Of a stretch of DNA of 64,000 bases, positions 1 through 64,000 are shown piece by piece. How positions within the stretch are numbered: position 1 is the first letter of the stretch; each line of letters begins with the position of its first letter. The position numbers and the translations under genes were made by a program. This DNA comes from Candidatus Moraniibacteriota bacterium (GTDB lineage: Bacteria; Patescibacteriota; Minisyncoccia; Moranbacterales; JAPLXC01): contig JAPLXC010000002.1 in the NCBI GenBank assembly GCA_026396275.1, positions 74,922 through 138,921 of the forward strand, written 5' to 3'. The notes beneath the pieces are model-generated. The model was given only the letters and a program-made list of their open reading frames with translations, had not been told where the DNA came from and searched no databases.

Positions 1-221
1 TCTACATCTTCGTAAATCTCTGATTGGGGATCTTTTAATCTCTGAAGCACCGGCCATTGCAATTGCTCCTCTATTTTTAGTATCTTGTCATAGGCCTTAT
101 TCCAGTCTTCCATGGTAGAAAGAGCTACAATCTGCCGGCTAGAAACAGAGAATCTCACGAGTGTCTTTCGCGGAAGATAAGTTTTTTTAAACATTTCAAG
201 GTGCTCTTCTTCGGAAATCAT
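1..221 (-). CDS. hypothetical protein (partial, runs off the window start). Translation begins MISEEEHLEMFKKTYLPRKTLVRF...
   Basis: Open frame on the minus strand. ATG at 219-221 is preceded by a strong RBS (GAGGAGGTGG, reverse complement of 223-232). This frame is not in the supplied ORF track because it runs off the edge. Confidence 0.35.
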   Translation of the reverse strand, partial: MISEEEHLEMFKKTYLPRKTLVRFSVSSRQIVALSTMEDWNKAYDKILKIEEQLQWPVLQRLKDPQSEIYEDV

Positions 222-349
222 ATTCCCACCTCCTCTGTGCGCAATAATAAGTCAAGTAAGAAAAAAAGCAAGAGTAATTCCTCTAGCTTTTTAAAAGAAG
301 TATGGCTGGCAGGGGGAATTAAATATTACACAATAATTTACATACTCTG

Positions 350-1855
350 TCAAAGCTTATACCTCCTTGCTCCCGCCAGTAACCCAGCTGCCAACCAGAA
401 CAAAATCTGCCCCGGCTGGATATCCCAGAGATAATGATCAAAAAGCATAATTACAATAAAAGCAAGAAACAAGACGCTGGCTGTCTGAGATAGTTCTCCG
501 CATAGCGTTCCACGTGGAACACTCTTGAGATGTCGCATTAATTTCCAAATAAACCATACGAATAAGCTCAGTCCGACTAATCCTAGCTCGTTTAATACTA
601 GCAGGAAAACATTATGCACCGGCTGAAATTGCCAAGTTTGGATGCCAGTGAATTCCGGGAAATTGAGAACGAATTGGCCCATTCCGACTCCCAAGAGAGG
701 ATGAGAAAGAAATGTTTCACGTGAAACATTGAGAAAGAACAATCTTTCCTCCCAGCTCTGGGTGAAGAAGGAGTTGATGTCCAGTTTTAAGATTAGAAAA
801 ACAAGGAAAACAATTGCTAGAAAAATAAACGCTCTTTCAAGCCACTTTCTTGGAATAAGATCGTCTTTTCCCTTATAAATAAGGTAAAAAAGAGCGATAA
901 ATAACCCAAGAATGGCTGACTTCGAGAAGGTTAGAATTAATGCCGCTATTTGGATAATAGTGGCTAAAAATAGTGTCATCCCGAGCTTGTCCGCCAAAGG
1001 CGGACGAGGCGAGAGATCTAACTTGATTTCACTCCGCTCAGAATGACAAATATCAATTTGTTCCACGCGGAACATTTTTCGGTACAAGAGTGTAAGAATT
1101 ATAGAAAAAATTAGGAATCCTCCCAAGATATTGGGATGTGGAAATAATCCATAAGCCCGAATGAATTTCTCCCCCCCCAGAATTATTTTGGCTACTCCTG
1201 GCAAGTACGGTGATATAATGCTTTCTTTAAGCCAAAATAATCCGACGGAGTGTTGAAGAACAAACTGCAAAATGGCCATGATTGACTGAAATAGAGCTAT
1301 AATTACTATTATCTTGAAAAAATTAAGGAGAGAGTTGGAGCTATTTTTGTTATTTATAATTGTTCCATGTGGAACAATTCTTAAGGCAATAAAAAAAAAG
1401 AGGAAATACATTTCTAGTAACTTAAAGGATCGAAATAAGGCAATGGTCTCATTTTGGGACCAAAAGATTGAGGTGAAAGACCAAATTACCAGTGCCAGAG
1501 GGATAAATAGCAATAATTGATTTAAAAATGTTCCACTTGCCCGAAATGTCCCGATATCCTTCGGGGCAGGCGGGCGTGGAACATTTATTTCAAAAGGCGA
1601 CGGGAGAGTGGAGTTTATTGACAATTTGCCATTTTTGTTGTATAATAGCAAAATTCCCCAACTTACCAAAGTAAAGAAAAGAAAAATATCGCTTAAATAA
1701 AGGTAAATTCCGGTATATTCGTTAAATTGGCCGTTAATCGGATAGAAAAGAATCACTTTCCTGACTGAAAGTGTAAGGGTAATTAAGAAACCATAAAAAA
1801 ACCAGATGTCTGGATTAGTCTTGAATTTAATCCAGATGAAGTTCAATAAATTCAT
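350..1855 (-). CDS. polytopic membrane protein, O-antigen ligase (Wzy_C)-like. It carries multiple in-frame palindromic insertions.
   Basis: 501 aa with roughly 10-12 hydrophobic segments in an O-antigen-ligase-like arrangement. Contains five GTTCCACGTGGAAC-type palindromes and one 75-bp TGTCATCC...GAATGACA element, all read through in frame. Confidence 0.45.
   Translation of the reverse strand: MNLLNFIWIKFKTNPDIWFFYGFLITLTLSVRKVILFYPINGQFNEYTGIYLYLSDIFLFFTLVSWGILLLYNKNGKLSINSTLPSPFEINVPRPPAPKDIGTFRASGTFLNQLLLFIPLALVIWSFTSIFWSQNETIALFRSFKLLEMYFLFFFIALRIVPHGTIINNKNSSNSLLNFFKIIVIIALFQSIMAILQFVLQHSVGLFWLKESIISPYLPGVAKIILGGEKFIRAYGLFPHPNILGGFLIFSIILTLLYRKMFRVEQIDICHSERSEIKLDLSPRPPLADKLGMTLFLATIIQIAALILTFSKSAILGLFIALFYLIYKGKDDLIPRKWLERAFIFLAIVFLVFLILKLDINSFFTQSWEERLFFLNVSRETFLSHPLLGVGMGQFVLNFPEFTGIQTWQFQPVHNVFLLVLNELGLVGLSLFVWFIWKLMRHLKSVPRGTLCGELSQTASVLFLAFIVIMLFDHYLWDIQPGQILFWLAAGLLAGARRYKL
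974..1048. mobile_element. MITE-like element (TGTCATYC...GRATGACA family), copy 1, inserted in-frame (75 bp = 25 codons) in the membrane protein gene
   Basis: Terminal inverted repeat tgtcatcc/gaatgaca. Internal hairpin ccgccaaaggcgg. Translated through as ...SERSEIKLDLSPRPPLADKLGMT.... Confidence 0.55.
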
Positions 1856-1979
1856 ATCACCGTTAATTATACTATATACTGGACGATATTGCCTAAAGGT
1901 GTATTATATTAATTAAAAGAAAAAATGTTTGCACGAATGTTTTTGACAGTTATTTAAAAAATAAAAAAGGAGGTGAAAA

Positions 1980-3083
1980 ATGTCATCTATTTTGGCACAA
2001 GCACAACCACTTAAAATTGGCGATATAATCGCCAATTTGCCAATAATCCAGGGTGGGATGGGTGTGGGAATTTCCTTGTCTGGTCTGGCATCGGCAGTTG
2101 CCAGTGAAGGAGGAATTGGCGTTATTGCTACCCCCGCGATCGGAATGAATGAACCTGATTTTTTCAAAAATTTCCTGGAAGCCAATGTCAGGGCGTTAAG
2201 AAAAGAGATTAGAAAAGCCAGAGAATTATCACAAGGAATCCTCGGTGTCAATATCATGGTGGCATTGACTAATTTCGCCGATCTGGTGAGAACCTCCATT
2301 GAGGAGGGTATAGATGTTATCTTTTCCGGAGCCGGGTTGCCGCTAAATCTGCCTGAATTTTTGCAGAACACTGCGAAAACAAAGCTGGTACCGATTGTTT
2401 CCTCTGGTAGGGCAATTGATATTATCATAAGAAGATGGTCAGAAAGATACAAATATCTTCCCGATGCTGTTGTTGTGGAGGGACCGCTGGCAGGAGGACA
2501 TCTCGGTTTCAAAGAACAGATGATTAGCAACTCTGAATATTCATTAGAAAAACTTGTCCCGGAAGTGATTCTGGCGATAAAGCCATATGAAAAAAAATAT
2601 GGCAGGCCTATTCCAGTAATCGCCGCCGGAGGAATCTACACAGGAGAAGATATTTATAGATTTTTCCAGTTGGGAGCTTCGGGTGTGCAGATGGCAACGC
2701 GATTTGTCACTACGCATGAATGTGATGCAAATATCAGGTTTAAAGAGGCGTATATAAATGCCAAGGAAAACGATATAACAATTATCAAAAGCCCCGTAGG
2801 GATGCCAGGAAGAGCAATTAGAAATAAATTTCTTGATGATGTCAGTGCGGGCAAAAAGAAACCTTTCAGATGCTTTTTCCACTGCCTGAAAACATGCGAA
2901 TTAGAAAAAAGTCCCTATTGCATTTCCTATGCTCTAATAAGTGCGAAAAAAGGAAACCTTAACCATGGTTTCGCCTTCTGCGGATCAAATGCATGGAAAG
3001 CGGAAAAAATTATCTCTGTTAAGGAAACATTTGAGACTCTCAAGGAAGAGTATCGAAATGCTTCCAGCGGAGAAGATTTGTAA
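1980..3083 (+). CDS. NAD(P)H-dependent flavin oxidoreductase, nitronate monooxygenase / FabK (enoyl-ACP reductase II) family
   Basis: N-terminal motif IIQGGMGVGIS and the overall TIM-barrel NMO-family pattern. Strong RBS AAGGAGGTG upstream. Confidence 0.65.
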   Translation: MSSILAQAQPLKIGDIIANLPIIQGGMGVGISLSGLASAVASEGGIGVIATPAIGMNEPDFFKNFLEANVRALRKEIRKARELSQGILGVNIMVALTNFADLVRTSIEEGIDVIFSGAGLPLNLPEFLQNTAKTKLVPIVSSGRAIDIIIRRWSERYKYLPDAVVVEGPLAGGHLGFKEQMISNSEYSLEKLVPEVILAIKPYEKKYGRPIPVIAAGGIYTGEDIYRFFQLGASGVQMATRFVTTHECDANIRFKEAYINAKENDITIIKSPVGMPGRAIRNKFLDDVSAGKKKPFRCFFHCLKTCELEKSPYCISYALISAKKGNLNHGFAFCGSNAWKAEKIISVKETFETLKEEYRNASSGEDL

Positions 3084-3092
3084 GTCGCTTGA

Positions 3093-3134
3093 CCGGGGTG
3101 CGCTGTGAGTTCAATAGTGCAACCCGGTTTTTTT
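3093..3134 (+). terminator. Rho-independent terminator after the NMO-family gene
   Basis: Hairpin ccggggtgcgc...gtgcaacccgg followed by TTTTTTT. Confidence 0.6.
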
Positions 3135-3190
3135 ATTGACTAACTTTTTTCGCTTGGTATGATATTATGAATTCAGAGAATAAGTTAAAG

Positions 3191-3263
3191 GGGCCGTTAG
3201 CTCAATTGGTAGAGCGCTTCCATGGCATGGAAGAGGCAACCGGTTCGAACCCGGTACGGTCCA
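3191..3263 (+). tRNA. tRNA-Ala(GGC)
   Basis: Cloverleaf folds by hand. Acceptor gggccgt/acggtcc has the G3:U70 Ala identity pair. Anticodon loop aTGGCat. T-loop ttcgaac. No encoded CCA. Confidence 0.8.
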
Positions 3264-3273
3264 CTCTTAAAAT

Positions 3274-3816
3274 ATGCTTAAAAAAATTTTATTACTTTCC
3301 GGCTGGATGACCGATTTAAAATTATACAGAAAATATGATGATCTTACTATCCAAGTAAGTAAATTAAGCAGCGAATCTGAAAAAATCGATTATATAATTG
3401 GTCTAAGTTTGGGTGCTCTGATAGCCTTGCGTGAATGGAATAAAAGTGGGAAGCTGATTTTGATTAATCCGCCTCTTCCAAAAAGAAATATTTTCGTATG
3501 GCTTGGTAAATGGATTAAATTTATTTTGTCAGAAGGTTTATTTTTAGAGCGCCAGAAGTTTACAAAAAATCCATTCAGGTTTATTACTGAAATTATAAAA
3601 TGTGTAAAACTGCTCTCTGTGGATTTTTCAAAGGTTTTAGATAATATACCAGAAGACAAGTTAGTTGTGATTAAAGGCAAAAATGATAATTATTTCTGTG
3701 ATCAGAAAGCCGTAGAATTTATGCGATCAAAAAATATTACGGTTATTGAAGTTGAAAACGCTGGACACAATTGGTGTGAAGAAATTGAAAAAACTGTAAA
3801 TAAATTAATAAATTAA
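3274..3816 (+). CDS. small alpha/beta-hydrolase-fold serine hydrolase (putative esterase)
   Basis: GxSxG nucleophile motif (GLSLG) and a C-terminal His (NAGHNW). About 180 aa. Confidence 0.45.
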   Translation: MLKKILLLSGWMTDLKLYRKYDDLTIQVSKLSSESEKIDYIIGLSLGALIALREWNKSGKLILINPPLPKRNIFVWLGKWIKFILSEGLFLERQKFTKNPFRFITEIIKCVKLLSVDFSKVLDNIPEDKLVVIKGKNDNYFCDQKAVEFMRSKNITVIEVENAGHNWCEEIEKTVNKLIN

Positions 3817-3823
3817 AACATTA

Positions 3824-3898
3824 GCCCCCATAGTTCAACGGATAGAACAGTCCCGTCCTAAGGGATAAATGCGTGTTCAATTCATGCTGGGGGCACCA
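3824..3898 (+). tRNA. tRNA-Arg(CCT), CCA encoded
   Basis: Acceptor gccccca/tgggggc. Anticodon loop gtCCTaa. T-arm gcgtg-ttcaatt-catgc. 3' end ACCA. Confidence 0.8.
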
Positions 3899-3907
3899 AA
3901 TAATTCT

Positions 3908-5464
3908 GTGATTAAAAAAATTCCAAAAGAAGTAATTGAAGTTTTGCGGAAACTTGAAGCCGCAGATTTTGAGGCCTATATCGTAGGCGGGTGCGTGCGG
4001 GATTTGATCGTGGAAAAGGAACCGAAAGATTGGGATGTAACGACTAATGCGAAACCAGAAGAAATTTTAAAATCATTTCCGGACAGTTTTTATGAAAATG
4101 AATTTGGAACAGTCGGCGTAAAAGTAAAGCCGTTTATTAAGAATGGAAACCCAGATCGCGATCATGATGTTATTGAAGTTACTACATACCGCATTGAATC
4201 AAAATATTCCGACAAGCGCCGGCCGGACAAAATCAGGTTTGCCAAGACGCTAAAGGAAGATTTGAGTCGAAGGGACTTTACGATTAACGCGATAGCGTTA
4301 AAAATAAAAAATCAAAATGCAAAAATCAAAAATACTGATTATGAAATTATCGATCCCTATGACGGGAAGAGTGATTTAAAAAATAGAACAATCCGCACGG
4401 TGGGCGATCCTAATGAGCGGTTTGACGAGGACGCGTTGCGGATGATGCGAGCAGTAAGGTTCCACGCGGAACTGGGCTATAAGATAGAAGAAAAAACCCT
4501 AAAAGCGATCAAGAAAAACGCCAAATATCTCAAACACATTACGCTGGAAAGAATTAAAGACGAACTGGCAAGAATTATTTTGTCTGATAGTCCTGCCCGC
4601 AATGCTGCGCCCGTCAGAAGCGTTGCATCTGCTACAGGCTGGCATAGCGTTGCAGGCGGGCCTGCTGAGGGAATTGACATGCTTCATCAAACAGGATTAT
4701 TAAATTATATTATTCCAGAACTTGAAAAAGGCGTGGGGATAAAACAAAATCGCCATCATATCTATACCATATATAAACACAGTATTTTATCCTTAAAACA
4801 TTGCCCTTCTGCCAAACTTGAAGTGCGATTGGCGGCGCTTCTTCACGATATTTCCAAGCCTCAAACCAAAAGAGGCGAAGGCGAATACGCAACTTTTTAT
4901 AACCATGATCATGTTGGAGCCAAAGTAGCCGAAAAAATTCTTACACGCCTGCGTTTTTCTAATGAAGTTATTCAAAAAGTAAAACTTCTCGTGGATAATC
5001 ACATGTTTTACTATAATCCCGATGAGGTCGGAGTAAGCTCTGTTAGAAAATTAATTCAAAAAGTTGGCTTGGAAAACATGAAAGATCTGATTGATCTTAG
5101 AATTTCCGACAGATTGGGCTCGGGCGTGCCGAAAGCCAAGCCGTATAAGCTTCGCCACTTGGAATATATGATTGAGAAAGTTTCTCAGGACGCCATTTCA
5201 GTGAAAATGTTGAAAATCAACGGCAATGATTTGATGAAAGAATTAAAACTAAAACCCGGACCGAAAATCGGAGCGATTCTTGACGTTTTGCTTTCTGAAG
5301 TGATTGAGGACGCTTCTAAAAATAATCGGGATTATTTGCTGTCCCGTGCCAAAGAGCTGGATAAAAAGGACTTGGAAAAGTTAAGAAACATGGCAAAGGT
5401 TAAGATCGAAGAGAAAAAAGAAGAGGAAGACAAGGAAATAAAAAATAAGTATTGGGTTAAATAG
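3908..5464 (+). CDS. cca: CCA-adding tRNA nucleotidyltransferase (poly(A) polymerase family) with HD domain
   Basis: Nucleotidyltransferase motif YIVGGCVRDLI; RAVRFHAELGY helix; HD motif LLHDISKP. The track ORF starts at 3869 inside tRNA-Arg, so the start is moved to an in-frame GTG at 3908; the start is uncertain. Contains a 69-bp GC-rich in-frame insert at 4593-4661. Confidence 0.8.
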   Translation: MIKKIPKEVIEVLRKLEAADFEAYIVGGCVRDLIVEKEPKDWDVTTNAKPEEILKSFPDSFYENEFGTVGVKVKPFIKNGNPDRDHDVIEVTTYRIESKYSDKRRPDKIRFAKTLKEDLSRRDFTINAIALKIKNQNAKIKNTDYEIIDPYDGKSDLKNRTIRTVGDPNERFDEDALRMMRAVRFHAELGYKIEEKTLKAIKKNAKYLKHITLERIKDELARIILSDSPARNAAPVRSVASATGWHSVAGGPAEGIDMLHQTGLLNYIIPELEKGVGIKQNRHHIYTIYKHSILSLKHCPSAKLEVRLAALLHDISKPQTKRGEGEYATFYNHDHVGAKVAEKILTRLRFSNEVIQKVKLLVDNHMFYYNPDEVGVSSVRKLIQKVGLENMKDLIDLRISDRLGSGVPKAKPYKLRHLEYMIEKVSQDAISVKMLKINGNDLMKELKLKPGPKIGAILDVLLSEVIEDASKNNRDYLLSRAKELDKKDLEKLRNMAKVKIEEKKEEEDKEIKNKYWVK

Positions 5465-5502
5465 TCGTGTAAATCGCAAAATTAAAACCTGTAAATAGTC
5501 GA

Positions 5503-5576
5503 CGGGGCATAGTATACCGGTAGTACGTACGATTCGGGTTCGTAAAGACTGGGTTCGATTCCCAGTGCCCCGACCA
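5503..5576 (+). tRNA. tRNA-Pro(CGG), CCA encoded
   Basis: Acceptor cggggca/tgccccg. Anticodon arm tacga-ttCGGgt-tcgta. T-arm ctggg-ttcgatt-cccag. ACCA at the end. Confidence 0.8.
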
Positions 5577-5625
5577 AATGCTTACAAAACAAATTATCCC
5601 TTTTACTATTTTAAAGTGAAAATTG

Positions 5626-5915
5626 AAATTAAAAATATTAGAGGCAATCCCGCGGATCTCTTGCGGCGGGCAGGATATATTTTTCAGAGCCGTAAAGAGG
5701 ATGAAATGGGCTTCGTCCGTCCATTGTCTTCTTCGGGCTACCCGAGGTTTCATATCTTCACCCGCGTTGTCGGAGGCAATCTGATAATCAATATTCACCT
5801 GGACCAGAAAAAAGAAACCTATGGAGAAGCAAAGCGCCATCACGGAGAATATGAGAGCGCGATTATTAAAGAGGAAGCAGAGCGAATTGCTTCGGTATTA
5901 AGACCGGTAGAATAA
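5626..5915 (+). CDS. hypothetical small protein
   Basis: The track ORF 5565..5915 overlaps tRNA-Pro, so the start was moved to an in-frame GTG at 5626. No family recognised. Confidence 0.3.
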
Positions 5916-5943
5916 AATTAGAATTTAGCGAGCTTTTAAATAA

Positions 5944-7662
5944 ATGATTAAGTTAATAAATTACATTGAGGGACTCTCTTTTTGGAAAGTAGCCGTTATT
6001 CTCGCTACTGTCGGTCTGATACTTTACATTAATACTTTCACCAACCAGCTTTTCTGGGATGATTATGACAGCATTGTCAACAATGCCTATGTCAAAAGCT
6101 GGAATTATCTTCCCAACTACTTTTCAGAAAATCTTACCGCCGGATCGGGAATCCGCGACAATTACTGGCGTCCGCTTCTCCTTTTTTCTTTTTCGCTGGA
6201 TTACAAAATAGGAAAACTTACTCCCCTTTTTTATCATCTTCAGAGTTTATTCTGGCACATTCTCTCCGCTGTTTTGGCGTATTGGCTGATTTTTAAATTG
6301 TTTAAAAACAAACTGGCTTCACTTATCGCCGCGCTGATTTTTTTAGCCCATCCTCTGCAGGCGGAGGCAGTTACTTATGTCGCCGGCCGGGCCGATCCGA
6401 TGCATGCGGCTCTGATGCTGGCGGCATTCTTGTTTTTTTACAAGTATGTTGCCGAAAAAGCAGCTTTCAAGTTTTATTTCTGGTCAATTGTCTTTTTCTC
6501 GGCTGCGCTCCTAACTAAAGAACGGGCAATAGTACTGCCGGCTCTTCTGGTTTTGTATTACGTCACTCTTTATCCTGAACCTCTTCTTCAAAATTGGAAG
6601 AAAAAAATTATCAACATTTTACCCTACACCGGAATTGCCGTCCTCTATCTTATTTTAAGAATGACAGTTTTGCACTTCGCGGATGTTTTTGATCTGGGAC
6701 AGCCCAACAATATCGGAGCGCAGAATTGGTACGAAAAATTTCTGGCTTACTGCCAGGGCATAGCAGTGTATGCCGGACTTCTCTTTTGGCCGGCTAAACT
6801 TTATATGGAAAAATCAATCAGTATTCCGCCATCTTTTTGGAACTCTTACGTGATATCCGGTTTAATTATTGTAATTAGCTCATTGGCGGGAATAGTTTAT
6901 TCTTTCAGAAGGAAAAAAATTTTTGCTTTTGGAATGCTTTGGTTTTGGGTCGCTCTTTCTCCCTCTTTTCACATTTATCCCATTCAGGGGCTTCTTTACG
7001 AACACTGGCTGTATTTTCCCATGATTGGATTACTGGCCGTATTCGTGTTGCCGCTGGCGACAATGATCCGGTATACTGAATTTAATTCCTTTCGGATATT
7101 TCTGGTGGCACTACTTACTGTCGGAATCCTGGCTTTAGGTATTCGAACAATTGTCCGCAACCGCGACTGGAACAATCCGATAAGGTTTTACGAAAAAAAT
7201 GTTTCGCTGGGCGGATTGTCTGCCCGGGTATACACTAACTTAGGCATGGCTTACGATGGCGCGGGAAGGCACGAAGAGGCAATCGGAACTTATCAAAAAG
7301 CCATTGCACTGGACAATCGGCTGTTTCAGCCCTGGTACGACACGGGCAACGCTTATTGGGATATGCAAAAATTGGATGAAGCGCTAGCGGCTTATCAAAA
7401 GTCCGTTGAACTCAATCCTTATTTTTTGCCGGCTTATTATAATTTGGCGGGAATTTATGCCGGCTGTAATGATTTCGACAATGCTGCTGGAGTTTTGCAG
7501 AAGGCACTAGCGGTTGATTCCAATAAATCAAGGACATATTATAATTTAGGAATTGTTTACTATCAAAAAGGAGATAAGACAGAGGCAAAAAAATATTTTA
7601 CTGAGGCCTTACGGCTGGAGCCGAGTAATGTTGATTTATTGAATCTGGTTAATGGCTTATAG
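5944..7662 (+). CDS. membrane glycosyltransferase family 39 (PMT/ArnT-like) N-terminal domain fused to C-terminal TPR repeats
   Basis: About 11 TM segments in the N-terminal 400 aa, then three or four TPR units (AYDGAGRHEEAIGTYQKAIALD...; AYQKSVELNP...; YYNLGIVYYQKGDKTEAKKYFTEALRLEP). Confidence 0.5.
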   Translation: MIKLINYIEGLSFWKVAVILATVGLILYINTFTNQLFWDDYDSIVNNAYVKSWNYLPNYFSENLTAGSGIRDNYWRPLLLFSFSLDYKIGKLTPLFYHLQSLFWHILSAVLAYWLIFKLFKNKLASLIAALIFLAHPLQAEAVTYVAGRADPMHAALMLAAFLFFYKYVAEKAAFKFYFWSIVFFSAALLTKERAIVLPALLVLYYVTLYPEPLLQNWKKKIINILPYTGIAVLYLILRMTVLHFADVFDLGQPNNIGAQNWYEKFLAYCQGIAVYAGLLFWPAKLYMEKSISIPPSFWNSYVISGLIIVISSLAGIVYSFRRKKIFAFGMLWFWVALSPSFHIYPIQGLLYEHWLYFPMIGLLAVFVLPLATMIRYTEFNSFRIFLVALLTVGILALGIRTIVRNRDWNNPIRFYEKNVSLGGLSARVYTNLGMAYDGAGRHEEAIGTYQKAIALDNRLFQPWYDTGNAYWDMQKLDEALAAYQKSVELNPYFLPAYYNLAGIYAGCNDFDNAAGVLQKALAVDSNKSRTYYNLGIVYYQKGDKTEAKKYFTEALRLEPSNVDLLNLVNGL

Positions 7663-7681
7663 GCCGATGTGGTGAAACCCG

Positions 7682-7713
7682 CGCACCAGTCCGCCAGCTG
7701 GCGGACTGGTGCG
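7682..7713 (+). terminator. perfect 14-bp-stem hairpin directly after the TPR gene (terminator-like, no T-run)
   Basis: cgcaccagtccgcc-agct-ggcggactggtgcg. Confidence 0.4.
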
Positions 7714-7748
7714 GAGCAAGTTGGCAGATTTAACCCATTATAGCTGGT

Positions 7749-7831
7749 GGGCGAGTGGTGGAATGGTATACACGTAAGGTTTAGGACCTTATGGGAGTAA
7801 TCCCTTGTGGGTTCAAATCCCACCTCGCCCA
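7749..7831 (+). tRNA. tRNA-Leu(TAG)
   Basis: Acceptor gggcgag/ctcgccc. Anticodon arm taagg-ttTAGga-cctta. Long variable arm tgggagtaatccctt. T-arm gtggg-ttcaaat-cccac. Confidence 0.8.
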
Positions 7832-7994
7832 CAAAATAAAAGACGCATCCCGCCTAGGCGGGACTCCCGCAAGAAATTGAGAGTTCGAATCCCTGCCCGT
7901 TGATTTTTAGCGGGGTCTCCCAAGGCACGAAATAAGCTGGACTAATGCAAAAATTAAGTTATAATAATGAAATCAATATTTAAAAGAAATAAAA

Positions 7995-8387
7995 ATGGCA
8001 AACGATCAGGAAATTTTGGAAAAATATGAAAAAGAAAATCCCTGGGGCATGCTTACCAGCATTGATCTTAAAGAATGCAATCCGGAGATTATTCGCAACG
8101 CCGAAAAAATTAAGGACTTTGTCGCCAAACTCTGTGATTTAATCGGTATGAAACGCTTCGGAGAAATACAAGTGGTTCATTTCGGTGAGAACCAGCGGGT
8201 GGCCGGATTTTCAATGACGCAGCTGATTGAGACATCACTTATTTCCGGTCATTTTGCCAACCAGTCCAACGCGGTGTATCTGGATATTTTCAGCTGCGGG
8301 AAATATCCGCCTTACAAATCAGCGGAGTTTTGCAAGGATTTTTTTCAAGCCAAAAGCGCCAAAGTGACTGTTATTTTTCGCCACTAA
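7995..8387 (+). CDS. speH: S-adenosylmethionine decarboxylase proenzyme, archaeal/Bacillus type
   Basis: Processing-site region FSMTQLIETSLISGHF and YLDIFSCG, which match the SpeH pyruvoyl-enzyme pattern. 130 aa. Confidence 0.7.
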   Translation: MANDQEILEKYEKENPWGMLTSIDLKECNPEIIRNAEKIKDFVAKLCDLIGMKRFGEIQVVHFGENQRVAGFSMTQLIETSLISGHFANQSNAVYLDIFSCGKYPPYKSAEFCKDFFQAKSAKVTVIFRH

Positions 8388-8395
8388 AAACAGCA

Positions 8396-9361
8396 ATGAC
8401 TGTAAAATATATTGCCGTCACAAAAGAAAACAGCGGAGAGCGCCTTGATAAATTCCTAAAGCGGGAATTTTTTTCGTATTCTCGGGGAGAAATTATCAGA
8501 AATATCAGAGCCGGAAATATTCTGGTGAACAGCAAAAAAGTAAAGTCCAGCTATGTTTTGAAAGAAGGAGACATTATTAAATCAAAAATTAAAAATCAAA
8601 AATCAAAATTAATTTCCAATTCAAATATAAAATTCAGCGTTATTTATAAGAATGAAGACATTATTATGATCAATAAGCCAGCAGGGTTGAGTGTCCACCC
8701 CGTAAAATCAAATGAAAATGATACTTTAGCAAACGGATTGCTGGCAAAATTTACAGAAATAAAAAATATCCATGATGACTCTAAAAATGCGCATCTGCGC
8801 CCCGGAATTATTCACCGGCTAGATAAAGACACTTCGGGCGTAATGGTTATTGCGAGAAATATGAAAGCGTATGAAGGGTTAAAGAAAATTTTTAAAGAGC
8901 GTAAAGTCGATAAGAAATATTTAGCAATCGTCCGCGGAATCTTAAAGGATAAAAAAGGAGTTATCAAAAAACCGATTGCTCGAGCAAAAACTTATAGAAA
9001 GCAGGTAATTGCCGGAAGGAAAACTAAAACGAAAATTCGCGAAGCTATAACTGAATACAAAGTACTAAAAGAGTTTGATAATTACTCTTTACTGGAAGTT
9101 ACTCCCAAAACCGGCCGGATGCACCAAATTCGGGTGCATTTGTTTTCCATCGGCCATCCGATTGTGGGAGATAAGTTATATAAATTAAAAAAAGCTAAGC
9201 TTTTCCCGGCAAAGCTTAGCTTTAAAATGACTAGGCAACTGCTTCACGCCCAGCAGCTCATCTTTGACTTGGGCGGAAAAAAATATAAATTCAGCGCCAG
9301 GCCACCGAAGGATTTTGCGGATTTTCTGGGTTTTCTTGACGAAGGGAAAATAAAAAGCTAG
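8396..9361 (+). CDS. rluD: RluA-family 23S rRNA pseudouridine synthase (RluD-like) with N-terminal S4 domain
   Basis: Catalytic motif HRLDKDTSGVMVIA. S4-like N-terminus. The track start at 8330 overlaps speH, so ATG 8396 is preferred. Contains an AT-repeat low-complexity insert (KIKNQKSKLISNSNIK). Confidence 0.75.
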   Translation: MTVKYIAVTKENSGERLDKFLKREFFSYSRGEIIRNIRAGNILVNSKKVKSSYVLKEGDIIKSKIKNQKSKLISNSNIKFSVIYKNEDIIMINKPAGLSVHPVKSNENDTLANGLLAKFTEIKNIHDDSKNAHLRPGIIHRLDKDTSGVMVIARNMKAYEGLKKIFKERKVDKKYLAIVRGILKDKKGVIKKPIARAKTYRKQVIAGRKTKTKIREAITEYKVLKEFDNYSLLEVTPKTGRMHQIRVHLFSIGHPIVGDKLYKLKKAKLFPAKLSFKMTRQLLHAQQLIFDLGGKKYKFSARPPKDFADFLGFLDEGKIKS

Positions 9362-9432
9362 TATGAAAAAACTGGACAAAAAGGCAAAAAACTTTGTTTT
9401 TAATTTAAGTAAAAATTAACTATAATTACCAT

Positions 9433-9876
9433 ATGGATAAGAAAATAATTGAATTTAATCAAGTTTCCCGTCAAAAGAAGATGCCGGTTCTGCGAGCGGG
9501 AGATATTATTAAAGTGCATCGTAAAATAATTGAAGGAGGGAAAGAAAGAGTCCAGGTTTTTGAAGGAATCATTATCTCGGTTAAAGGAAAGCAAAGTTCC
9601 TCGCCAATGATAAGGGTGCGCAAAGTTTCAGAAGGCGTGGGAGTAGAATTGATCATTCCTGTCTATTCTCCGCAAGTCAAAAAAATTGAAGTGGTAAGGC
9701 AAGCAAAAGTGCGAAGGGCAAAATTGTATTATCTGCGGGAGCGGTCAGCCAAGTCGCTCAGAATGAAATACAAGGAATTGTCAGAGTTTGCAAAGGGCGA
9801 GGAAGAAGAGAAGAAACCGGACAATACTGAAAAATCAGAAGCCAAACTTCCTTTAGAGAAGCACAAAGAAAAATAG
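9433..9876 (+). CDS. rplS: 50S ribosomal protein L19
   Basis: L19 signature RAGDIIKVHRKIIEGGKERVQVFEGIIISV... plus a Lys/Glu-rich C-terminal tail. Confidence 0.85.
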   Translation: MDKKIIEFNQVSRQKKMPVLRAGDIIKVHRKIIEGGKERVQVFEGIIISVKGKQSSSPMIRVRKVSEGVGVELIIPVYSPQVKKIEVVRQAKVRRAKLYYLRERSAKSLRMKYKELSEFAKGEEEEKKPDNTEKSEAKLPLEKHKEK

Positions 9877-10034
9877 TTTTTAGCGCCCAAGACGCAAAGC
9901 GGCATATTAACTGTTCACTTTACTAAGATTTGCGGATGTGGTGCCTGCCTGCTTGTCTCGCTAAAGCTATGGAGAAGCGGGCGGTCAGGGAACCCGGTAT
10001 ATTTACCCCGCATCAATTTCTGTGTTCTGAAGAA

Positions 10035-10118
10035 AGGGGACGTGGCGGAATTGGTATACGCGATAGGTTGAGGACCTATGCTCGCAAGAGCGTGAGGGTT
10101 CAAGTCCCTCCGTCCCCA
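10035..10118 (+). tRNA. tRNA-Leu(GAG)
   Basis: Acceptor ggggacg/cgtcccc. Anticodon arm atagg-ttGAGga-cctat. Long variable arm gctcgcaagagcgt. T-arm gaggg-ttcaagt-ccctc. Confidence 0.8.
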
Positions 10119-10282
10119 CACAGGAATTGGTGCGGGGCGCATATGCCCCAGTACTAAGTCCAGGGTGGACTAGTACGGGGTAAACTTGAGGTGCATGTGG
10201 GAGTAATCTCCCTAGAGGTTTTTACCCCGTATTTGGAGCGAAGCGACATAGTTCGGGGCAAATCCTCTCATCCGCACTTGAA

Positions 10283-10470
10283 GGATCCTTAGCTCAGTTG
10301 GTAGAGCGCTTCGCTTATTCACCCCGCACCAAAATTAAGGGCAATTAGCTCAGTTGGCTAGAGCGCTTCGTTTACACCGAAGATGTCGTAGGTTCGAGTC
10401 CTACATTGCCCACTAGAATTTGGTGCGGGGCAAACCGAAGATGTCGTAGGTTCGAGTCCTACAGGATCCA
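10283..10470 (+). pseudogene. interrupted tRNA-like gene 'X' (Val-like body). Its 5' half (10283-10320) and 3' half (10436-10470) have complementary acceptor strands ggatcct/aggatcc and are separated by a 115-nt insert that contains a complete tRNA-Val.
   Basis: 5' half: acceptor, D-arm gctcagttggtagagc, stem cttcg, loop cttattc. 3' half: cgaag, atgtc, T-arm gtagg-ttcgagt-cctac, aggatcc. The insert is bounded by the inverted repeat ccccgcaccaaaatt / aatttggtgcgggg. Confidence 0.55.
10339..10412 (+). tRNA. tRNA-Val(TAC), nested inside the split tRNA-like gene X
   Basis: Acceptor gggcaat/attgccc. Anticodon arm cttcg-ttTACac-cgaag. T-arm gtagg-ttcgagt-cctac. Confidence 0.85.
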
Positions 10471-10493
10471 CTAATAATGTTTTTTAAAATTTT

Positions 10494-10565
10494 GCCAGGC
10501 TAGCTCAGTGGTAGAGCGAAGGACTGAAAATCCTTGCGTCCCCAGTTCGATTCTGGGGCCTGGCA
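10494..10565 (+). tRNA. tRNA-Phe(GAA)
   Basis: Acceptor gccaggc/gcctggc. Anticodon arm aagga-ctGAAaa-tcctt. T-arm cccag-ttcgatt-ctggg. Confidence 0.85.
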
Positions 10566-10736
10566 CAATAGGCAAAATTTAGTATGGGGCAAGCTGAAAA
10601 CTTATGTCGGCAGTTTTTACCCCGTCGAATGATTGGGGCGATCCTGTCCCCAAGCACAACGCCAAGCATTCCACTATAACTAATATGATTAAGGAATGCT
10701 AATTACAGTAATGTTACTACTAAGTATTAGTAGTTA

Positions 10737-10809
10737 GGGTCCGTAGCTCAGCGGTTAGAGCGGCCGGCTCATAACCGGTTGGTCGCAAGTTCGAATCTTG
10801 CCGGACCCA
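10737..10809 (+). tRNA. tRNA-Met(CAT), elongator or tRNA-Ile2 (lysidine) type. Not initiator-like (G1:C72 pair).
   Basis: Acceptor gggtccg/cggaccc. Anticodon arm gccgg-ctCATaa-ccggt. T-arm gcaag-ttcgaat-cttgc. Confidence 0.75.
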
Positions 10810-10855
10810 CATAAAAAATTCAAAATTTAAAAATCAAAATGCAAAACTTAAGAAA

Positions 10856-10926
10856 GCGGAATTAGTATAGTGGTAGTACGCCACCTTGCCAAGGTGATGG
10901 CGCCGGTTCGATTCCGGTATTCCGCT
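10856..10926 (+). tRNA. tRNA-Gly(GCC)
   Basis: Acceptor gcggaat/attccgc. Anticodon loop ttGCCaa. T-arm gccgg-ttcgatt-ccggt. Confidence 0.8.
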
Positions 10927-11022
10927 CAATTTTAGGTTCGCTGCAGCACCGCTGAAGGGTGCTAAGCGCCCGGCATTCTTTAGCAGTACCGGGCGATTCC
11001 GCTCACTCGCTCTAAAAGAAAA

Positions 11023-11053
11023 ATTCCTCAAATGGTGAGGAATTTTTCTTTTT
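11023..11053 (+). terminator. Rho-independent terminator
   Basis: aattcctca-aatgg-tgaggaatt followed by TTTCTTTTT. Confidence 0.65.
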
Positions 11054-11100
11054 GTGTTAAAATGAGTCAAAACGTAACTTAGTGCGGTTAAACCTTTAAT

Positions 11101-11175
11101 TGCGACCGTAGTACAGTGGCAGTATACGACCTTCCCAAGGTTGAGACGTGGGTTCCCTGCCTGCCATTGCTCCAA
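11101..11175 (+). pseudogene. degenerate tRNA-Gly(CCC)-like copy
   Basis: Has a Gly-like D-arm gtacagtggcagtat and anticodon arm cgacc-ttCCCaa-ggttg, but the T-arm (gtgggttccctgcctg) and the acceptor 3' strand are degenerate. It aligns to the 3' half of the neighbouring split Gly gene. Confidence 0.4.
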
Positions 11176-11177
11176 AT

Positions 11178-11425
11178 GCGGATGTAGTATAGTGGTAGTG
11201 CCCCAGTACTAAACTTGCCTTACGACAAATTAATACGGGGCAGGCATAACCTTCCCAAGCCCCGCACTAAATCTGCACCGCACTTTGTGCGAGAATAGTA
11301 TAGTGGCATTACACTTGCTTCCCAAGCAAGAAACGCGGGTTCAATTCCCGTTTCTCGCTCCGTTATTTGTGCAGATTTTAGTGCGGGGCAAGGTTGAAGC
11401 GTGGGTTCGATTCCCATCATCCGCT
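11178..11425 (+). pseudogene. interrupted tRNA-Gly(CCC)-like gene. The 5' part (11178-11259) and 3' part (11389-11425) have complementary acceptor strands gcggatg/catccgc. It hosts a complete tRNA-Gly(CCC) and also carries an extra 45-nt hairpin insert after the D-arm.
   Basis: 5' part: gcggatg-ta-gtatagtggtagtg ... taacc-ttCCCaa-g. 3' part: caaggttg-aagc-gtggg-ttcgatt-cccat-catccgc-t. The insert is bounded by ccccgcactaaatctgcac / gtgcagattttagtgcgggg, with a 4-bp direct repeat caag at both junctions. Confidence 0.55.
11289..11359 (+). tRNA. tRNA-Gly(CCC), nested inside the split Gly(CCC)-like gene
   Basis: Acceptor gcgagaa/ttctcgc. Anticodon arm cttgc-ttCCCaa-gcaag. T-arm gcggg-ttcaatt-cccgt. 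Confidence 0.85.
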
Positions 11426-11531
11426 CAGGCATTTGGCAGGCGGGGATTCTCATATCCCGCTCAAAGATTCTCTGAAAAATTGGCTTATTTCAACCCCGAA
11501 TATTTTCCTAGAATAAGCCAAATTTAGACCA

Positions 11532-11556
11532 AAATCCCTTATTTAAGGGATTTTTT
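11532..11556. terminator. symmetric hairpin with T-runs (bidirectional terminator-like)
   Basis: aaatccctta-ttt-aagggattt, followed by TTTTTT. Confidence 0.55.
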
Positions 11557-11713
11557 GGTTTTCCAAGCTTGACTTTCTGCCTGCAATCTGCTAGCATGGT
11601 AGGTTGGCATAATATGCCTTTTTTGTTTGGGCTATTTGCCAGCCCCCTAAACCACAGAAGGTTCAGGGCAGGGCAGTTTCTGAAAAACGTGCCTTAACAA
11701 TTAATGATAGCTT

Positions 11714-12277
11714 ATGGAACTTATTAGTATAATCGCCACTCTGCCGATTGCTGGCGGGCTGACTTTCGGAACGCCAACCATAGTAGAGGAACCAATCAAT
11801 ACTAATACAAAAATAGAATTTGTGGTTGAGAAAAATATACAACTTAATAACGGTTTTGTTGAAAGCAAAAATAATATTCCATATAACTCCGAGAGCTATA
11901 AACCAGTGAAAGGCGAAGAAGAAATTAAAAGAGAAGAAAAACTTTCCAAGTGGGAAGAAAAGCAAGCTCATCTGAAAAGCAATCTTCCTAAAGAAAAATT
12001 TACTGGAAACTTCTCGGCTTATACTGCCGCCGCTGACGAGTGTGGAAAATCGGACGGGATTACCGCGAGCGGCCTTAAGGTTAAAGGAAAAAGAACCCTT
12101 GCCTGTCCTCCGCAGTATCCTTTCGGAACAAAAGTTAAAATTGAAGGATACGGAACTTATGTCTGCGAAGATCGCGGGGGAGCGATCAAGAGTAACCATT
12201 TTGACATTTATATGGAAACTAAATCTCAAGCTTTCGCTTTTGGAAGAAGGCATCTCGAAGCGGAAGTGGTGGATTAA
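11714..12277 (+). CDS. 3D-domain (MltA/RlpA-like double-psi beta-barrel) cell-wall-binding protein
   Basis: C-terminal region ...GLKVKGKRTLACPPQYPFGTKVKIEGYGTYVCEDRGGAIKSNHFDIYMET..., which is typical of the 3D domain. Confidence 0.5.
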   Translation: MELISIIATLPIAGGLTFGTPTIVEEPINTNTKIEFVVEKNIQLNNGFVESKNNIPYNSESYKPVKGEEEIKREEKLSKWEEKQAHLKSNLPKEKFTGNFSAYTAAADECGKSDGITASGLKVKGKRTLACPPQYPFGTKVKIEGYGTYVCEDRGGAIKSNHFDIYMETKSQAFAFGRRHLEAEVVD

Positions 12278-12287
12278 TCCATCCAAA

Positions 12288-12348
12288 TGTCATTCCGGGC
12301 TTGACCCGGAATCTAGAAAATTGGATTCCCGCCTTCGCGGGAATGACA
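12288..12348. mobile_element. MITE-like element (TGTCATYC...GRATGACA family), copy 2, intergenic
   Basis: tgtcattccgggcttgacccggaatc...cccgccttcgcgggaatgaca. It has the terminal inverted repeat and two internal hairpins. Confidence 0.55.
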
Positions 12349-12437
12349 TACTAACAAGCAAAAACACCCAAGGATTTTCCGAGGGTGTTTTTGTATTACC
12401 TTGTTAATTTTGGCTTGTTGGTATAAATTTGTTATAA

Positions 12438-12508
12438 GGTCCGGTGGCCGAGAAGTTAGGCAGAGGTCTGCAAAACCTCTTACAGCAGTGCAAATCTGCT
12501 CCGGACCT
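12438..12508 (+). tRNA. tRNA-Cys(GCA)
   Basis: Acceptor ggtccgg/ccggacc with U73 discriminator (the Cys identity element). Anticodon arm gaggt-ctGCAaa-acctc. T-arm agcag-tgcaaat-ctgct. Confidence 0.75.
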
Positions 12509-12533
12509 CAAAATTATAGTATGGTTTGTCCAA

Positions 12534-12621
12534 GCCCGGGTGATGGAATCGGCAGACATGAGGGACTTAAAATCCCTTGGATGAATAATCCGTGCGAGTT
12601 CGAGTCTCGCCCCGGGCACCA
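12534..12621 (+). tRNA. tRNA-Leu(TAA), CCA encoded
   Basis: Acceptor gcccggg/cccgggc. Anticodon arm aggga-ctTAAaa-tccct. Long variable arm. T-arm gcgag-ttcgagt-ctcgc. ACCA at the end. Confidence 0.8.
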
Positions 12622-12626
12622 AAATT

Positions 12627-12931
12627 ATGACCAATTATACAATAATCTCGAAATTCAGAAATAAAGAACAGGTAGAATATCTCACTCGAAAATTAAAAGA
12701 AAAAGGTAATACTTGTTATACACTTTTAAAAGAGACATGAAAGGACTAGAGGATTGTGAAAAAGTTATTATGCTTCTTCCGGGCGGAAACTCCGCACATA
12801 TTGAAGCTGGCATTGCTTATGGAATAGGCAAACCGCTTATATTGATAGGCGAACCAGAAAAACCAGATACTTTGTATCTGATATTTAAAGAGAGATATAA
12901 AACGATAGAGAAATTTTTGAAGAGTATTTAA
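12627..12931 (+). pseudogene. nucleoside 2-deoxyribosyltransferase-like (YtoQ-type) gene fragment, split by a frameshift
   Basis: Frame 1 (12627-12740) reads MTNYTIISKFRNKEQVEYLTRKLKEKGNTCYTLLKET* and an overlapping frame (12713..12931) reads ...LLPGGNSAHIEAGIAYGIGKPLILIGEPE.... Both pieces together are shorter than typical family members. Confidence 0.35.
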
Positions 12932-13581
12932 AACAATCTTTCCTGCTTATCTTCTTCTGGCTCTATTTTCATATTTTCAACCGCCGGATTTTCTTCCGGT
13001 TTCTTTGCCATTTCCAGAACTTTAGGAATTTTTTTGAAGTCCTCGATTAACACGCTTCGCATTCCGCCGTTATAGAGCGCAGCGGCGGGGTGGTAGAGGG
13101 CATAAAAGACCCATGTGCCAATCTCAGGGATATTTCTTCGTAGCGCTTTTCCGTGAATCTGGGAAATTTTTTGATTGGGCAAGAATCTTTCCATCGCGTG
13201 TTTTCCTAGAAGCACAATTAATTTCGGATCAATTATTTTAATTTGTTCCACAAGCCACGACCAGCAGGCCTCCACTTCTTCCGGAAGGGGATCGCGGTTT
13301 CCCGGCGGGCGACACTTGATTATATTAGCAATATAAGTATCCTCCCTTTTTATATCTATTGTCTCTAATAGTTCATCCAGAAATTTGCCGGCTGCTCCGA
13401 CAAATGGTCTTCCCAACTCATCTTCCCTTTGTCCTGGTCCTTCACCGATAAACATAATTTCGGCTTCAGCGTTTCCCTCGCCGGGAACAACCACCCGGCA
13501 GGTTTCACGTAAAATACACTGGTTGCATTTCATCATGCGGTCATTGAGTTCGTTTAGTTGTTCTTGTTTCCTTTTTGTCAT
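12928..13581 (-). CDS. udg: uracil-DNA glycosylase, family 4 (UdgA type)
   Basis: Motifs GEGPG(x7)GRPFVGAAG, CRPPGNR and HPAAALY. Conserved N-terminal Cys residues. The annotated start codon lies inside MITE copy 3, so an internal Met (MMKCNQC) may be the true start. Confidence 0.8.
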   Translation of the reverse strand: MTKRKQEQLNELNDRMMKCNQCILRETCRVVVPGEGNAEAEIMFIGEGPGQREDELGRPFVGAAGKFLDELLETIDIKREDTYIANIIKCRPPGNRDPLPEEVEACWSWLVEQIKIIDPKLIVLLGKHAMERFLPNQKISQIHGKALRRNIPEIGTWVFYALYHPAAALYNGGMRSVLIEDFKKIPKVLEMAKKPEENPAVENMKIEPEEDKQERLF

Positions 13582-13633
13582 CCTGAACTTGTTTCAGGAT
13601 CTAATTAGATTCCGGATCAGGTCCGGAATGACA
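13576..13633. mobile_element. MITE-like element (TGTCATYC...GRATGACA family), copy 3, overlapping the UDG start
   Basis: tgtcatcctgaacttgtttcaggatc...ccggatcaggtccggaatgaca. Confidence 0.55.
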
Positions 13634-13635
13634 AT

Positions 13636-14169
13636 CTAATTTAGATCGTGAATGCGAATTAATTCAAATTTATCATTGTCAGTATTCCACACTGCAAACG
13701 TCGGTGGGTATATTTCTCCAGCCACGTTTCCAGGATTGAGCATTTTGCAATTGTTTATAATTTCTTCCCACGGTTTGTGAGTATGTCCGTAAAAAACAAA
13801 ATCATACTTGCCAGTTTGGCAAAGCTCTTTGGCAGTTTCGGTGTAATGAGTAAAAGCAATTTTTCTTGCCCCGTGACCGCCTGGTTTTATGGGGTTATTT
13901 TCAATTTCTATTTCGCCATAATCTTTAAAAATCCAGGTATTTTTATACTTCTTGTCGAAGTCATAATTTTTAAGCTGCCCATCATCCATATTCCCGAAGC
14001 AATAATAAATTTCTCCCGAAAAATTATCATTCAAAAAATCTAGCGTTTCCATTGAAGCCAAATCCCCGCAGCAGATTATTTTTTTAATATTGTTATCCCT
14101 GCAATAATTCAAAACTTTTTCAAGGTTAGTTATGTTGTTGTGAATGTCGGAAATAATGGCAATTTTCAT
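13636..14169 (-). CDS. metallophosphoesterase (YfcE/MJ0936-like calcineurin-fold phosphodiesterase)
   Basis: MKIAIISDIHNN...CCGDL...GHTH metal-binding motifs. 177 aa. Confidence 0.7.
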   Translation of the reverse strand: MKIAIISDIHNNITNLEKVLNYCRDNNIKKIICCGDLASMETLDFLNDNFSGEIYYCFGNMDDGQLKNYDFDKKYKNTWIFKDYGEIEIENNPIKPGGHGARKIAFTHYTETAKELCQTGKYDFVFYGHTHKPWEEIINNCKMLNPGNVAGEIYPPTFAVWNTDNDKFELIRIHDLN

Positions 14170-14213
14170 GAAATTCTCTACTAATTACGAATTTGTACGA
14201 ATATACTAATTTT

Positions 14214-15038
14214 TTATTTATCTCTTAATGTTTTCAAAATCTTTATGTCTTCTTCCACTCCCGGCCATTCGGTTTCACAGAGCATATCCATGCTATTTTT
14301 CTTGGCGAAAGAAACTATATTTTTAAATGCTTCCAAGCCAATTTTGCCTTTTCCAATATGTTCATGACGGTCTTTTTGGGATCCGCAGTCCGATTGGCTA
14401 TCGTTGGCGTGGATTAATTTAATATTTTTCATCCCCAGTTCTTTGTCTATTCTTTTGAGAGTGTTTTCAAAATCAGTCCAATCATATCCTGATGCAAAGG
14501 AGTGTTGAGTATCCAAGCATATACCTGCGATAGTAACACTATTTACGCCCTTAATAATTTCTGCCAGTTCTTGTAAATTATCTCCGATAATTTCTCCTGC
14601 TCCAGCGCTGTTTTCTAAAAGTAATTTTGTATTTCCGTCATAACCTTCCAAAGATTTCTTTAACATCTCAATAGTTTTTTTGATTGCTTCTTTTTGTCCT
14701 AGCTCTTTGGCGGTGCCAATATGAGTCATTACGAATTTAGCGCCCAGCATATTTCCTCTTTCCAATTCGTCGCGAATAGTTTTAACGGAACCATAACGGA
14801 TGCGATTATTGAGTGAAGCTAAGTTAATGTAATAAGGAGTATGTATATAAACTTCCTTAATTTTGAATTTTAATTTTTGAATTTTAAATTGTTCACAAAT
14901 TTCATTTGTGAGTATTGGCGCTTTTCCTCCCTGTGGCGGGCGAGTAAAAATCTGAATAACTTCGCAACCCAAATTATGCCCGTTTTTTGGTGCGTTTTGG
15001 ATTCCTCCTGCTACTGAAACATGAGCGCCAATGTTCAT
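14214..15038 (-). CDS. nfo: endonuclease IV (AP endonuclease family 2)
   Basis: MNIGAHVSVAGGIQNAPKNGHNLGCEVIQIFTRPPQGG... and TIM-barrel Nfo motifs (HxxYLINLAS, HANDS). Has an in-frame AT-repeat insert (QFKIQKLKFKIKE). Confidence 0.8.
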   Translation of the reverse strand: MNIGAHVSVAGGIQNAPKNGHNLGCEVIQIFTRPPQGGKAPILTNEICEQFKIQKLKFKIKEVYIHTPYYINLASLNNRIRYGSVKTIRDELERGNMLGAKFVMTHIGTAKELGQKEAIKKTIEMLKKSLEGYDGNTKLLLENSAGAGEIIGDNLQELAEIIKGVNSVTIAGICLDTQHSFASGYDWTDFENTLKRIDKELGMKNIKLIHANDSQSDCGSQKDRHEHIGKGKIGLEAFKNIVSFAKKNSMDMLCETEWPGVEEDIKILKTLRDK

Positions 15039-15305
15039 AAATATTCCCCCGCGAATCTACAAATTTTGCTACAAATCTACAGATACTATGATTGTATTAT
15101 ACATTATTTCTGATTTATTCGTACGTTCGTACAGTTTAGTAATTCGCAGAGATTACACTATTTCCCATCCGTTTTCCGCCCCAGCACCATTTTTCAATAA
15201 AGTTATTTCTTAATAATAAGTTTATTGGACAAAACGGCTTCGCCTTTGATTTTTCATAATTGATAATCTGTGCTGAAAATGGTGCGGGGTAAATCTCCAC
15301 AATTT

Positions 15306-16265
15306 TTAAATAATTTCCCAGCCCTTGTCGGTTTCTACTATGCGACCCTTCACTTCAAATCCGCTGGCTAAGATATGCCCACCTCCCCCAAAATGCCGGG
15401 CAATAGCAGAAACATCCACTCCTTTATAATCCTCCGAGCGCAAGCTCCCTTTGATTACTCCACTCTCGCGTTCAGAAAGTATAAGAGAGAATTTTGTTCC
15501 AGGCACGGTGTTAAGAATAGACGCTAACTGGGCGATATCATCTGTGGAGGCATTACATCCCTCAATATCTTCTTTGGTAAGAGCGGTAATTATCATCCCG
15601 TTTTTAGGGTTGATTTTAGCTTTTTCAAAAGCCCTCCCCCATAGTTTGAGAGTGGAAATTTTCTTGTTGGCTAGTGCGGCATCAATAATTTTGGATAAAG
15701 AAATTCCCTTTCTCATCAGGGAAGAAGCAATTTCCATCACTCGGGCTGTCGTATTGGAATGCTGGAAGTTTCCCGTGTCGGATAAGATTCCCAGCATTAG
15801 GGAGGCGGCAATGTTTTTGCTTATTTGCTCATTGGTGAATTCAAGATAATCGTAAACTATTTCACATACCGAAGAATAAGAAGAATCAATAATATTAATA
15901 TCTCCTTTGAGAGTAATGTCGGGATGGTGGTCGAGAAGAACTATAACTTGGTTTGGAAGAAGTTGATTTTTGATTTTATCGAACCCTCTTTCCACGCTGT
16001 CTGCAGCGATAACCGTTTCGTAGGATTTAAGATCGAGATGGTCCGGATATTCAAATTGTGAAGGAAAGGCAGATCCCAAAAGAGGAGGAAGCGGGTCAAA
16101 ACAGGCAATGTCAGCCAGCTTCCTTTTGTCTTTTAAATATTCTTTTAACGCCAGGACAGATCCCACTGTGTCTCCATCAGGCCCGGAGTGGGCAACTAAT
16201 AGAATTTTGTTGGATTTTTTAATGACGTAACGCAAGGCATTAAATTCACGGGCGAATTTGTGCAT
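15306..16265 (-). CDS. nrnA: DHH-family phosphoesterase NrnA (bifunctional oligoribonuclease / pAp phosphatase)
   Basis: DHH motif (LLDHHPD), the SGPDGDTVGS metal site, and the GGGH motif of the DHHA1 domain. Confidence 0.7.
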   Translation of the reverse strand: MHKFAREFNALRYVIKKSNKILLVAHSGPDGDTVGSVLALKEYLKDKRKLADIACFDPLPPLLGSAFPSQFEYPDHLDLKSYETVIAADSVERGFDKIKNQLLPNQVIVLLDHHPDITLKGDINIIDSSYSSVCEIVYDYLEFTNEQISKNIAASLMLGILSDTGNFQHSNTTARVMEIASSLMRKGISLSKIIDAALANKKISTLKLWGRAFEKAKINPKNGMIITALTKEDIEGCNASTDDIAQLASILNTVPGTKFSLILSERESGVIKGSLRSEDYKGVDVSAIARHFGGGGHILASGFEVKGRIVETDKGWEII

Positions 16266-16366
16266 AAAATTACAGAATTTGGAATTCAGTATTTAGAATC
16301 AAGAATGGGAATTACGAATTATGAATCAAGAATATTATTTATTCAAAATTCTAAATTAAAAATTCA

Positions 16367-16720
16367 CTATTCTAATTCTATAAGTATTTTTTCCACCTCG
16401 TCGGCTTTTGATTCGGTTTTGTCGAGTTGGAATTCAATCCGTGGAAGCGGTTTTGTGGAAAGCTTTTTATTAAGAACGCCCTGAAGGCGGTACATTTCTT
16501 TTTTAAGCGTTTCCATAACATAATTAGCTTCGCGCTCGGGGAAAATACTCACGAATATCCGAGTATAGCGGAGATCAGGAGTAGTGTCAACTTTAGCCAC
16601 AGTGACAAAGACCCCGGGCTTGAGGTCAAGTTCCCGGGTTATAATTTCAGCCACCTGGCGCTTAATTAGTTTGTTTATTTTTTCAAGGCGATGAGACATA
16701 AAATTAAATCCAAATTTCAA
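16367..16720 (-). CDS. rbfA: ribosome-binding factor A
   Basis: RbfA KH-like signature ...RQVAEIITRELDLKPGVFVTVAKVDTTPDLRYTRIFVS.... Sits downstream of infB, which is the conserved operon context. Confidence 0.8.
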   Translation of the reverse strand: MKFGFNFMSHRLEKINKLIKRQVAEIITRELDLKPGVFVTVAKVDTTPDLRYTRIFVSIFPEREANYVMETLKKEMYRLQGVLNKKLSTKPLPRIEFQLDKTESKADEVEKILIELE

Positions 16721-16816
16721 AATCCAAATTTCAAATGAATTTAAAAATCCAAATTTTTAAAATTTTTTCATTTGAGTTTGATTTGAAATTTAAACTTTGG
16801 ATTTTGATTTTTTCGG

Positions 16817-18592
16817 TTAAAGCGTTCTTCTCTTCTCCTCTTCCTTATACACAATCAAAGCATCTCCCTCTTTAATCTTCACGTCTCCTTCAAAAGTGAT
16901 TCCGCATTCATTGCCCTGACTGACTTCATCAGTGTTCGCTTTATTTTGCTGAAGATTAGCTAATTTTCCTCTTCCAATTATTTCGCCGTCTCTTTTTACT
17001 TCAATCAGGGAGCCCTTTATTAATTTCCCTTCAGTTACTCTTCCTCCCACGATCATGTCGCGCTTGCCGGTTTTAAAAATTGCTAAAACATTTAACCTTC
17101 CTAAGTCCTCCCGGATAACTTCCGGCGGAAGCATATCAGCCATTTTGTTTTTTACGTCCTGAACAAGCTCATAAATAATTTTGAAGGACTTAATCTCCGT
17201 GCCGCTGGTTTCGGCCAGGCGCTTTGCCACTGGAGTGGCTTCTACGTTAAAACCATAAATTATAGCACTGGCGCTTTCAGCTAATTTTACGTCCGATTCA
17301 GTAATATTTCCCACGCCAGTACCAATATATTCAATTGACAGTTCTTCTGATTTAATTGCTTTCAAAATTTGTTCAACGGCTTCAAGCGACCCTTGGACAT
17401 CGGCCTTAATAACCAGGTTGAGTTTTTTTATTCCGGCTTCTTCCCTTTCTTGTTTTAATTTGGCTTTATCGCTTATCAATTTTCCGGCCAATTCCTTTGA
17501 TTTAAGCCGCGCTGCTGATTTCCCGCTCATTACCTGAAGAATATCGTTGGTCTGGGGCGTGGAATTTAGCCCCATGATCATAACTGGAGTTGACGGTCCG
17601 GCGCTCATAATGTTTCTTCCGATATAGTCCTCCATTTTTCTTATTCGTCCAAAACTTCCTCCAGCCACAACGTCCTGACCGATTTTAAGCGTTCCTGTTT
17701 TAATCAGGACTATTGCAACGGGACCCTTTTGTGGGTCAAGATGAGCTTCAAGGACAACAGCTAGGCCATCACGCTTTGAATCAGCTTTAAAATCCTCAAC
17801 TTCAGCCAGGAGAATAATTTTTTCCAGAAGTTCGTCAATGCCAATATTTTTCTTGGCGCTGATTTCAGCACTCATAATCTCCCCGCTCCACTCTTCAAGA
17901 AGAATTCCATTGTCAGCCAATTCCTGCTTCACTTTCGCAATATTAGCTCCTGGTTTATCAATTTTGTTAACAGCGACAATTGTTGGAATCTTTTTTTCTT
18001 TCAGGTATTCAATGACTTCTTTGGTTTGAGGGCGGACTCCGTCGTCAGCGGCCACCACCAGGACGGCGATATCCGCGATGCTAACGCCGCGCTCCCGCAT
18101 GGCAGAGAATGCTTCATGCCCGGGAGTATCAACAAAAGTGATGGTAATCCCCTTTTTCTTTACTTGGTAAGCGCTGATATGCTGGGTAATTCCTCCGGCT
18201 TCACCGGCCACCACGTTAGTTTTTCGGATTGTATCAAGCAGAGTCGTTTTTCCGTGATCCACATGTCCTAATATGGTAACCACCGGCGGGCGCGGCTGGA
18301 GATTTTTTCCCGATTCTTTTTCTTTGCGACAGATTTCAACCAGTTTTTCAAGAGTGATTACATCGGCGGCGGAGGACTCCAGGTCTTCTTCGGTTTTAAA
18401 CCCCAGATCCTGGGCAATAATACTGGCTGTTTCAAAGTCAATTTCCTCATTGATGGTCGCCAGTATTTTGTTTTTCAAAAGTTCCATAATAATCCGGGAA
18501 ACAGGGAATCCCAGCAACTCGCTAAAGCGCTTGACTGTAACCGATGACGGAATTCTTACCGTCTTTTCAGTTGTTGATTTTTGAATTTCCAT
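16817..18592 (-). CDS. infB: translation initiation factor IF-2
   Basis: GTPase G1 motif VTILGHVDHGKTTLLD, DTPGH, NKID. Domains II and C-terminal beta-barrels. 591 aa. Confidence 0.9.
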   Translation of the reverse strand: MEIQKSTTEKTVRIPSSVTVKRFSELLGFPVSRIIMELLKNKILATINEEIDFETASIIAQDLGFKTEEDLESSAADVITLEKLVEICRKEKESGKNLQPRPPVVTILGHVDHGKTTLLDTIRKTNVVAGEAGGITQHISAYQVKKKGITITFVDTPGHEAFSAMRERGVSIADIAVLVVAADDGVRPQTKEVIEYLKEKKIPTIVAVNKIDKPGANIAKVKQELADNGILLEEWSGEIMSAEISAKKNIGIDELLEKIILLAEVEDFKADSKRDGLAVVLEAHLDPQKGPVAIVLIKTGTLKIGQDVVAGGSFGRIRKMEDYIGRNIMSAGPSTPVMIMGLNSTPQTNDILQVMSGKSAARLKSKELAGKLISDKAKLKQEREEAGIKKLNLVIKADVQGSLEAVEQILKAIKSEELSIEYIGTGVGNITESDVKLAESASAIIYGFNVEATPVAKRLAETSGTEIKSFKIIYELVQDVKNKMADMLPPEVIREDLGRLNVLAIFKTGKRDMIVGGRVTEGKLIKGSLIEVKRDGEIIGRGKLANLQQNKANTDEVSQGNECGITFEGDVKIKEGDALIVYKEEEKRRTL

Positions 18593-18596
18593 AATT

Positions 18597-19103
18597 CTAA
18601 ACTTTTTCTTCTTTAATCGGGCTGGCGATTTTTATCGCTTGTTTTTCTTCTTCCGTCAGCGGATATTTTTTGGACTCTCCCCTGATAACGGGCTTAGCGT
18701 ATACCCGAGTTCCTTCCCGGGTATGAAGAGAAGAAATTACAATGCCGGAATTTTTTCCATCAAGAAGCGCAATAGCAAAACTCTGATCTCCGCCTATATC
18801 TTTGAAAGGATTAAAACGAATCACTCCTATTTTATGCAGTCCCCGAAATGAAAGCGCGTTGATTTTATTTGATATTTCGAAAAGTTCCTGAATTTCTTTG
18901 TCCAGTTCTTTAAGGGATTTTGAGTGACTGGCGATAAGCGCTTCCAGGTTTTGACCGTCTTTTCCGGCGAAAAATAATTCACTTCTTTTGTTTATTGATC
19001 TTATTTGTAATAGGTTAAAAATGCCAAAGACAATGGCAAGAATTCCCAAAGACAGGGTGCTTATTATCAGTATTGTTATATTGGATTGGACCCAGTCATT
19101 CAT
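18597..19103 (-). CDS. small membrane-anchored protein (DUF4446-like) upstream of infB
   Basis: N-terminal TM followed by a conserved ...IGVIRFNPFKDIGGDQSFAIALLD...LHTREGTRVYAKPV... region. Part of the nusA-infB operon neighbourhood. Confidence 0.4.
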   Translation of the reverse strand: MNDWVQSNITILIISTLSLGILAIVFGIFNLLQIRSINKRSELFFAGKDGQNLEALIASHSKSLKELDKEIQELFEISNKINALSFRGLHKIGVIRFNPFKDIGGDQSFAIALLDGKNSGIVISSLHTREGTRVYAKPVIRGESKKYPLTEEEKQAIKIASPIKEEKV

Positions 19104-19346
19104 AACGTTTTTGATAACTAGAGCTTATTTCACGTTAGCATTTATTTCCCCTTGTGTAAAGAAAAAAAGGCAAATGGCGGTTTTTCTAGAACCCGTAAGA
19201 AAGCGGAGGGTACAGGAGTTGAACCCGTAATCCGCTAGGCGGGAAACCGCATTTTCCGCCAAAGGTGGACCAGCCGTTGGCTGGCGAGTTATATAAGCGA
19301 AAGAGGTGAGATTTTCACCCCGCACCTATAAAAATTTTATAAATTT

Positions 19347-19580
19347 GCGGCGGGAGAGGGATTCGAACCCCCGGTACCCTTTCGGATACACCTGATTTCG
19401 AGTTCCCGCACAAAGCGGAAGGAGTGAGATTCGAACTCACGGTCCCGTTTCCGAGACACCGCATTTCGAGTGCGGCCCATTCAACCACTCTGGCATCCTT
19501 CCACTATATGCGGGACGCAGCAGGCCTACGTGTCCCGCACCAATTTTTGGTGCGGGATTCAACCACTCTGGCATCCCGCC
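19347..19580 (-). pseudogene. interrupted tRNA-Ser(CGA)-like outer gene. The 5' piece (19557-19580; acceptor ggcggga plus D-arm) and the 3' piece (19347-19413; anticodon loop, variable arm, T-arm, acceptor tcccgcc) flank the intact tRNA-Ser(CGA).
   Basis: Acceptor strands ggcggga/tcccgcc are complementary. The D-arm is identical to that of the inner Ser gene. The CCCGCACC/GGTGCGGG inverted repeat flanks the insert. Confidence 0.5.
19416..19502 (-). tRNA. tRNA-Ser(CGA)
   Basis: The reverse complement folds as: acceptor ggaagga/tccttcc, D-arm ccagagtggttgaatgg, anticodon arm ccgca-ctCGAaa-tgcgg, long variable arm gtctcggaaacgggacc, T-arm gtgag-ttcgaat-ctcac. Confidence 0.8.
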
Positions 19581-19599
19581 AAAATTTTGGTGCGGGGCG

Positions 19600-19800
19600 G
19601 GCTCACAAAGGGATTGCTCCCTTACGGCTTTTTCTCGACCCCGTAAGAAAGCGAAGGGTATAAGAGTTGAACCTGTGAGGGGATTGCTCCCCAACCGCAT
19701 TTCGAGTGCGGCGCATTAGACCACTCTGCCAACCCCCCGCTTCTCTACGGGGCGAGGCCGCTTCCTTTATTGAATCTCGGCCACTCTTCCAATTATATAA
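19600..19800 (-). repeat. array of further degenerate tRNA-Ser-like fragments (minus strand)
   Basis: A second ccgca-ctCGAaa-tgcgg anticodon arm at 19698-19715; duplicated variable-arm hairpins ggggagcaatcccc / gggagcaatccc; an unusual T-loop ttcaact; and a class-II-like 5' fragment ggaagag-tg-gccgagattc. Confidence 0.4.
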
Positions 19801-19918
19801 TAGCAGATTCAGGATGATCCCGCCTAGTGGGATCATTTTGCCATTTTTGTTTTTTGTTGTAAAATTGATAATATCTGGGAAATAATGATTACCTCTATTT
19901 TTTAAGTGGTGCTAATTT

Positions 19919-20473
19919 ATGCAAACCGGATCTTCCGCAATTGAGAGATTTATTAACCCCCTGTCTATTATCAGACAACTGGATGTCGTTCCGGGAAATG
20001 TGGTGGCTGACTTTGGTTGCGGAGCCGGATATTTTTCAATACCTTTCGCTCAAAAAATAGGAAAAGAAGGGAAGGTGTACTGTCTAGATGTATTGCCGCA
20101 GGCGCTGGAGGCGGTGGAAAGCCGGGCCAAGATAATGGGAATCACCAATATTATTACCCGACGGGTGAATCTGGAAAACAAGCAGGGATCGAAACTCGAT
20201 AAAGAAAGCGTTGACTGGGTAGTGCTGAAAGATATTCTTTTTCAAAACCAGCAAAAAGAAGCTATTATTGAAGAGGTACATCGGGTGCTAAAACCCCAGG
20301 GAAAAACACTGATAGTGGAATGGAATGATAAAGATTTTTCAATCGGGCCGGATAAAAAATTGAGAGTGTCACTGAAGACATTGTCGAAGACGGTAGGAAA
20401 GCATAAATTTTCCATTGAGAAAGTGCTGGAAGCCGGCAATTTTCATTACGCGATGGTTTTAGCAAAGCACTAA
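19919..20473 (+). CDS. class I SAM-dependent methyltransferase
   Basis: Motif I VADFGCGAGYFSIPFA and post-I acidic residue (CLDVLP). 184 aa. Confidence 0.65.
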   Translation: MQTGSSAIERFINPLSIIRQLDVVPGNVVADFGCGAGYFSIPFAQKIGKEGKVYCLDVLPQALEAVESRAKIMGITNIITRRVNLENKQGSKLDKESVDWVVLKDILFQNQQKEAIIEEVHRVLKPQGKTLIVEWNDKDFSIGPDKKLRVSLKTLSKTVGKHKFSIEKVLEAGNFHYAMVLAKH

Positions 20474-20538
20474 AGCATCTAATCCAAAAAATTAGCAAAT
20501 GCGGATAGTAACTCTTTAACATTTTCGTTCTAAAAACG

Positions 20539-21954
20539 ATGCAATCAAAAATAAAAATACTGGTAGCTTTCATAGTCCTTACTTCTTTGTTTTTTTTCTC
20601 GGGTTGCTTGAAGAAAAAGGAAACCGTTTATAAAGTTAATCTGGAAATCTGGGGCGTTTTTGACAACTCCGATGCCTATGGAAAAATTGCCCAAGCATAC
20701 CGGGAAATAAATCCTTTTGTCGGTGAAATAAAATACCGCAAGTTCGAGGCGGATAATTACAAGAGAGATCTTCTTGACGCTCTGGCTTCCGGACAGGGGC
20801 CGGACATTTTTTTCTTCCACAATACTTGGCTTCCTTCTTTTGCTGATAAAGTCGAGCCGGCTCCCGATTGGCTTCTGGGAGAGCAGGAATTTCGTCAAAA
20901 TTTTGTGGATGTAGCCGCTAATGATTTTTTGGACAAAAGCAAAGTATACGCCGTGCCGCTAAGCGTTGATTCACTGGCACTTTACTATAATAAAGATTTA
21001 TTCAATGCGGAAGGAATTACCTCCCCTCCTGCCACCTGGAAAGAGTTAGTAGAAGATGTTAAACGGCTTACCAAAATCGATCAGTTTGGAAACATCGTCC
21101 AGCAGGGAGCGGCTCTGGGAACAGCTTACAATATCAATCGGTCCACCGATGTTCTGGGTTTGATAATGATGCAAAAAGGTGCCCAAATGATCAATGAAGA
21201 CAGAACTCAAGCTGCCTTTGGCTATCCTGTTACCGTTGGCGAAAAATCCATTCAAGCGGGAGAAGAAGCATTTGATTTTTACACGCAGTTTGCCCGCTCC
21301 AGCTCGCCCCAATACGGCTGGAATTCGCGGATGCATTATTCCATTGATTCTTTTTTTGAAGGAACAGCCGCGATGATGATCAACTATTCTTGGCACTATC
21401 CGACCATCAAAAGCAAAAATTCAAAGCTGAATTTTGCTGTTGCTCCCGTTCCTCAATTCCAGGGAACCCCTCCGGTCAATTACGCTAATTACTGGGGGCT
21501 GGCGGTGGCTAAAAATAAAATAATTTCTTCTCCTTCTAATCCGCAATTGACAGGAAGTGAAGAAGTGGTGCCGGACAACAAAGTGCGTATTCATGAGGCC
21601 TGGCAATTTTTGAAATTTTTGGCGATAAGAAACAACGGAAAAATTACTCTGGTAAACGGCATCACCGGAAACAGCAAGGAATTCCCCGTCAGCATTGATC
21701 CGGTGGTTGAATACCTGAAAGAAACCGGAAATCCGGCGGCGCGAAGGGACATTATTGAAAAACAAAAAAGCGACCCAATTCTCGGCTCCTTTGTTTATGG
21801 CAATTTAATCGCCAAAAACTGGTATCAAACCGAACCGGAAGCCATTGAAACAATACTGGCCGAAGCCATTGATTCGGTTAACCGGGGAAAGATGACTGTC
21901 CGCGACGCGCTGGAGCTGGCCGAAACGCGAGTGAGCCAGCTAATGAGAAAGTAA
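20539..21954 (+). CDS. lipoprotein, extracellular solute-binding protein (ABC-transporter SBP family 1-like)
   Basis: Signal peptide with lipobox (FFFSGC) and SBP-like size and composition (471 aa). No adjacent permease genes are in the window. Confidence 0.45.
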   Translation: MQSKIKILVAFIVLTSLFFFSGCLKKKETVYKVNLEIWGVFDNSDAYGKIAQAYREINPFVGEIKYRKFEADNYKRDLLDALASGQGPDIFFFHNTWLPSFADKVEPAPDWLLGEQEFRQNFVDVAANDFLDKSKVYAVPLSVDSLALYYNKDLFNAEGITSPPATWKELVEDVKRLTKIDQFGNIVQQGAALGTAYNINRSTDVLGLIMMQKGAQMINEDRTQAAFGYPVTVGEKSIQAGEEAFDFYTQFARSSSPQYGWNSRMHYSIDSFFEGTAAMMINYSWHYPTIKSKNSKLNFAVAPVPQFQGTPPVNYANYWGLAVAKNKIISSPSNPQLTGSEEVVPDNKVRIHEAWQFLKFLAIRNNGKITLVNGITGNSKEFPVSIDPVVEYLKETGNPAARRDIIEKQKSDPILGSFVYGNLIAKNWYQTEPEAIETILAEAIDSVNRGKMTVRDALELAETRVSQLMRK

Positions 21955-21997
21955 TTTTTCTTTATTGCTAATAATTATTAATATCAACTAATTCCCT

Positions 21998-22609
21998 ATG
22001 AATTTTAAAAAATATTATTTAATAGCGACTGCCAGTGTTATTCTCGCCTTAATTTTTCCTTTTGTTTCTTTAGCCCAATGCAAGGCGGAAGGAAATGTAA
22101 TAGAGTTTTGCAATCCTCTCCGGTTCAACACGGTGCAGGAAGTTTTAGCGAGCTTAATGGCTTCCCTTCAAGGAGTAATTGTAGTCATCTCTATTATTTT
22201 CATAATTATCGGGGCGGTGTTTTACATTACTTCGGGCGGGAGCGAAGATCGGATAAAAACCGCCAAGAAAGCCATTCTTGCCTCAATGATCGGACTAGCT
22301 ATTGGAATTGCGGCACCGACATTCCTAAAGGAAATATCAAGCATCTTAGGATGGACAAATCAGCCACCGGAGTTACAACAGGCGAAAAGCATTGCCGAAA
22401 TAGCTCTTAGTGTCCTGAATTTTCTTCTGGGAATTGTCGGGGCTCTGGCGCTCATTATGATGATAATTGGGGGAATTATGTATCTCACCGCAGCGGGAAA
22501 CGAGGACCGAATTGATGCAGGCAAAAAGATTTTCAAGTTTTCCCTAATTGGAATTGCCGTGGCGCTGGCATCGCTGGTTATTATCAGACAAATTGCCTTG
22601 TTTTTTTAA
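21998..22609 (+). CDS. T4SS-type pilin (TrbC/VirB2-like) with two tandem pilin domains
   Basis: Signal peptide, then two copies of the hydrophobic-YxTxGG(S/N)EDRI(x)AKK-hydrophobic module (FYITSGGSEDRIKTAKKAILASMIGLAIGI and MYLTAAGNEDRIDAGKKIFKFSLIGIAVAL). Confidence 0.6.
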   Translation: MNFKKYYLIATASVILALIFPFVSLAQCKAEGNVIEFCNPLRFNTVQEVLASLMASLQGVIVVISIIFIIIGAVFYITSGGSEDRIKTAKKAILASMIGLAIGIAAPTFLKEISSILGWTNQPPELQQAKSIAEIALSVLNFLLGIVGALALIMMIIGGIMYLTAAGNEDRIDAGKKIFKFSLIGIAVALASLVIIRQIALFF

Positions 22610-22641
22610 TCAATATTTTTTAACGCAAAGAATTTAGACCA

Positions 22642-23097
22642 ATGCTATTCAATGTTCCCCAATTTATTGATGTGGAAGACAAAGTGGCCGGTCCCTTCAC
22701 GGCCAAGCAGCTTCTTTGGATGTTTGGAATGGGCGCGGTACTGCTAGTGCTCTGGAACATACTTGAAAAACCGGCTTTTTTTGTTTCCGCTGTTCCGATA
22801 GTTGCTCTTTTTATGGCTTTGGCTTTTTATCGCCCCTATAACCAGCCACTAATAAGATTTATTCTTTTTTCTTTACTGTTCCTTTTCCGCCCCAAGGTGT
22901 ATGTGTGGAAAAGAATTCCTCATAAAATAGCATCTCAGGCAGGAAAGAAAAAAACGCCTGCTACGATGGAAAAAGAAAAAAAGAAAATGCTCAATCCGGA
23001 AAATATAGAAGCGTTAGCGCGAGTGCTGGACAGCGAGGGCAGGGAACGGAATGAAAAAATTATGGAGATAATAAAGAGAAATCAAAAATCAAAATGA
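22642..23097 (+). CDS. VirB3/PrgI-like small membrane protein of the T4SS-like system
   Basis: 151 aa with two adjacent TM helices after an N-terminal ...FIDVEDKVAGPFTAKQLLWM... segment. Sits immediately upstream of the VirB4 ORFs. Confidence 0.4.
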   Translation: MLFNVPQFIDVEDKVAGPFTAKQLLWMFGMGAVLLVLWNILEKPAFFVSAVPIVALFMALAFYRPYNQPLIRFILFSLLFLFRPKVYVWKRIPHKIASQAGKKKTPATMEKEKKKMLNPENIEALARVLDSEGRERNEKIMEIIKRNQKSK

Positions 23098-23185
23098 AAA
23101 AATCAAGATTCTAAATCAAAATTAAAAAATTTTTAAGTTCTAAGGTCTCTTAATTTCAATTTTTTATCTTTTTGCATTTTGATAT

Positions 23186-23890
23186 TTGATTTTTAATATT
23201 GCTATGGAGTTACTACATTCGAAAAAATTAACCGCCGGGAGTGGAGCCAGCACGCAAAAGTACGTGGACGTTGAAGAGATTAAAAACGGAGTTATCGTTC
23301 TTAAAAACGGGTCTTTGAGGGCCATTCTTTTGGTCTCTTCCATAAATTTCGAGCTTAAGTCCACGGAAGAGCAGGACGCAATCGTCGGCCAATATCAAAA
23401 CTTCCTTAATTCTCTGGATTTCCCTGTTCAGATTATTGTCAGTTCCCGACGGCTCAATATTGGTCCCTATCTGGATTTTTTAGGGGATAAAGAAAGTCAG
23501 CAGACGAATGAATTATTGCGGCTCCAGATTTCCGAATACATAAACTTCATTAAAAATCTCACCGAGGTCTCCAATATAATGTCCAAGTTTTTCTATATCG
23601 TGATCCCCTTTTCTCCAGTGGAAACAAAAGAAGGAGGGCCTTTCCGGAAACTCACTTCAATGTTCAACCCTCGACAGTCAATACTGCGCAAGCGAGAACT
23701 TTTTGAGACATACGAAAACCAGCTGTGGCAAAGAGTGGATCACGTGGTTGCCGGGCTGAGCGGAACAGGAGTAAAAGTTACTCCTCTGGGTACTGAAGAG
23801 GTAATTGAGCTGCTGTATAATTCCTATAATCCAACAATCTATACCAACTCAATCGTCCGGGAGATTGAAAATATTGAACTAGGAAAATAA
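23186..23890 (+). CDS. VirB4/TrbE-like N-terminal domain, encoded as a separate ORF
   Basis: 234 aa ending 4 nt before the ATPase ORF. Together the two ORFs reach the normal VirB4 length (~840 aa). Own RBS (AGGAAA) precedes the downstream ATG. Confidence 0.5.
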   Translation: MIFNIAMELLHSKKLTAGSGASTQKYVDVEEIKNGVIVLKNGSLRAILLVSSINFELKSTEEQDAIVGQYQNFLNSLDFPVQIIVSSRRLNIGPYLDFLGDKESQQTNELLRLQISEYINFIKNLTEVSNIMSKFFYIVIPFSPVETKEGGPFRKLTSMFNPRQSILRKRELFETYENQLWQRVDHVVAGLSGTGVKVTPLGTEEVIELLYNSYNPTIYTNSIVREIENIELGK

Positions 23891-23894
23891 AATT

Positions 23895-25706
23895 ATGTTT
23901 GATCTGGGAAAAAATAAAAAAGAAAAAGACACACTGCTGGAAAGCGAAGAACTTTATCAAGCAGGAGAGGCAACTATTAAGGACTTGATTGCTCCGGCGG
24001 CGGTGAAGATTAATGCCAACTATATCCAAATTGGCGAGACCTACACCCGAACACTTTTTGTCATTACCTACCCCCGTTATCTTCACACTAGCTGGTTTTC
24101 GCCGATTATCAACATTGATTTTCCGCTGGACATCGCCATGTTTATTCATCCGGTTGATACCAACGAAATCCTGAAAACTTTGCGCAAATCCACCACCCGG
24201 GTGCAGTCAGAAATTCACTTGGAGGAAGAAGCCGGAAAAATTCGCGACCCGATTTTGGAAACCGCCCTTCGGGATATTGAGGACTTGCGCGACAAGCTTC
24301 AGCAAGGGACTGAAAAATTCTTTCGATTCGGTCTTTACATGACCGTTTACGGGAAGAGTTATGATGAAGTAAGCAAGATCTGCCAGCAAATTGAGGCCAT
24401 TTTAGAAGCGCAACTGGTTTACGTGAAGCCGGCGGTACTTAAAACCGAACAGGCCTTTTCTTCCACGCTGCCGCTGGCTAACGACGAGCTGGATGTCGGG
24501 AATAATCTCAATACCTCCCCTCTTTCCACCACTTTTCCTTTCGTTTCTTCCGACCTTTCCTCCAATGAAGGAATTCTTTACGGCATCAACCGGCACAACA
24601 ATAGTTTAATTCTTTTTGACCGGTTCAATATGGAGAATGCTAATATGGTGATTTTCGCCAAATCCGGAGCCGGGAAAAGTTATTCCGTGAAACTGGAGGT
24701 GCTGCGCTCGATGATGCTGGGGACAAACGTGATGATTATTGACCCGGAAAACGAATATAAATATCTGTGCGAAACGGTCGGCGGAACCTTTGTTAAAATT
24801 TCTTTGGACTCCCATTTTCACCTCAATCCCTTTGATCTTCCTAAAATCAAAGAAGACGAAGATCCGGAAGGAGTTATCCGCAATACCATCGCTAATATTA
24901 TCGGTCTTCTTCATCTCATGCTCGGATCAGTCACGCCGGAAGAGGATTCAATTTTGGATCGAGCCATTCGAGAGACCTACGCGGTGCGCGACATTACTCC
25001 CCAGAGCAACTTCCAGTCGTTTACTTCCAATTCTTTCCCGACGATGTCCGATCTTTATGAAGTGCTGCGCAATATGGAGGGAGCGGAATCGCTGGCGATG
25101 CGTCTTGAAAAATACACCGAAGGAATTTTTTCCGGCTTTCTCAATAATCCCACCAACGTGAATATTGACAACCAGCTGGTAGTGTTCAACATTCGCGATT
25201 TGGAAGAGGAACTTCGCCCAGTGGCGATGTACGTTGTTTTACAATTCATCTGGAATGAGATGCGTTCGGAGCTAAAGAAGCGTTTAGTAGTAGTGGATGA
25301 GGCCTGGGTAATGATGCAAAATGAAGACGCCGCTTCTTTTATGTTTGGCATTGCCAAAAGGTGCCGCAAGTACTACACGGGACTTACCACTATTACTCAA
25401 GACATTACTGACTTTTTGGCTTCCCGCTACGGAAAGCCGATTGTCACCAACTCCTCGATTCAGTTGCTTCTCCGCCAGTCGCCAGCGGCCATTGAAACAG
25501 TAGTGGAGACGTTTTACCTTACCGATCAGGAGAAATTTCTGCTTTTGGAAAGCAACGTCGGGGAAGGAATATTTTTTGCCGGCACCAAGCATGTGGCGAT
25601 TAAAATCATCGCTTCCTATAGTGAGGATCAGATTATTACTTCCGATCCACGCCAGCTGCTGGAAATAGAGCAAGCCAAAAAAGAATTTGGCGAGGAAAAA
25701 ATGTAG
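23895..25706 (+). CDS. virB4: VirB4/TrbE/CagE-family T4SS ATPase (C-terminal ATPase portion)
   Basis: Walker A IFAKSGAGKSYSVK, Walker B LVVVDEAWVMMQNEDAA, and the TTITQDITDF motif. Confidence 0.85.
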   Translation: MFDLGKNKKEKDTLLESEELYQAGEATIKDLIAPAAVKINANYIQIGETYTRTLFVITYPRYLHTSWFSPIINIDFPLDIAMFIHPVDTNEILKTLRKSTTRVQSEIHLEEEAGKIRDPILETALRDIEDLRDKLQQGTEKFFRFGLYMTVYGKSYDEVSKICQQIEAILEAQLVYVKPAVLKTEQAFSSTLPLANDELDVGNNLNTSPLSTTFPFVSSDLSSNEGILYGINRHNNSLILFDRFNMENANMVIFAKSGAGKSYSVKLEVLRSMMLGTNVMIIDPENEYKYLCETVGGTFVKISLDSHFHLNPFDLPKIKEDEDPEGVIRNTIANIIGLLHLMLGSVTPEEDSILDRAIRETYAVRDITPQSNFQSFTSNSFPTMSDLYEVLRNMEGAESLAMRLEKYTEGIFSGFLNNPTNVNIDNQLVVFNIRDLEEELRPVAMYVVLQFIWNEMRSELKKRLVVVDEAWVMMQNEDAASFMFGIAKRCRKYYTGLTTITQDITDFLASRYGKPIVTNSSIQLLLRQSPAAIETVVETFYLTDQEKFLLLESNVGEGIFFAGTKHVAIKIIASYSEDQIITSDPRQLLEIEQAKKEFGEEKM

Positions 25707-25722
25707 ATATTGAATTATCTTT

Positions 25723-26253
25723 ATGTCCGAGCATGATCACAGGAGACGTTTGGCAGAAGCCAGAAAAAAATATCAGGATACGAAAAAAATTGCGGCTGAA
25801 GCCAAGACCTTGGTAAAATCCGCCACTCCCTGGGGAGTGTTTTCTTTACTTTCCCAATTTAATTTATTTGCTGACTGGGTCTACGCAGCAGCGCTCGCAG
25901 CAGCTATTTTTAAAGATTTTTTTTTAGACCTTATATTTGGTTTTATTCCTGCTGTTGGAGCAGTAATAACTTGGCTCGTTTCAATTTTTATTTTTTTCAT
26001 GATGATTCTTTCCAATACGCTAGAAAAAGACCGCACTGTCTTTCAGCGAACACTTATAAGATACATAACTCGTTTTCTAATCCTGATCCTAGTTACAATT
26101 TGTGAGTCTATCCCAGCGATAGAAGTATTACCACTGGAGACAATTGGAGTCATTGCAATTTATTTGTTTACTTTAGCAGCTAGGAAAAATGCAGAAGAAG
26201 TTAAAAAGAAAGCAAGGACCGCTCAGGCGTCAATGGAGGAAGAATATGTATAA
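25723..26253 (+). CDS. small integral membrane protein, T4SS-associated by position
   Basis: 176 aa with about 4 TM segments. Translationally coupled to virB4. Confidence 0.3.
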   Translation: MSEHDHRRRLAEARKKYQDTKKIAAEAKTLVKSATPWGVFSLLSQFNLFADWVYAAALAAAIFKDFFLDLIFGFIPAVGAVITWLVSIFIFFMMILSNTLEKDRTVFQRTLIRYITRFLILILVTICESIPAIEVLPLETIGVIAIYLFTLAARKNAEEVKKKARTAQASMEEEYV

Positions 26254-26336
26254 TAAATCAAAAATCAAATATCAAAATGCAAAATTTTATCCTTTTTAAA
26301 TTTTGATTTTTACATTTTGATTTTAGCGCAGCGCTT

Positions 26337-27863
26337 ATGCCTTCTAAAATACTTTCCGCTGCTACTATTGGCCTTGATAGTGAAATTGTAGAAGTGGAAG
26401 TGGATGTTCTGGGCCAGGGACTCCATAATTTTACCATCGTTGGTCTCCCCGACACGGCTATCAAAGAATCACGCGACCGGGTTAGTTCGGCCCTCAAGAA
26501 CAGCGGCTTCAAGCCGGCTCATCGCTGCGGCCGGATTACCGTGAATCTGGCTCCGGCTGATCTTCCCAAGCTAAGTCCGATTTATGATCTTCCCATTGCC
26601 CTTGGACTCATTTTAGCTACCAATCAGGTCCATTTTGACTTCAAAGGAAAAATGTTTGTGGGAGAGCTGGCTCTAGACGGAACAGTGCGCCCGATTCACG
26701 GAACTCTTCCCATCGCGCTTCTTGCCAAAGAAAAAGGAATAAAAGAACTTTATGTTCCACGAGAAAACGCGCCTGAAGCCAGCGTGGTCAGGGAAGTCAG
26801 AATTATTCCGGCGGATAATTTTTATTCTCTGGTCAGTCATCTTATCGGAGAGCAAATTATTGATTTTTTTCCGGAAGTGAATTTTGAGGAATTATTTCAA
26901 AAAGAAGAATATCCGCTGGATATGTCCCACATCCACGGTCAGGAACATGCTAAACGAGCTCTTGAGATTGCCGCCGCCGGCGCCCACAACGTGATTCTCA
27001 ACGGTCCTCCCGGATCAGGAAAAACGCTCCTGGCCAGGACAATGCCTTCCATTCTTCCCCGCCTCAATTTTTCCGAATCGCTGGAAATCACCAAAATATT
27101 TTCCGTGGCGGGGAAGTTGTCCAAGAACAGTGGTTTGATTACCGAGCGCCCTTACCGCTCTCCTCATCACAGCGCGAGTGCTGTGTCATTGGTGGGCGGA
27201 GGAACTTATCCCAAGCCCGGTGAAATAAGCTTAGCCCACCGGGGAGTGTTATTTTTGGACGAATTCGCCGAGTTCCCCCGAAACGTGATGGAGAATCTCC
27301 GCCAGCCGCTGGAAGACGGAGTGATATCAGTATCTCGCGCCAAGGGATCGCTTGAATTTCCGGCTCGCTTCACTTTGATCGCGGCCATGAACCCCTGCCC
27401 GTGCGGCAACGCGACTGATCCAGAGCGCCTCTGCTCCTGCAGCCCGGCGCAGATCATCAAGTACCAGCGAAAAATTTCCGGTCCGATCTTAGACCGTATT
27501 GACCTTCATGTAGAAGTACCGCGGCTCAAGTTTGAAAAATTGCGTGAGGATGGCCGCGGAGAAACCAGTGTTCAAATCAGGGAACGGGTAGAAAAAGCCA
27601 GAGAAGTTCAAAAAAAGCGTTTTAAAAATCTGGATATTATTACTAATAGCGAAATGAGTTCCAATCAGATAAAAAACTTCTGTCTTCTGGACAATCAGTG
27701 TATTGAACTCCTTCGCAGTGCTGTCACCACGCTGCACTTGAGCGCCCGGGCATATCATCGTATTATTAAGATCGCTAGAACCATCGCGGATCTCGCCGGA
27801 GTGGAAAAAATCCAGCCGGCCTACATTGCCGAAGCGGTACAGTATCGGTTTAAGACGGAGTAA
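26337..27863 (+). CDS. comM: YifB/ComM-family Mg-chelatase-like AAA+ ATPase (competence protein ComM)
   Basis: Lon-like N-domain, Walker A ILNGPPGSGKTLLAR, LFLDEFAEF, the C4 zinc motif CPCGN...CSC, and a C-terminal Mg-chelatase domain. Confidence 0.85.
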   Translation: MPSKILSAATIGLDSEIVEVEVDVLGQGLHNFTIVGLPDTAIKESRDRVSSALKNSGFKPAHRCGRITVNLAPADLPKLSPIYDLPIALGLILATNQVHFDFKGKMFVGELALDGTVRPIHGTLPIALLAKEKGIKELYVPRENAPEASVVREVRIIPADNFYSLVSHLIGEQIIDFFPEVNFEELFQKEEYPLDMSHIHGQEHAKRALEIAAAGAHNVILNGPPGSGKTLLARTMPSILPRLNFSESLEITKIFSVAGKLSKNSGLITERPYRSPHHSASAVSLVGGGTYPKPGEISLAHRGVLFLDEFAEFPRNVMENLRQPLEDGVISVSRAKGSLEFPARFTLIAAMNPCPCGNATDPERLCSCSPAQIIKYQRKISGPILDRIDLHVEVPRLKFEKLREDGRGETSVQIRERVEKAREVQKKRFKNLDIITNSEMSSNQIKNFCLLDNQCIELLRSAVTTLHLSARAYHRIIKIARTIADLAGVEKIQPAYIAEAVQYRFKTE

Positions 27864-27889
27864 AACTATTAATTTTTAATAAAACAAAA

Positions 27890-28402
27890 ATGAAAAGCAT
27901 AATCCCACAGGAAGTCATTGAAAATAAAATACTTCTCATAAGAGGTAAGAAAGTTATTCTGGACAAGGATTTAGCCGCTTTTTATCAGGTTGAAACTAAA
28001 GTTCTTAACCGGGCTGTTAAAAGAAATATTGACCGTTTCCCGGAAGATTTTATGTTCCGCTTAAATAAAAACGAGTTTGACAATTTGAGGTTCCATTTTG
28101 GCACCTCAAGTTACGGAGGAAGGCGCTATATTCCTTTTGTCTTTACCGAACAAGGCGTGGCTATGCTTTCCAGCGTTTTAAAAAGCAAAAGGGCTATACA
28201 GGCCAACATACAAATTATCCGGACTTTTACCCGGCTCAGGGAAATAATAATCAGTAACCGCGAACTTCGTATTAAAATTGAAGAAATGGAAAGAAAAAAT
28301 GAAAGCAAATTCAAGGTTATTTTTGATATTATTAAAAAACTTATAGCCACCCGGGAAAAAGAGATAAATCCAAATAAACGGATCGGCTTTAAAGCTAAAT
28401 AA
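27890..28402 (+). CDS. ORF6N-domain protein (KilA-N/anti-repressor-like DNA-binding)
   Basis: LIRGKKVILDKDLAAFYQVETKVLNRAVKRNIDRFPEDFMFRL, followed by a coiled-coil C-terminal domain. Confidence 0.7.
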   Translation: MKSIIPQEVIENKILLIRGKKVILDKDLAAFYQVETKVLNRAVKRNIDRFPEDFMFRLNKNEFDNLRFHFGTSSYGGRRYIPFVFTEQGVAMLSSVLKSKRAIQANIQIIRTFTRLREIIISNRELRIKIEEMERKNESKFKVIFDIIKKLIATREKEINPNKRIGFKAK

Positions 28403-28770
28403 TCCTGGGTGGTTTTAGAATATTTAGAAGGTATCCTAGGCGCGTTTCAGCAAAATAAAAGAGGCAGAACGCGGTTGCGAACTGCCTCAAACCTTATTAT
28501 TACTTTCCTAACAAATTGTTAAGAAAGTTGACTATTATCCCTTTCCACCTCTTATTATACCACGGTAGGTTTTTGGAAGTGTTATACGGGATTTTCCTGG
28601 TTTTCAACTGTGGCATTTTTATTCCTCCTTTATTTCATATGCCATTCCTGCGAAAGCAGAAATCCAGTAAACAAATTTTATCTTATTTCTCTTTTTCAAA
28701 ACCACTTTTCACAAAATGATTTTAAAAAGAGAGGCAAGAGAATCAGATTCAATCCTCTTGCCTCAAATTA

Positions 28771-29139
28771 TCATAATTTCACCCCTTTCAATATTTTGGA
28801 ACAATGCTTATCACAATCCTCTTTTTGATATAAGTTAAGTCCGTGCTTGCAGATAATACAAATGCCAAACTTTTTCTTTAGAAAAATAATTATCTCCCTC
28901 GCTTCTTCTTCCTCTTTCCATTCCTTGCCTTTTTTATCTAGCGTCTTTATTAAATTGGGAACATCTCCTTCGTAACATCCTATTCCATCATCAACAAATG
29001 TGACTCTGCAATCGCCTTTTTTCTCGTCGTAAATACCTTCCCGATTCCATTTAATATCCAAGACATCATTTAAATCCCAAAGATCAATACAATTATCATT
29101 TCTGATTTCTTTCACTATTTCTTCCAAATTCTTCTTCAT
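28771..29139 (-). CDS. hypothetical Cys-containing small protein
   Basis: 122-aa ORF with clean boundaries. No family recognised. Confidence 0.3.
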   Translation of the reverse strand: MKKNLEEIVKEIRNDNCIDLWDLNDVLDIKWNREGIYDEKKGDCRVTFVDDGIGCYEGDVPNLIKTLDKKGKEWKEEEEAREIIIFLKKKFGICIICKHGLNLYQKEDCDKHCSKILKGVKL

Positions 29140-29408
29140 TTTAATCCCCTTATCCCTGCCTTTCTTATATTTCCATCAAAGATGGATTATACAAGTTAAG
29201 GACTTATAGGTATATTTTTCTGAGGTGATTTATCAAAGAACTGCGTTAAGATTTTTGTATTCGTATGTGCCCATTCGTAGTGGGCTATTCGGATACCTCA
29301 TCTTAACAGCCCATTATACTCCTAAATTATGGAAATGTCAATATTAAGCGTCAAGCAAATCAGAATAATTACTAATCTTAAATAAATAATCCTTTAGTAA
29401 AGCCATTA

Positions 29409-29436
29409 TTGACAAATTATGCCAGTTTGATATAAT
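29409..29436 (+). promoter_or_regulatory. sigma70-like promoter for the TrmB-family gene
   Basis: TTGACA, 16-nt spacer, TATAAT. A second TTGACG box lies 30 nt downstream. Confidence 0.5.
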
Positions 29437-29498
29437 ATAAATGTTGACGGATAATGCCGACATAATTAAGTAGAAAGTTTATAAAGTATGTAAAGGAA

Positions 29499-30308
29499 AT
29501 GGAGATAAAAAGTGTTTTAAAACAATTCGGGCTGGAAGGTAAAAAGGCGGATGTATATTTGGCGGCTTTGGAGTTGGGAAGCGCGACGGTAATTGAAATT
29601 GCTAAAAAGGCAGAAATTAAAAGAACGACAGGATATGATATTTTGCTGGATCTGGAAAAGCTGGGCTTGATTTCGGAAACTATGAAAGGCAGAAGAAGAT
29701 TTTTTATCGGCGAAGACCCGGAAAATATCCAGAAAAAGTTAAAGGAAAAAGAAAGCTTGTTTTCTGAAATACTCCCCCAGTTAAAGTCGGTATATAATAT
29801 TAAAGGCGTAAAGCCAAAAATAAGATTTTACGAAGGAAAAGAGGGATTAAGAGAAGTTTATGCTGATACTCTAAAATATTCCGGTGAAATGCTGGCTTTC
29901 GCCTCGGAAGACGTAGCAAAGGTTTTAGGAACGGACTGGGTGAATAATTATCTCAAAACTCGAACAAAAAAAGGGATTCGTGTTAGGGCAATTATGCCGG
30001 GCACCGAATTTCTGACCAAGGAAATAATTTCCCGTGACCGGGAACAGCTTCGGACGACAAAAACAATTAATCCTAAAAAATATCCGTTTTCCATTGAAAT
30101 AAATATATATGGCTATCAAAAAGTGGCTTTAATGTCTTCAAAGGAAGAAACCGGCTTGATTATTGAAGGCGCGGAGATTTATAATACTATGAAGCTTATT
30201 TTTGAACTTTTGTGGGATAATTTGCCGGAAATAAAGTTGAAGCCGAAAGAGGAACTTGATAAAAAGACCAACATAGCTGAAGATGATGAAGATGACTTGG
30301 ATTATTGA
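29499..30308 (+). CDS. TrmB-family transcriptional regulator
   Basis: N-terminal winged HTH (ADVYLAALELGSATVIEIAKKAEIKRTTGYDILLDLEKLGLI) plus a TrmB C-terminal sensing domain. Confidence 0.6.
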   Translation: MEIKSVLKQFGLEGKKADVYLAALELGSATVIEIAKKAEIKRTTGYDILLDLEKLGLISETMKGRRRFFIGEDPENIQKKLKEKESLFSEILPQLKSVYNIKGVKPKIRFYEGKEGLREVYADTLKYSGEMLAFASEDVAKVLGTDWVNNYLKTRTKKGIRVRAIMPGTEFLTKEIISRDREQLRTTKTINPKKYPFSIEINIYGYQKVALMSSKEETGLIIEGAEIYNTMKLIFELLWDNLPEIKLKPKEELDKKTNIAEDDEDDLDY

Positions 30309-30362
30309 ATGAAGCGCTGAAAAATCGCGGATTAAAAAGATTAAAGAACTGCTTAAAATCTA

Positions 30363-31328
30363 ATGTTAAATATTGAAAACAGAAAATTAGCACGGCAAAT
30401 TGAAGCCGCATTTTTGGCGGTTTCATTGTCTTGGATTATCGCTAGTTGCACCTTTGCCAAAGGAAAAAATCCGGATTTTTCAGATGTTGATAAAAAGATA
30501 GTGTTTAATGACGACGGATTGGTTTTTGAAAATATTTCTTCCCAAGCCGGCACGGTCGGTGAATTTTTAGAGGAACAAAAAATAAGCATCAAGGAAGGGG
30601 ATAATATCATTCCTTCTCTGGACAATAAAATATTTTCCGGACTGAAAATAATTATTCAGCGGGGAAAAGAAGTTGTAATAAGCGTGGATAAAAAGAAAAT
30701 AGAAAGTCATACCTTACTGGCAAATGTTGAAGGAGTGCTTTGGGAAAATGGAGTAAGTATAAGCGAAGATGATGTTACTTCTCCGACTAGATTATCGCCA
30801 ATTTCTGACGGGAGCGAAATAAAAATTACCCGGGTTGTTATTAAAGAAGAAGTTAAAAAGGAGAACATTAACTTTAAAACAATAACACAGGAAGATGAAA
30901 AACTTAGCTGGCGGACCAGAAAAGTGACCCAAAAAGGGGAGAAAGGAATAAAAGAACTGCGCTACCGAGTTGTGTTTCATAATGGGCAGGAAATTTCCCG
31001 GAAACTTTTGGAAACACAAATCACAAAAGAGCCAGTTTCGGAAATGGTGGTGCAAGGAACATACGTGAAGGTGGGCAAATCCCATACTGGCACAGCCACC
31101 TGGTATTCTTTTCGCGGCGGGCTTTTCGCCGCCAGCCCCTGGCTGCCGATAGGAAGTTATGCCCGGGTGACTAACAAAGAAAATGGGAAACAAATAATTG
31201 TAAAAATCAACGACCGCGGTCCGTTTGGAGATGGGCGCATTATTGATCTGGACAAAGTAGCATTTGCCAAAATCGCGCCGCTGGGACAGGGCGTAATTTC
31301 CGTAAAAGTGGAAGAGATCATAAATTAA
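30363..31328 (+). CDS. G5 domain plus RlpA-like double-psi beta-barrel (septal-ring lytic-transglycosylase-like) protein
   Basis: G5 region (...KENINFKTITQEDEKLSWRTRKVTQKGEKGIKELRYRVVFHNGQEISRKLLE...) and C-terminal DPBB (GTATWYSFRGGLFAASPWLPIGSYARVTNKENGKQIIVKINDRGP). Confidence 0.6.
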   Translation: MLNIENRKLARQIEAAFLAVSLSWIIASCTFAKGKNPDFSDVDKKIVFNDDGLVFENISSQAGTVGEFLEEQKISIKEGDNIIPSLDNKIFSGLKIIIQRGKEVVISVDKKKIESHTLLANVEGVLWENGVSISEDDVTSPTRLSPISDGSEIKITRVVIKEEVKKENINFKTITQEDEKLSWRTRKVTQKGEKGIKELRYRVVFHNGQEISRKLLETQITKEPVSEMVVQGTYVKVGKSHTGTATWYSFRGGLFAASPWLPIGSYARVTNKENGKQIIVKINDRGPFGDGRIIDLDKVAFAKIAPLGQGVISVKVEEIIN

Positions 31329-31361
31329 TTTTGAGAAATAAAAAGGCGCGTGGAGATTGCA

Positions 31362-31393
31362 TTACACAATACTGCGGCCGCAGTATTGTGTAA
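31362..31393. promoter_or_regulatory. 32-bp perfect palindrome (NotI GCGGCCGC core) between the RlpA-like gene and ksgA
   Basis: ttacacaatactgc-ggccgc-agtattgtgtaa. Candidate operator or terminator. No T-run follows. Confidence 0.45.
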
Positions 31394-31415
31394 CACGAAC
31401 TTCATTTGTTATTAT

Positions 31416-32198
31416 ATGCCCACCAAGTTAGGTCAAAATTTTCTGGTTAATAAAGATGTCGTTAAAAAGATTATTAAAACGGCAGGTCTAACGCCTGATG
31501 ATTTTGTTCTGGAAATCGGGCCGGGGAAAGGGATATTGACAGAAGAATTGGCAAAACACGAGGGAAAAGTTATCGCTGTTGAAATTGATAAAAAACTGGT
31601 GAATTTGTTACGTAACAAATTACATAACTGCAAAAATGTTGAAATTGTGAAAGGAGATATTTTAAAGATTAATTTAACTAAACAACTTACAACTAACTAC
31701 TTACAACGTATAAATTACAAAGTAATTGCGAATTTACCTTATTATATTACGTCGCCGATCATTAGGCTTTTTCTGGAAGCTGATAATCCACCGAGCGAAA
31801 TGATATTGATGGTTCAAAAAGAAGTAGCCGAGCGGATTGTCGCCCAGCCGGGCAAGATGAGCATTCTATCAGTGGCGGTTCAATATTACGCAAAGCCGGA
31901 ATTATTATTCACAGTCGGGAGGGAAAATTTTGATCCGGTGCCGGAGGTGGATAGCGCAGTAATAAAAATATCAAATATCAAAAATCAAATATCAAAATTA
32001 GAGAGTAAAGAATTTTTTAGAATAGTGCGGGCGGGATTTTGCGCCAAGAGGAAAACGCTTGCCAATAATTTGACCAACAGTTTTCATCTGGGGAAATATG
32101 AAGTGGAAGAAAAAATAAAAAAAACCGGATTTTTGCCAAATGTCCGAGCACAGGAGCTTTCAGTTGAAAATTGGAAGAAATTGGCGGGATTGTTCTAA
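31416..32198 (+). CDS. ksgA: 16S rRNA (adenine1518/1519-N6)-dimethyltransferase
   Basis: LGQNFLVNKDVVKKII and SAM motif LEIGPGKGILTEEL. The start was moved from the track's 31350 to ATG 31416 to exclude the palindrome. Contains an AT-repeat insert (ISNIKNQISKLESK). Confidence 0.8.
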   Translation: MPTKLGQNFLVNKDVVKKIIKTAGLTPDDFVLEIGPGKGILTEELAKHEGKVIAVEIDKKLVNLLRNKLHNCKNVEIVKGDILKINLTKQLTTNYLQRINYKVIANLPYYITSPIIRLFLEADNPPSEMILMVQKEVAERIVAQPGKMSILSVAVQYYAKPELLFTVGRENFDPVPEVDSAVIKISNIKNQISKLESKEFFRIVRAGFCAKRKTLANNLTNSFHLGKYEVEEKIKKTGFLPNVRAQELSVENWKKLAGLF

Positions 32199-32205
32199 GG
32201 AAGCT

Positions 32206-33861
32206 CTACAGGAAAACTACTTTCATCATTATCATTCCGTACAAAACCACTACTCCCAAAATCCACCACGGCAGGCGCCGCGGATTTATACTTTTATTAA
32301 TAATTATCCAGAAGGCGAGACCGCCGAAAAACAGCGCCCACCAGAACAGCCGCGGTTCGTTAAATAATATCACACTCAAAACGAACGAAAGAAAAATTCC
32401 CGCGCCCACGATAATTTTTCCCCACTGTTCGCCAAAAAGGACGGGAACGGTGTACACCCCGTTTTTTTTATCTCCTTCAACGTCCTTGAAATCCTTGATG
32501 GGAAGCGCCAAAGTATAACCAATTACTAGAAGCGCCACAATGGAAAAGGGAAGGCCTTTTATATTCTGCTCAGGCGAAACCAGTATAAAACCGGAAAACA
32601 AAATCAGAAGTGATGCAATGGCGCTCACAAAGGTCGAAACAAAGGCAAATCGTTTGAGCCGCAGGGGCCAGCAAGAGTACAACCAGGCGATGGCTTGATA
32701 AACCAGAAGTAGCAAGGCGATTTTAAAATTAACAATGGCGGAAAACAAAATTGAAACCAAAAACAAAATCCAGCCGATGGTCTTGTATTCTTCCAGCGTA
32801 AATGTTCCTGTGGCCAGCGGTCTCGTCTGGTTGGTTATTTTATCAATATCTTTATCCTGAATGTCATTGATCACCACTGATGCTAGCCAGGCGCAGAAAA
32901 TGGATGACAAAAGAACCAAAAAACTGGAAACATTAAAAAAATTAAATGTGATCCAGCTATCAGTAAAAATAACTGCCAGTCCCATTCCCACCATAAGCAA
33001 GCCGCCGTGATAGATGAGCTGAGGGAATCTGGCATTTTTCAAAAAAGCTAAAAATCTGTTTTTCCAGTCAAAGAACACCCCCAGCAAGACAATTCCAATT
33101 AAAACCAAGGAATAAACCAAGCTCATCTTTATATTAAGGGTACTGACAATATCAGGGATTTCCCGCGAAAAAATTCTTGCCGGCGTCAAAAACATCTGGG
33201 CGACGTCTACATCCGTAACCGCTAAAAATCCTTTGGAAAAGCCCTTGACAGCAATAGTTATCCAGGAAGGAAAAGTCCCTAAAACAAAAAAGACAAGATA
33301 GGAAAGAAGGAAAAGGAACAAGGATTTTAGAATATTTTTTGATTTCAGAAAACTGTATAAGCCGATAAAGAGTATGGCAATAGCTACTTCTATTCTCACT
33401 CCGTAAGTCACTCCGATTTCCGGCGTGCTGCCGAAAAATGTAAAGAATCTAGTTATCAGTCCTTTGAGCCCGTCGAATTCATAAAAACTCCAGAATCCTT
33501 TTCCGTGGGAAATAATATAGTCCGCGATGGGAGGAGTAAGAATAATTAAATATCCCCAAAGGAGGACATTGGAAATTTTTCGAAAATCAGCGGATAAAAT
33601 TCTTTTTAAAATCCACAAGAAAAGCAGATAGGCGATCAGGAAGAAGAGGAAGGTGTGAGTGAACTCGTAAAAAATAAAAAGTCCGGATCGGGAGCGAAAA
33701 CCTTCCAGCCAGTTTTCAATGAGAATTCGAATTATTATAATGGCTGAAAAAGAAGCCAGCCAGAACCAGAAAGTAACGGGGCTGTTTTCAATCCGGTCAA
33801 TAATTTTAGGCAAGAACTTAGCCATAATTTTAAATCTGGCATTAAAAGTATTCTGTATCAA
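32206..33861 (-). CDS. polytopic membrane protein with a C-terminal UbiA-family prenyltransferase domain
   Basis: UbiA Asp-rich motifs NDIQDKDIDKI and KDFKDVEGDKK in the C-terminal ~280 aa. The N-terminal ~270 aa is an extra multi-TM domain. Confidence 0.5.
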   Translation of the reverse strand: MIQNTFNARFKIMAKFLPKIIDRIENSPVTFWFWLASFSAIIIIRILIENWLEGFRSRSGLFIFYEFTHTFLFFLIAYLLFLWILKRILSADFRKISNVLLWGYLIILTPPIADYIISHGKGFWSFYEFDGLKGLITRFFTFFGSTPEIGVTYGVRIEVAIAILFIGLYSFLKSKNILKSLFLFLLSYLVFFVLGTFPSWITIAVKGFSKGFLAVTDVDVAQMFLTPARIFSREIPDIVSTLNIKMSLVYSLVLIGIVLLGVFFDWKNRFLAFLKNARFPQLIYHGGLLMVGMGLAVIFTDSWITFNFFNVSSFLVLLSSIFCAWLASVVINDIQDKDIDKITNQTRPLATGTFTLEEYKTIGWILFLVSILFSAIVNFKIALLLLVYQAIAWLYSCWPLRLKRFAFVSTFVSAIASLLILFSGFILVSPEQNIKGLPFSIVALLVIGYTLALPIKDFKDVEGDKKNGVYTVPVLFGEQWGKIIVGAGIFLSFVLSVILFNEPRLFWWALFFGGLAFWIIINKSINPRRLPWWILGVVVLYGMIMMKVVFL

Positions 33862-33929
33862 GTATAATGTATTATGTATAATGAATAAAGAGTGATGAAT
33901 TTAAAAAATTGTGTTAATGTAACATAGTT

Positions 33930-36164
33930 ATGAAGGGTATTTTGGCTAATCTCAACCCCCAGCAGAAAGAGGCAGTCGCGACAACCGACGGACCGATTTT
34001 GATTATCGCCGGAGCGGGATCGGGGAAAACCAGGACTCTCACCCATCGGGTGGCATATTTGATAAGAGAAAAAAAGATCAATCCCCAAAACATTTTGGCG
34101 GTAACTTTTACCAACAAGGCGGCCGATGAGATGAGGGGAAGAATCATTAAATTACTAAAAACTGACAACCAACCTGCCTCGCCGGCAAGCGGGCAACTAA
34201 CAACTGCTTTGCCCCACGTCGGAACCTTCCACGCCATTTGCGCTAAGATTTTACGCCGGGAAATTGGAAAACTTGGCTACAAGAGTTCTTTTAATATCAT
34301 TGACGATCAGGATCAACTGGCTCTGGCGAAAAAAATTTGCAAAACACTGGAAGTTAATACTGATCAGTTTAATCCTCTTACTTTACTGGATGCAATCAGC
34401 CGCGCGAAAAATGAACTGGTTGATGTTGACCGGTACGAAGAAAATATTGGCGGATACTACGAAGAAATAGTAGTGAAAGTTTACAAAGAATATCAGAAAA
34501 CGCTTTTGGAAAACAATTCAGTTGATTTTGATGACCTTATTGCACTTACCGTGAAAATTTTTCAAAAGTTCCTCGATGTTTTGAGGAAATATCAAAAACT
34601 TTTTCGCTATGTTCTGGTAGACGAATATCAAGACACTAACCATGCTCAATACGTTCTGGTGAATATGCTCGCGAAAGAGCACCGCAATCTTTGCGTCGTG
34701 GGGGACGACTGGCAGTCAATTTATGGCTGGCGCCAGGCGGATATCAGAAATATCTTGAGTTTTGAAAAGGACTACCCGGAAGCCAAAGTGATTGCTCTGG
34801 AGCAGAACTACCGGTCCACTCAAGTGATCCTTGACGCCGCTTATGGGGTAATCTCAAAAAATATAAATCGCACTGACAAAAAACTCTGGACTGAAAAATC
34901 CGGCGGGCATTTAATTTCGGTGTATGAAGCGGAAGACGAAAAGGAGGAGGCGGAGTTTGTGACAGAGGAAATAATTAGATTAGTCGGAGAAAAAAGTTCG
35001 GGATCCTTCGACAGGGCTCGGGACGACAAAAATGGAAAATTTTCATTTTCCAATTTTGCCGTATTTTACCGAACTCACGCCCAATCCCGGATGCTAGAAG
35101 AGATGTTTTTGCGCCAATCCATTCCCTACCGGATCGTCGGCGGAATTAAATTCTATCAGCGCAAAGAAGTGAAAGACATTATTGCTTATCTGCGGCTCAT
35201 TCAAAATCCCAACGACTATATTTCGCTAGAGCGGATTATTGATGAACCAAAAAGGGGCATTGGAGAAAAGACACTGGAGTACTGGTCAGCGATTGCTAAA
35301 AAAAATCGTCTAGATTTAATTATAATGGGTCTCCAAATTTCTAATTCCAAATTTCTAATTTCTAATCAAATCCCAAATTCCAAATCCCAAATTAATTCCA
35401 AAATGGATGCAGTAGTTAAGTTCTGTGATTTTATCAAGCGAATGAGGAAATTAAGCAGAAAAGTAAAACTGACTGACCTGATAGAGAAAGTTATCAAGGA
35501 AAGCGGTTATGAAAAAATGCTTTTGGATGGAACAATGGAGGGAGAAACACGCTGGGAAAATATTCAGGAACTTTTGTCGGTGGCTAAAAAATATGACGAT
35601 CTTAAAGGAGAAGCGGCGCTGGAGGGGTTTCTTGAGGAAGTGGCGCTGGTGACCAGCACTGAAGATATTGATCAAAGCAAAAACGCGGTGCATCTGATGA
35701 CGCTTCACAGCGCCAAAGGACTGGAATTCCCTTTTGTTTTTATCGTCGGGCTGGAAGAGGGATTGTTGCCGCATTCACGAAGCACTTTATCAGCAGAGGA
35801 GATGGAAGAAGAAAGGCGGCTGATGTACGTGGGAATCACCCGCGCAAAAGTTAAGGTTTATCTTCTTTTCGCCAGAGAACGAACAATTTTTGGCTCCACT
35901 CAAGCTAATTTTCCCTCACGGTTTTTGGACGACATACCGCCGCATCTTATTGAAGATGCGGAAATAAAAAATTATTTTTCTAGCGGAACTAATGAAGCTA
36001 ATAAACTAAAAGCTAAATTTAAAGATGGTGACCGGGTAAAACATGATGAATTTGGCGAAGGGATTGTGATTTCTGTTCAAGATGATATCGCCACGGTAGC
36101 TTTCAGAAAAGCCGGAGTTAAAAATATTTCTTTAGAGTTTTCAGGACTTAGGAAATCAAAATAA
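33930..36164 (+). CDS. pcrA: UvrD/PcrA-family ATP-dependent DNA helicase
   Basis: Motif I AGAGSGKTRTLTHR, Ia VTFTNKAADEM, II VLVDEYQDTN, and VI VGITRAK. Contains a low-complexity AT-repeat insert (QISNSKFLISNQIPNSKSQINSK). Confidence 0.85.
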   Translation: MKGILANLNPQQKEAVATTDGPILIIAGAGSGKTRTLTHRVAYLIREKKINPQNILAVTFTNKAADEMRGRIIKLLKTDNQPASPASGQLTTALPHVGTFHAICAKILRREIGKLGYKSSFNIIDDQDQLALAKKICKTLEVNTDQFNPLTLLDAISRAKNELVDVDRYEENIGGYYEEIVVKVYKEYQKTLLENNSVDFDDLIALTVKIFQKFLDVLRKYQKLFRYVLVDEYQDTNHAQYVLVNMLAKEHRNLCVVGDDWQSIYGWRQADIRNILSFEKDYPEAKVIALEQNYRSTQVILDAAYGVISKNINRTDKKLWTEKSGGHLISVYEAEDEKEEAEFVTEEIIRLVGEKSSGSFDRARDDKNGKFSFSNFAVFYRTHAQSRMLEEMFLRQSIPYRIVGGIKFYQRKEVKDIIAYLRLIQNPNDYISLERIIDEPKRGIGEKTLEYWSAIAKKNRLDLIIMGLQISNSKFLISNQIPNSKSQINSKMDAVVKFCDFIKRMRKLSRKVKLTDLIEKVIKESGYEKMLLDGTMEGETRWENIQELLSVAKKYDDLKGEAALEGFLEEVALVTSTEDIDQSKNAVHLMTLHSAKGLEFPFVFIVGLEEGLLPHSRSTLSAEEMEEERRLMYVGITRAKVKVYLLFARERTIFGSTQANFPSRFLDDIPPHLIEDAEIKNYFSSGTNEANKLKAKFKDGDRVKHDEFGEGIVISVQDDIATVAFRKAGVKNISLEFSGLRKSK

Positions 36165-36328
36165 AACAACTCTCTCGTTTTTGGCTCATTTCTAAAATAA
36201 AGGCGCGAAGACATTGTTGTAGAAAAAGGTCAAATTTATTATAATAAAAACGTAAGTATAAATTCTCAAGTTTGCTTGATATTTAAAAAATGAGAGCTAT
36301 TTAGCTAGGAATACTTAGGATCAAATAC

Positions 36329-36357
36329 TGGACAAGACAAAAAAAGTATGATATACT
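36329..36357 (+). promoter_or_regulatory. strong sigma70-like promoter (extended -10)
   Basis: TGGACA, 17-nt spacer, TGaTATACT. Confidence 0.5.
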
Positions 36358-36384
36358 ATAAATAACTGAAAGGGGGCGCGAAAG

Positions 36385-36424
36385 CGGCTTTTCAGGAAAA
36401 AAACGGGTGAAAGCCGTTTTTTTT
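36385..36424 (+). terminator. intrinsic terminator / leader hairpin about 30 nt downstream of the promoter (candidate attenuator or small RNA)
   Basis: cggcttt-(18-nt loop)-aaagccg followed by TTTTTTTT. Confidence 0.45.
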
Positions 36425-36487
36425 ATTTGTTTTTTCTTGAATATATTCAGTCTATTCAGATAGCTATTAAATTGAAACCAAATTTTT

Positions 36488-36694
36488 ATGGGTTATGTAA
36501 GAGTAAAAGATATTGAGAAAATAATAGATCGCGACCGCAACACTATTCTACGCTGGGAGCGGGAAGGAAAAATTCCGCCGCCTCAAAAAGACAGCCGGGG
36601 CTGGCGTTTTTACACGGAAACGGATATTGAAACTATCCGCCGCTATGTTGCCAAATCCAATCCTTATTATGGAAATTTCAACCAAAACTGTTAA
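36488..36694 (+). CDS. small MerR/excisionase-type HTH DNA-binding protein directly upstream of the giant gene
   Basis: 68 aa: VRVKDIEKIIDRDRNTILRWEREGKIPPPQKDSRGWRFYTETDIETIRRY, an HTH_17-like pattern. Confidence 0.5.
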   Translation: MGYVRVKDIEKIIDRDRNTILRWEREGKIPPPQKDSRGWRFYTETDIETIRRYVAKSNPYYGNFNQNC

Positions 36695-36741
36695 AGCCAG
36701 CTAATTTTTTGCCGTGTTTGGAGAAATAAAAATGAAAATCA

Positions 36742-39700
36742 ATGCTCAAGGAAAAATGCGAAAAAATTTACGGTAAAATAAAAAATTGGGCGATCATTGT
36801 CCGCGATTCTAGCCGGCGCCACTTCCCGCTGGTTTTGGCGATTATTTTTTTGACTCCGGCTTTTATTCTACTTTTTCTTTTTGTTAATTCGCAACTACAT
36901 AAGCAGTCTTCTTACGCGGCCACTTTTACTGGAAAAGTCAAAGTTTCCAAGCAGACAACGACTTTGTCAACCAGCGGGGACTGGTATACTTCCATGGCTC
37001 ATTCCGGCGACGGAGTCAACGGTGACGCGGAATCGGGCACTTTCAATCCAATTCATCCGGGCCAGGGAGCGGGAACCGAGCCGGGAGCTGGCGGAATCGC
37101 TATGGGCCATGTGGCCATGGGAGCAACAACCACTTACGCGGCCGCCCAGTTCATCGGTTTTAAACCAAGCGCCACAGGAAACTTGGACGGGGTCCAGCTG
37201 GTTTTTGAAAATTTGACTTCAACCAATCTTTCCAATGTGGACTTGGTGGTTGAATTTGTTCGTTTTCCCTCAGCGACGTATAGCGGGGGTTGGACCAATT
37301 ATGTGACCGGCACCCAAGGCGCTTATACATATCCTTCCGACACGCAAGTTTTGCGCCGGACGGTCTGGCAGTTCAATCAGGAGCTTTCCGGGGAAAACGC
37401 GGCGCCGGGTCAGTTCGGGCGGGCAACTTTTGACTTTCGCTTTGATCCACCGGTAGCAGTAACAACCGGCGGAGGGGCCGGCGATCATTACGGCATCCGG
37501 ATTATCAACATGGGCGCCAGCACTCCGGTTTTTGGCACTTGGGCGCAAGCGCCTCAGTCCAACGGCTTCCCTTCAATCAACGGCACGATCCGGACAATCG
37601 GCTTCAATGATCTTGATACAACTAACGCCCCAACCGTTACTATGCCAGTGGTTTTGGGAGGAAATACGGTTTTGACAACCGGCGCGATGGTGGCGGCTAA
37701 TTCGGTTCCGGGAATCGGATTGCCGACAGTGCGCAGAACGGAAAACGAACACTGGACAGCCACTTATTCTTCAGCCAATGGAAATTGGACAGTTGCTGGA
37801 TCGGTTTCCGGAACACAAACCAATAAATTAACTACATCCACTAATGGCGGAACCGGCGCCAGCTGGCTCAATGACAGCGCTGTCTATACCACTCTGACCT
37901 CGGACATTACCGGCACAACCAACAAACTTTGCGTGGATTCAATCACCGGTTTTGCGGCCAACCAATATATTGATGTTTGGGACAGCGATACGGCTTCGGC
38001 TCAATTTACTATTCTTTCAGTAAATTCTTCAGACGGCAGTTGTCCGTTAAGCGGACCGTCCATTACTACAACCGCCAACCTGACTAACACCAATAACTAC
38101 ACCCAATCCAAAAACGCCACCGTAGCCAGAACCACCTGGAAGCAAAGAATTATTCAGGGAGCAATCCAGGTCTTTACCCAGGATATGCCCTCAACCACTA
38201 AAATCTGCGTGGCCGATTCAAGCAGATTCAGCGCGCCGACAGCCGGAACAGCCAATAACATCGTGGTTTGGGACAATAACACAACAACAATCAACACCAA
38301 CCGCGTCGTATCCACTTCGCAGGCGGATGGAAGCTGTACCAGCAATAACAGCATTACAATATCAACAGCGATTACTGCCGGAACTTATACTACCGCTCAA
38401 AGCGCTTATGTGGCGGAATATTCGGCTCATCTTTCCAATTCGGCCGCACCGTCCAATGGAGCGGTTTTACGCTGGACGACTTTTAATCATCCGCAAAATC
38501 CAACCAATTCAACTTTGCTGGCGCGGACTACTTCAGTTAATTTGGCTTACGCTAAATCACAGTCGCCGGCCACTTCCAGCACCAACTATCCTTATCTATC
38601 CAACCGCCATATTTTCTTTGTGGCTTATGGCGACGCGGACACGACCGCGCCGGCTGACGGTGATATTGTTATCGTCGGCAACGGCAAATCCGATCCTGAT
38701 TCCGGCGATTCATCCAATTTGACCAGCGACATCAACTGGGCGACCAAGGAATCGCATGTGGTGACGATTGACCGCAGTTGGGACGCGCCGATGGCATATA
38801 GCGGAACCAACGCAGCGGCGGTGGGCGACGGCGCCGGTTCTCGTGCCAACTTTGCCGCCTGGAGCCAGAACGGCGGCTGGGTATCAGCGCTGGTTACTCC
38901 CAGTTCGCAATTGGGGATAGACAACAGCACCAACAAGCATTACCGGATTACCATTCCCGGAAAAATTGTGGTTGACTCGGACGCATCGGTGGCGCTTGGG
39001 AAATCCGGAGCAGCCATTCCGGAAAGTTCTGGCCACGACATATATTTTGACACGGTGAGTCCCGCGGCTTCAACGCTTTTGACTGTTGACTCGGCGGCTA
39101 CTACGACTTTGACCGTAGCTTCCACCACTAATTTTATGCCCGGAGACACGATTGTCTTGGACGATAACAATTCCGTTCCGATAACGAGAATTATCGCGGC
39201 GGTTGAAAATTCTACCACCATAACTTTAACCGCGGCGGCGGTAACCGGCTATACCGTGGCACAGAGCGCATTTATCGCCAAAGGTCCGACCACTGAACTG
39301 CCAACTGGTTCTGATAGAAGAGCCGGGATTTATACAATGACCGGCCTTAACGGAGCATCCACGCCGGCGCAAAGCAATACCCGTACCGGAAGAGTGGCGC
39401 TTTATGCCGACGGTTCGGAAGATTTCAGAACTTCCAAAAGTGATTTGGCAGTGGATGTTGACGGCAATATTGACACTGGATATTTAGGAAATAATTCAAC
39501 TGATGCCGGCAATACCTGGGTGGATGTGGAAGATGATGTAGTTGGCAACTGGCAGCCGCTGGATCAGGTGGCTGTTGCCGGAGGGACCAATCAGCTGGCG
39601 GACAATAATTATTCCTCAACTGAGTTGGGCGGGACGGATGACGCCAACCAGATGCCGGTTTGGACAGGAGCCACAACCAAGGTTGACGCCGGAGCCGGGG

Positions 39701-42700
39701 GCCGAAACGCTCTGCCGACGCCCAATATGGAAGTGGCCGAGATCGGCACGATTCCGATGACCAATATTTATAACAGCGATTATAACGGCGGATCGCCTTT
39801 GTATTCTTCCAATTACAACAATTCGTCCAGTTTGACGATTTTTAATGACGGCGCCAACACGGAAGTGAACGACGCGGTTTATTTTGGTGATCAGGGAAGT
39901 AATATGCCTTATGCTTTGGAATTCAATATTGGAACGGCCATGGTAGCCAGCGCCGATTATGTCTGGGAATACTATAAGTCCGGAGTCGGCTGGACGGAAT
40001 TTACTCCCCGGGACGCATATCTTTATCAAACCAGGACCGGAGTGACGCTTCCTTTGTCAGTGGATACGGTTAATAATTCTCTTGCGATTACTCTGGCAGA
40101 AGGCGGAACAGTTTTTGGGCTGGATCAAATTGTGATGATTGACGACAACGATTCCGATCCGATTTACCGCCGATTGGGAACTTCCGCTCCGACAGCGACC
40201 ACTTTAACTTTTTCTGAACCGGTTCCTTCCGGATATACAGTAGCGCAGGGAGCGACAGTTACGCGTTTGAACGGCGGCCAATGGCAGTCAATGGACCCGA
40301 CTGGAATTTTTACCAGTGGCACCGGCAGAAGGATTATTTCCTGGACACCTACGAACCTAAATGGTACTCCCGCCAAGACAACGGTAAACGGTGTTAGCGC
40401 CTATTGGGTGCGAGCTAGAATTTCCTCTTTTACTTCCTGGACCACTTCGCCAACCAATCAGACAACTCCGGTGGGAATGGGAGGAATAGAAAGAATGTCT
40501 TCAGGCGTGTTTAATGTTTCTTCAGGCGTTCAAGAAGCCAAAGTTTCCGAAGTGACGGCCGGGAGCAGTTTTGATCCCAATGAAACTTATATTTTAGAAT
40601 ACGGCAATTCTCCCAGCTGGACGCAAGTTCTGCCGATTGTGCCTTCGGCGCCGTATACCTGGCATATAAACAGTACCGGCATGTTAAGCCAAAATACGGC
40701 GACGGCTGATTTTCATACGGCTAACGGCGATTTGTCTTGGGGGAATTATACGGTGACAGCCAAAGTGCAGATGAGGACGGCCAATGACGCGACTTCCAGA
40801 AAAATCGGAGTGGTTTTGAGAAATTCGCTGGACGGCAATGGCTATGGAGCTTTAATTGAAAAAACCAGCTCCCAGCAAAGAGTCGGTCTTTATCCGATGG
40901 CTCTGGGCGCGGAAGGTACGGTTTTTGCCAACACTACCAAAGCCTTTTCGGAAAACAGCTGGTATTGGATCAAGGCTAATGTTACCGGCACTGGCGCTTC
41001 CACAGTCTTGAGCGCCAAGTTCTGGGCTGACGGATCAGGTGAACCGGGTAGCTGGGATGTGACTTACACGACCACGGCCGGACAAGGACTTTGGAATACC
41101 GGTAAAATTGGTCTTTTTGCCGACGCGATGATTGCCGATTTTGACGATGTTTCGGTGGACAACGGGTCGGTAGTTTTTTCTGATTCATTTACCAGCACCG
41201 GCACCTGGAAACTTAAAGGTTCTATTAATGGCGATTTGGGAACAATTACTCCCGGAACACCTTTTACCAGCAACTATATTAATTTCACTTTGAAGCATAA
41301 AGGCGGCTGGAATGGAACAATTAATCCGGAAATCGGAGATAAAATTTATATCAGTCCCACTTCAACCAGAAGCTACAAAGGTTTATCCGGAACAGGATCT
41401 TCGGCCATAACTACCAGCGACACGAACACGGTCTATGAAAATGTTGATTTTGAATGGAATCCGGGGAGTAGCAATTACACTGTGACTGGAAGTGCTACCG
41501 GCGCGATGGGAACGGCCACGCCCGGAAGCGCTTACACGGCCACTGGCGGAAAAATCGGTCTGACCATTCCCTCCGGATCTCCGACCGCCACTAAATTCGG
41601 AAACAGAATGCTTTTGCTTCAAGATAATCTGCGCAGAAACACCGGTTCGTGGGTTGGCAACAATGGTTTGGGAAGCGCGGCTTTGGTCTGGCCGTCTTAT
41701 ACCTTAACTTCCAGCGCCATCACGCCCCGCTACAATATTGAAGGTGTTAGCGGAACGGCCACGGCCCGGCAAAACGGCACGATTGATTTTTGGTTCAAGG
41801 CCAATTATTCCGGTTCGCCTTCTTCTGCCACTCATCCCAAGGGAATGTATCTGGTGGATTATGCCAACCAAGGAAATTCGGAACGTCTTTTTATTCGGCA
41901 TACAAACGATGGCTATCTGGAAGCGGCGGTATTTGGAGGAGCGACTCAAAACACATTGCTTCGGAAAAGTTTTTCCGCCACTGCCGGACAGTGGTATCAT
42001 TTCCGTTTGGCCTGGGATGAAACTTTAAATACCAAAAGAGCCTGGCTAGATGAAACAGCTTTCACCTCCGGCGAAGGGCAAGCTTCAACGGTGGGAACCA
42101 GAGGCGCTAATGCCGGAATTATAAGAATTGGAAATACTTGGACTTATGACGCGCCCTTTGATGGATCAATTGACGAGTTTGCTATTTTTGACGATGCGAT
42201 TGACACTTCCGACGCTTGCGATTGGGGAGTATCTGTGGGAATTCCAATTCCCAGCGCGGCCTGGACCAATGGCCAGACAGCCGGATGCGACGACGCGGAC
42301 AGCAACATCGGAACTAATATTTTCCGAGCCAGTTTTGATCAAACTATGAATCCGCAGGAAGGGTCAATTATGGCGGATTACGCTTTTGGCAATCCGGCCA
42401 TGATTTTCACCAACGGAGCTGATACCGGCAATGAAAGAATCAGAATAGTCACCTATCCGCAAAGAACGCGTGTTTGGGTGGACAATACCGGAGAAAAATA
42501 TACGCCTTCAGCCAGAATCAAATTCGGTTCCGGTTATGAAGAAAACGCGACTCTGGCCACGCTGGCCGGCTGGAGCCATAATTACACTTATCATCACAAG
42601 GCGGTCCGACAATCTTCTTCCAGCCCGACTTATTCGCCGGTTCTTAATCTTAAGCGCAATACTCACATCTGGTCGGTGGAACCAATAACGCAAAACGGGG

Positions 42701-45700
42701 CGACGATGGGCGCGCCGATCAATGCCGGTATGGGATATGGAATGGGAACAATCGGACTTTCAGGGTTGGGAACCATCAATTTTTCCGATGTTTCCATGGA
42801 AAACCAATATACCAATTTTGCGATTGTTACCAATCCCTTTACTTTTTTGGCGGCCAAGCCCGCACAAACGATTTCCAATTCAGTTTTCTATAATTTCTAC
42901 GACCGCGCCTACACCATTGCCAGTAAAACGCAGGGAACCAATTATGTGGGCGCTTATTTCGTCACCACTCATTTTGCCGCCGCCAACATCGGCAGTGGCT
43001 ATAACGCCAGTCTTTCCCAGAATGTCGGAATTGACGGCAGTATTTTTATGGGCAACCGTAACGCTTACGTGACTGTGCCGCCGGTGGCGGCTAACGGCGC
43101 GGCGTCTTTTTTCTCCGGCCGGCTGTATACGGTTCAAAACAGCGAATTTTATAACAACGGTGTCACCGGCGCCGGAACATCGGGCGCTTTGAACTTTTCT
43201 TCTGGCGTGGCGAAAGTGACGATTGCCGATAATATTTTTTCCATCAACACCAATGGCATCCGGCTTTACGGAAACTCGTTTTTTACCATGAATGACAATA
43301 TTTTTGAAGGCCATGTAGCGGATGATGTGACGACATTAGGCGCCAATTATGGCGCCGGCATCAGGGTAGCGCAAACCTCATCGTCAGTGGCGATCGTGGA
43401 TACGGACAGTATTTTCGGCCGGGGGCTTTGGAATGAGGCGGATGTCGGCTTGCCGCCCAACACCGGAACTTTTGAAGCTGAATCGCTCATCCAGTTTACC
43501 GGCGAGGGCAGCCAGTTGAGAAGTCCCATTTTGTTTGGAACGGCTGATTACGATAATATGCCGAGAGTCGCCGATCACTATCTGGGATCCACTATTCCGG
43601 GTACGGATATACGAGGAACCCATTCTACCAATGAAAAGAATATTATCAATGCCACCACTTTTGGCTATATGCGCACCACCGGAGCGGGCTTGCCGGATAC
43701 GCTTTTGCGCACCAGCGGGGGCTATGGCTGGCGGTTGGAACCGATCAATGCCGACATCGGATTGGACTATACAGCTAAGCTTGTAGGCGTGGCCGATAAG
43801 CCACTGGCGGCGACCGGCTATTTGAGAATCAATTCCAATTACGGCACGACTAATTTGCCGACTGTTACACTTTCCGGACTGGGAATGACTGGAGCCAATT
43901 TGACTTGGACAGCGGAGCCGACAGCGGACGAATGGCAGCAATTCGTGGTTTCCGGCACGCCGACAGAGTCAGCTTTAGCGGAACTCAAAATTTCCACCAA
44001 GCTGGATTATGTGGTATCCGATTCCGGCACGAGCGAAATTGTTTCCAATGCCACCGGGAATTATCTTCCGGCCTTGGTTGAAGATGTGGATAAATCCTGG
44101 ACGCCCAATCAATGGGTGGGATATAAATTCAAAGACGCCAACGGAAAAGTTTTTGATATCGTGAAAAATACCAGTCAGATTCTCTATCTCAAAGGCACGG
44201 TAGTTCCGCATCTATTAAGCACTACTTTCGCGGCCTTAACTCCGGGCGATTATGTCATTTATAACGAGCCGTATGTTTATCTGGATGATGTTTCGGTTTT
44301 GTCTGGAACAGTGGATACGGGAACTCTTGATTTTCATTCCAGTGGACAGCCGGTTTCTCCTTGGCTGGCGACCGGTCTTACGGCCGAAGGAGTTTGGAAC
44401 GCGCAGTTCAGCACTTTTTCCGACAGCGCCGGTTCTTTTGGTCAGCTTTTGGGTGACGCATTAGTAGCTCAGTACGCGGATGTTTCTGATCTTTCACCTA
44501 CAACAACCGAGTTCGATACCAGCTTAAGTTCTACGACCGATGATTTTTATCTAAACGGCGCGATTATTTTTACCGAAGGGCAAAATAAGGGAGCGGTCCG
44601 AAGAATTTCCGATTATACTGGTGCTTCAAAAACAATAACTGTTGACCCAGCCCTGTCTTTTGCTCCGGCTGATGAGGATCGATTTGCCATTTTGGCGGCG
44701 ACCGCTTCCAGCGGTGGAAGTGGAGGAGGAGCTACGGCGGCTGAAATTTGGAGCTATGCGATAAGAAGGCTTACCGACAGCACTTTGTCAGGCGGAGGAA
44801 CATTGGCAACACAGTCATATCTGGATACGATGAAGGCGGACATCATCGCTGAAATTGATGAAAATGAAGCTTTGATTAGCGGCCTTAACGACATATCGGC
44901 TGCCGATGTCTGGAGTTATGCTAATCGTTCCATCACCGATCCAGACGCGATTTGGGAATACGCTCTCACTTCCATCGGAGAAACCGGATCGGTTGGAAAA
45001 TTAATCAAGGACAATCTTGATGCCACTATCTCCAGCCGGGGAACCAGCGACTTGACGGCGGCCGATGTTTGGACGAACGCCACTCGAACTCTGACTGATT
45101 ATTCAACTGACGCTATTTCTCTGGCAGTTTGGCAAAATGCCACCAGAACATTAACTGCTTATGGAAACGATATAACCGCGGCGGATGTATGGAATGTTTT
45201 AAGTTCATCGCTTACCACAGTTGGAAGTATTGGCAAACAACTGGCGGAAAATGTGGATGTGGCAGTCTCTTCTCGAGCCTCCCAAGCTTCGCTGGACGCC
45301 TTAAATGATATTTCTGCTGCTGATGTCTGGAGCTATTCCAACCGAACGATTACTGATCCGGATAACATTTGGGAATACGCCCTCACTTCCATCGGAGAAA
45401 CCGGATCGGTTGGAAAATTAATCAAGGACAATCTTGATGCCACTATCTCCAGCCGGGGAACCAGCGACTTGACGGCGGCCGATGTTTGGCTGGCAACGGA
45501 AAGAACCTTAACTTCCAACGCTAATTTCAACGATCCGACCACAGCGCAAATTGCCACAGCCGTTTGGGGGGAAGCCAATAGAACTCTTACTAGTTACGGC
45601 AATGACATTACCGCTGCCGACGTTTGGAGCATATTAAGCTCATCACTAACTACAGTCGGTTCGATTGGCAAGCAGCTGGCGGAGAATGTAGATGTGGCGA

Positions 45701-48700
45701 CCTCCACGCGGGCTTCCCAATCTTCAGTAGATGCCCTAAATGATATTTCCGCGTCTGATGTATGGACTTACGCTACTAGAACTTTGACTGGTGAAGTGGC
45801 GCTTACTTCCGATTCCAGAAAAGCGATCTGGGACACGGCCTGTTCTATCCTCAATACTTCCGGTAGCGTGGGAAAACTGGTTTGCGACAATTTAGACGCA
45901 GCCGTTTCTTCCCGTTCGACGCTTACGGCCGCTGATGTCTGGAGCAGCGCTACTCGAACAATTACCAATTTGGAAAATCCGGCCCTTTCGGCGATTGCCA
46001 ACAGCGTTTGGAGCAATGCCACTCGCGAACTGACTGCCTATGGCAACGACATCACGGCGCAGGATGTTTGGGATGTTTTAACTTCCAGTATGACTACTAT
46101 TGATTCTATCGGAGAGCTCCTAATAACCAATGTGGATGAGGAAATTTCCTCCCGGTCATCCCAAAGCAGTCTGGATGATGTTTCAACCAATGTCAGTGAT
46201 ATTGAATCCAATGTGGATGTGCCGGTTTCAACCCGTTCTTCGCAGGCCAGTCTTGACACCCATGAATCGTCCGAATCAACTTTTAGAACCAATACAACCA
46301 ATACCCTATCCGACATTTCCAGCGATGTTGGCGATATTTACATTAATGTAGTGGCTATTCAGAGCGATCTCTCTTCCATTGATACGAAAATTGATACTCT
46401 AACAACCACTCTCAACTCCGTTGACGCGAAAATTGACACTCTTGACACTAATATTGACAGTATAAAAACAACCGTGGAAGACACCAATATTAAAGTCAGC
46501 GCCATCCAAACGGTGACTAACAGTATTCTTAATAAGTGGGGCAGTTATTCTGCCGCGGATATCATCGGCTATGTTGACGCGCTGGAAGATTATGTGGGAA
46601 CGCCGGATGACGAAGCCAGCGCAGAAACTCTTTTTGGAAGGATAAAGGAAGTAAAGGAAGCGACGGGAAGCGGCGGGACGATTGATTTAATTTACGCCCA
46701 AGTCCAGGCCACGCATAACAAGCTTCTGGACGTTGAGTTGGAATTGGGATATAACGGAAAAACCACCAGCGCCTATGACGATATCACGGCTGTTAAAAAT
46801 TATGTGGACACGGTGGAGAACAGTCTGGCGACTTTGGATTCAAGAACTTCCGATATTTCTTCTTCAGTGAGTGATATTTCATCCGATCTCAAAGACGTGA
46901 CTGACAAGATTGGAAAAGTCAGTTCAGATTCCTTTTCCCAGCATTTCGAGATCAAGAAAACAGATATTGATTATCTCAAAAATAAAGTGATTGAGCTTAA
47001 AGCTATCGCTGAAATAGACCGCCAGCTGATCGAAAGAACGATCAGCGAGCCGATAGTCAAAGTGATTATGGAATGGGGGTCGGTAGTGATTAAATTTATT
47101 ATTGTCAATCCTTCTGATTCAACTGATCAGAAAATTCCTTTCAAGGCCTATCTTCCCAAAGAAGTGCGTCAGGAATATATAATAGATCTGAGCGGGCTTT
47201 CCTTAAATTACGACGCGACTACAGAGCAATACTATGTTACCGCGGACATCGCACTTAAAGCTGGCGAGTCGGTAACGCGCGCGGTGGAAATAAAAGACAT
47301 CTGGATAATTAGCTATGACGAAATTGATTCCCTAAGAAAGCAAGCCGAAGAAATGGCAGTGGGATTGACCGATACTTTCTACAACGCGCAAGCCATAACC
47401 TTAAAGACTGATATTAATACCCGGCTGGATAAGGTTGCAAGAAAGCAAAAAGATAATAATGCCACTCCGCAAGACCATATCCTGGCTTATCGGGAAAATC
47501 AGGAGGAATTGAAAGCAATTAATGAAAATTTAAAAGGAATGAAGGATTTAGTTTTGAATTCCGGCACCGGGAAAAACTTCCTAGCCTCTATCGGGGGCAT
47601 TCAGACCTTTGCCACCTGGGGAATAGTCCTAATTTTAATTTTTGGCATGGGAGCTCTCGGGTTTTTCTACTACGCTCTCTGGAGGAAAAAAATCGTGTCC
47701 GATGGAAAGTCGGAAACCGGCGGGCTGCCAGCCGGCCAGAAAACGGATGATATGAATCCTGTCCAACCAGTAGTCACTCCTGGCGCTCCGAATCAAAATA
47801 TCGAGTTGCCGACACCTTCGCCGCTCGCTCTTCCGGGATTCAATTTTTCCTGGGCCAAAAAGATTGTTTTGGGGTTAGTTATCCTGTCCAAGGATATCTC
47901 GAGCCTTATATATAGCTTGTTCAAAAAAGTTGCGGCCAAGGTGGCTTCTCTTCCCAAGAAGGTCTTATTAGTCATAGGCATATTAGTCATCGTCACGGCT
48001 GGCACCCTGGCTTTCGTAAAATACCATGATTACCAGAAAGAAAAATCAGAAAAAGAAAAAGAGATTGTTTTAAGCGTTTCTCAAAGCCAGGTTCCGGATG
48101 AAGCGGATGAAAAGAAGAAAAAAGTCCTGGAATTAGTCGCTGAAATCGATAAAAAAGCCGGAGAAAAAGCGGAGATGAACAAAAAAATAGATGAGATAAT
48201 GAAAAAAGATGAGAATCCAGAGGATGCTTCGCAGGAGGAAAAAATAGAAAACAAATCCGAAGCTTCCAAATCCAGCCGGCTGACCGTAAAAGACACGCCT
48301 ACCGGCTGGCTGAATGTTCGTGAGAGCGCTTCAACCGGCGGGAATGTTATTGGCAAGGTTTATCCGAAAGAAAGTTATAATTATATCGAAAATCAAGATA
48401 ACTGGTATAGGATAGTTCTAAAAGATAAAAAAGAAGGCTGGGTTAACGGTGAATATGTTCAATTGGAAGAAACGGTTGGCGGCGCAACTACGGAAAATAA
48501 TTCAGGGGAGACTCCATCTGTCAAGGCAAAAGAAAATGAACTAACTATCAAAGATACGCCCACGGGCTGGCTGAATGTTAGAGAACAGCCCTCTGCTAGC
48601 GGCGCACTGGTAGCTAAAATTTATCCGGGAGAAAAGTATATTTATTTGGAATCCGAAAACGGCTGGTACAAAATAATTCTCAAAGATAAAAAAGAAGGCT

Positions 48701-49200
48701 GGGTTATCGGAGAGTATGTGAAAACAAATAGTCCGGCTTTGTTAGGCAGCAATGACAATCAGGAAAAAGTCGAGGGAGCGAGCATCGGCGATACCGGAGA
48801 GGCGGCAATCAGACAGACAAATATGGAGTTTTACGGTGTTTACGAAAATCCGTCTTATACGGAAAAAATAATCGCTCGGGCTTATCCGGGAGAAATCTAT
48901 TCTTTTTCAGAAATTCTGGGCGGCTGGTACAAAATAATCCTCAAAGATAAAAAAGAAGGCTGGATCCTGGGCGAGTATATTGAGCCGGCCGGCAATTTGG
49001 AAAACCGGGAATTCGTGAAAATTATTCCCAATGACAGCTCTTATGTTAATATCAGGGAGATTCCCTCTCAATCAGGGAAAGTTGTCAAGAAAATTTATGT
49101 TAGCAACCAGTTTGAAAAACTTGAAGAAAAAGATGGTTGGGTTAAAATAGAACTTTTGGACGGAAGTTTTGGGTGGGTATCAAACCAATTCGCTAAATAA
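36742..49200 (+). CDS. giant (4152-aa) membrane-anchored surface protein. Order: N-terminal TM; Thr/Ser/Gly/Asn-rich beta regions; two LamG/ConA-like lectin domains; PbH1 parallel beta-helix repeats; three ~140-aa DVW-motif super-repeats; a coiled-coil; two TM helices; four C-terminal SH3b domains.
   Basis: A continuous 12.46-kb ORF. TM at aa 27-49. LamG-like regions ...WYWIKANVTG...IADFDDVSV and ...DGSIDEFAIFD. Beta-helix NSEFYNNGVTGAG...ADNIFSINTNGIRLYGNSFFTMNDNIFEGH. Tandem repeats AADVW..R.LT. TM helices at about aa 3614 and 3745. SH3b copies TGWLNVRE...WY(R/K)I(V/I)LKDKKEGWV. Confidence 0.8.
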   Translation: MLKEKCEKIYGKIKNWAIIVRDSSRRHFPLVLAIIFLTPAFILLFLFVNSQLHKQSSYAATFTGKVKVSKQTTTLSTSGDWYTSMAHSGDGVNGDAESGTFNPIHPGQGAGTEPGAGGIAMGHVAMGATTTYAAAQFIGFKPSATGNLDGVQLVFENLTSTNLSNVDLVVEFVRFPSATYSGGWTNYVTGTQGAYTYPSDTQVLRRTVWQFNQELSGENAAPGQFGRATFDFRFDPPVAVTTGGGAGDHYGIRIINMGASTPVFGTWAQAPQSNGFPSINGTIRTIGFNDLDTTNAPTVTMPVVLGGNTVLTTGAMVAANSVPGIGLPTVRRTENEHWTATYSSANGNWTVAGSVSGTQTNKLTTSTNGGTGASWLNDSAVYTTLTSDITGTTNKLCVDSITGFAANQYIDVWDSDTASAQFTILSVNSSDGSCPLSGPSITTTANLTNTNNYTQSKNATVARTTWKQRIIQGAIQVFTQDMPSTTKICVADSSRFSAPTAGTANNIVVWDNNTTTINTNRVVSTSQADGSCTSNNSITISTAITAGTYTTAQSAYVAEYSAHLSNSAAPSNGAVLRWTTFNHPQNPTNSTLLARTTSVNLAYAKSQSPATSSTNYPYLSNRHIFFVAYGDADTTAPADGDIVIVGNGKSDPDSGDSSNLTSDINWATKESHVVTIDRSWDAPMAYSGTNAAAVGDGAGSRANFAAWSQNGGWVSALVTPSSQLGIDNSTNKHYRITIPGKIVVDSDASVALGKSGAAIPESSGHDIYFDTVSPAASTLLTVDSAATTTLTVASTTNFMPGDTIVLDDNNSVPITRIIAAVENSTTITLTAAAVTGYTVAQSAFIAKGPTTELPTGSDRRAGIYTMTGLNGASTPAQSNTRTGRVALYADGSEDFRTSKSDLAVDVDGNIDTGYLGNNSTDAGNTWVDVEDDVVGNWQPLDQVAVAGGTNQLADNNYSSTELGGTDDANQMPVWTGATTKVDAGAGGRNALPTPNMEVAEIGTIPMTNIYNSDYNGGSPLYSSNYNNSSSLTIFNDGANTEVNDAVYFGDQGSNMPYALEFNIGTAMVASADYVWEYYKSGVGWTEFTPRDAYLYQTRTGVTLPLSVDTVNNSLAITLAEGGTVFGLDQIVMIDDNDSDPIYRRLGTSAPTATTLTFSEPVPSGYTVAQGATVTRLNGGQWQSMDPTGIFTSGTGRRIISWTPTNLNGTPAKTTVNGVSAYWVRARISSFTSWTTSPTNQTTPVGMGGIERMSSGVFNVSSGVQEAKVSEVTAGSSFDPNETYILEYGNSPSWTQVLPIVPSAPYTWHINSTGMLSQNTATADFHTANGDLSWGNYTVTAKVQMRTANDATSRKIGVVLRNSLDGNGYGALIEKTSSQQRVGLYPMALGAEGTVFANTTKAFSENSWYWIKANVTGTGASTVLSAKFWADGSGEPGSWDVTYTTTAGQGLWNTGKIGLFADAMIADFDDVSVDNGSVVFSDSFTSTGTWKLKGSINGDLGTITPGTPFTSNYINFTLKHKGGWNGTINPEIGDKIYISPTSTRSYKGLSGTGSSAITTSDTNTVYENVDFEWNPGSSNYTVTGSATGAMGTATPGSAYTATGGKIGLTIPSGSPTATKFGNRMLLLQDNLRRNTGSWVGNNGLGSAALVWPSYTLTSSAITPRYNIEGVSGTATARQNGTIDFWFKANYSGSPSSATHPKGMYLVDYANQGNSERLFIRHTNDGYLEAAVFGGATQNTLLRKSFSATAGQWYHFRLAWDETLNTKRAWLDETAFTSGEGQASTVGTRGANAGIIRIGNTWTYDAPFDGSIDEFAIFDDAIDTSDACDWGVSVGIPIPSAAWTNGQTAGCDDADSNIGTNIFRASFDQTMNPQEGSIMADYAFGNPAMIFTNGADTGNERIRIVTYPQRTRVWVDNTGEKYTPSARIKFGSGYEENATLATLAGWSHNYTYHHKAVRQSSSSPTYSPVLNLKRNTHIWSVEPITQNGATMGAPINAGMGYGMGTIGLSGLGTINFSDVSMENQYTNFAIVTNPFTFLAAKPAQTISNSVFYNFYDRAYTIASKTQGTNYVGAYFVTTHFAAANIGSGYNASLSQNVGIDGSIFMGNRNAYVTVPPVAANGAASFFSGRLYTVQNSEFYNNGVTGAGTSGALNFSSGVAKVTIADNIFSINTNGIRLYGNSFFTMNDNIFEGHVADDVTTLGANYGAGIRVAQTSSSVAIVDTDSIFGRGLWNEADVGLPPNTGTFEAESLIQFTGEGSQLRSPILFGTADYDNMPRVADHYLGSTIPGTDIRGTHSTNEKNIINATTFGYMRTTGAGLPDTLLRTSGGYGWRLEPINADIGLDYTAKLVGVADKPLAATGYLRINSNYGTTNLPTVTLSGLGMTGANLTWTAEPTADEWQQFVVSGTPTESALAELKISTKLDYVVSDSGTSEIVSNATGNYLPALVEDVDKSWTPNQWVGYKFKDANGKVFDIVKNTSQILYLKGTVVPHLLSTTFAALTPGDYVIYNEPYVYLDDVSVLSGTVDTGTLDFHSSGQPVSPWLATGLTAEGVWNAQFSTFSDSAGSFGQLLGDALVAQYADVSDLSPTTTEFDTSLSSTTDDFYLNGAIIFTEGQNKGAVRRISDYTGASKTITVDPALSFAPADEDRFAILAATASSGGSGGGATAAEIWSYAIRRLTDSTLSGGGTLATQSYLDTMKADIIAEIDENEALISGLNDISAADVWSYANRSITDPDAIWEYALTSIGETGSVGKLIKDNLDATISSRGTSDLTAADVWTNATRTLTDYSTDAISLAVWQNATRTLTAYGNDITAADVWNVLSSSLTTVGSIGKQLAENVDVAVSSRASQASLDALNDISAADVWSYSNRTITDPDNIWEYALTSIGETGSVGKLIKDNLDATISSRGTSDLTAADVWLATERTLTSNANFNDPTTAQIATAVWGEANRTLTSYGNDITAADVWSILSSSLTTVGSIGKQLAENVDVATSTRASQSSVDALNDISASDVWTYATRTLTGEVALTSDSRKAIWDTACSILNTSGSVGKLVCDNLDAAVSSRSTLTAADVWSSATRTITNLENPALSAIANSVWSNATRELTAYGNDITAQDVWDVLTSSMTTIDSIGELLITNVDEEISSRSSQSSLDDVSTNVSDIESNVDVPVSTRSSQASLDTHESSESTFRTNTTNTLSDISSDVGDIYINVVAIQSDLSSIDTKIDTLTTTLNSVDAKIDTLDTNIDSIKTTVEDTNIKVSAIQTVTNSILNKWGSYSAADIIGYVDALEDYVGTPDDEASAETLFGRIKEVKEATGSGGTIDLIYAQVQATHNKLLDVELELGYNGKTTSAYDDITAVKNYVDTVENSLATLDSRTSDISSSVSDISSDLKDVTDKIGKVSSDSFSQHFEIKKTDIDYLKNKVIELKAIAEIDRQLIERTISEPIVKVIMEWGSVVIKFIIVNPSDSTDQKIPFKAYLPKEVRQEYIIDLSGLSLNYDATTEQYYVTADIALKAGESVTRAVEIKDIWIISYDEIDSLRKQAEEMAVGLTDTFYNAQAITLKTDINTRLDKVARKQKDNNATPQDHILAYRENQEELKAINENLKGMKDLVLNSGTGKNFLASIGGIQTFATWGIVLILIFGMGALGFFYYALWRKKIVSDGKSETGGLPAGQKTDDMNPVQPVVTPGAPNQNIELPTPSPLALPGFNFSWAKKIVLGLVILSKDISSLIYSLFKKVAAKVASLPKKVLLVIGILVIVTAGTLAFVKYHDYQKEKSEKEKEIVLSVSQSQVPDEADEKKKKVLELVAEIDKKAGEKAEMNKKIDEIMKKDENPEDASQEEKIENKSEASKSSRLTVKDTPTGWLNVRESASTGGNVIGKVYPKESYNYIENQDNWYRIVLKDKKEGWVNGEYVQLEETVGGATTENNSGETPSVKAKENELTIKDTPTGWLNVREQPSASGALVAKIYPGEKYIYLESENGWYKIILKDKKEGWVIGEYVKTNSPALLGSNDNQEKVEGASIGDTGEAAIRQTNMEFYGVYENPSYTEKIIARAYPGEIYSFSEILGGWYKIILKDKKEGWILGEYIEPAGNLENREFVKIIPNDSSYVNIREIPSQSGKVVKKIYVSNQFEKLEEKDGWVKIELLDGSFGWVSNQFAK
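44870..46130 (+). repeat. three tandem near-identical repeats of about 420 bp inside the giant gene. Some stretches over 100 bp are 100% identical between copies.
   Basis: For example 44958-45070 and 45378-45490 are identical (cctcacttccatcggagaaaccggatcggttggaaaattaatcaaggacaatcttgatgccactatctccagccggggaaccagcgacttgacggcggccgatgtttgg). Confidence 0.85.
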
Positions 49201-49216
49201 TTATAAATATAAATTT

Positions 49217-50188
49217 ATGAAAAAGTTTTTTATTTTGCATCGGAAGCTTTGTTTCATTGTATTTTTTTTGATTATTTTTATGCCGGCTTCGGGTGTGGCT
49301 TTTCTGAATTCCTTAAAAATTTACAGTATGGAGAAAATTAATATTCAAGAACAGTCTATGTTTTTAGCAAAATTAACAGCAGTTCTTCAGGAACAAACTA
49401 TCAACGAAACTCGGGAATTTCTTTCCTTTTTGTCCAAGCTTCCGCAGTTGCAAGATTCTGAGTCTTCTAAATGCGATGAAATTTTGGCTAAGCTTTTAAA
49501 GCAGTATAAAGAATATACGAATATCACTTTGCTCGGGGCAGACGGAAATCTCATTTGCAGCGGACTTGAAAACGACCAATCAATCAATGTCGCTTATCAG
49601 CCCTATTTCCAGAGAATGCTCGAAGAACGGGATTTTATAACGGGGAAATATGTGGCTGGAACAATAAGTAATAAACCAATCATTCCTTTTATCCAGCCAA
49701 TTTTTAATTCTCAAGGTGAAATTAAAAGTGCTGTCGTGGCTTTTCGAGATTTATCGTGGCTTTATGATCTCAACAGCAAAATTTCTTTGCCTTACGGAAC
49801 ATCACTTTTGATTTTTGACGAAAACGGAGTAGTTTTAGATTGCTTTTCCGAAGAAAAAGATTGCGTTGGGAAAAATCTTAAAGGTAAATCTTTAGTGCGA
49901 AAGGCTATAGAAAATGGAAATGAAGGCGCGGTGTACGCCGAAGGATTAGATGAAAATGAAAAAATTTACCTGTTTATTTCTACTTCTCCCGACTCTTCTC
50001 AAGATAAAATTTATATAGCAGTGGGGAGAGAGGATGTATTGCCTTTTTCAGTTCTTTTTTCCAATCTTTTATTAAACTTTATTTTGCTTTTAGCCGTAGC
50101 CATTTTAGCCTGGTTGGTGGCTAAAAAAGAGTGTTCTTCCTGCAGTTATTATAATCCCCCAAGGGATGAAAAAGATTTGCATAGCTGA
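49217..50188 (+). CDS. Cache-like extracellular sensor domain protein with a C-terminal TM and no output domain
   Basis: Signal/TM, then a double-Cache-like fold (...AYQPYFQRMLEERDFITGKYVAGTISNKPIIPFIQPIF...), then TM LLLNFILLLAVAILAWLVA and an 18-aa tail. The start was moved from the track's 49169 to ATG 49217 to avoid overlap with the giant gene. Confidence 0.45.
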   Translation: MKKFFILHRKLCFIVFFLIIFMPASGVAFLNSLKIYSMEKINIQEQSMFLAKLTAVLQEQTINETREFLSFLSKLPQLQDSESSKCDEILAKLLKQYKEYTNITLLGADGNLICSGLENDQSINVAYQPYFQRMLEERDFITGKYVAGTISNKPIIPFIQPIFNSQGEIKSAVVAFRDLSWLYDLNSKISLPYGTSLLIFDENGVVLDCFSEEKDCVGKNLKGKSLVRKAIENGNEGAVYAEGLDENEKIYLFISTSPDSSQDKIYIAVGREDVLPFSVLFSNLLLNFILLLAVAILAWLVAKKECSSCSYYNPPRDEKDLHS

Positions 50189-50219
50189 TTTGTTTGCCTC
50201 GGTCAATTAGGAACTCATA

Positions 50220-50675
50220 TTATTTGAGTAAAAACATAACGGATTGATTATAGAAATAATGGATGAGCATCGCCAGAAGTGCGGCTGGAAAAATAAGGCG
50301 GCGGTTTTTTTGAGCAGAAAGCAGAATAATCAGAATAGTGAATATATGCAAGATTGAAGCCAAGAAAAATCTTTCAATAAAGATAGCGGGCGATCCATAA
50401 AGGATTGAATTGGAAAGGTAAAAAAAATTTTCTGAAAGAGCAAAGAAAAATCCCAGAAAAATAGTCAGCTTTATTTGAAATGATTTCCCGGGAATTGTTA
50501 GGATTAAAAAAACCATAGTGGCCTTAAACATTTCTTCTAGAATGTAAGGATAAGGAATAATTTTTTCAATAGGCAATAAAATAACTGGCGCGATTAAAGC
50601 TAAAATCGGCAACAGAAAAAAAAGATAAGAGACATCAGTTTTATTTTGATTATTATTTTTGAGAAATGGATTCAT
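50220..50675 (-). CDS. hypothetical integral membrane protein
   Basis: 151 aa with about 4 TM segments. Confidence 0.3.
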   Translation of the reverse strand: MNPFLKNNNQNKTDVSYLFFLLPILALIAPVILLPIEKIIPYPYILEEMFKATMVFLILTIPGKSFQIKLTIFLGFFFALSENFFYLSNSILYGSPAIFIERFFLASILHIFTILIILLSAQKNRRLIFPAALLAMLIHYFYNQSVMFLLK

Positions 50676-51588
50676 AAATAATTTTGGATAAGTTCGCTAT
50701 AAGCTCTTTAGCTTTGGGCACTTCCATGTCACGGGTCATTATGCAAATAAAATAAGTACTTTTGGGATGATAGACTATTCCACAATCAGAAAGTCCATCT
50801 GGTCTCTCGCCGTACTTATGCGCTATCTGAACTTCATAAGGAATGCCGGCAGAAAGCAGGTTTTCCATTTTTGTGTCAGTGGTAATTTCAAGCGCTTTAT
50901 CGGATAATTCCGGAGAAAGATAGGTCGAAAAATAGAGACTCTTGAAAAACCGCGTGTAACCGCGCGGTGTTACCAGTGAATCATTGGTTTGGGCGTAGGG
51001 ATTAGGGATACCGACATGAGCGAAAACCGAGTTTAACTCTGCGTCAGTCAGTTGTCTTTTTAAAACTTCCTTAGCTGTATTATCTGATGCAAGAATCATT
51101 TCTTCAATAAAATCCCAGACCGACATTTTATATCCGGTGCCTTTTTTGTATAATTCGCCGGAATTTTTATCCAAATCGTCCGGAGTAATTTCTAAAATAG
51201 TATTAAGAGATAATTCATTAAGATCAATTTGTCTTAAGACAGCTAGCATAATAGGAATTTTTAAAAGACTGGCCGGATTAAATCCTTCCCTTTCATTTAT
51301 TCCCAGCCAAGCGCCTGTTCGGCTGTCTTGCAAAAAAATCCCAATGTTTTTTTGAGCATCAAAATTGTTAATTTCTTGCTCAAGTTGGGGTTTTAAGCCA
51401 TTAAAATGCAAAATCGCATTTCCTTCTTGAATATTGGAATCTATAAACTGTTTTTGGTTATCACTTATCATTTTAAACAGTTTGGTTGTGTTTTTCGCGG
51501 GTTCTTCTTTGAAAGATAGCTTGAAAACAAAAAAGACATTAATTAGCAATGAAACGGTCAAAAAAATATAGATGATTTTTTTACGCAT
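50653..51588 (-). CDS. class A beta-lactamase-like / PBP-like serine hydrolase (secreted)
   Basis: N-terminal TM/signal. SxxK (ASLLK), SDN and an H-KYG (KTG-like) motif in the expected order. Confidence 0.55.
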   Translation of the reverse strand: MRKKIIYIFLTVSLLINVFFVFKLSFKEEPAKNTTKLFKMISDNQKQFIDSNIQEGNAILHFNGLKPQLEQEINNFDAQKNIGIFLQDSRTGAWLGINEREGFNPASLLKIPIMLAVLRQIDLNELSLNTILEITPDDLDKNSGELYKKGTGYKMSVWDFIEEMILASDNTAKEVLKRQLTDAELNSVFAHVGIPNPYAQTNDSLVTPRGYTRFFKSLYFSTYLSPELSDKALEITTDTKMENLLSAGIPYEVQIAHKYGERPDGLSDCGIVYHPKSTYFICIMTRDMEVPKAKELIANLSKIIYESISQK

Positions 51589-51978
51589 TTTTTTGGATAA
51601 TTAACATTAGTGACAGTATAGCATTTTTTTAAAATGCACTCTACAAAAAGCTGGGCATGTATCCCATCCTAAAAATCCGTGGTTTTGATTGCCAAACAAC
51701 TAAAAGGTATTTATATTTGTCTAAGTGTGGACGCACGGGTGGGATATTGGGGCAAACACGCTTTCCTTTTTATATAAAGTCGTAGCATTGCTTCCGCCGT
51801 TCCGATTTCTTAGAACGCAAATTTCTTCAAAATTCGCGGGCGGAAGCTAAGCTAAATTTTGGAAAAAAGTTCAAGCGCAGCACTTCCTATTTCAACCGCC
51901 TGGCGCTTTTCACAAAAAGCCAAACGCTAGAAGCTTTTCTGTCAAAGCTTAGCTTCGACAGAACTTTCCTTCCTGAGG

Positions 51979-52977
51979 TCAAGCCCTGAGAAGTTTTGTT
52001 CTTCTTCTCCTCGCATGAAACGCCTGATGCACTTCTTTGAGCTGTTGATTGGTTACATGGGTGTAAATTTGCGTTGTCGTAATAGAAGAATGCCCCAGCA
52101 TCGCCTGGACGCTTCTGATATCGGCACCGCTGGCCAGAAGATCAGTCGCAAAACTGTGGCGCAAAGTGTGGGGATGAACGTCTTTAACAAGACCGGCTTT
52201 GGCAGCGTAAAACTTCACAATTCTTTGGACGGAGCGGGGAGTAATTCTTAGAGAAGAGTCGCTTTTTTTATTGTCATTCCGGACTTGATCCGGAATCTCT
52301 TTAGATCCTGAATCAAGTTCAGGATGACATTTGCGATGGATTTTTTTGGCGATTCGCACGAATAGCGCCGGATCAATATCCATTCTTTTATTTAAATATT
52401 TTTCCAATGCCTTTTTAGCAGTGTCGGAGACAAAAACAATCCGGATTTTTCCTCCTTTACCCCGAACGCTGAATTCCTGTTTGGCCAAATTTATCTGGTC
52501 GCGATTGATGTTCACCAGTTCCGAAACGCGAAGTCCGGCTGAAAAAAGAAGTTCCAAAATCGCCCGGTCGCGCAGCGTTTTCAAATCATCTCCGGAAGCA
52601 CTTTCCAGGAGGCGGTCCAGTTCATCGGCTTCCAGAAACTCAACGGCCTGAACCGGATTTTTTCCCACTTCTATTTTTTCCGGCTGAAGCGCCTCAATGT
52701 CGCGTTTGGCCAGATATTTCAAAAAGTTGCGAAGAGCAATGACATGGTAATTCTGGGTGATTTTTTTAAGTTCTTTACCCTTCTTGTCTTGGTAGCGGTT
52801 AAGACGCAAACGGTATTTTCTCACCAGATCATCCGTGATTTCCCCGGGGCTGGTAACTCCGGCCCAATTCAAAAACCGCTCGAGATAATGCCGGTAGTTT
52901 TCAATCGTTTTAGGGGACCGGCCGCGCTCAATTTCGAGATATTCCAGGAAATCTTTGAGAAGACCGTTTAAATCCAT
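51979..52977 (-). CDS. xerC: tyrosine site-specific recombinase, XerC/XerD-like, carrying an in-frame MITE insertion
   Basis: Core-binding N-domain; catalytic R...HPHTLRHSFAT...LGHSSITTTQIYTHV (Tyr). An extra segment ...CHPELDSGSKEIPDQVRNDNKKSDS... corresponds to MITE copy 4. Confidence 0.8.
   Translation of the reverse strand: MDLNGLLKDFLEYLEIERGRSPKTIENYRHYLERFLNWAGVTSPGEITDDLVRKYRLRLNRYQDKKGKELKKITQNYHVIALRNFLKYLAKRDIEALQPEKIEVGKNPVQAVEFLEADELDRLLESASGDDLKTLRDRAILELLFSAGLRVSELVNINRDQINLAKQEFSVRGKGGKIRIVFVSDTAKKALEKYLNKRMDIDPALFVRIAKKIHRKCHPELDSGSKEIPDQVRNDNKKSDSSLRITPRSVQRIVKFYAAKAGLVKDVHPHTLRHSFATDLLASGADIRSVQAMLGHSSITTTQIYTHVTNQQLKEVHQAFHARRRRTKLLRA
52272..52329. mobile_element. MITE-like element (TGTCATYC...GRATGACA family), copy 4, in-frame inside xerC/D
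   Basis: tgtcattccggacttgatccggaatc...cctgaatcaagttcaggatgaca. Confidence 0.55.
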
Positions 52978-53283
52978 TTTGCCTTAAATCAAAAATCAAA
53001 TATCAAAAATCAAAATTAAGGTATCGCTTTGCGATAGATATTTATTATGGAAAAGTCGTGAGCGTAGCGCCTGCCTGTCGGCAGACAGGAACACCAAAAT
53101 TTTGAATTTTACACTTTGATTTTTAATTTTTTACGTCGTACAACCCAATTGTCACTTTCTAGTGCATTCTATCACAGTCCTGTTCTTAGAGAAAGAGAGA
53201 AAAAAGTCCCGCGCGGGCACTGTATCACCTTTTGCCCTACCTAAGCCGCCAAACAAAAGAAGAAAAACTTGTAAATTTCTCGG

Positions 53284-53312
53284 TTGACAAACCCGAGAGT
53301 ATTTCCTATACT
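53284..53312 (+). promoter_or_regulatory. sigma70-like promoter for the LysM-CHAP gene
   Basis: TTGACA, 17-nt spacer, TATACT. Flanked by AGCGTTAG / CTAACGCT repeats. Confidence 0.5.
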
Positions 53313-53395
53313 AGATAGCGTTAAAAATTAGAGCGTTAGCCGATGAGCCGAGTACCGGCAATTTTGGTTGATGTTGCTTCGGAAGCTAACGCTAA

Positions 53396-54601
53396 TTGGA
53401 AGGATCAAATTCTATTAGTAAACAATTGTTGGTATCACGCTTTCCGTTTCTGGGACGCTTGCGGCTGAAAAATATCCACACAAAAGTTTACAAATATCAG
53501 CGGGATCTGGCCGACTTTATCAAAAAACGCAGGACCGTCAAATTGCTTCATCTGCTCCGCAATTATTCGGCGCTGGTGGTAGTAATTTCCAGCGCCATAC
53601 TTGTCGCGGCGACCAATGTGGCAGCTAGCAAAGGTTCAGGCGGTTTTTTGTTTGGCTCCGGGAGCGGAGACGAAGAGCAACTTATAGCTGTCAGCAAAAA
53701 AATTGACGCCCAGTCAAGCCGCAAGAGTAATCTGGCCCTTGTCCCCTTGGCTAAATCCGGCATAGCGGTTGATCCGGATGCGAAAGACGATTTTGAATCC
53801 GAGGCCATTAATCCCATCCAGGGCCAGGTAATGATGGTTAGCGTCAATACCTCACTTAGAGATCCCGAGGAAGAGGGGGGAGTGGAAATTTACACAGTGC
53901 GCACGGGAGACACGGTGAGCGCCATCGCGGCCCGCAACAGCATTACTGTCAACACGATTCTTTGGGCCAATGATATTGATAACGTTGACTCCATTATGCC
54001 GGGAGATAAAATTTTCATTCTTCCGGTCGCCGGCGTCGGTCATACCGTGAAAAGTGGAGACACTCTGGATTCTATTGCGAAGAAATATAAAGCGGATAAA
54101 GAAAAGATTATTACTTTCAACGGCCTTCCGGCCGATGGAACAATCCGGGAAGGCGACGAGATTATTATTCCTGGCGGGCAAAAGGAAGTTCCCCAAAGTC
54201 CTGGAACAGCCAGTGGCCTTCTTCGGCAGTACGCCACTCCTTTGGGCGGCACTCCGCTTATTTCCGGCTGGAGAAAGCTGGATGGAAGAGCGGGAGCGGG
54301 GCACAGATTTCCTTATGGATATTGTACCTGGTATGTTTCCCAGCGGCGCTTTATTCCCTGGGGCGGAAATGCCGGGGCTTGGCTTTATAACGCCAAAGCC
54401 GGCGGTTATCAAACCAGCAAGGCCCCCCGAGTGGGAGCAATTATCGTCACTGCCGAATCCTGGTGGGGACATGTCGGGATAGTGGAAAAAGTAAGCGGCG
54501 GATCAGTCACTATTTCGGAGATGAATTACAATCGATGGGGAAAAGTGAACAAACGGACACTGGCGACTTCCAGTCGAGTGATAAAAGGATATATTTATTA
54601 A
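53396..54601 (+). CDS. secreted peptidoglycan hydrolase: two LysM domains plus a C-terminal CHAP amidase/peptidase
   Basis: LysM motifs (YTVRTGDTVSAIAARNSITVNTILWAN; HTVKSGDTLDSIAKKY). CHAP catalytic Cys (GYCTWYV) and His (WGHVGIV). Confidence 0.75.
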   Translation: MEGSNSISKQLLVSRFPFLGRLRLKNIHTKVYKYQRDLADFIKKRRTVKLLHLLRNYSALVVVISSAILVAATNVAASKGSGGFLFGSGSGDEEQLIAVSKKIDAQSSRKSNLALVPLAKSGIAVDPDAKDDFESEAINPIQGQVMMVSVNTSLRDPEEEGGVEIYTVRTGDTVSAIAARNSITVNTILWANDIDNVDSIMPGDKIFILPVAGVGHTVKSGDTLDSIAKKYKADKEKIITFNGLPADGTIREGDEIIIPGGQKEVPQSPGTASGLLRQYATPLGGTPLISGWRKLDGRAGAGHRFPYGYCTWYVSQRRFIPWGGNAGAWLYNAKAGGYQTSKAPRVGAIIVTAESWWGHVGIVEKVSGGSVTISEMNYNRWGKVNKRTLATSSRVIKGYIY

Positions 54602-54878
54602 CTGACAACTTTACAACTGACAACTGATAACTGATGACGAAAAACTAGCAACAAGACGGCTCGCTGAAAATCGGGCTGTTTTTATTGCATTTTTTATTCT
54701 TTCTGTTATATTAAGGGCAGAAAATTGTAGTACCTTTTAGAGCGTTAGGATTGACAAAACAAGAAATTTGAACTTTAATAGAGCATCAAGATCTTTAACA
54801 ATCTATAAGTTAGCTATTTTCGAAAGAGAAACACTTAAAAAAACAGCCAATATTTTGGCGGAAAACAAGGAGGGAAAG

Positions 54879-55322
54879 ATGAGAAAAATAGTAGGAATAT
54901 TTATCGCTATTATGCTGTTACTAACAGCAAACTGTTTACAGGCAGGATCAGGAGATAATCTGGAGAAAAAAATCGAAAGAAAAATTATAAAGCAGATAAT
55001 TTCATTTGTGGACGAAAGACCCATTGAAATTGTATGGGCAGACAAACTTAAAATCATAAGAAAAGAATCGCAACCTTACTGGACTGGCAGAATAATTCAT
55101 TTCCGTGCTGGCTACCTTCCTGCGGAGATAAAGTTAAAAAAAGGAAAGAAAATCAGAAAAGCTGATATTATGTTTATGGCTGGATACGGGGAAGAGGATG
55201 GGAAAATAGTTTCAGAAGCGTGTGAGATTTTAAACATCGCTTATCAAGACAGTCCAAATTACGAGTCAGAAAAGAAAAAATTCATGGGACTGGTAAAAGC
55301 TACCAAGCCATTCGAACGCTAA
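54879..55322 (+). CDS. hypothetical secreted protein
   Basis: Signal peptide MRKIVGIFIAIMLLLTANCLQA. RBS AAGGAGGG. The start was moved from the track's 54768 to ATG 54879. Confidence 0.35.
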   Translation: MRKIVGIFIAIMLLLTANCLQAGSGDNLEKKIERKIIKQIISFVDERPIEIVWADKLKIIRKESQPYWTGRIIHFRAGYLPAEIKLKKGKKIRKADIMFMAGYGEEDGKIVSEACEILNIAYQDSPNYESEKKKFMGLVKATKPFER

Positions 55323-55332
55323 TATCTTTTTG

Positions 55333-55380
55333 CCCGCGGATTTGATAGATAAAAACAGTCCGCGGGTTTCTTATTTTTTA
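55333..55380 (+). terminator. Rho-independent terminator
   Basis: cccgcgga-(18 nt)-tccgcggg followed by TTTCTTATTTTTT. Confidence 0.6.
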
Positions 55381-55490
55381 ATTAGTTTTGCATTTAGTAA
55401 GTTATTGCTTACTTAATTATCCACAGCTTCCCCTTTTTTGTTTTTCTGGTATAATTAAAGGCAAAAGGAATCACTCTTTTTGCTTTTATT

Positions 55491-57476
55491 GTGCAGAAGA
55501 AAATAAAAAATAAAAGTGGTATTTTTTACAAAAGGCAACTTTTTAAAATGTTAGCTTTTTTGGCGTTTGCCTTTTTTTTGCTAAATCTTCGTCTTAGTTT
55601 AGAAATGGATTTTTCCGGCAAAAACGAGGGATACTTATATACAGTATCTTTTACAAAAACTTTAGGCCAGGGACTTTCTGGTCCCCTTGTAGTAGATCCA
55701 AATTCTGAACTATGGAAAGGCGATAACTGGAAAAAGTGGGAAAATGTTAACAAGGATCTACAGAAGAAATTAAAATCATACGAAGCACCCTGTGGACCTA
55801 CCGACATCGGCTGTTGGTTTAAACAGTTGCTTTACTCGGTATTTCGCGTTGTAGCTTTGTTTTTGGGAATTGCTGGTGTCTTGTTTGGTTGGGTAATAAA
55901 GCCGGATAACGTTTATCTTGTTCTTAGAGATAATGAAGCGATTTATGCTGGCTGGAAAGCAGTTCGTGACTTTTTAAATTTAACTTTCATTTTAGTTTTG
56001 CTTTTCAGTGCTTTTTGTACCATATTTCAAGTTGAAAAATATAATCTCAAAAAAATACTTCTCACTCTAGTAATAATGGCACTACTGGTTAATTTTAGTT
56101 TTCCTATCGCTCGCTTTATCATTGATGTTTCTAATGTCACTTTTTACTTTATCATTAACAATGCATTCAGTGGTGGCAACGGTGAAGGAATTTTCACTTC
56201 TTTTGCTAATTACTCCGAGCTTGTTGGCATTCTTACAGCTAAACAGGCAGGGCAAGCCGACTTTTGGTATCTCATTATGATAATTATCTTTACCTTTATT
56301 TTAATGATCACACTTTTTGTTATTGCTATTCTTTTTATAATTCGATTAGCAGTTCTCGCCATCCTCATTATTCTTTCTCCCGTTGGCTTTGTAGCTGCGA
56401 TCTTCCCCTCAACCAAACACTATGCTGATGAATGGTGGGAATCACTTTTTAAATACTCTTTTTTCGCCCCTATAATGGGCTTTGCAATGTATCTTTCCCT
56501 GAGAGTTTTAGAGGCAATGAAACAAAAAGGTATAGATATTAGTTTTCTTAAAGAGGCACAAAAAAATGTTAGTGGAGATATTGATCCCAATATGTTTGGC
56601 AAAATGGCATTCTTTGCTATCCCCGTTATAATGCTCTGGGTAGGCATAATTGCCTCTACAAAATTGGCCGGCGGAGCTGGAAACTGGGTGGCTGGGCAAG
56701 CTAAAAAATTCGCCGGGTGGGCGAGAAGACAACCCTGGCGAGGAACAAAGGCGCTGGTAGGTGCAACAGGAATTCCGGGAGGGGCCAAACAAGCATGGAG
56801 TCAATTCAGGAGAACGGGAAAATTATTTGGCAAACAAACGCCTATATACCGCGGTTCTGAAAGCAGAGCCGAGTCGGAAGCCAAATGGGCGACCCGTTTT
56901 GGTGTTAGGGGGGCGAGGGAACAAGATATTAAAAGAAGAGCGGAGGAAATGAAAAAGAATAATGTAAGTGTTACGGAGCGAAAAGATTTGGCGGCAAGGG
57001 GAAATGCAGCAGCTGTTTATAGCTTGGCTGATGATAAATTGATAGATCAAGAAACTTACGATAAGTTTTTGGCAGCGAATAAGGATAAAGATATTCATGA
57101 AACCCTTGACTTTAAGTTGAAGCAAACTAGGACAGACCTTATTGCAATTAGAAAATCTGGGGACCAAGAGGAGATACAGAAAGTTCAGAATGCCAATCCA
57201 AACTGGAATATCAATCAGGTTATGGATCACATTGTCCGCCAGGAGATGGGCAAAATGAACGCTGAAAAATGGTCCGATCAAGATTGGGATAAAATACTTG
57301 CTCCTCCTCCCCAAGGTGCTACTCCTACACAGGTTCAGGACTGGCAAAGAAAAATTGCGGCAACCCAATGGACATTTTCTCCTCAAAATATGACTGCATC
57401 AGCACAAAGCGAAATTAGAAAACGGATAAATCCAAATAAAAAAGCCGCGCTTAATGCGCAAAACATACCAGTCTAA
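55491..57476 (+). CDS. VirB6/TrbL-like polytopic membrane protein with a long soluble C-terminal extension (T4SS-like system)
   Basis: 661 aa, about 8 TM helices in the first 400 aa, then a hydrophilic C-terminal domain. Sits in the same locus as the four pilin paralogs. Confidence 0.4.
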   Translation: MQKKIKNKSGIFYKRQLFKMLAFLAFAFFLLNLRLSLEMDFSGKNEGYLYTVSFTKTLGQGLSGPLVVDPNSELWKGDNWKKWENVNKDLQKKLKSYEAPCGPTDIGCWFKQLLYSVFRVVALFLGIAGVLFGWVIKPDNVYLVLRDNEAIYAGWKAVRDFLNLTFILVLLFSAFCTIFQVEKYNLKKILLTLVIMALLVNFSFPIARFIIDVSNVTFYFIINNAFSGGNGEGIFTSFANYSELVGILTAKQAGQADFWYLIMIIIFTFILMITLFVIAILFIIRLAVLAILIILSPVGFVAAIFPSTKHYADEWWESLFKYSFFAPIMGFAMYLSLRVLEAMKQKGIDISFLKEAQKNVSGDIDPNMFGKMAFFAIPVIMLWVGIIASTKLAGGAGNWVAGQAKKFAGWARRQPWRGTKALVGATGIPGGAKQAWSQFRRTGKLFGKQTPIYRGSESRAESEAKWATRFGVRGAREQDIKRRAEEMKKNNVSVTERKDLAARGNAAAVYSLADDKLIDQETYDKFLAANKDKDIHETLDFKLKQTRTDLIAIRKSGDQEEIQKVQNANPNWNINQVMDHIVRQEMGKMNAEKWSDQDWDKILAPPPQGATPTQVQDWQRKIAATQWTFSPQNMTASAQSEIRKRINPNKKAALNAQNIPV

Positions 57477-57487
57477 ATTCAAATTAC

Positions 57488-58513
57488 ATGAAGATACCTT
57501 TTATTAAACTTAATAGGGAAATACAAATGGAGTTTTGTACAATTCCAAGTGTTGTTTCTTCAACAAAAAATCCTGACGATGAGACAAGAGAAAATATAAT
57601 AAAGAGACATGAGAAATTTCTAAAACTACCTGAAGAAATAAAAGACAAACTTGTTTTCCAAGAAACCGGTAAAAGAATTCAAGAAATTGGACAAGCATCT
57701 AGTTTGCAATTGTTGCAACTGGCTGACATCGCCCGGGCGGTGAGGAATTATTATTTCGGTGAGCTGAAACTGGAAGACATGCCGGCGGTTTTAGCGAGGG
57801 AAATTGGGATTGATTTAAATAAAGCTCGGGAAATTGCCAATCAAGTTGTTCAGAAAATAATCAGGGATAAGTCATATATTAAAACCGCTGAGACGATTTC
57901 TCTTCCTCTCTCCCAAGCGCTCCAGAAATATCCCGCCTTGGGTGAGCAGTTGATTACGGTAAATCCCATTCGGCTCAAAATCCTTCCCACTCCCGTCCGC
58001 CCTTCGGCAAAAAACTGGATTACCGATTACCACGAAAAACTGGGCGTAGGAAAGCACGAGGTAATGGAGCGGGGAAATTATCTTTACCATAGCGAAAACA
58101 CCAAGCGCCTGACGCCGGGAGAAAGGCAGAAACTGGCAGTGATCTTGAAGTCGCTGGATGAAAATGAGCCGATTGCGGTGGACGCGGAGAAGCAGGAAAT
58201 TGTGTTCCCTCACCCCGAGACCCTCTCCCAAAGGGAGAGGGGGCAAGTTAACAAAGCTAATTCAGCTAATAAAGTTGGCTATCGTTTCTCCTCGCCCCAG
58301 AGGTTCGCGGTTGAGAAACAAGAACCAGCGCCGCCTCCCCAACGGCCTACGTCTCCTCCTGCGCCGCCAGAGGTACCACCAGCTTTTCACAAGCCGCCGC
58401 GGCATGAGCACCAGCCTTATCATATTTATCCTTTGGGATATCCAGAACCGCCCAGACCGCCCGAGAAGACAGAGCCGAAAATTGATGGAAACACAGTAGA
58501 TCTAAGAAATTAA
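57488..58513 (+). CDS. hypothetical protein with a Pro-rich C-terminus (T4SS-associated by position)
   Basis: 341 aa. C-terminal PAPPPQRPTSPPAPPEVPPAFHKPP.... Contains the GC-rich hairpin ccctctccc-aaa-gggagaggg in frame. Confidence 0.3.
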   Translation: MKIPFIKLNREIQMEFCTIPSVVSSTKNPDDETRENIIKRHEKFLKLPEEIKDKLVFQETGKRIQEIGQASSLQLLQLADIARAVRNYYFGELKLEDMPAVLAREIGIDLNKAREIANQVVQKIIRDKSYIKTAETISLPLSQALQKYPALGEQLITVNPIRLKILPTPVRPSAKNWITDYHEKLGVGKHEVMERGNYLYHSENTKRLTPGERQKLAVILKSLDENEPIAVDAEKQEIVFPHPETLSQRERGQVNKANSANKVGYRFSSPQRFAVEKQEPAPPPQRPTSPPAPPEVPPAFHKPPRHEHQPYHIYPLGYPEPPRPPEKTEPKIDGNTVDLRN

Positions 58514-58566
58514 CCTAATTTCTAGTTTTTAATTTTAAAAATCCAAATTGTTTCAAAATCCAAATT

Positions 58567-58950
58567 ATGCCAAATCAAATCCAAAACCCAAAGGCAAAAA
58601 AGAGTTATGACTTGGAAGAGAGAACGGCAAAATTTGGAGAAAACGTGATTGGATTTGTCCGCACCCTGCCAAAAGATCCGGTAAATGTTCCCTTGATAAA
58701 CCAGGCAGTTAGATCAGCTACAAGCATTGGAGCTAATTATATGGAAGCAGATGGCGCGGAATCAGGGAAAGATTTTAGACATAAAATCGCGATTTGTAAG
58801 AAAGAAGCCAAAGAATCAATGCACTGGCTAAGAATGATTGCCAAAGCCAATGCCGGAAAAAAAGACGAGTGCAGAAAACTTTGGAAGGAAGCTCATGAAT
58901 TAGCCCTCATCTTTTCAGCTATTTTACGGACAGCTGGTAAGAAAAAGTGA
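58567..58950 (+). CDS. four-helix-bundle protein (23S rRNA IVS-encoded protein family)
   Basis: SIGANYMEADGAESGKDFRHKIAICKKEAKESMHWLRMIA, the signature of the TIGR02436-like family. Confidence 0.65.
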   Translation: MPNQIQNPKAKKSYDLEERTAKFGENVIGFVRTLPKDPVNVPLINQAVRSATSIGANYMEADGAESGKDFRHKIAICKKEAKESMHWLRMIAKANAGKKDECRKLWKEAHELALIFSAILRTAGKKK

Positions 58951-59015
58951 TTTTAATATTTGAGCATTTGAAATTGATTTGGAACAATTTGAACTTTGGT
59001 ATTTGGATTTACAAG

Positions 59016-59342
59016 ATGCTTAATAATCTAGTTAAAATTAGTGTTTGGAAACGTGATTTCTGCTTCATAATTCCATTTGTAGCTGTTGCTAATGCTGGTG
59101 TAATCACCGACGCTCCCACGGTGGCGGAAGTCCTTTACAAAGCCCTCCAGTTTCTTTTGTCGGTTTTCGGATTTCTTGCTATAATAGGACTGGTAATTTC
59201 CGGAGTTCTTTACCTTACCGCGGCGGGCGATCAAAGAAGAATTGAAAAAGCTAAGAAAGCGTTTTATTATTCAATTGTAGGAATTGTAATAGCGCTGGGA
59301 GGATGGGTAACTATTAAAACGGTTATTTCATTAACGGGTTAA
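59016..59342 (+). CDS. T4SS-type pilin (TrbC/VirB2-like) paralog 1
   Basis: Hydrophobic LYLTAAGDQRRIEKAKKAFYYSIVGIVIAL core. The start is uncertain (track start 58947). Confidence 0.55.
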   Translation: MLNNLVKISVWKRDFCFIIPFVAVANAGVITDAPTVAEVLYKALQFLLSVFGFLAIIGLVISGVLYLTAAGDQRRIEKAKKAFYYSIVGIVIALGGWVTIKTVISLTG

Positions 59343-59422
59343 TGAGTTAAGTTTTTTCAGCCCGTTGGCTCGTGAACTCGTTAACTGAAAAATAAATAAT
59401 AAAGATAGAAAGGCGGTGAGTT

Positions 59423-59782
59423 ATGAAAACAAAAATCAAAAGAATCGGCTATAGCATAGCGTCGGCTGCGGTTTTAGCGGCTCCGCTGGTGGTGCTGGCT
59501 CAATTTGACCGTCCAGGCGGAACCAACCTTCCCGAGGGAAGAATGTTTGATATTGTCACCAACGCGATGATGTGGCTCTTAGCAATCGTCGGAATCATCG
59601 GCGTTATCGGTTTTGCCATTGCTGGAATTTTGTACCTCACGGCGGCGGGGGACGAGACCCGAATTGAAAAAGCCAAGTCGGCAATGCTGATGTCAATCAT
59701 TGGAGTAGTAGTAGCGCTGGTAGGACTGGTGATTATGCGGGCGGTACAGACCTGGCTGGGAGGAAGCGCGAGCCGGTTTTAA
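59423..59782 (+). CDS. T4SS-type pilin (TrbC/VirB2-like) paralog 2
   Basis: Signal peptide ...VVLAQFD. Core ILYLTAAGDETRIEKAKSAMLMSIIGVVVAL. Confidence 0.6.
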   Translation: MKTKIKRIGYSIASAAVLAAPLVVLAQFDRPGGTNLPEGRMFDIVTNAMMWLLAIVGIIGVIGFAIAGILYLTAAGDETRIEKAKSAMLMSIIGVVVALVGLVIMRAVQTWLGGSASRF

Positions 59783-59960
59783 GCTGCTGCGCAAGAAGCA
59801 AGTGCCAATTTACGAATATTTTTTAAATTTTGGAAATTAACGGATTAAAGGATTAACGAATTATCTCAATTCGTTAATTCGTTGACTTGTTAATAAATAA
59901 TAAAGTTTCAACCTCTTTCAATTCCGCTTCGGCGGGGAAGAGGCCAAATCTTTTGGAAAT

Positions 59961-60320
59961 ATGAGAAAAATAAAAAAACAAATCTTAATTTCCTTTTCAG
60001 CCCTGCTGTCTCTTGCTCCTCTGGCAGCTATCGCCCAGTGGGATCCAGCCAATTACAGCACTACCAATCTCCCGGCCGGAAGGGTCTATGATATTATCTT
60101 CAATATCCTGTTTTGGCTCTTGGCGATTTTTGGAGCCGTCGGCATTATCGGTTTTGTGATTTCCGGAATACTTTATTTAACAGCTGCGGGAAATGAAGAG
60201 CAGATCACTAAAGCCAAGTCGGCAATGAAATGGTCGCTGGTGGGAGTGGTAGTGGGGCTGGCGGGATTGGTTATTCTTCGGGCGGCAACTACCGCTCTTG
60301 GAGGATTTTTCTATTTTTAG
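59961..60320 (+). CDS. T4SS-type pilin (TrbC/VirB2-like) paralog 3
   Basis: Signal peptide ...LAAIAQWD. Core ILYLTAAGNEEQITKAKSAMKWSLVGVVVGL. Confidence 0.6.
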   Translation: MRKIKKQILISFSALLSLAPLAAIAQWDPANYSTTNLPAGRVYDIIFNILFWLLAIFGAVGIIGFVISGILYLTAAGNEEQITKAKSAMKWSLVGVVVGLAGLVILRAATTALGGFFYF

Positions 60321-60335
60321 AATTATTTTGAAGAA

Positions 60336-60818
60336 ATGAAAAAAACCAAAATACTTATTTTACTAGCTTTAGGAGTTATTCTGCTTTTAAGTGCGAGTGT
60401 TTCTAACGGTCAACAGTGTCCTGAGGGCTACACGTGGGACCCGGAAGGGCAGCAGTGTATACTGACTGGTAGCCCCGGACCAGGTCCAGGACCTTCGCCA
60501 ACTGGAACTTGTCCTAATGGTTTTGAAAAAAAAGCGGGCGTGTGTTTCCCAACCAACACCGGGCTTTCCGATACACCGGTAGCAGATATTATCGAGAATT
60601 TCCTGATGTGGCTCTTGGGAATCTTTGGATTTATCGCCATCATTGCTTTCATAATTTCCGGTATCCAATATCTTACTTCAGCTGGTGAAGAGAAAGCGAT
60701 TGAAACCGCCAAGCGCAATATGAAATGGTCAATCGTCGGAGTGATTATAGCGCTGGCGGGATTTGTTATTATTTTGGCAGTTGATGCGGCCTTAAAAGCA
60801 TCATCGACATATTTTTAG
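60336..60818 (+). CDS. T4SS-type pilin paralog 4 with an extra Cys-rich N-terminal module
   Basis: Signal peptide; CPEGYTWDPEGQQC...GPGPGP...CPNGFEKKAGVC; then core IQYLTSAGEEKAIETAKRNMKWSIVGVIIAL. Confidence 0.6.
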   Translation: MKKTKILILLALGVILLLSASVSNGQQCPEGYTWDPEGQQCILTGSPGPGPGPSPTGTCPNGFEKKAGVCFPTNTGLSDTPVADIIENFLMWLLGIFGFIAIIAFIISGIQYLTSAGEEKAIETAKRNMKWSIVGVIIALAGFVIILAVDAALKASSTYF

Positions 60819-60842
60819 TTACTTTTAATAAACAAAAACAAA

Positions 60843-60881
60843 GAGAGGCACAGTTTGTTAGCTGTGCCTCTTGATTTTTTA
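60843..60881. terminator. bidirectional Rho-independent terminator between the pilin operon and the convergent minus-strand genes
   Basis: agaggcacag-tttgttag-ctgtgcctct followed by TTGATTTTTT. Confidence 0.6.
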
Positions 60882-61538
60882 AGCGATTTTTTTGATTTTC
60901 ACGAAAAATCCTCCCCGGTTTTTCGTGAAATTGTCCGGATTGTCTTGAGTATTGTTGATACTTAAGTACAAATCCGTTTTTTCCGTTATGGTAATTGACT
61001 CCCTCCAGCCGATGGGAATTATTTTGCCATTAACTTTGGCAATTAGATATCCCACCAGCTTGTCAGTAGCAGGAAAAGTATACTGGAGCGGAGAGATCCA
61101 GGGATTTCCCATGGCGTCTCTTGCACCATGGGGCTTAATTTTCCAAGGGTAAGTTCTACCACCATTGGAAAATATTTGCTCATATTCCCCGCTGGCATCC
61201 AGTTCATATTGTCCTACTTCCAGCTCCAGTTTTTTCTGCCACCCTTTGTCTGTGTGGCTCCACTGGCTCGGAGAAAAAATTATTGTTTTTTCCCAAGTTC
61301 TTATAACTGGCGGAGGCGGAGTGACGGGAGCAGGAGCAAAAGCCGGAGCAGAAGCAACTGGTGCTGGAGTTTGTAAATTTGTTTGTTTCACTTCGGCGGG
61401 CGGCTTTGGCCATGACCACAAGGTTCTTATACCTGGAGAGAAGTGGAAATAGAAAGCGAGAAATATTGTGATTAAACTGACTAGTAGAATAACCACAGCT
61501 TTAACATTTCCACTATTGCCGTTTAAGATTCTGTTCAT
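60879..61538 (-). CDS. hypothetical membrane-anchored secreted protein with a Pro/Ala-rich linker
   Basis: N-terminal TM. PAPVASAPAFAPAPVTPPPPV linker. C-terminal beta-rich domain. Confidence 0.3.
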   Translation of the reverse strand: MNRILNGNSGNVKAVVILLVSLITIFLAFYFHFSPGIRTLWSWPKPPAEVKQTNLQTPAPVASAPAFAPAPVTPPPPVIRTWEKTIIFSPSQWSHTDKGWQKKLELEVGQYELDASGEYEQIFSNGGRTYPWKIKPHGARDAMGNPWISPLQYTFPATDKLVGYLIAKVNGKIIPIGWRESITITEKTDLYLSINNTQDNPDNFTKNRGGFFVKIKKIA

Positions 61539-61544
61539 TTTCTA

Positions 61545-63074
61545 TCACCTCCTGCTCCGAGATCTGGCTCTAGGCTTGGCTTTAGGCTTAAAGAGCTTTT
61601 CAAGAGCAGAGGACAGCACTTCATTCAAGCCGGGAATGTTGTATATTTTTTCCTCTTTGCTGGGGGTCATTTTTCCCCTCGTTGCCAGTATGTAATCAGC
61701 AAATTCTTTGTCGGCAAGATACGGCAGTTGTTCTTTTAAGAGTTGGAGGACTTTCTTGGTTGTCGCGTATTCGGTTACAATTGCTTCCTGTTTATATTTC
61801 ATGGTAACCTTCGCATCGCGAGCTACTTTCGCCTTTTCGTCAAGCGTCGGGTTATACAGCCGGGACCCGATGATATTTATGTGGAAATCTTTTTCCAGCC
61901 CAGTTCTTTCTCTTCCGGTTTCTTTTTTGTCTCCAACTTCAACCGGCACCTTTTTAACTTCAGAACAAGCTTTCTCTAGGTTATTAAGGTTGCCTTTTAT
62001 CACTTCAATCCATTCCTTACTTTTGGAACTTTTTTCCAGCGGAAGGTCAGCAAATGAAAGCCTTAATTCATTGATATCTTTTGAAATTTGTTTTGCAGTG
62101 GCGGTGCCCGGAGAGCTTAATATTTCCTGCGACCTGATAATCAACTCTTGAATGAGTTCTGCTGCCAAATTCAACCGCCTATTCTGGGATTCAACCAACT
62201 TGTCCCTTTCTTTTTCGGAATCAATCTTTGTGCGCTTGATTAATTCTTTCTCACTCTTTTCCTTGTTCTCAGTGGCTGTTTCAAGACGCTTGATCAATTC
62301 CTCAAGTATTTGTTTTTTCCCCTCGAGGTCGGCGATTTTGCGGCGGTTTATTCCAAGTCTCCCGAGGAGTATTTCGGTGCGTGAACCCGTAAGTTCCGTC
62401 CGCAGTTGCTCGCTCAAAGATCTTTGCTCGGTGATTACTTCGTCAGTAGTTCTGTCTCCAGTTTCGGACTGGAATAACTCCTGAACCCCGGATGCTAAAG
62501 CATTTTTTAATTCCACTTCCACTATGAGGAAGTCTTTCAATTCAGGCGGGTATATTGTGTAGAAAACGGTGTTCGTGAGCGTAATGCTTCCATCCATAGT
62601 CAGATAATCCTCTGTAACATCAAAACGCTTGACTTCTATAGATTTGGTGCTTATCTTGTCCGTGGGAAGGGTGATAATTATTCCTTCCGTTCCAACCTCA
62701 TCCGTCCTCCCGGTAAATTTGTCAATCAGCAGGCTGACCTCAAGAGGATTAACCCAGCGGATAATTCTTTTCCCCAAAAGTTCATAGAGAGCGTAAATCA
62801 GTCCGCAAAAAGCGATGAAAAGAAAAATTTTACCCCACCAGCCTAATACCAACATTCCCATAGTGAACACGGCTGCTAAAAATATGAATAAGGCTGTCAC
62901 TGTCCAGCGGAAAATTTTCCACTCGAGCTTTCTAATTCCCCTTACATCCTCTTTTGCCCTTAAGTTTAGGATTTTTTGGAATATGTTATCCCCTTTTTCT
63001 TTTTTTGAAACCCTGACCAATAAAATCTTTTTAAGAAAAGTACCGAATTTAGTAAAGTGCCTTAAAATGTTCAT
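61545..63074 (-). CDS. SPFH (band-7/flotillin-like) domain membrane protein with a long coiled-coil tail
   Basis: N-terminal TM, SPFH-like core (...KRFDVTEDYLTMDGSITLTNTVFYTIY...), and about 250 aa of coiled-coil. Confidence 0.45.
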   Translation of the reverse strand: MNILRHFTKFGTFLKKILLVRVSKKEKGDNIFQKILNLRAKEDVRGIRKLEWKIFRWTVTALFIFLAAVFTMGMLVLGWWGKIFLFIAFCGLIYALYELLGKRIIRWVNPLEVSLLIDKFTGRTDEVGTEGIIITLPTDKISTKSIEVKRFDVTEDYLTMDGSITLTNTVFYTIYPPELKDFLIVEVELKNALASGVQELFQSETGDRTTDEVITEQRSLSEQLRTELTGSRTEILLGRLGINRRKIADLEGKKQILEELIKRLETATENKEKSEKELIKRTKIDSEKERDKLVESQNRRLNLAAELIQELIIRSQEILSSPGTATAKQISKDINELRLSFADLPLEKSSKSKEWIEVIKGNLNNLEKACSEVKKVPVEVGDKKETGRERTGLEKDFHINIIGSRLYNPTLDEKAKVARDAKVTMKYKQEAIVTEYATTKKVLQLLKEQLPYLADKEFADYILATRGKMTPSKEEKIYNIPGLNEVLSSALEKLFKPKAKPRARSRSRR

Positions 63075-63313
63075 TTCTCCTTCTCCTTTCTTTCCTATCT
63101 TTTCTAAATTTTTATTTAATTTTTAAGGACCAAGAGCCCTTGTTTTTTACTTCAGACCCATTATCTGGTGTCCGAATGGCCTTTTAGTAGAGGCCGAATC
63201 GTTATCCACGATAACGCCTTATCCTAGTATAAAAGCAAAGAAAAGTCAAATGTTAAATTGTTAGGCGGCTATGCCATTAAATTGTTACATTGTCACATCA
63301 TTAAACTGTGAAG

Positions 63314-63342
63314 TTGACAAGTATGAATAGTGTTGCTAATAT
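63314..63342 (+). promoter_or_regulatory. sigma70-like promoter upstream of nusA
   Basis: TTGACA, 17-nt spacer, TAATAT. Confidence 0.45.
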
Positions 63343-63492
63343 GGCATTGTAATGATGTATTACGGAAGGTTCGCGGAAAGCGAATCTTCTTTGTTAAAAA
63401 GCTACTAATTACGAATTATGTACTAATATACTAATAACTAATTGATAATTCGTGTATTTGTACGTGATTAGTATTTAGTAGACAAAATAATT

Positions 63493-64000
63493 ATGGCAAG
63501 ATCAAAAAAGCTTAGTGATACACAAAGCCCAAGTGGGAAACTTGGCGAATTTGGCAGTGCAATTTTGCAGATTGCCGAAGAAAAAGGAATCTCCAAGGAC
63601 AAAGTAATTGAGACAATTGAAGCAGCCCTGTCCGCTGCCTATAAAAAGGACTACGGAAAAAGGGGCCAGCACATCCGGGCGGAATTCAACGAGGTTAGTG
63701 GCGAGGCAAAATTTTATTTAATCAAAGAAGTGGTGGATGAAACAACGCGCGAATTCCCCTCTCCTGAGGCAGCAGAAGAAAAAACAGAATCGGCCGCAGT
63801 CACTAAAAAAGCGGAAACGGAAAAGAAAACTGGAAAAAAGAAGGTGAGAAAAAAGAAAAGGCAGGTAAGAAAAAAACTGTTTCCACTGAAACTACTGCCG
63901 AAGAATCTGCCTCACCGGCCGGCGAGGAAAAAATCCCCCGTTATAATCCGGAAAGAGACATCCTTCTTGAAGAAGCGAAAAAACTAAACAAAAAAGCTAA
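63493..64000 (+). CDS. nusA: transcription termination/antitermination factor NusA (5' part; runs off the window, probably in a different frame after ~63835)
   Basis: NusA N-domain IAEEKGISKDKVIETIEAALSAAYKK...IRAEFNEVSGEAKFYL. After a Lys/Glu-rich insert, the NusA-like continuation (IPRYNPERDILLEEAKKLNKKA...) is in frame 3, so the track's stop at 63987 is probably an artefact of a frameshift in an A-run. Confidence 0.6.

Follow-up and report, generated by a model that had tools for sequence, protein, structure and literature searches.

We analysed a window of 64,000 nucleotides (64 kb) from a Candidatus Moranbacteria MAG, in which the region described here corresponds to locus tags NT136_00740-00770, with window proteins being 100% identical to NT136_00740, _00745 and _00770. 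The plus strand between 55491 and 60818 codes for a VirB6/TrbL-like protein, a Pro-tailed protein, a four-helix-bundle protein and four small proteins, and the gene content and coordinates given in an earlier note on this DNA (open reading frames at 55491-57476, 57488-58513 and 58567-58950, and small genes from 58947/59016 to 60818) are confirmed. The first gene (55491-57476, +) encodes an extended VirB6/TrbL-like polytopic membrane protein of 661 aa from a GTG, versus 642 aa from M20 in the NCBI call. Its hydrophobic segments (17-39, 112-139, 157-213, 253-309 and 368-394, counted as about 6-7 segments) are followed by a hydrophilic C-terminal tail of ~240 aa. Pfam TrbL aligns with residues 186-383 at a sub-threshold 21.9 bits (GA 25.9 bits) and is matched at E<=1e-3 by 12 of 39 homologues; NF046089 (CD3337/EF1877) also matches weakly. 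The protein has 514 homologues, the best match being the identical NT136_00740 of Candidatus Moranbacteria, and a search of the PDB with the VirB6-like profile gave no match.

The next gene (57488-58513, +) encodes a soluble protein with a ~245-aa helical domain and a Pro-rich tail. The earlier note had listed it as a Pro-rich hypothetical, but it is not incidental: it is a conserved VirB6 partner that is found in 76 of 82 sources and adjoins VirB6 where the contig permits; it shows 49% and 41% identity to the gene directly after VirB6 in L002 and L001, respectively. No Pfam or NCBIfam model matches this partner. Its AF2 model has a pLDDT of ~95 over residues 1-245, and comparison of the model with PDB folds gave no match (best E 0.38). 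Upstream of VirB6, outside the coordinates of the earlier note and omitted there though it is a conserved neighbour, lies a gene (53396-54601, +) for a cell-wall hydrolase with two LysM domains and a CHAP domain (Pfam LysM 85 bits, CHAP 65.8 bits), with a terminator-like hairpin 3' of it at 54653-54682. Its orthologues (E 1e-125 to 1e-160) directly precede VirB6 in 15 further loci, among them 12 with a pilin array, and it is a candidate VirB1-like component of the locus.

The embedded four-helix-bundle gene (58567-58950, +) is assigned to the 23S rRNA IVS protein/bAvd-like family by both PF05635 (58.1 bits, GA 33.8) and TIGR02436 (75.9 bits, GA 24), as had been noticed before. It is enclosed in an IVS-like cassette (58532-59017, +) having long imperfect terminal inverted repeats (I1, I9, I21 and I25), where 58532-58593 pairs with 58960-59017, and in the MFE fold the two flanks pair. 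The same locus, with its PF05635 gene, is found in the closest relative, L004.

The four small proteins all match the T4SS_pilin family PF18895 above its Pfam gathering cut-off of 26.6 bits. Pilin 1 (type a, 59016-59342, +; 41.0 bits) has 108 aa from ATG 59016, which is most likely the true start rather than GTG 58947; its leader ends at ANA before GVITDAP, and its orthologue in the closest relative (a87) is 69% identical. Pilin 2 (type b, 59423-59782, +; 34.5 bits) has 119 aa and orthologues at 78% (L004) and 64% (L005) identity. Pilin 3 (type c, 59961-60320, +; 40.0 bits), also of 119 aa, has a signal peptide ending at AIA before QWDP and a 67% identical orthologue (L004 c196). Pilin 4 (type d, 60336-60818, +; 36.6 bits) has 160 aa, with orthologues at 58% (L004) and 69% (L005) identity, and bears a Cys-stapled N-terminal ectodomain. 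The extra Cys-rich module that had been noted here is borne out, consisting of a CX12C (CPEGYTWDPEGQQC) and a CX10C (CPNGFEKKAGVC) joined by the linker GSPGPGPGPSPTGT; the AF2 model places beta-hairpins at 32-43 and 63-72 and helices at 82-114 and 119-157.

In all four pilins a charged n-region, a hydrophobic h-region, an AxA site followed by Q or G at residues 25-27 and two TM-like helices are seen, as judged by a hydropathy and AxA-site heuristic rather than SignalP, and for pilin 4 the heuristic and the AF2 model are concordant. Because the heuristic finds both a signal peptide and a TM core in each of them, the earlier assignment of these ORFs as pilin-like stands. The common motif that had been proposed is real, but its exact form, (D/N/E)E.(R/K)I.KAK, fits fully in paralog 2 only, with paralogs 1, 3 and 4 each deviating at one or two positions. 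The mycoplasma ICE family NF045849 (Mbov_0395) also matches all four, its cut-off of 40 being passed by pilin 4 (42.2 bits), while TrbC (PF04956) reaches 23.9 bits on pilin 4, below its GA of 27.9 (E 5e-5). The pilin profile found no sequence relative in the PDB and Foldseek on the pilin model returned generic helical hairpins only, so that the kinship with VirB2 is drawn from the Pfam models. The region is supported as a T4SS locus, as suggested before, in which a VirB6-like protein is combined with paralogous VirB2-like pilins; these have the 2-TM core in common (45-62% core identity within the window) and exposed N-terminal segments unlike one another.

The other half of the T4SS, locus 1 (21998-25706, +), lies 33 kb upstream of the VirB6/pilin locus. 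It codes for a two-domain type-e pilin (21998-22609, +; 57% identical to the orthologue L005 e275), PrgI/VirB3 (22642-23097, +; Pfam PrgI), a TraC-like protein (23186-23890, +) and VirB4 (23895-25706, +; Pfam P-loop_TraG/AAA_10). The two PF18895 (T4SS_pilin) stretches in the first of these agree with the duplicated-domain pilin reported earlier. Among the genes of the 64-kb window there is no relaxase or coupling protein (T4CP).

Within a comparison set of 75 related loci, the arrangement VirB6-partner-pilins is found in 19, the window included, and an uninterrupted VirB6-partner-PrgI-TraC-like-VirB4 block is found in ~50 relatives. In the 19 arrays the order is constant, being a (~90 aa), b (~117), c (~150) and d (134-488 aa, with a Cys-rich N-terminus); 11 are complete P1-P2-P3-P4 arrays and the remainder are cut by contig ends or have one extra P2 or P4. 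The LysM-CHAP hydrolase, the extended VirB6-like protein, the soluble partner and the four pilins of types a, b, c and d form a conserved gene set. Each window paralog has a 1:1 orthologue, its best reciprocal partner in the closest relative being 58-78% identical and thus nearer to it than the paralogs inside the window are to one another. By these sequence comparisons, the four paralogs are ancient orthologous subunit types in fixed order and not freshly duplicated variants. Type b is the most conserved, its mean core identity of 67% over 20 orthologues exceeding that of the other types, and it is probably the bulk (major) subunit. The type d ectodomain is highly variable between genomes (134-488 aa, 0-30 Cys): in most orthologues a CX(8-14)C-[FIV]-P hairpin lies next to the membrane, and the distal part differs greatly among species. 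Type d is probably the carrier of a module for contact with a host or surface, the roles of both types being assigned from conservation patterns only.

The TTAACG inverted repeats that had been noticed between the pilin genes are real, homologous hairpins that are also present in the closest relative. Hairpin 1 (59326-59390, +), in the a-b intergenic region and overlapping the pilin 1 stop codon, has an MFE of -22.8 kcal/mol (z -1.9) and can be aligned with four other copies of the palindrome. Hairpin 2 (59836-59894, +), in the b-c intergenic region, holds the perfect repeat I2, TTAACGAATT-ATCTC-AATTCGTTAA, with 10-nt arms and a 5-nt loop, and includes a long stretch almost identical to L004 4291-4340; the 118-nt stretch around it (59783-59900) folds at -27 kcal/mol (z -2.9). 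A 21-mer common to both palindromes gives 4 matches against 0.04 expected. Directly 5' of the pilin 3 start there is a GC-rich hairpin with a UUCG loop (59912-59943, +), for which the 66-nt stretch 59895-59960 has -19.1 kcal/mol (z -2.9) and none of 200 shuffles folds as well. Pilins 3 and 4 are separated by 15 nt, and the array is closed by a strong bidirectional intrinsic terminator (60843-60872), shared with the convergent gene 60879-61538, whose 13-bp stem includes 6 GC pairs and which has T-runs on either strand (67-nt stretch 60819-60885: -22.3 kcal/mol, z -4.7). In 16 of 16 arrays a long, structured intergenic region separates b from c, and in 14 related arrays this position is occupied by a canonical terminator with a TGnTATAAT promoter after it. 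Since neither TTAACG hairpin has a U-tract, a terminator role is assigned to them from position alone.

Taken together, we consider with a probability of about 0.78 that the region constitutes the VirB6/pilin part of a chromosomal, conjugation-derived (monoderm MPF-FATA-like) T4SS typical of Patescibacteria. It is a real but ordinary example of the T4SS already known from ultrasmall Patescibacteria and not a new kind, because tandem VirB2-like pilin arrays in such systems have been published, with 441 pilin arrays of 2-11 pilins each surveyed in 383 assemblies (Quinonero-Coronel 2025, PMC12102498) and with essential arrays reported without relaxase or coupling protein (Wang 2023, PMC10633639). 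Based on this reading, the CHAP/LysM enzyme would first open the wall locally. Sec would export the b, c and d pilins (in this genome also a), and after cleavage at the AxA site before Q/G they would be held in the membrane as two-helix hairpins with both termini outward and the conserved YLTAAG-E..I.KAK loop on the cytoplasmic side. The VirB4/VirB3/VirB6 machine would then extract the pilins and polymerise them into a pilus or a cell-wall-spanning conduit. The hairpins 3' of genes a and b may split the array into transcript segments, with c and d predicted to be co-transcribed. If Ca. Southlakia epibionticum is taken as the analogue, the most likely role of the system would be in interaction with a host or in epibiotic growth and not in conjugation, and a pilus or filament is predicted for the family members from their genes alone.

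It is possible, although we regard it as doubtful, that the small 2-TM proteins are parts of a membrane- or cell-wall-spanning translocon, such as a short stalk or conduit, instead of an extended pilus. The match of all four to the 'pilin-like conjugal transfer protein' family of mycoplasma ICEs and the Gram-positive-type machinery (PrgI and CHAP hydrolase without an outer-membrane core), as expected for monoderm T4SSs, are consistent with this, and a review of Patescibacterial T4SS (PMC12857230) goes no further than a 'potential to elaborate conjugative pili'. However, five distinct subunit types, one with a large ectodomain, better fit a surface-exposed structure, the core has the length and shape of VirB2/TrbC pilins (the TrbC match above), and a conduit is already allowed in the main explanation, with which this alternative overlaps. 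That the locus is part of an integrated conjugative element that transfers DNA is very improbable. A tyrosine recombinase gene is indeed present (51979-52977, -) and the VirB4, VirB6 and PrgI families descended from conjugation systems (PMC12102498), but the recombinase is XerC/D-like, the window has neither relaxase nor T4CP, the composition shows no break at the locus, and the flanks are housekeeping genes (IF-2, L19, KsgA, NusA, UvrD, tRNAs) in a synteny common to dozens of MAGs.

The earlier note had also suggested antigenic or functional diversification of the paralogs. If they were interchangeable variants, swapped or differentially expressed for antigenic or host-range variation of one filament, as is likewise proposed in the survey (PMC12102498) by analogy with the VirB2 paralogs of Bartonella and Anaplasma, the divergent exposed segments, the range of type d ectodomains across genomes and the separate transcript segments, which could permit differential expression, would all be accommodated. 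We find this unlikely. Orthologues across genomes that are closer than the paralogs of one genome support old subfunctionalised subunits and argue against antigenic-variation cassettes, as does the a-b-c-d order kept with 1:1 orthology in all 19 arrays. Moreover, the type-specific N-terminal motifs (GVITDAP; NLPxGR[VM][YF]DI; CX10C-FPxNTGL) are kept across genomes, every copy is a complete ORF with its own start, silent or incomplete cassettes are absent, the copies have no long stretch of DNA identity in common (60-72% over 54-96 nt), and all array pilins are reported to be essential in S. epibionticum (PMC10633639). Functional diversification is thus the better phrase, because the pattern fits fixed, non-redundant subunits. 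Also unlikely is the proposal that the TTAACG/GTTAAC palindromes are shared operator sites of a regulator co-ordinating T4SS gene expression. The palindromes do lie just 5' of the AATAAATAAT box and of the pilin 2 and pilin 3 starts, the motif clusters are confined to these pilin intergenic regions in 1.2 Mb of Moranbacteria loci, and a long stretch of the b-c element is almost identical between the window and L004 though the proteins are only 43-78% identical. But no other T4SS gene of the window has the motif upstream of it, be it VirB6, LysM-CHAP, the pilin of locus 1, PrgI or VirB4, the arms are 8-nt tandem units out of helical phase, and 14 other arrays have a terminator and promoter at the equivalent position. 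Other low-GC, CPR-like contigs have the same architecture in non-pilin intergenic regions, for example next to rplI and inside the infC-rplT region (names read from N-terminal sequences), where no pilin gene is present. Two compensatory pair changes preserve the stem, with which a DNA palindrome is also compatible. Most likely, the palindromes are transcript-boundary hairpins and not a T4SS operator.

Among known systems, the MPF-FATA systems (pCF10 Prg, pIP501, Tn916-like, mycoplasma ICEs) have the same PrgI/VirB3, VirB4, VirB6-like and CHAP hydrolase components, and the mycoplasma ICEs also the Mbov_0395 pilin-like family (NF045849); unlike the window, they have a relaxase and T4CP, reside on mobile elements and are generally without pilin arrays. 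Some major/minor-subunit pilus operons, such as pap or fim, have a hairpin after the major subunit gene. The window resembles them in the succession of a conserved subunit gene, a structured intergenic element and less conserved specialised subunits, one with an adhesin-like extra domain, whereas the protein folds and assembly machines are unrelated and the hairpin role in the window is read from position only.

Like the ORF-bearing 23S rRNA IVS of Coxiella burnetii (PMC4990558), the ~0.45-kb window cassette encloses a PF05635 ORF between terminal inverted repeats built of short tandem motifs; by contrast, it is intergenic in a protein-coding operon instead of in an rRNA helix, and is known here from its sequence. 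The VirB2 families of Bartonella, Anaplasma and Rickettsia are likewise tandem genes by T4SS genes whose exposed segments differ most, and are discussed as lineage-specific amplifications for antigenic variation (PMC12102498), while those of the window are of old origin, stand in a set order and have orthologues in other genomes. The nearest likeness is to Ca. Southlakia epibionticum ML1 (SEML1_0006-0019; PMC10633639), with a chromosomal Gram-positive-type T4SS of VirB1-, VirB3-, VirB4- and VirB6-like components, where the pilins are reported to be essential, whereas the window array is known from its genes. As in other Patescibacteria (PMC10633639, PMC12102498), the VirB2-like pilins (PF18895) are tandem and sequence-divergent, no relaxase or coupling protein is nearby and the neighbours are housekeeping genes such as KsgA. 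Unlike the published systems, that of the window occupies two loci separated by 33 kb, with a fixed four-type order, a fifth two-domain type elsewhere, an unannotated conserved VirB6 partner and an IVS-like four-helix-bundle cassette, and it belongs to another class (Moranbacteria/Paceibacteria), while the surveyed arrays are most abundant in Microgenomatia and Saccharimonadia (PMC12102498).

Four small proteins, read in the earlier note as tandem pilin paralogs, all match the PF18895 T4SS_pilin family above its gathering threshold of 26.6 bits, namely pilin 1 (type a, 58947 or 59016–59342, 41.0 bits), pilin 2 (type b, 59423–59782, 34.5 bits), pilin 3 (type c, 59961–60320, 40.0 bits) and pilin 4 (type d, 60336–60818, 36.6 bits). 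Together with a VirB6-like protein of 661 aa (55491–57476), a 341-aa protein with a Pro-rich tail (57488–58513), called the VirB6 partner here, and a 127-aa four-helix-bundle protein (58567–58950), they are encoded by the seven + strand genes within 55491–60818, which make up locus 2. The locus 1 of the earlier note is also real: a two-domain type-e pilin (21998–22609, PF18895 at 58.3 bits over two stretches) lies beside PrgI/VirB3, a 234-aa protein and the VirB4 ATPase (23895–25706), all on the + strand. The linkage expected for PF18895 is found too, with VirB6 in the pilin operon, and with PrgI and VirB4 33 kb upstream beside the fifth pilin; relatives show this linkage too. Moreover, pilin 4 scores above the cut-off for NF045849, the NCBIfam family of the "pilin-like conjugal transfer protein" of mycoplasma ICEs, and reaches 23.9 bits (E 5e-5) against the TrbC/VirB2 profile PF04956, below the gathering threshold of 27.9 bits; PF04956 matches are precomputed for ten homologues. 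The database proteins that are 100% identical (NT136_00740, _00745 and _00770) are "hypothetical proteins" of a Candidatus Moranbacteria MAG.

Elsewhere the window carries housekeeping genes (IF-2, L19, KsgA, UvrD, the CCA-adding enzyme, NusA) and 14 tRNAs. Among the latter are two tandem tRNA-Ser(CGA) genes, at 19415–19502 and 19651–19738 (−), 150 nt apart, the second of which scores much lower in Rfam (41.7 vs 56.5 bits). A giant ORF of 4152 aa (36742–49200, +), whose only Pfam matches are four bacterial SH3 domains at the C-terminus, occupies the only GC-rich stretch of the window (0.49–0.51 vs about 0.40). The 184-aa ORF at 54768–55322 has no Pfam match and no homologue among the related loci.

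The alignment of the pilins has a common core with invariant Y-L-T-x-A-G ... I ... K, preceded by divergent N-termini; this part of the earlier description of a shared module stands, while the motif as written there is exact in paralog 2 and approximate in the others. By a heuristic based on hydropathy and AxA sites, every pilin of locus 2 has a charged n-region, a hydrophobic h-region and a small-x-small site, with cleavage predicted at ANA↓G, VLA↓Q, AIA↓Q and SNG↓Q in pilins 1–4, respectively, and after this leader each has two hydrophobic helices of about 30 residues. By this heuristic, the signal peptide and the TM core, the lack of which would refute the reading according to the earlier note, are both seen in all four. 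The AF2 model of pilin 4 (pLDDT 77) consists of a signal helix, two beta-hairpins at the two Cys pairs and a long helical hairpin (82–114 and 119–157). A search of the PDB with the pilin-alignment profile returned nothing at E≤10, and a Foldseek search with the pilin 4 model returned generic helical hairpins only, with the best E of 0.8. Note also that most of the type-a pilins compared (the window and 19 orthologues) have a leader of just 6–10 residues, which usually ends in A-x-A↓G (often A-[HQR]-A), precedes GV(I)[ST]DAP and is too short to hold a signal peptide; type a of the window and of the related loci L024 and L029 has a signal-like leader of 26–29 residues that ends at the same A-x-A↓G.

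The locus was compared with 75 loci from species-representative genomes, obtained with the 341-aa partner as the probe, and with six more obtained by exact-protein look-up. Two architectures are present. In about 50 loci VirB6, partner, PrgI, TraC-like and VirB4 are contiguous, which gives VirB6 its T4SS-cluster context; in 19, the window included, VirB6 and partner are followed by pilins. The order in all 19 arrays is a (about 90 aa), b (about 117–122 aa), c (about 120–165 aa) and d (134–488 aa), with 11 being exactly a-b-c-d, three cut after b, three having one extra b or d and two ending in the two-domain type e. The orthologues of the window pilins a, b, c and d have identities of 69, 78, 67 and 58% in the closest relative, L004 of assembly GCA_040961635.1, and of 49, 64, 46 and 69% in BMS3Abin15 (L005), the fifth pilin gene of which is 57% identical to the locus-1 pilin; among themselves, the paralogs of the window have a core identity of 45–62%. 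Across genomes, type b is the most conserved, with a mean core identity of 67% as compared with 58% for c, 55% for d and 47% for a, and type d is the most variable type. Most type-d orthologues keep a CX(8-14)C-[FIV]-P hairpin close to the membrane, and their distal N-terminal part reaches up to about 400 aa with 0–30 Cys. Pilin 4 is a short type d; of its two Cys pairs, the second is conserved and the first lineage-specific.

It was proposed in the earlier note that the array reflects antigenic or functional diversification of a surface filament. If the pilins were recently amplified or exchanging variants, as antigenic variation by cassettes would imply, recent, lineage-specific copies that exchange sequence, and partial or silent cassettes, would be expected. 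The DNA identity between the copies in the window is just 60–72%, over 54–96 nt, all copies are full ORFs, the orthology is 1:1 and the order is constant in 19 of 19 arrays. This speaks against antigenic variation and does not fit recent amplification or exchange. Based on the fixed order, the 1:1 orthology and the conservation patterns, the pilins appear rather to be old, subfunctionalised subunits.

In BMS3Abin15 (L005, 4604–12965) all five pilin types stand together between a methyltransferase-SBP pair, which is the left flank of locus 1 in the window, and the genes before NusA, which are the right flank of locus 2. In the window 38 kb separate these flanks (19919–22609 and 60879–63987), type e being found next to one of them and a–d next to the other. 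This arrangement implies that the system was rearranged as compared with BMS3Abin15: either the T4SS genes, and with them about 30 kb of others, lie inside the ancestral array, or a rearrangement split the array. It is also noted that the array is followed by two convergent genes without Pfam families (60879–61538 and 61545–63074, both −), which are conserved in L004 only; the equivalent place in BMS3Abin15 is taken by a 211-aa gene and a Band_7 gene.

The 661-aa protein scores 21.9 bits against TrbL, below the gathering threshold of 25.9 bits; a TrbL match at E≤1e-3 is obtained for 12 of 39 of its homologues (best 1.3e-7), and many homologues have precomputed PF04610 and PF19590 matches. A search of the PDB with the VirB6 alignment profile gave spurious low-complexity matches only. 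The protein has about 6–7 hydrophobic segments within residues 17–394 and then a hydrophilic tail of 242 aa, and thus corresponds to an "extended VirB6" as defined in PMC12857230. Judged from its sequence, it is best termed a divergent VirB6-like protein. The following gene product, regarded before as a Pro-rich hypothetical, is better described as a conserved VirB6 partner: its family comprises at least 121 unannotated proteins (homologues P0121–P0240) and stands directly after VirB6 in essentially every locus (L001–L081). The partner matches no Pfam or NCBIfam family, is without TM segment or signal peptide and ends in a variable Pro-rich tail; its N-terminal ~245 residues are modelled confidently by AF2 (pLDDT ~95), and the model has no significant Foldseek match in the PDB (best E 0.38). 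Upstream of VirB6 lies the gene of a hydrolase with two LysM domains and a CHAP domain (53396–54601); in 15 other loci, among them 12 pilin-array loci, the gene directly before VirB6 encodes an orthologue of nearly full length. The hydrolase is a good VirB1-like candidate and likely the VirB1 equivalent, and locus 2 should be widened to take in its gene. According to the 2025 survey (PMC12102498), most pilin-bearing genomes are without VirB1.

The intergenic inverted repeats reported between the pilin genes are confirmed. The hairpin at 59836–59894 holds the perfect repeat TTAACGAATT-ATCTC-AATTCGTTAA, and a homologous hairpin lies at 59326–59390. The arms are tandem 8-nt units, (ATTAACGN)x3 - loop - (NCGTTAAT)x3, followed by AATAAATAAT, and a 21-mer common to both hairpins has four copies in the window, as compared with 0.04 expected, confined to those hairpins. 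In L004 there are three copies in the same two intergenic regions, that between a and b and that between b and c; one of them has a long stretch nearly identical to that in the window, though the proteins are just 43–78% identical. In the five copies of the two genomes 17 pairs are retained, with compensatory changes accounting for two. Clusters of the motif are confined to these pilin intergenic regions throughout the 1.2 Mb of related loci. A metagenome scan gave at least six contigs with the same palindrome architecture and no pilin genes, five of them low-GC and CPR-like; the scan used 14 bases and has mostly chance matches, so that it shows the existence of the palindrome outside pilin loci among the matches listed and gives no frequency. 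One of these copies is just upstream of a gene read from its N-terminus as that for ribosomal protein L9, and another is between genes read likewise as infC and rplT. On low-GC CPR-like metagenome contigs (L097, L116, L120, L174 and L197), tandem ATTAACGN units with inverted copies are seen between housekeeping genes. The tandem ATTAACGN palindromes may represent an undescribed family of repeats of REP-like or terminator-like kind.

A MAFFT alignment covering the upstream regions of every pilin gave no useful signal; the pairwise repeats and a targeted alignment did. In the long region between b and c, of 105–316 nt, significant structure is present in 16 of 16 arrays, with a median z of −4.3; that between a and b is structured in only 5 of 19, and that between c and d is short, with a median of 28 nt. 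The b–c region of most relatives holds a canonical terminator (A-tract, stem, T-tract) and then a TGnTATAAT promoter. In the window, the terminator scan did not report the TTAACG palindromes, the stems of which are followed by AAATAAT and not by a U-tract; the sigma-70 scan found no promoter within the a–b and b–c regions, and a strong, canonical bidirectional terminator at 60843–60872 closes the array. If the palindromes were shared operator sites, as was suggested in the earlier note, copies would be expected before other T4SS genes. None is found upstream of any other T4SS gene in the window, palindromes of the same type are present in pilin-free contigs, and most relatives have a terminator and a promoter at the b–c position. 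We conclude that the palindromes of the window are a lineage-specific REP-like hairpin at a transcript-boundary position, and probably not a T4SS-specific operator. Because the hairpins are without a U-tract, their role, be it termination, stabilisation or processing, is one that we infer. In addition, the start codon of pilin 3 is preceded, at a distance of 17 nt, by a GC-rich hairpin (59912–59943) that is capped by a C(UUCG)G tetraloop; the 66-nt stretch around this hairpin has z −2.9, with 0 of 200 shuffles folding as well, and the hairpin could mask or expose the pilin 3 ribosome-binding region.

The four-helix-bundle gene, which matches PF05635 (23S rRNA IVS protein) and TIGR02436, fills the space that separates the partner gene from pilin 1 and is probably the least expected thing in the region. 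Its cassette (58532–59017) has long imperfect inverted repeats (58532–58593 vs 58960–59017), paired in the MFE fold, and therefore shows the terminal inverted repeats around a PF05635 ORF that are characteristic of an IVS. The other characteristic, the position within an rRNA helix, is absent, with the cassette standing between two protein-coding genes and with no rRNA in the window. L004 has a different PF05635 gene between c and d (5020–5501), bracketed by repeats of unrelated sequence, and BLASTP detects no similarity between the two proteins. In total, PF05635 genes are in or beside the T4SS cluster in 14 loci (the window, L004 and 12 more), in nine of which they come directly after the partner gene. 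The flank pairing is stronger than the control mean in 13 of the 14, with a mean duplex of about −36 kcal/mol as compared with −22 kcal/mol for control genes (Mann-Whitney p = 1e-6). Given the different positions, the unrelated repeats and the lack of BLASTP similarity, the PF05635 cassettes in T4SS operons appear, at the level of sequence comparison, to be independent insertions. PF05635 ORFs are also known from CPR rRNA insertions. The window cassette is like the ORF-bearing 23S rRNA IVS of Coxiella (PMC4990558) in size, in the terminal repeats of short tandem motifs and in the enclosed ORF, but unlike it, sits in an mRNA operon. These cassettes suggest that selfish hairpin elements of this type are not limited to rRNA genes.

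Other mobile or diversity-generating systems can be considered for parts of the region. If the hairpins were integron attC sites, arms resembling GTTRRRY and mobile cassettes would be expected; the arms are unlike GTTRRRY, and the fixed gene order speaks against cassette mobility. If the four-helix bundle were the bAvd of a DGR, a reverse transcriptase would be expected, and no reverse-transcriptase family is present among the window genes scanned. Both readings, attC sites and a DGR, were rejected. If the system were a conjugative T4SS or an ICE, a relaxase and a coupling protein would be expected; neither a relaxase nor a VirD4/TcpA coupling protein is present among the genes of the 64-kb window, and no composition break is seen in it.

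The gene families, topology features, synteny and orthology are observed, as are the structured boundaries; beyond these, the following pathway can be envisaged. The pilins would be exported by Sec, cleaved by signal peptidase and parked in the membrane as N-out, loop-in, C-out hairpins. After the CHAP/LysM enzyme has opened the wall locally, VirB4, VirB3 and VirB6 would extract and polymerise them, with type b probably being the bulk subunit and type d the contact module. By analogy with Ca. Southlakia, the role would most likely be in host interaction rather than in conjugation. Taken as a whole, we tentatively propose, with a probability of roughly 0.3, that five obligate, non-redundant VirB2-like types in fixed order would form a heteropolymeric surface structure, where b would be the shaft and d a disulfide-stapled host-recognition ectodomain, hypervariable between species; that the soluble VirB6 partner, without a match among solved structures, would be an unrecognised core component; and that IVS-like four-helix-bundle cassettes would repeatedly colonise the intergenic regions of the operon, where RNase III-type cleavage could uncouple pilin from virB6 mRNA. 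Few machines have been shown to be essential for the epibiotic lifestyle, and the T4SSs of Patescibacteria are among them.

Finally, the earlier reading of the region as a T4SS with a pilin paralog array is right, and systems of this kind are already published. Ca. Southlakia epibionticum has an essential, Gram-positive-like T4SS (Wang et al. 2023, PMC10633639). The survey of Patescibacteria by Quinonero-Coronel et al. 2025 (PMC12102498), which used PF18895 among other profiles, found 441 VirB2 arrays of 2–11 genes each in 383 assemblies, with an average identity within arrays of 25%, and proposed host adaptation as their role; a 2025 review restates it (PMC12857230). Since Patescibacterial pilin arrays have thus been reported before, the core interpretation, while correct, is not new; the locus is a further example of a published system and leaves the general picture of the Patescibacterial T4SS unchanged. 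What the comparison with its relatives does is to sharpen the question: in place of "variable pilins" it now concerns "a defined multi-subunit structure", based on four types in fixed order, one conserved and one with a variable ectodomain, on the partner and on the linked CHAP/LysM hydrolase, which are thereby named as concrete targets for proteomics, cryo-ET and genetics.
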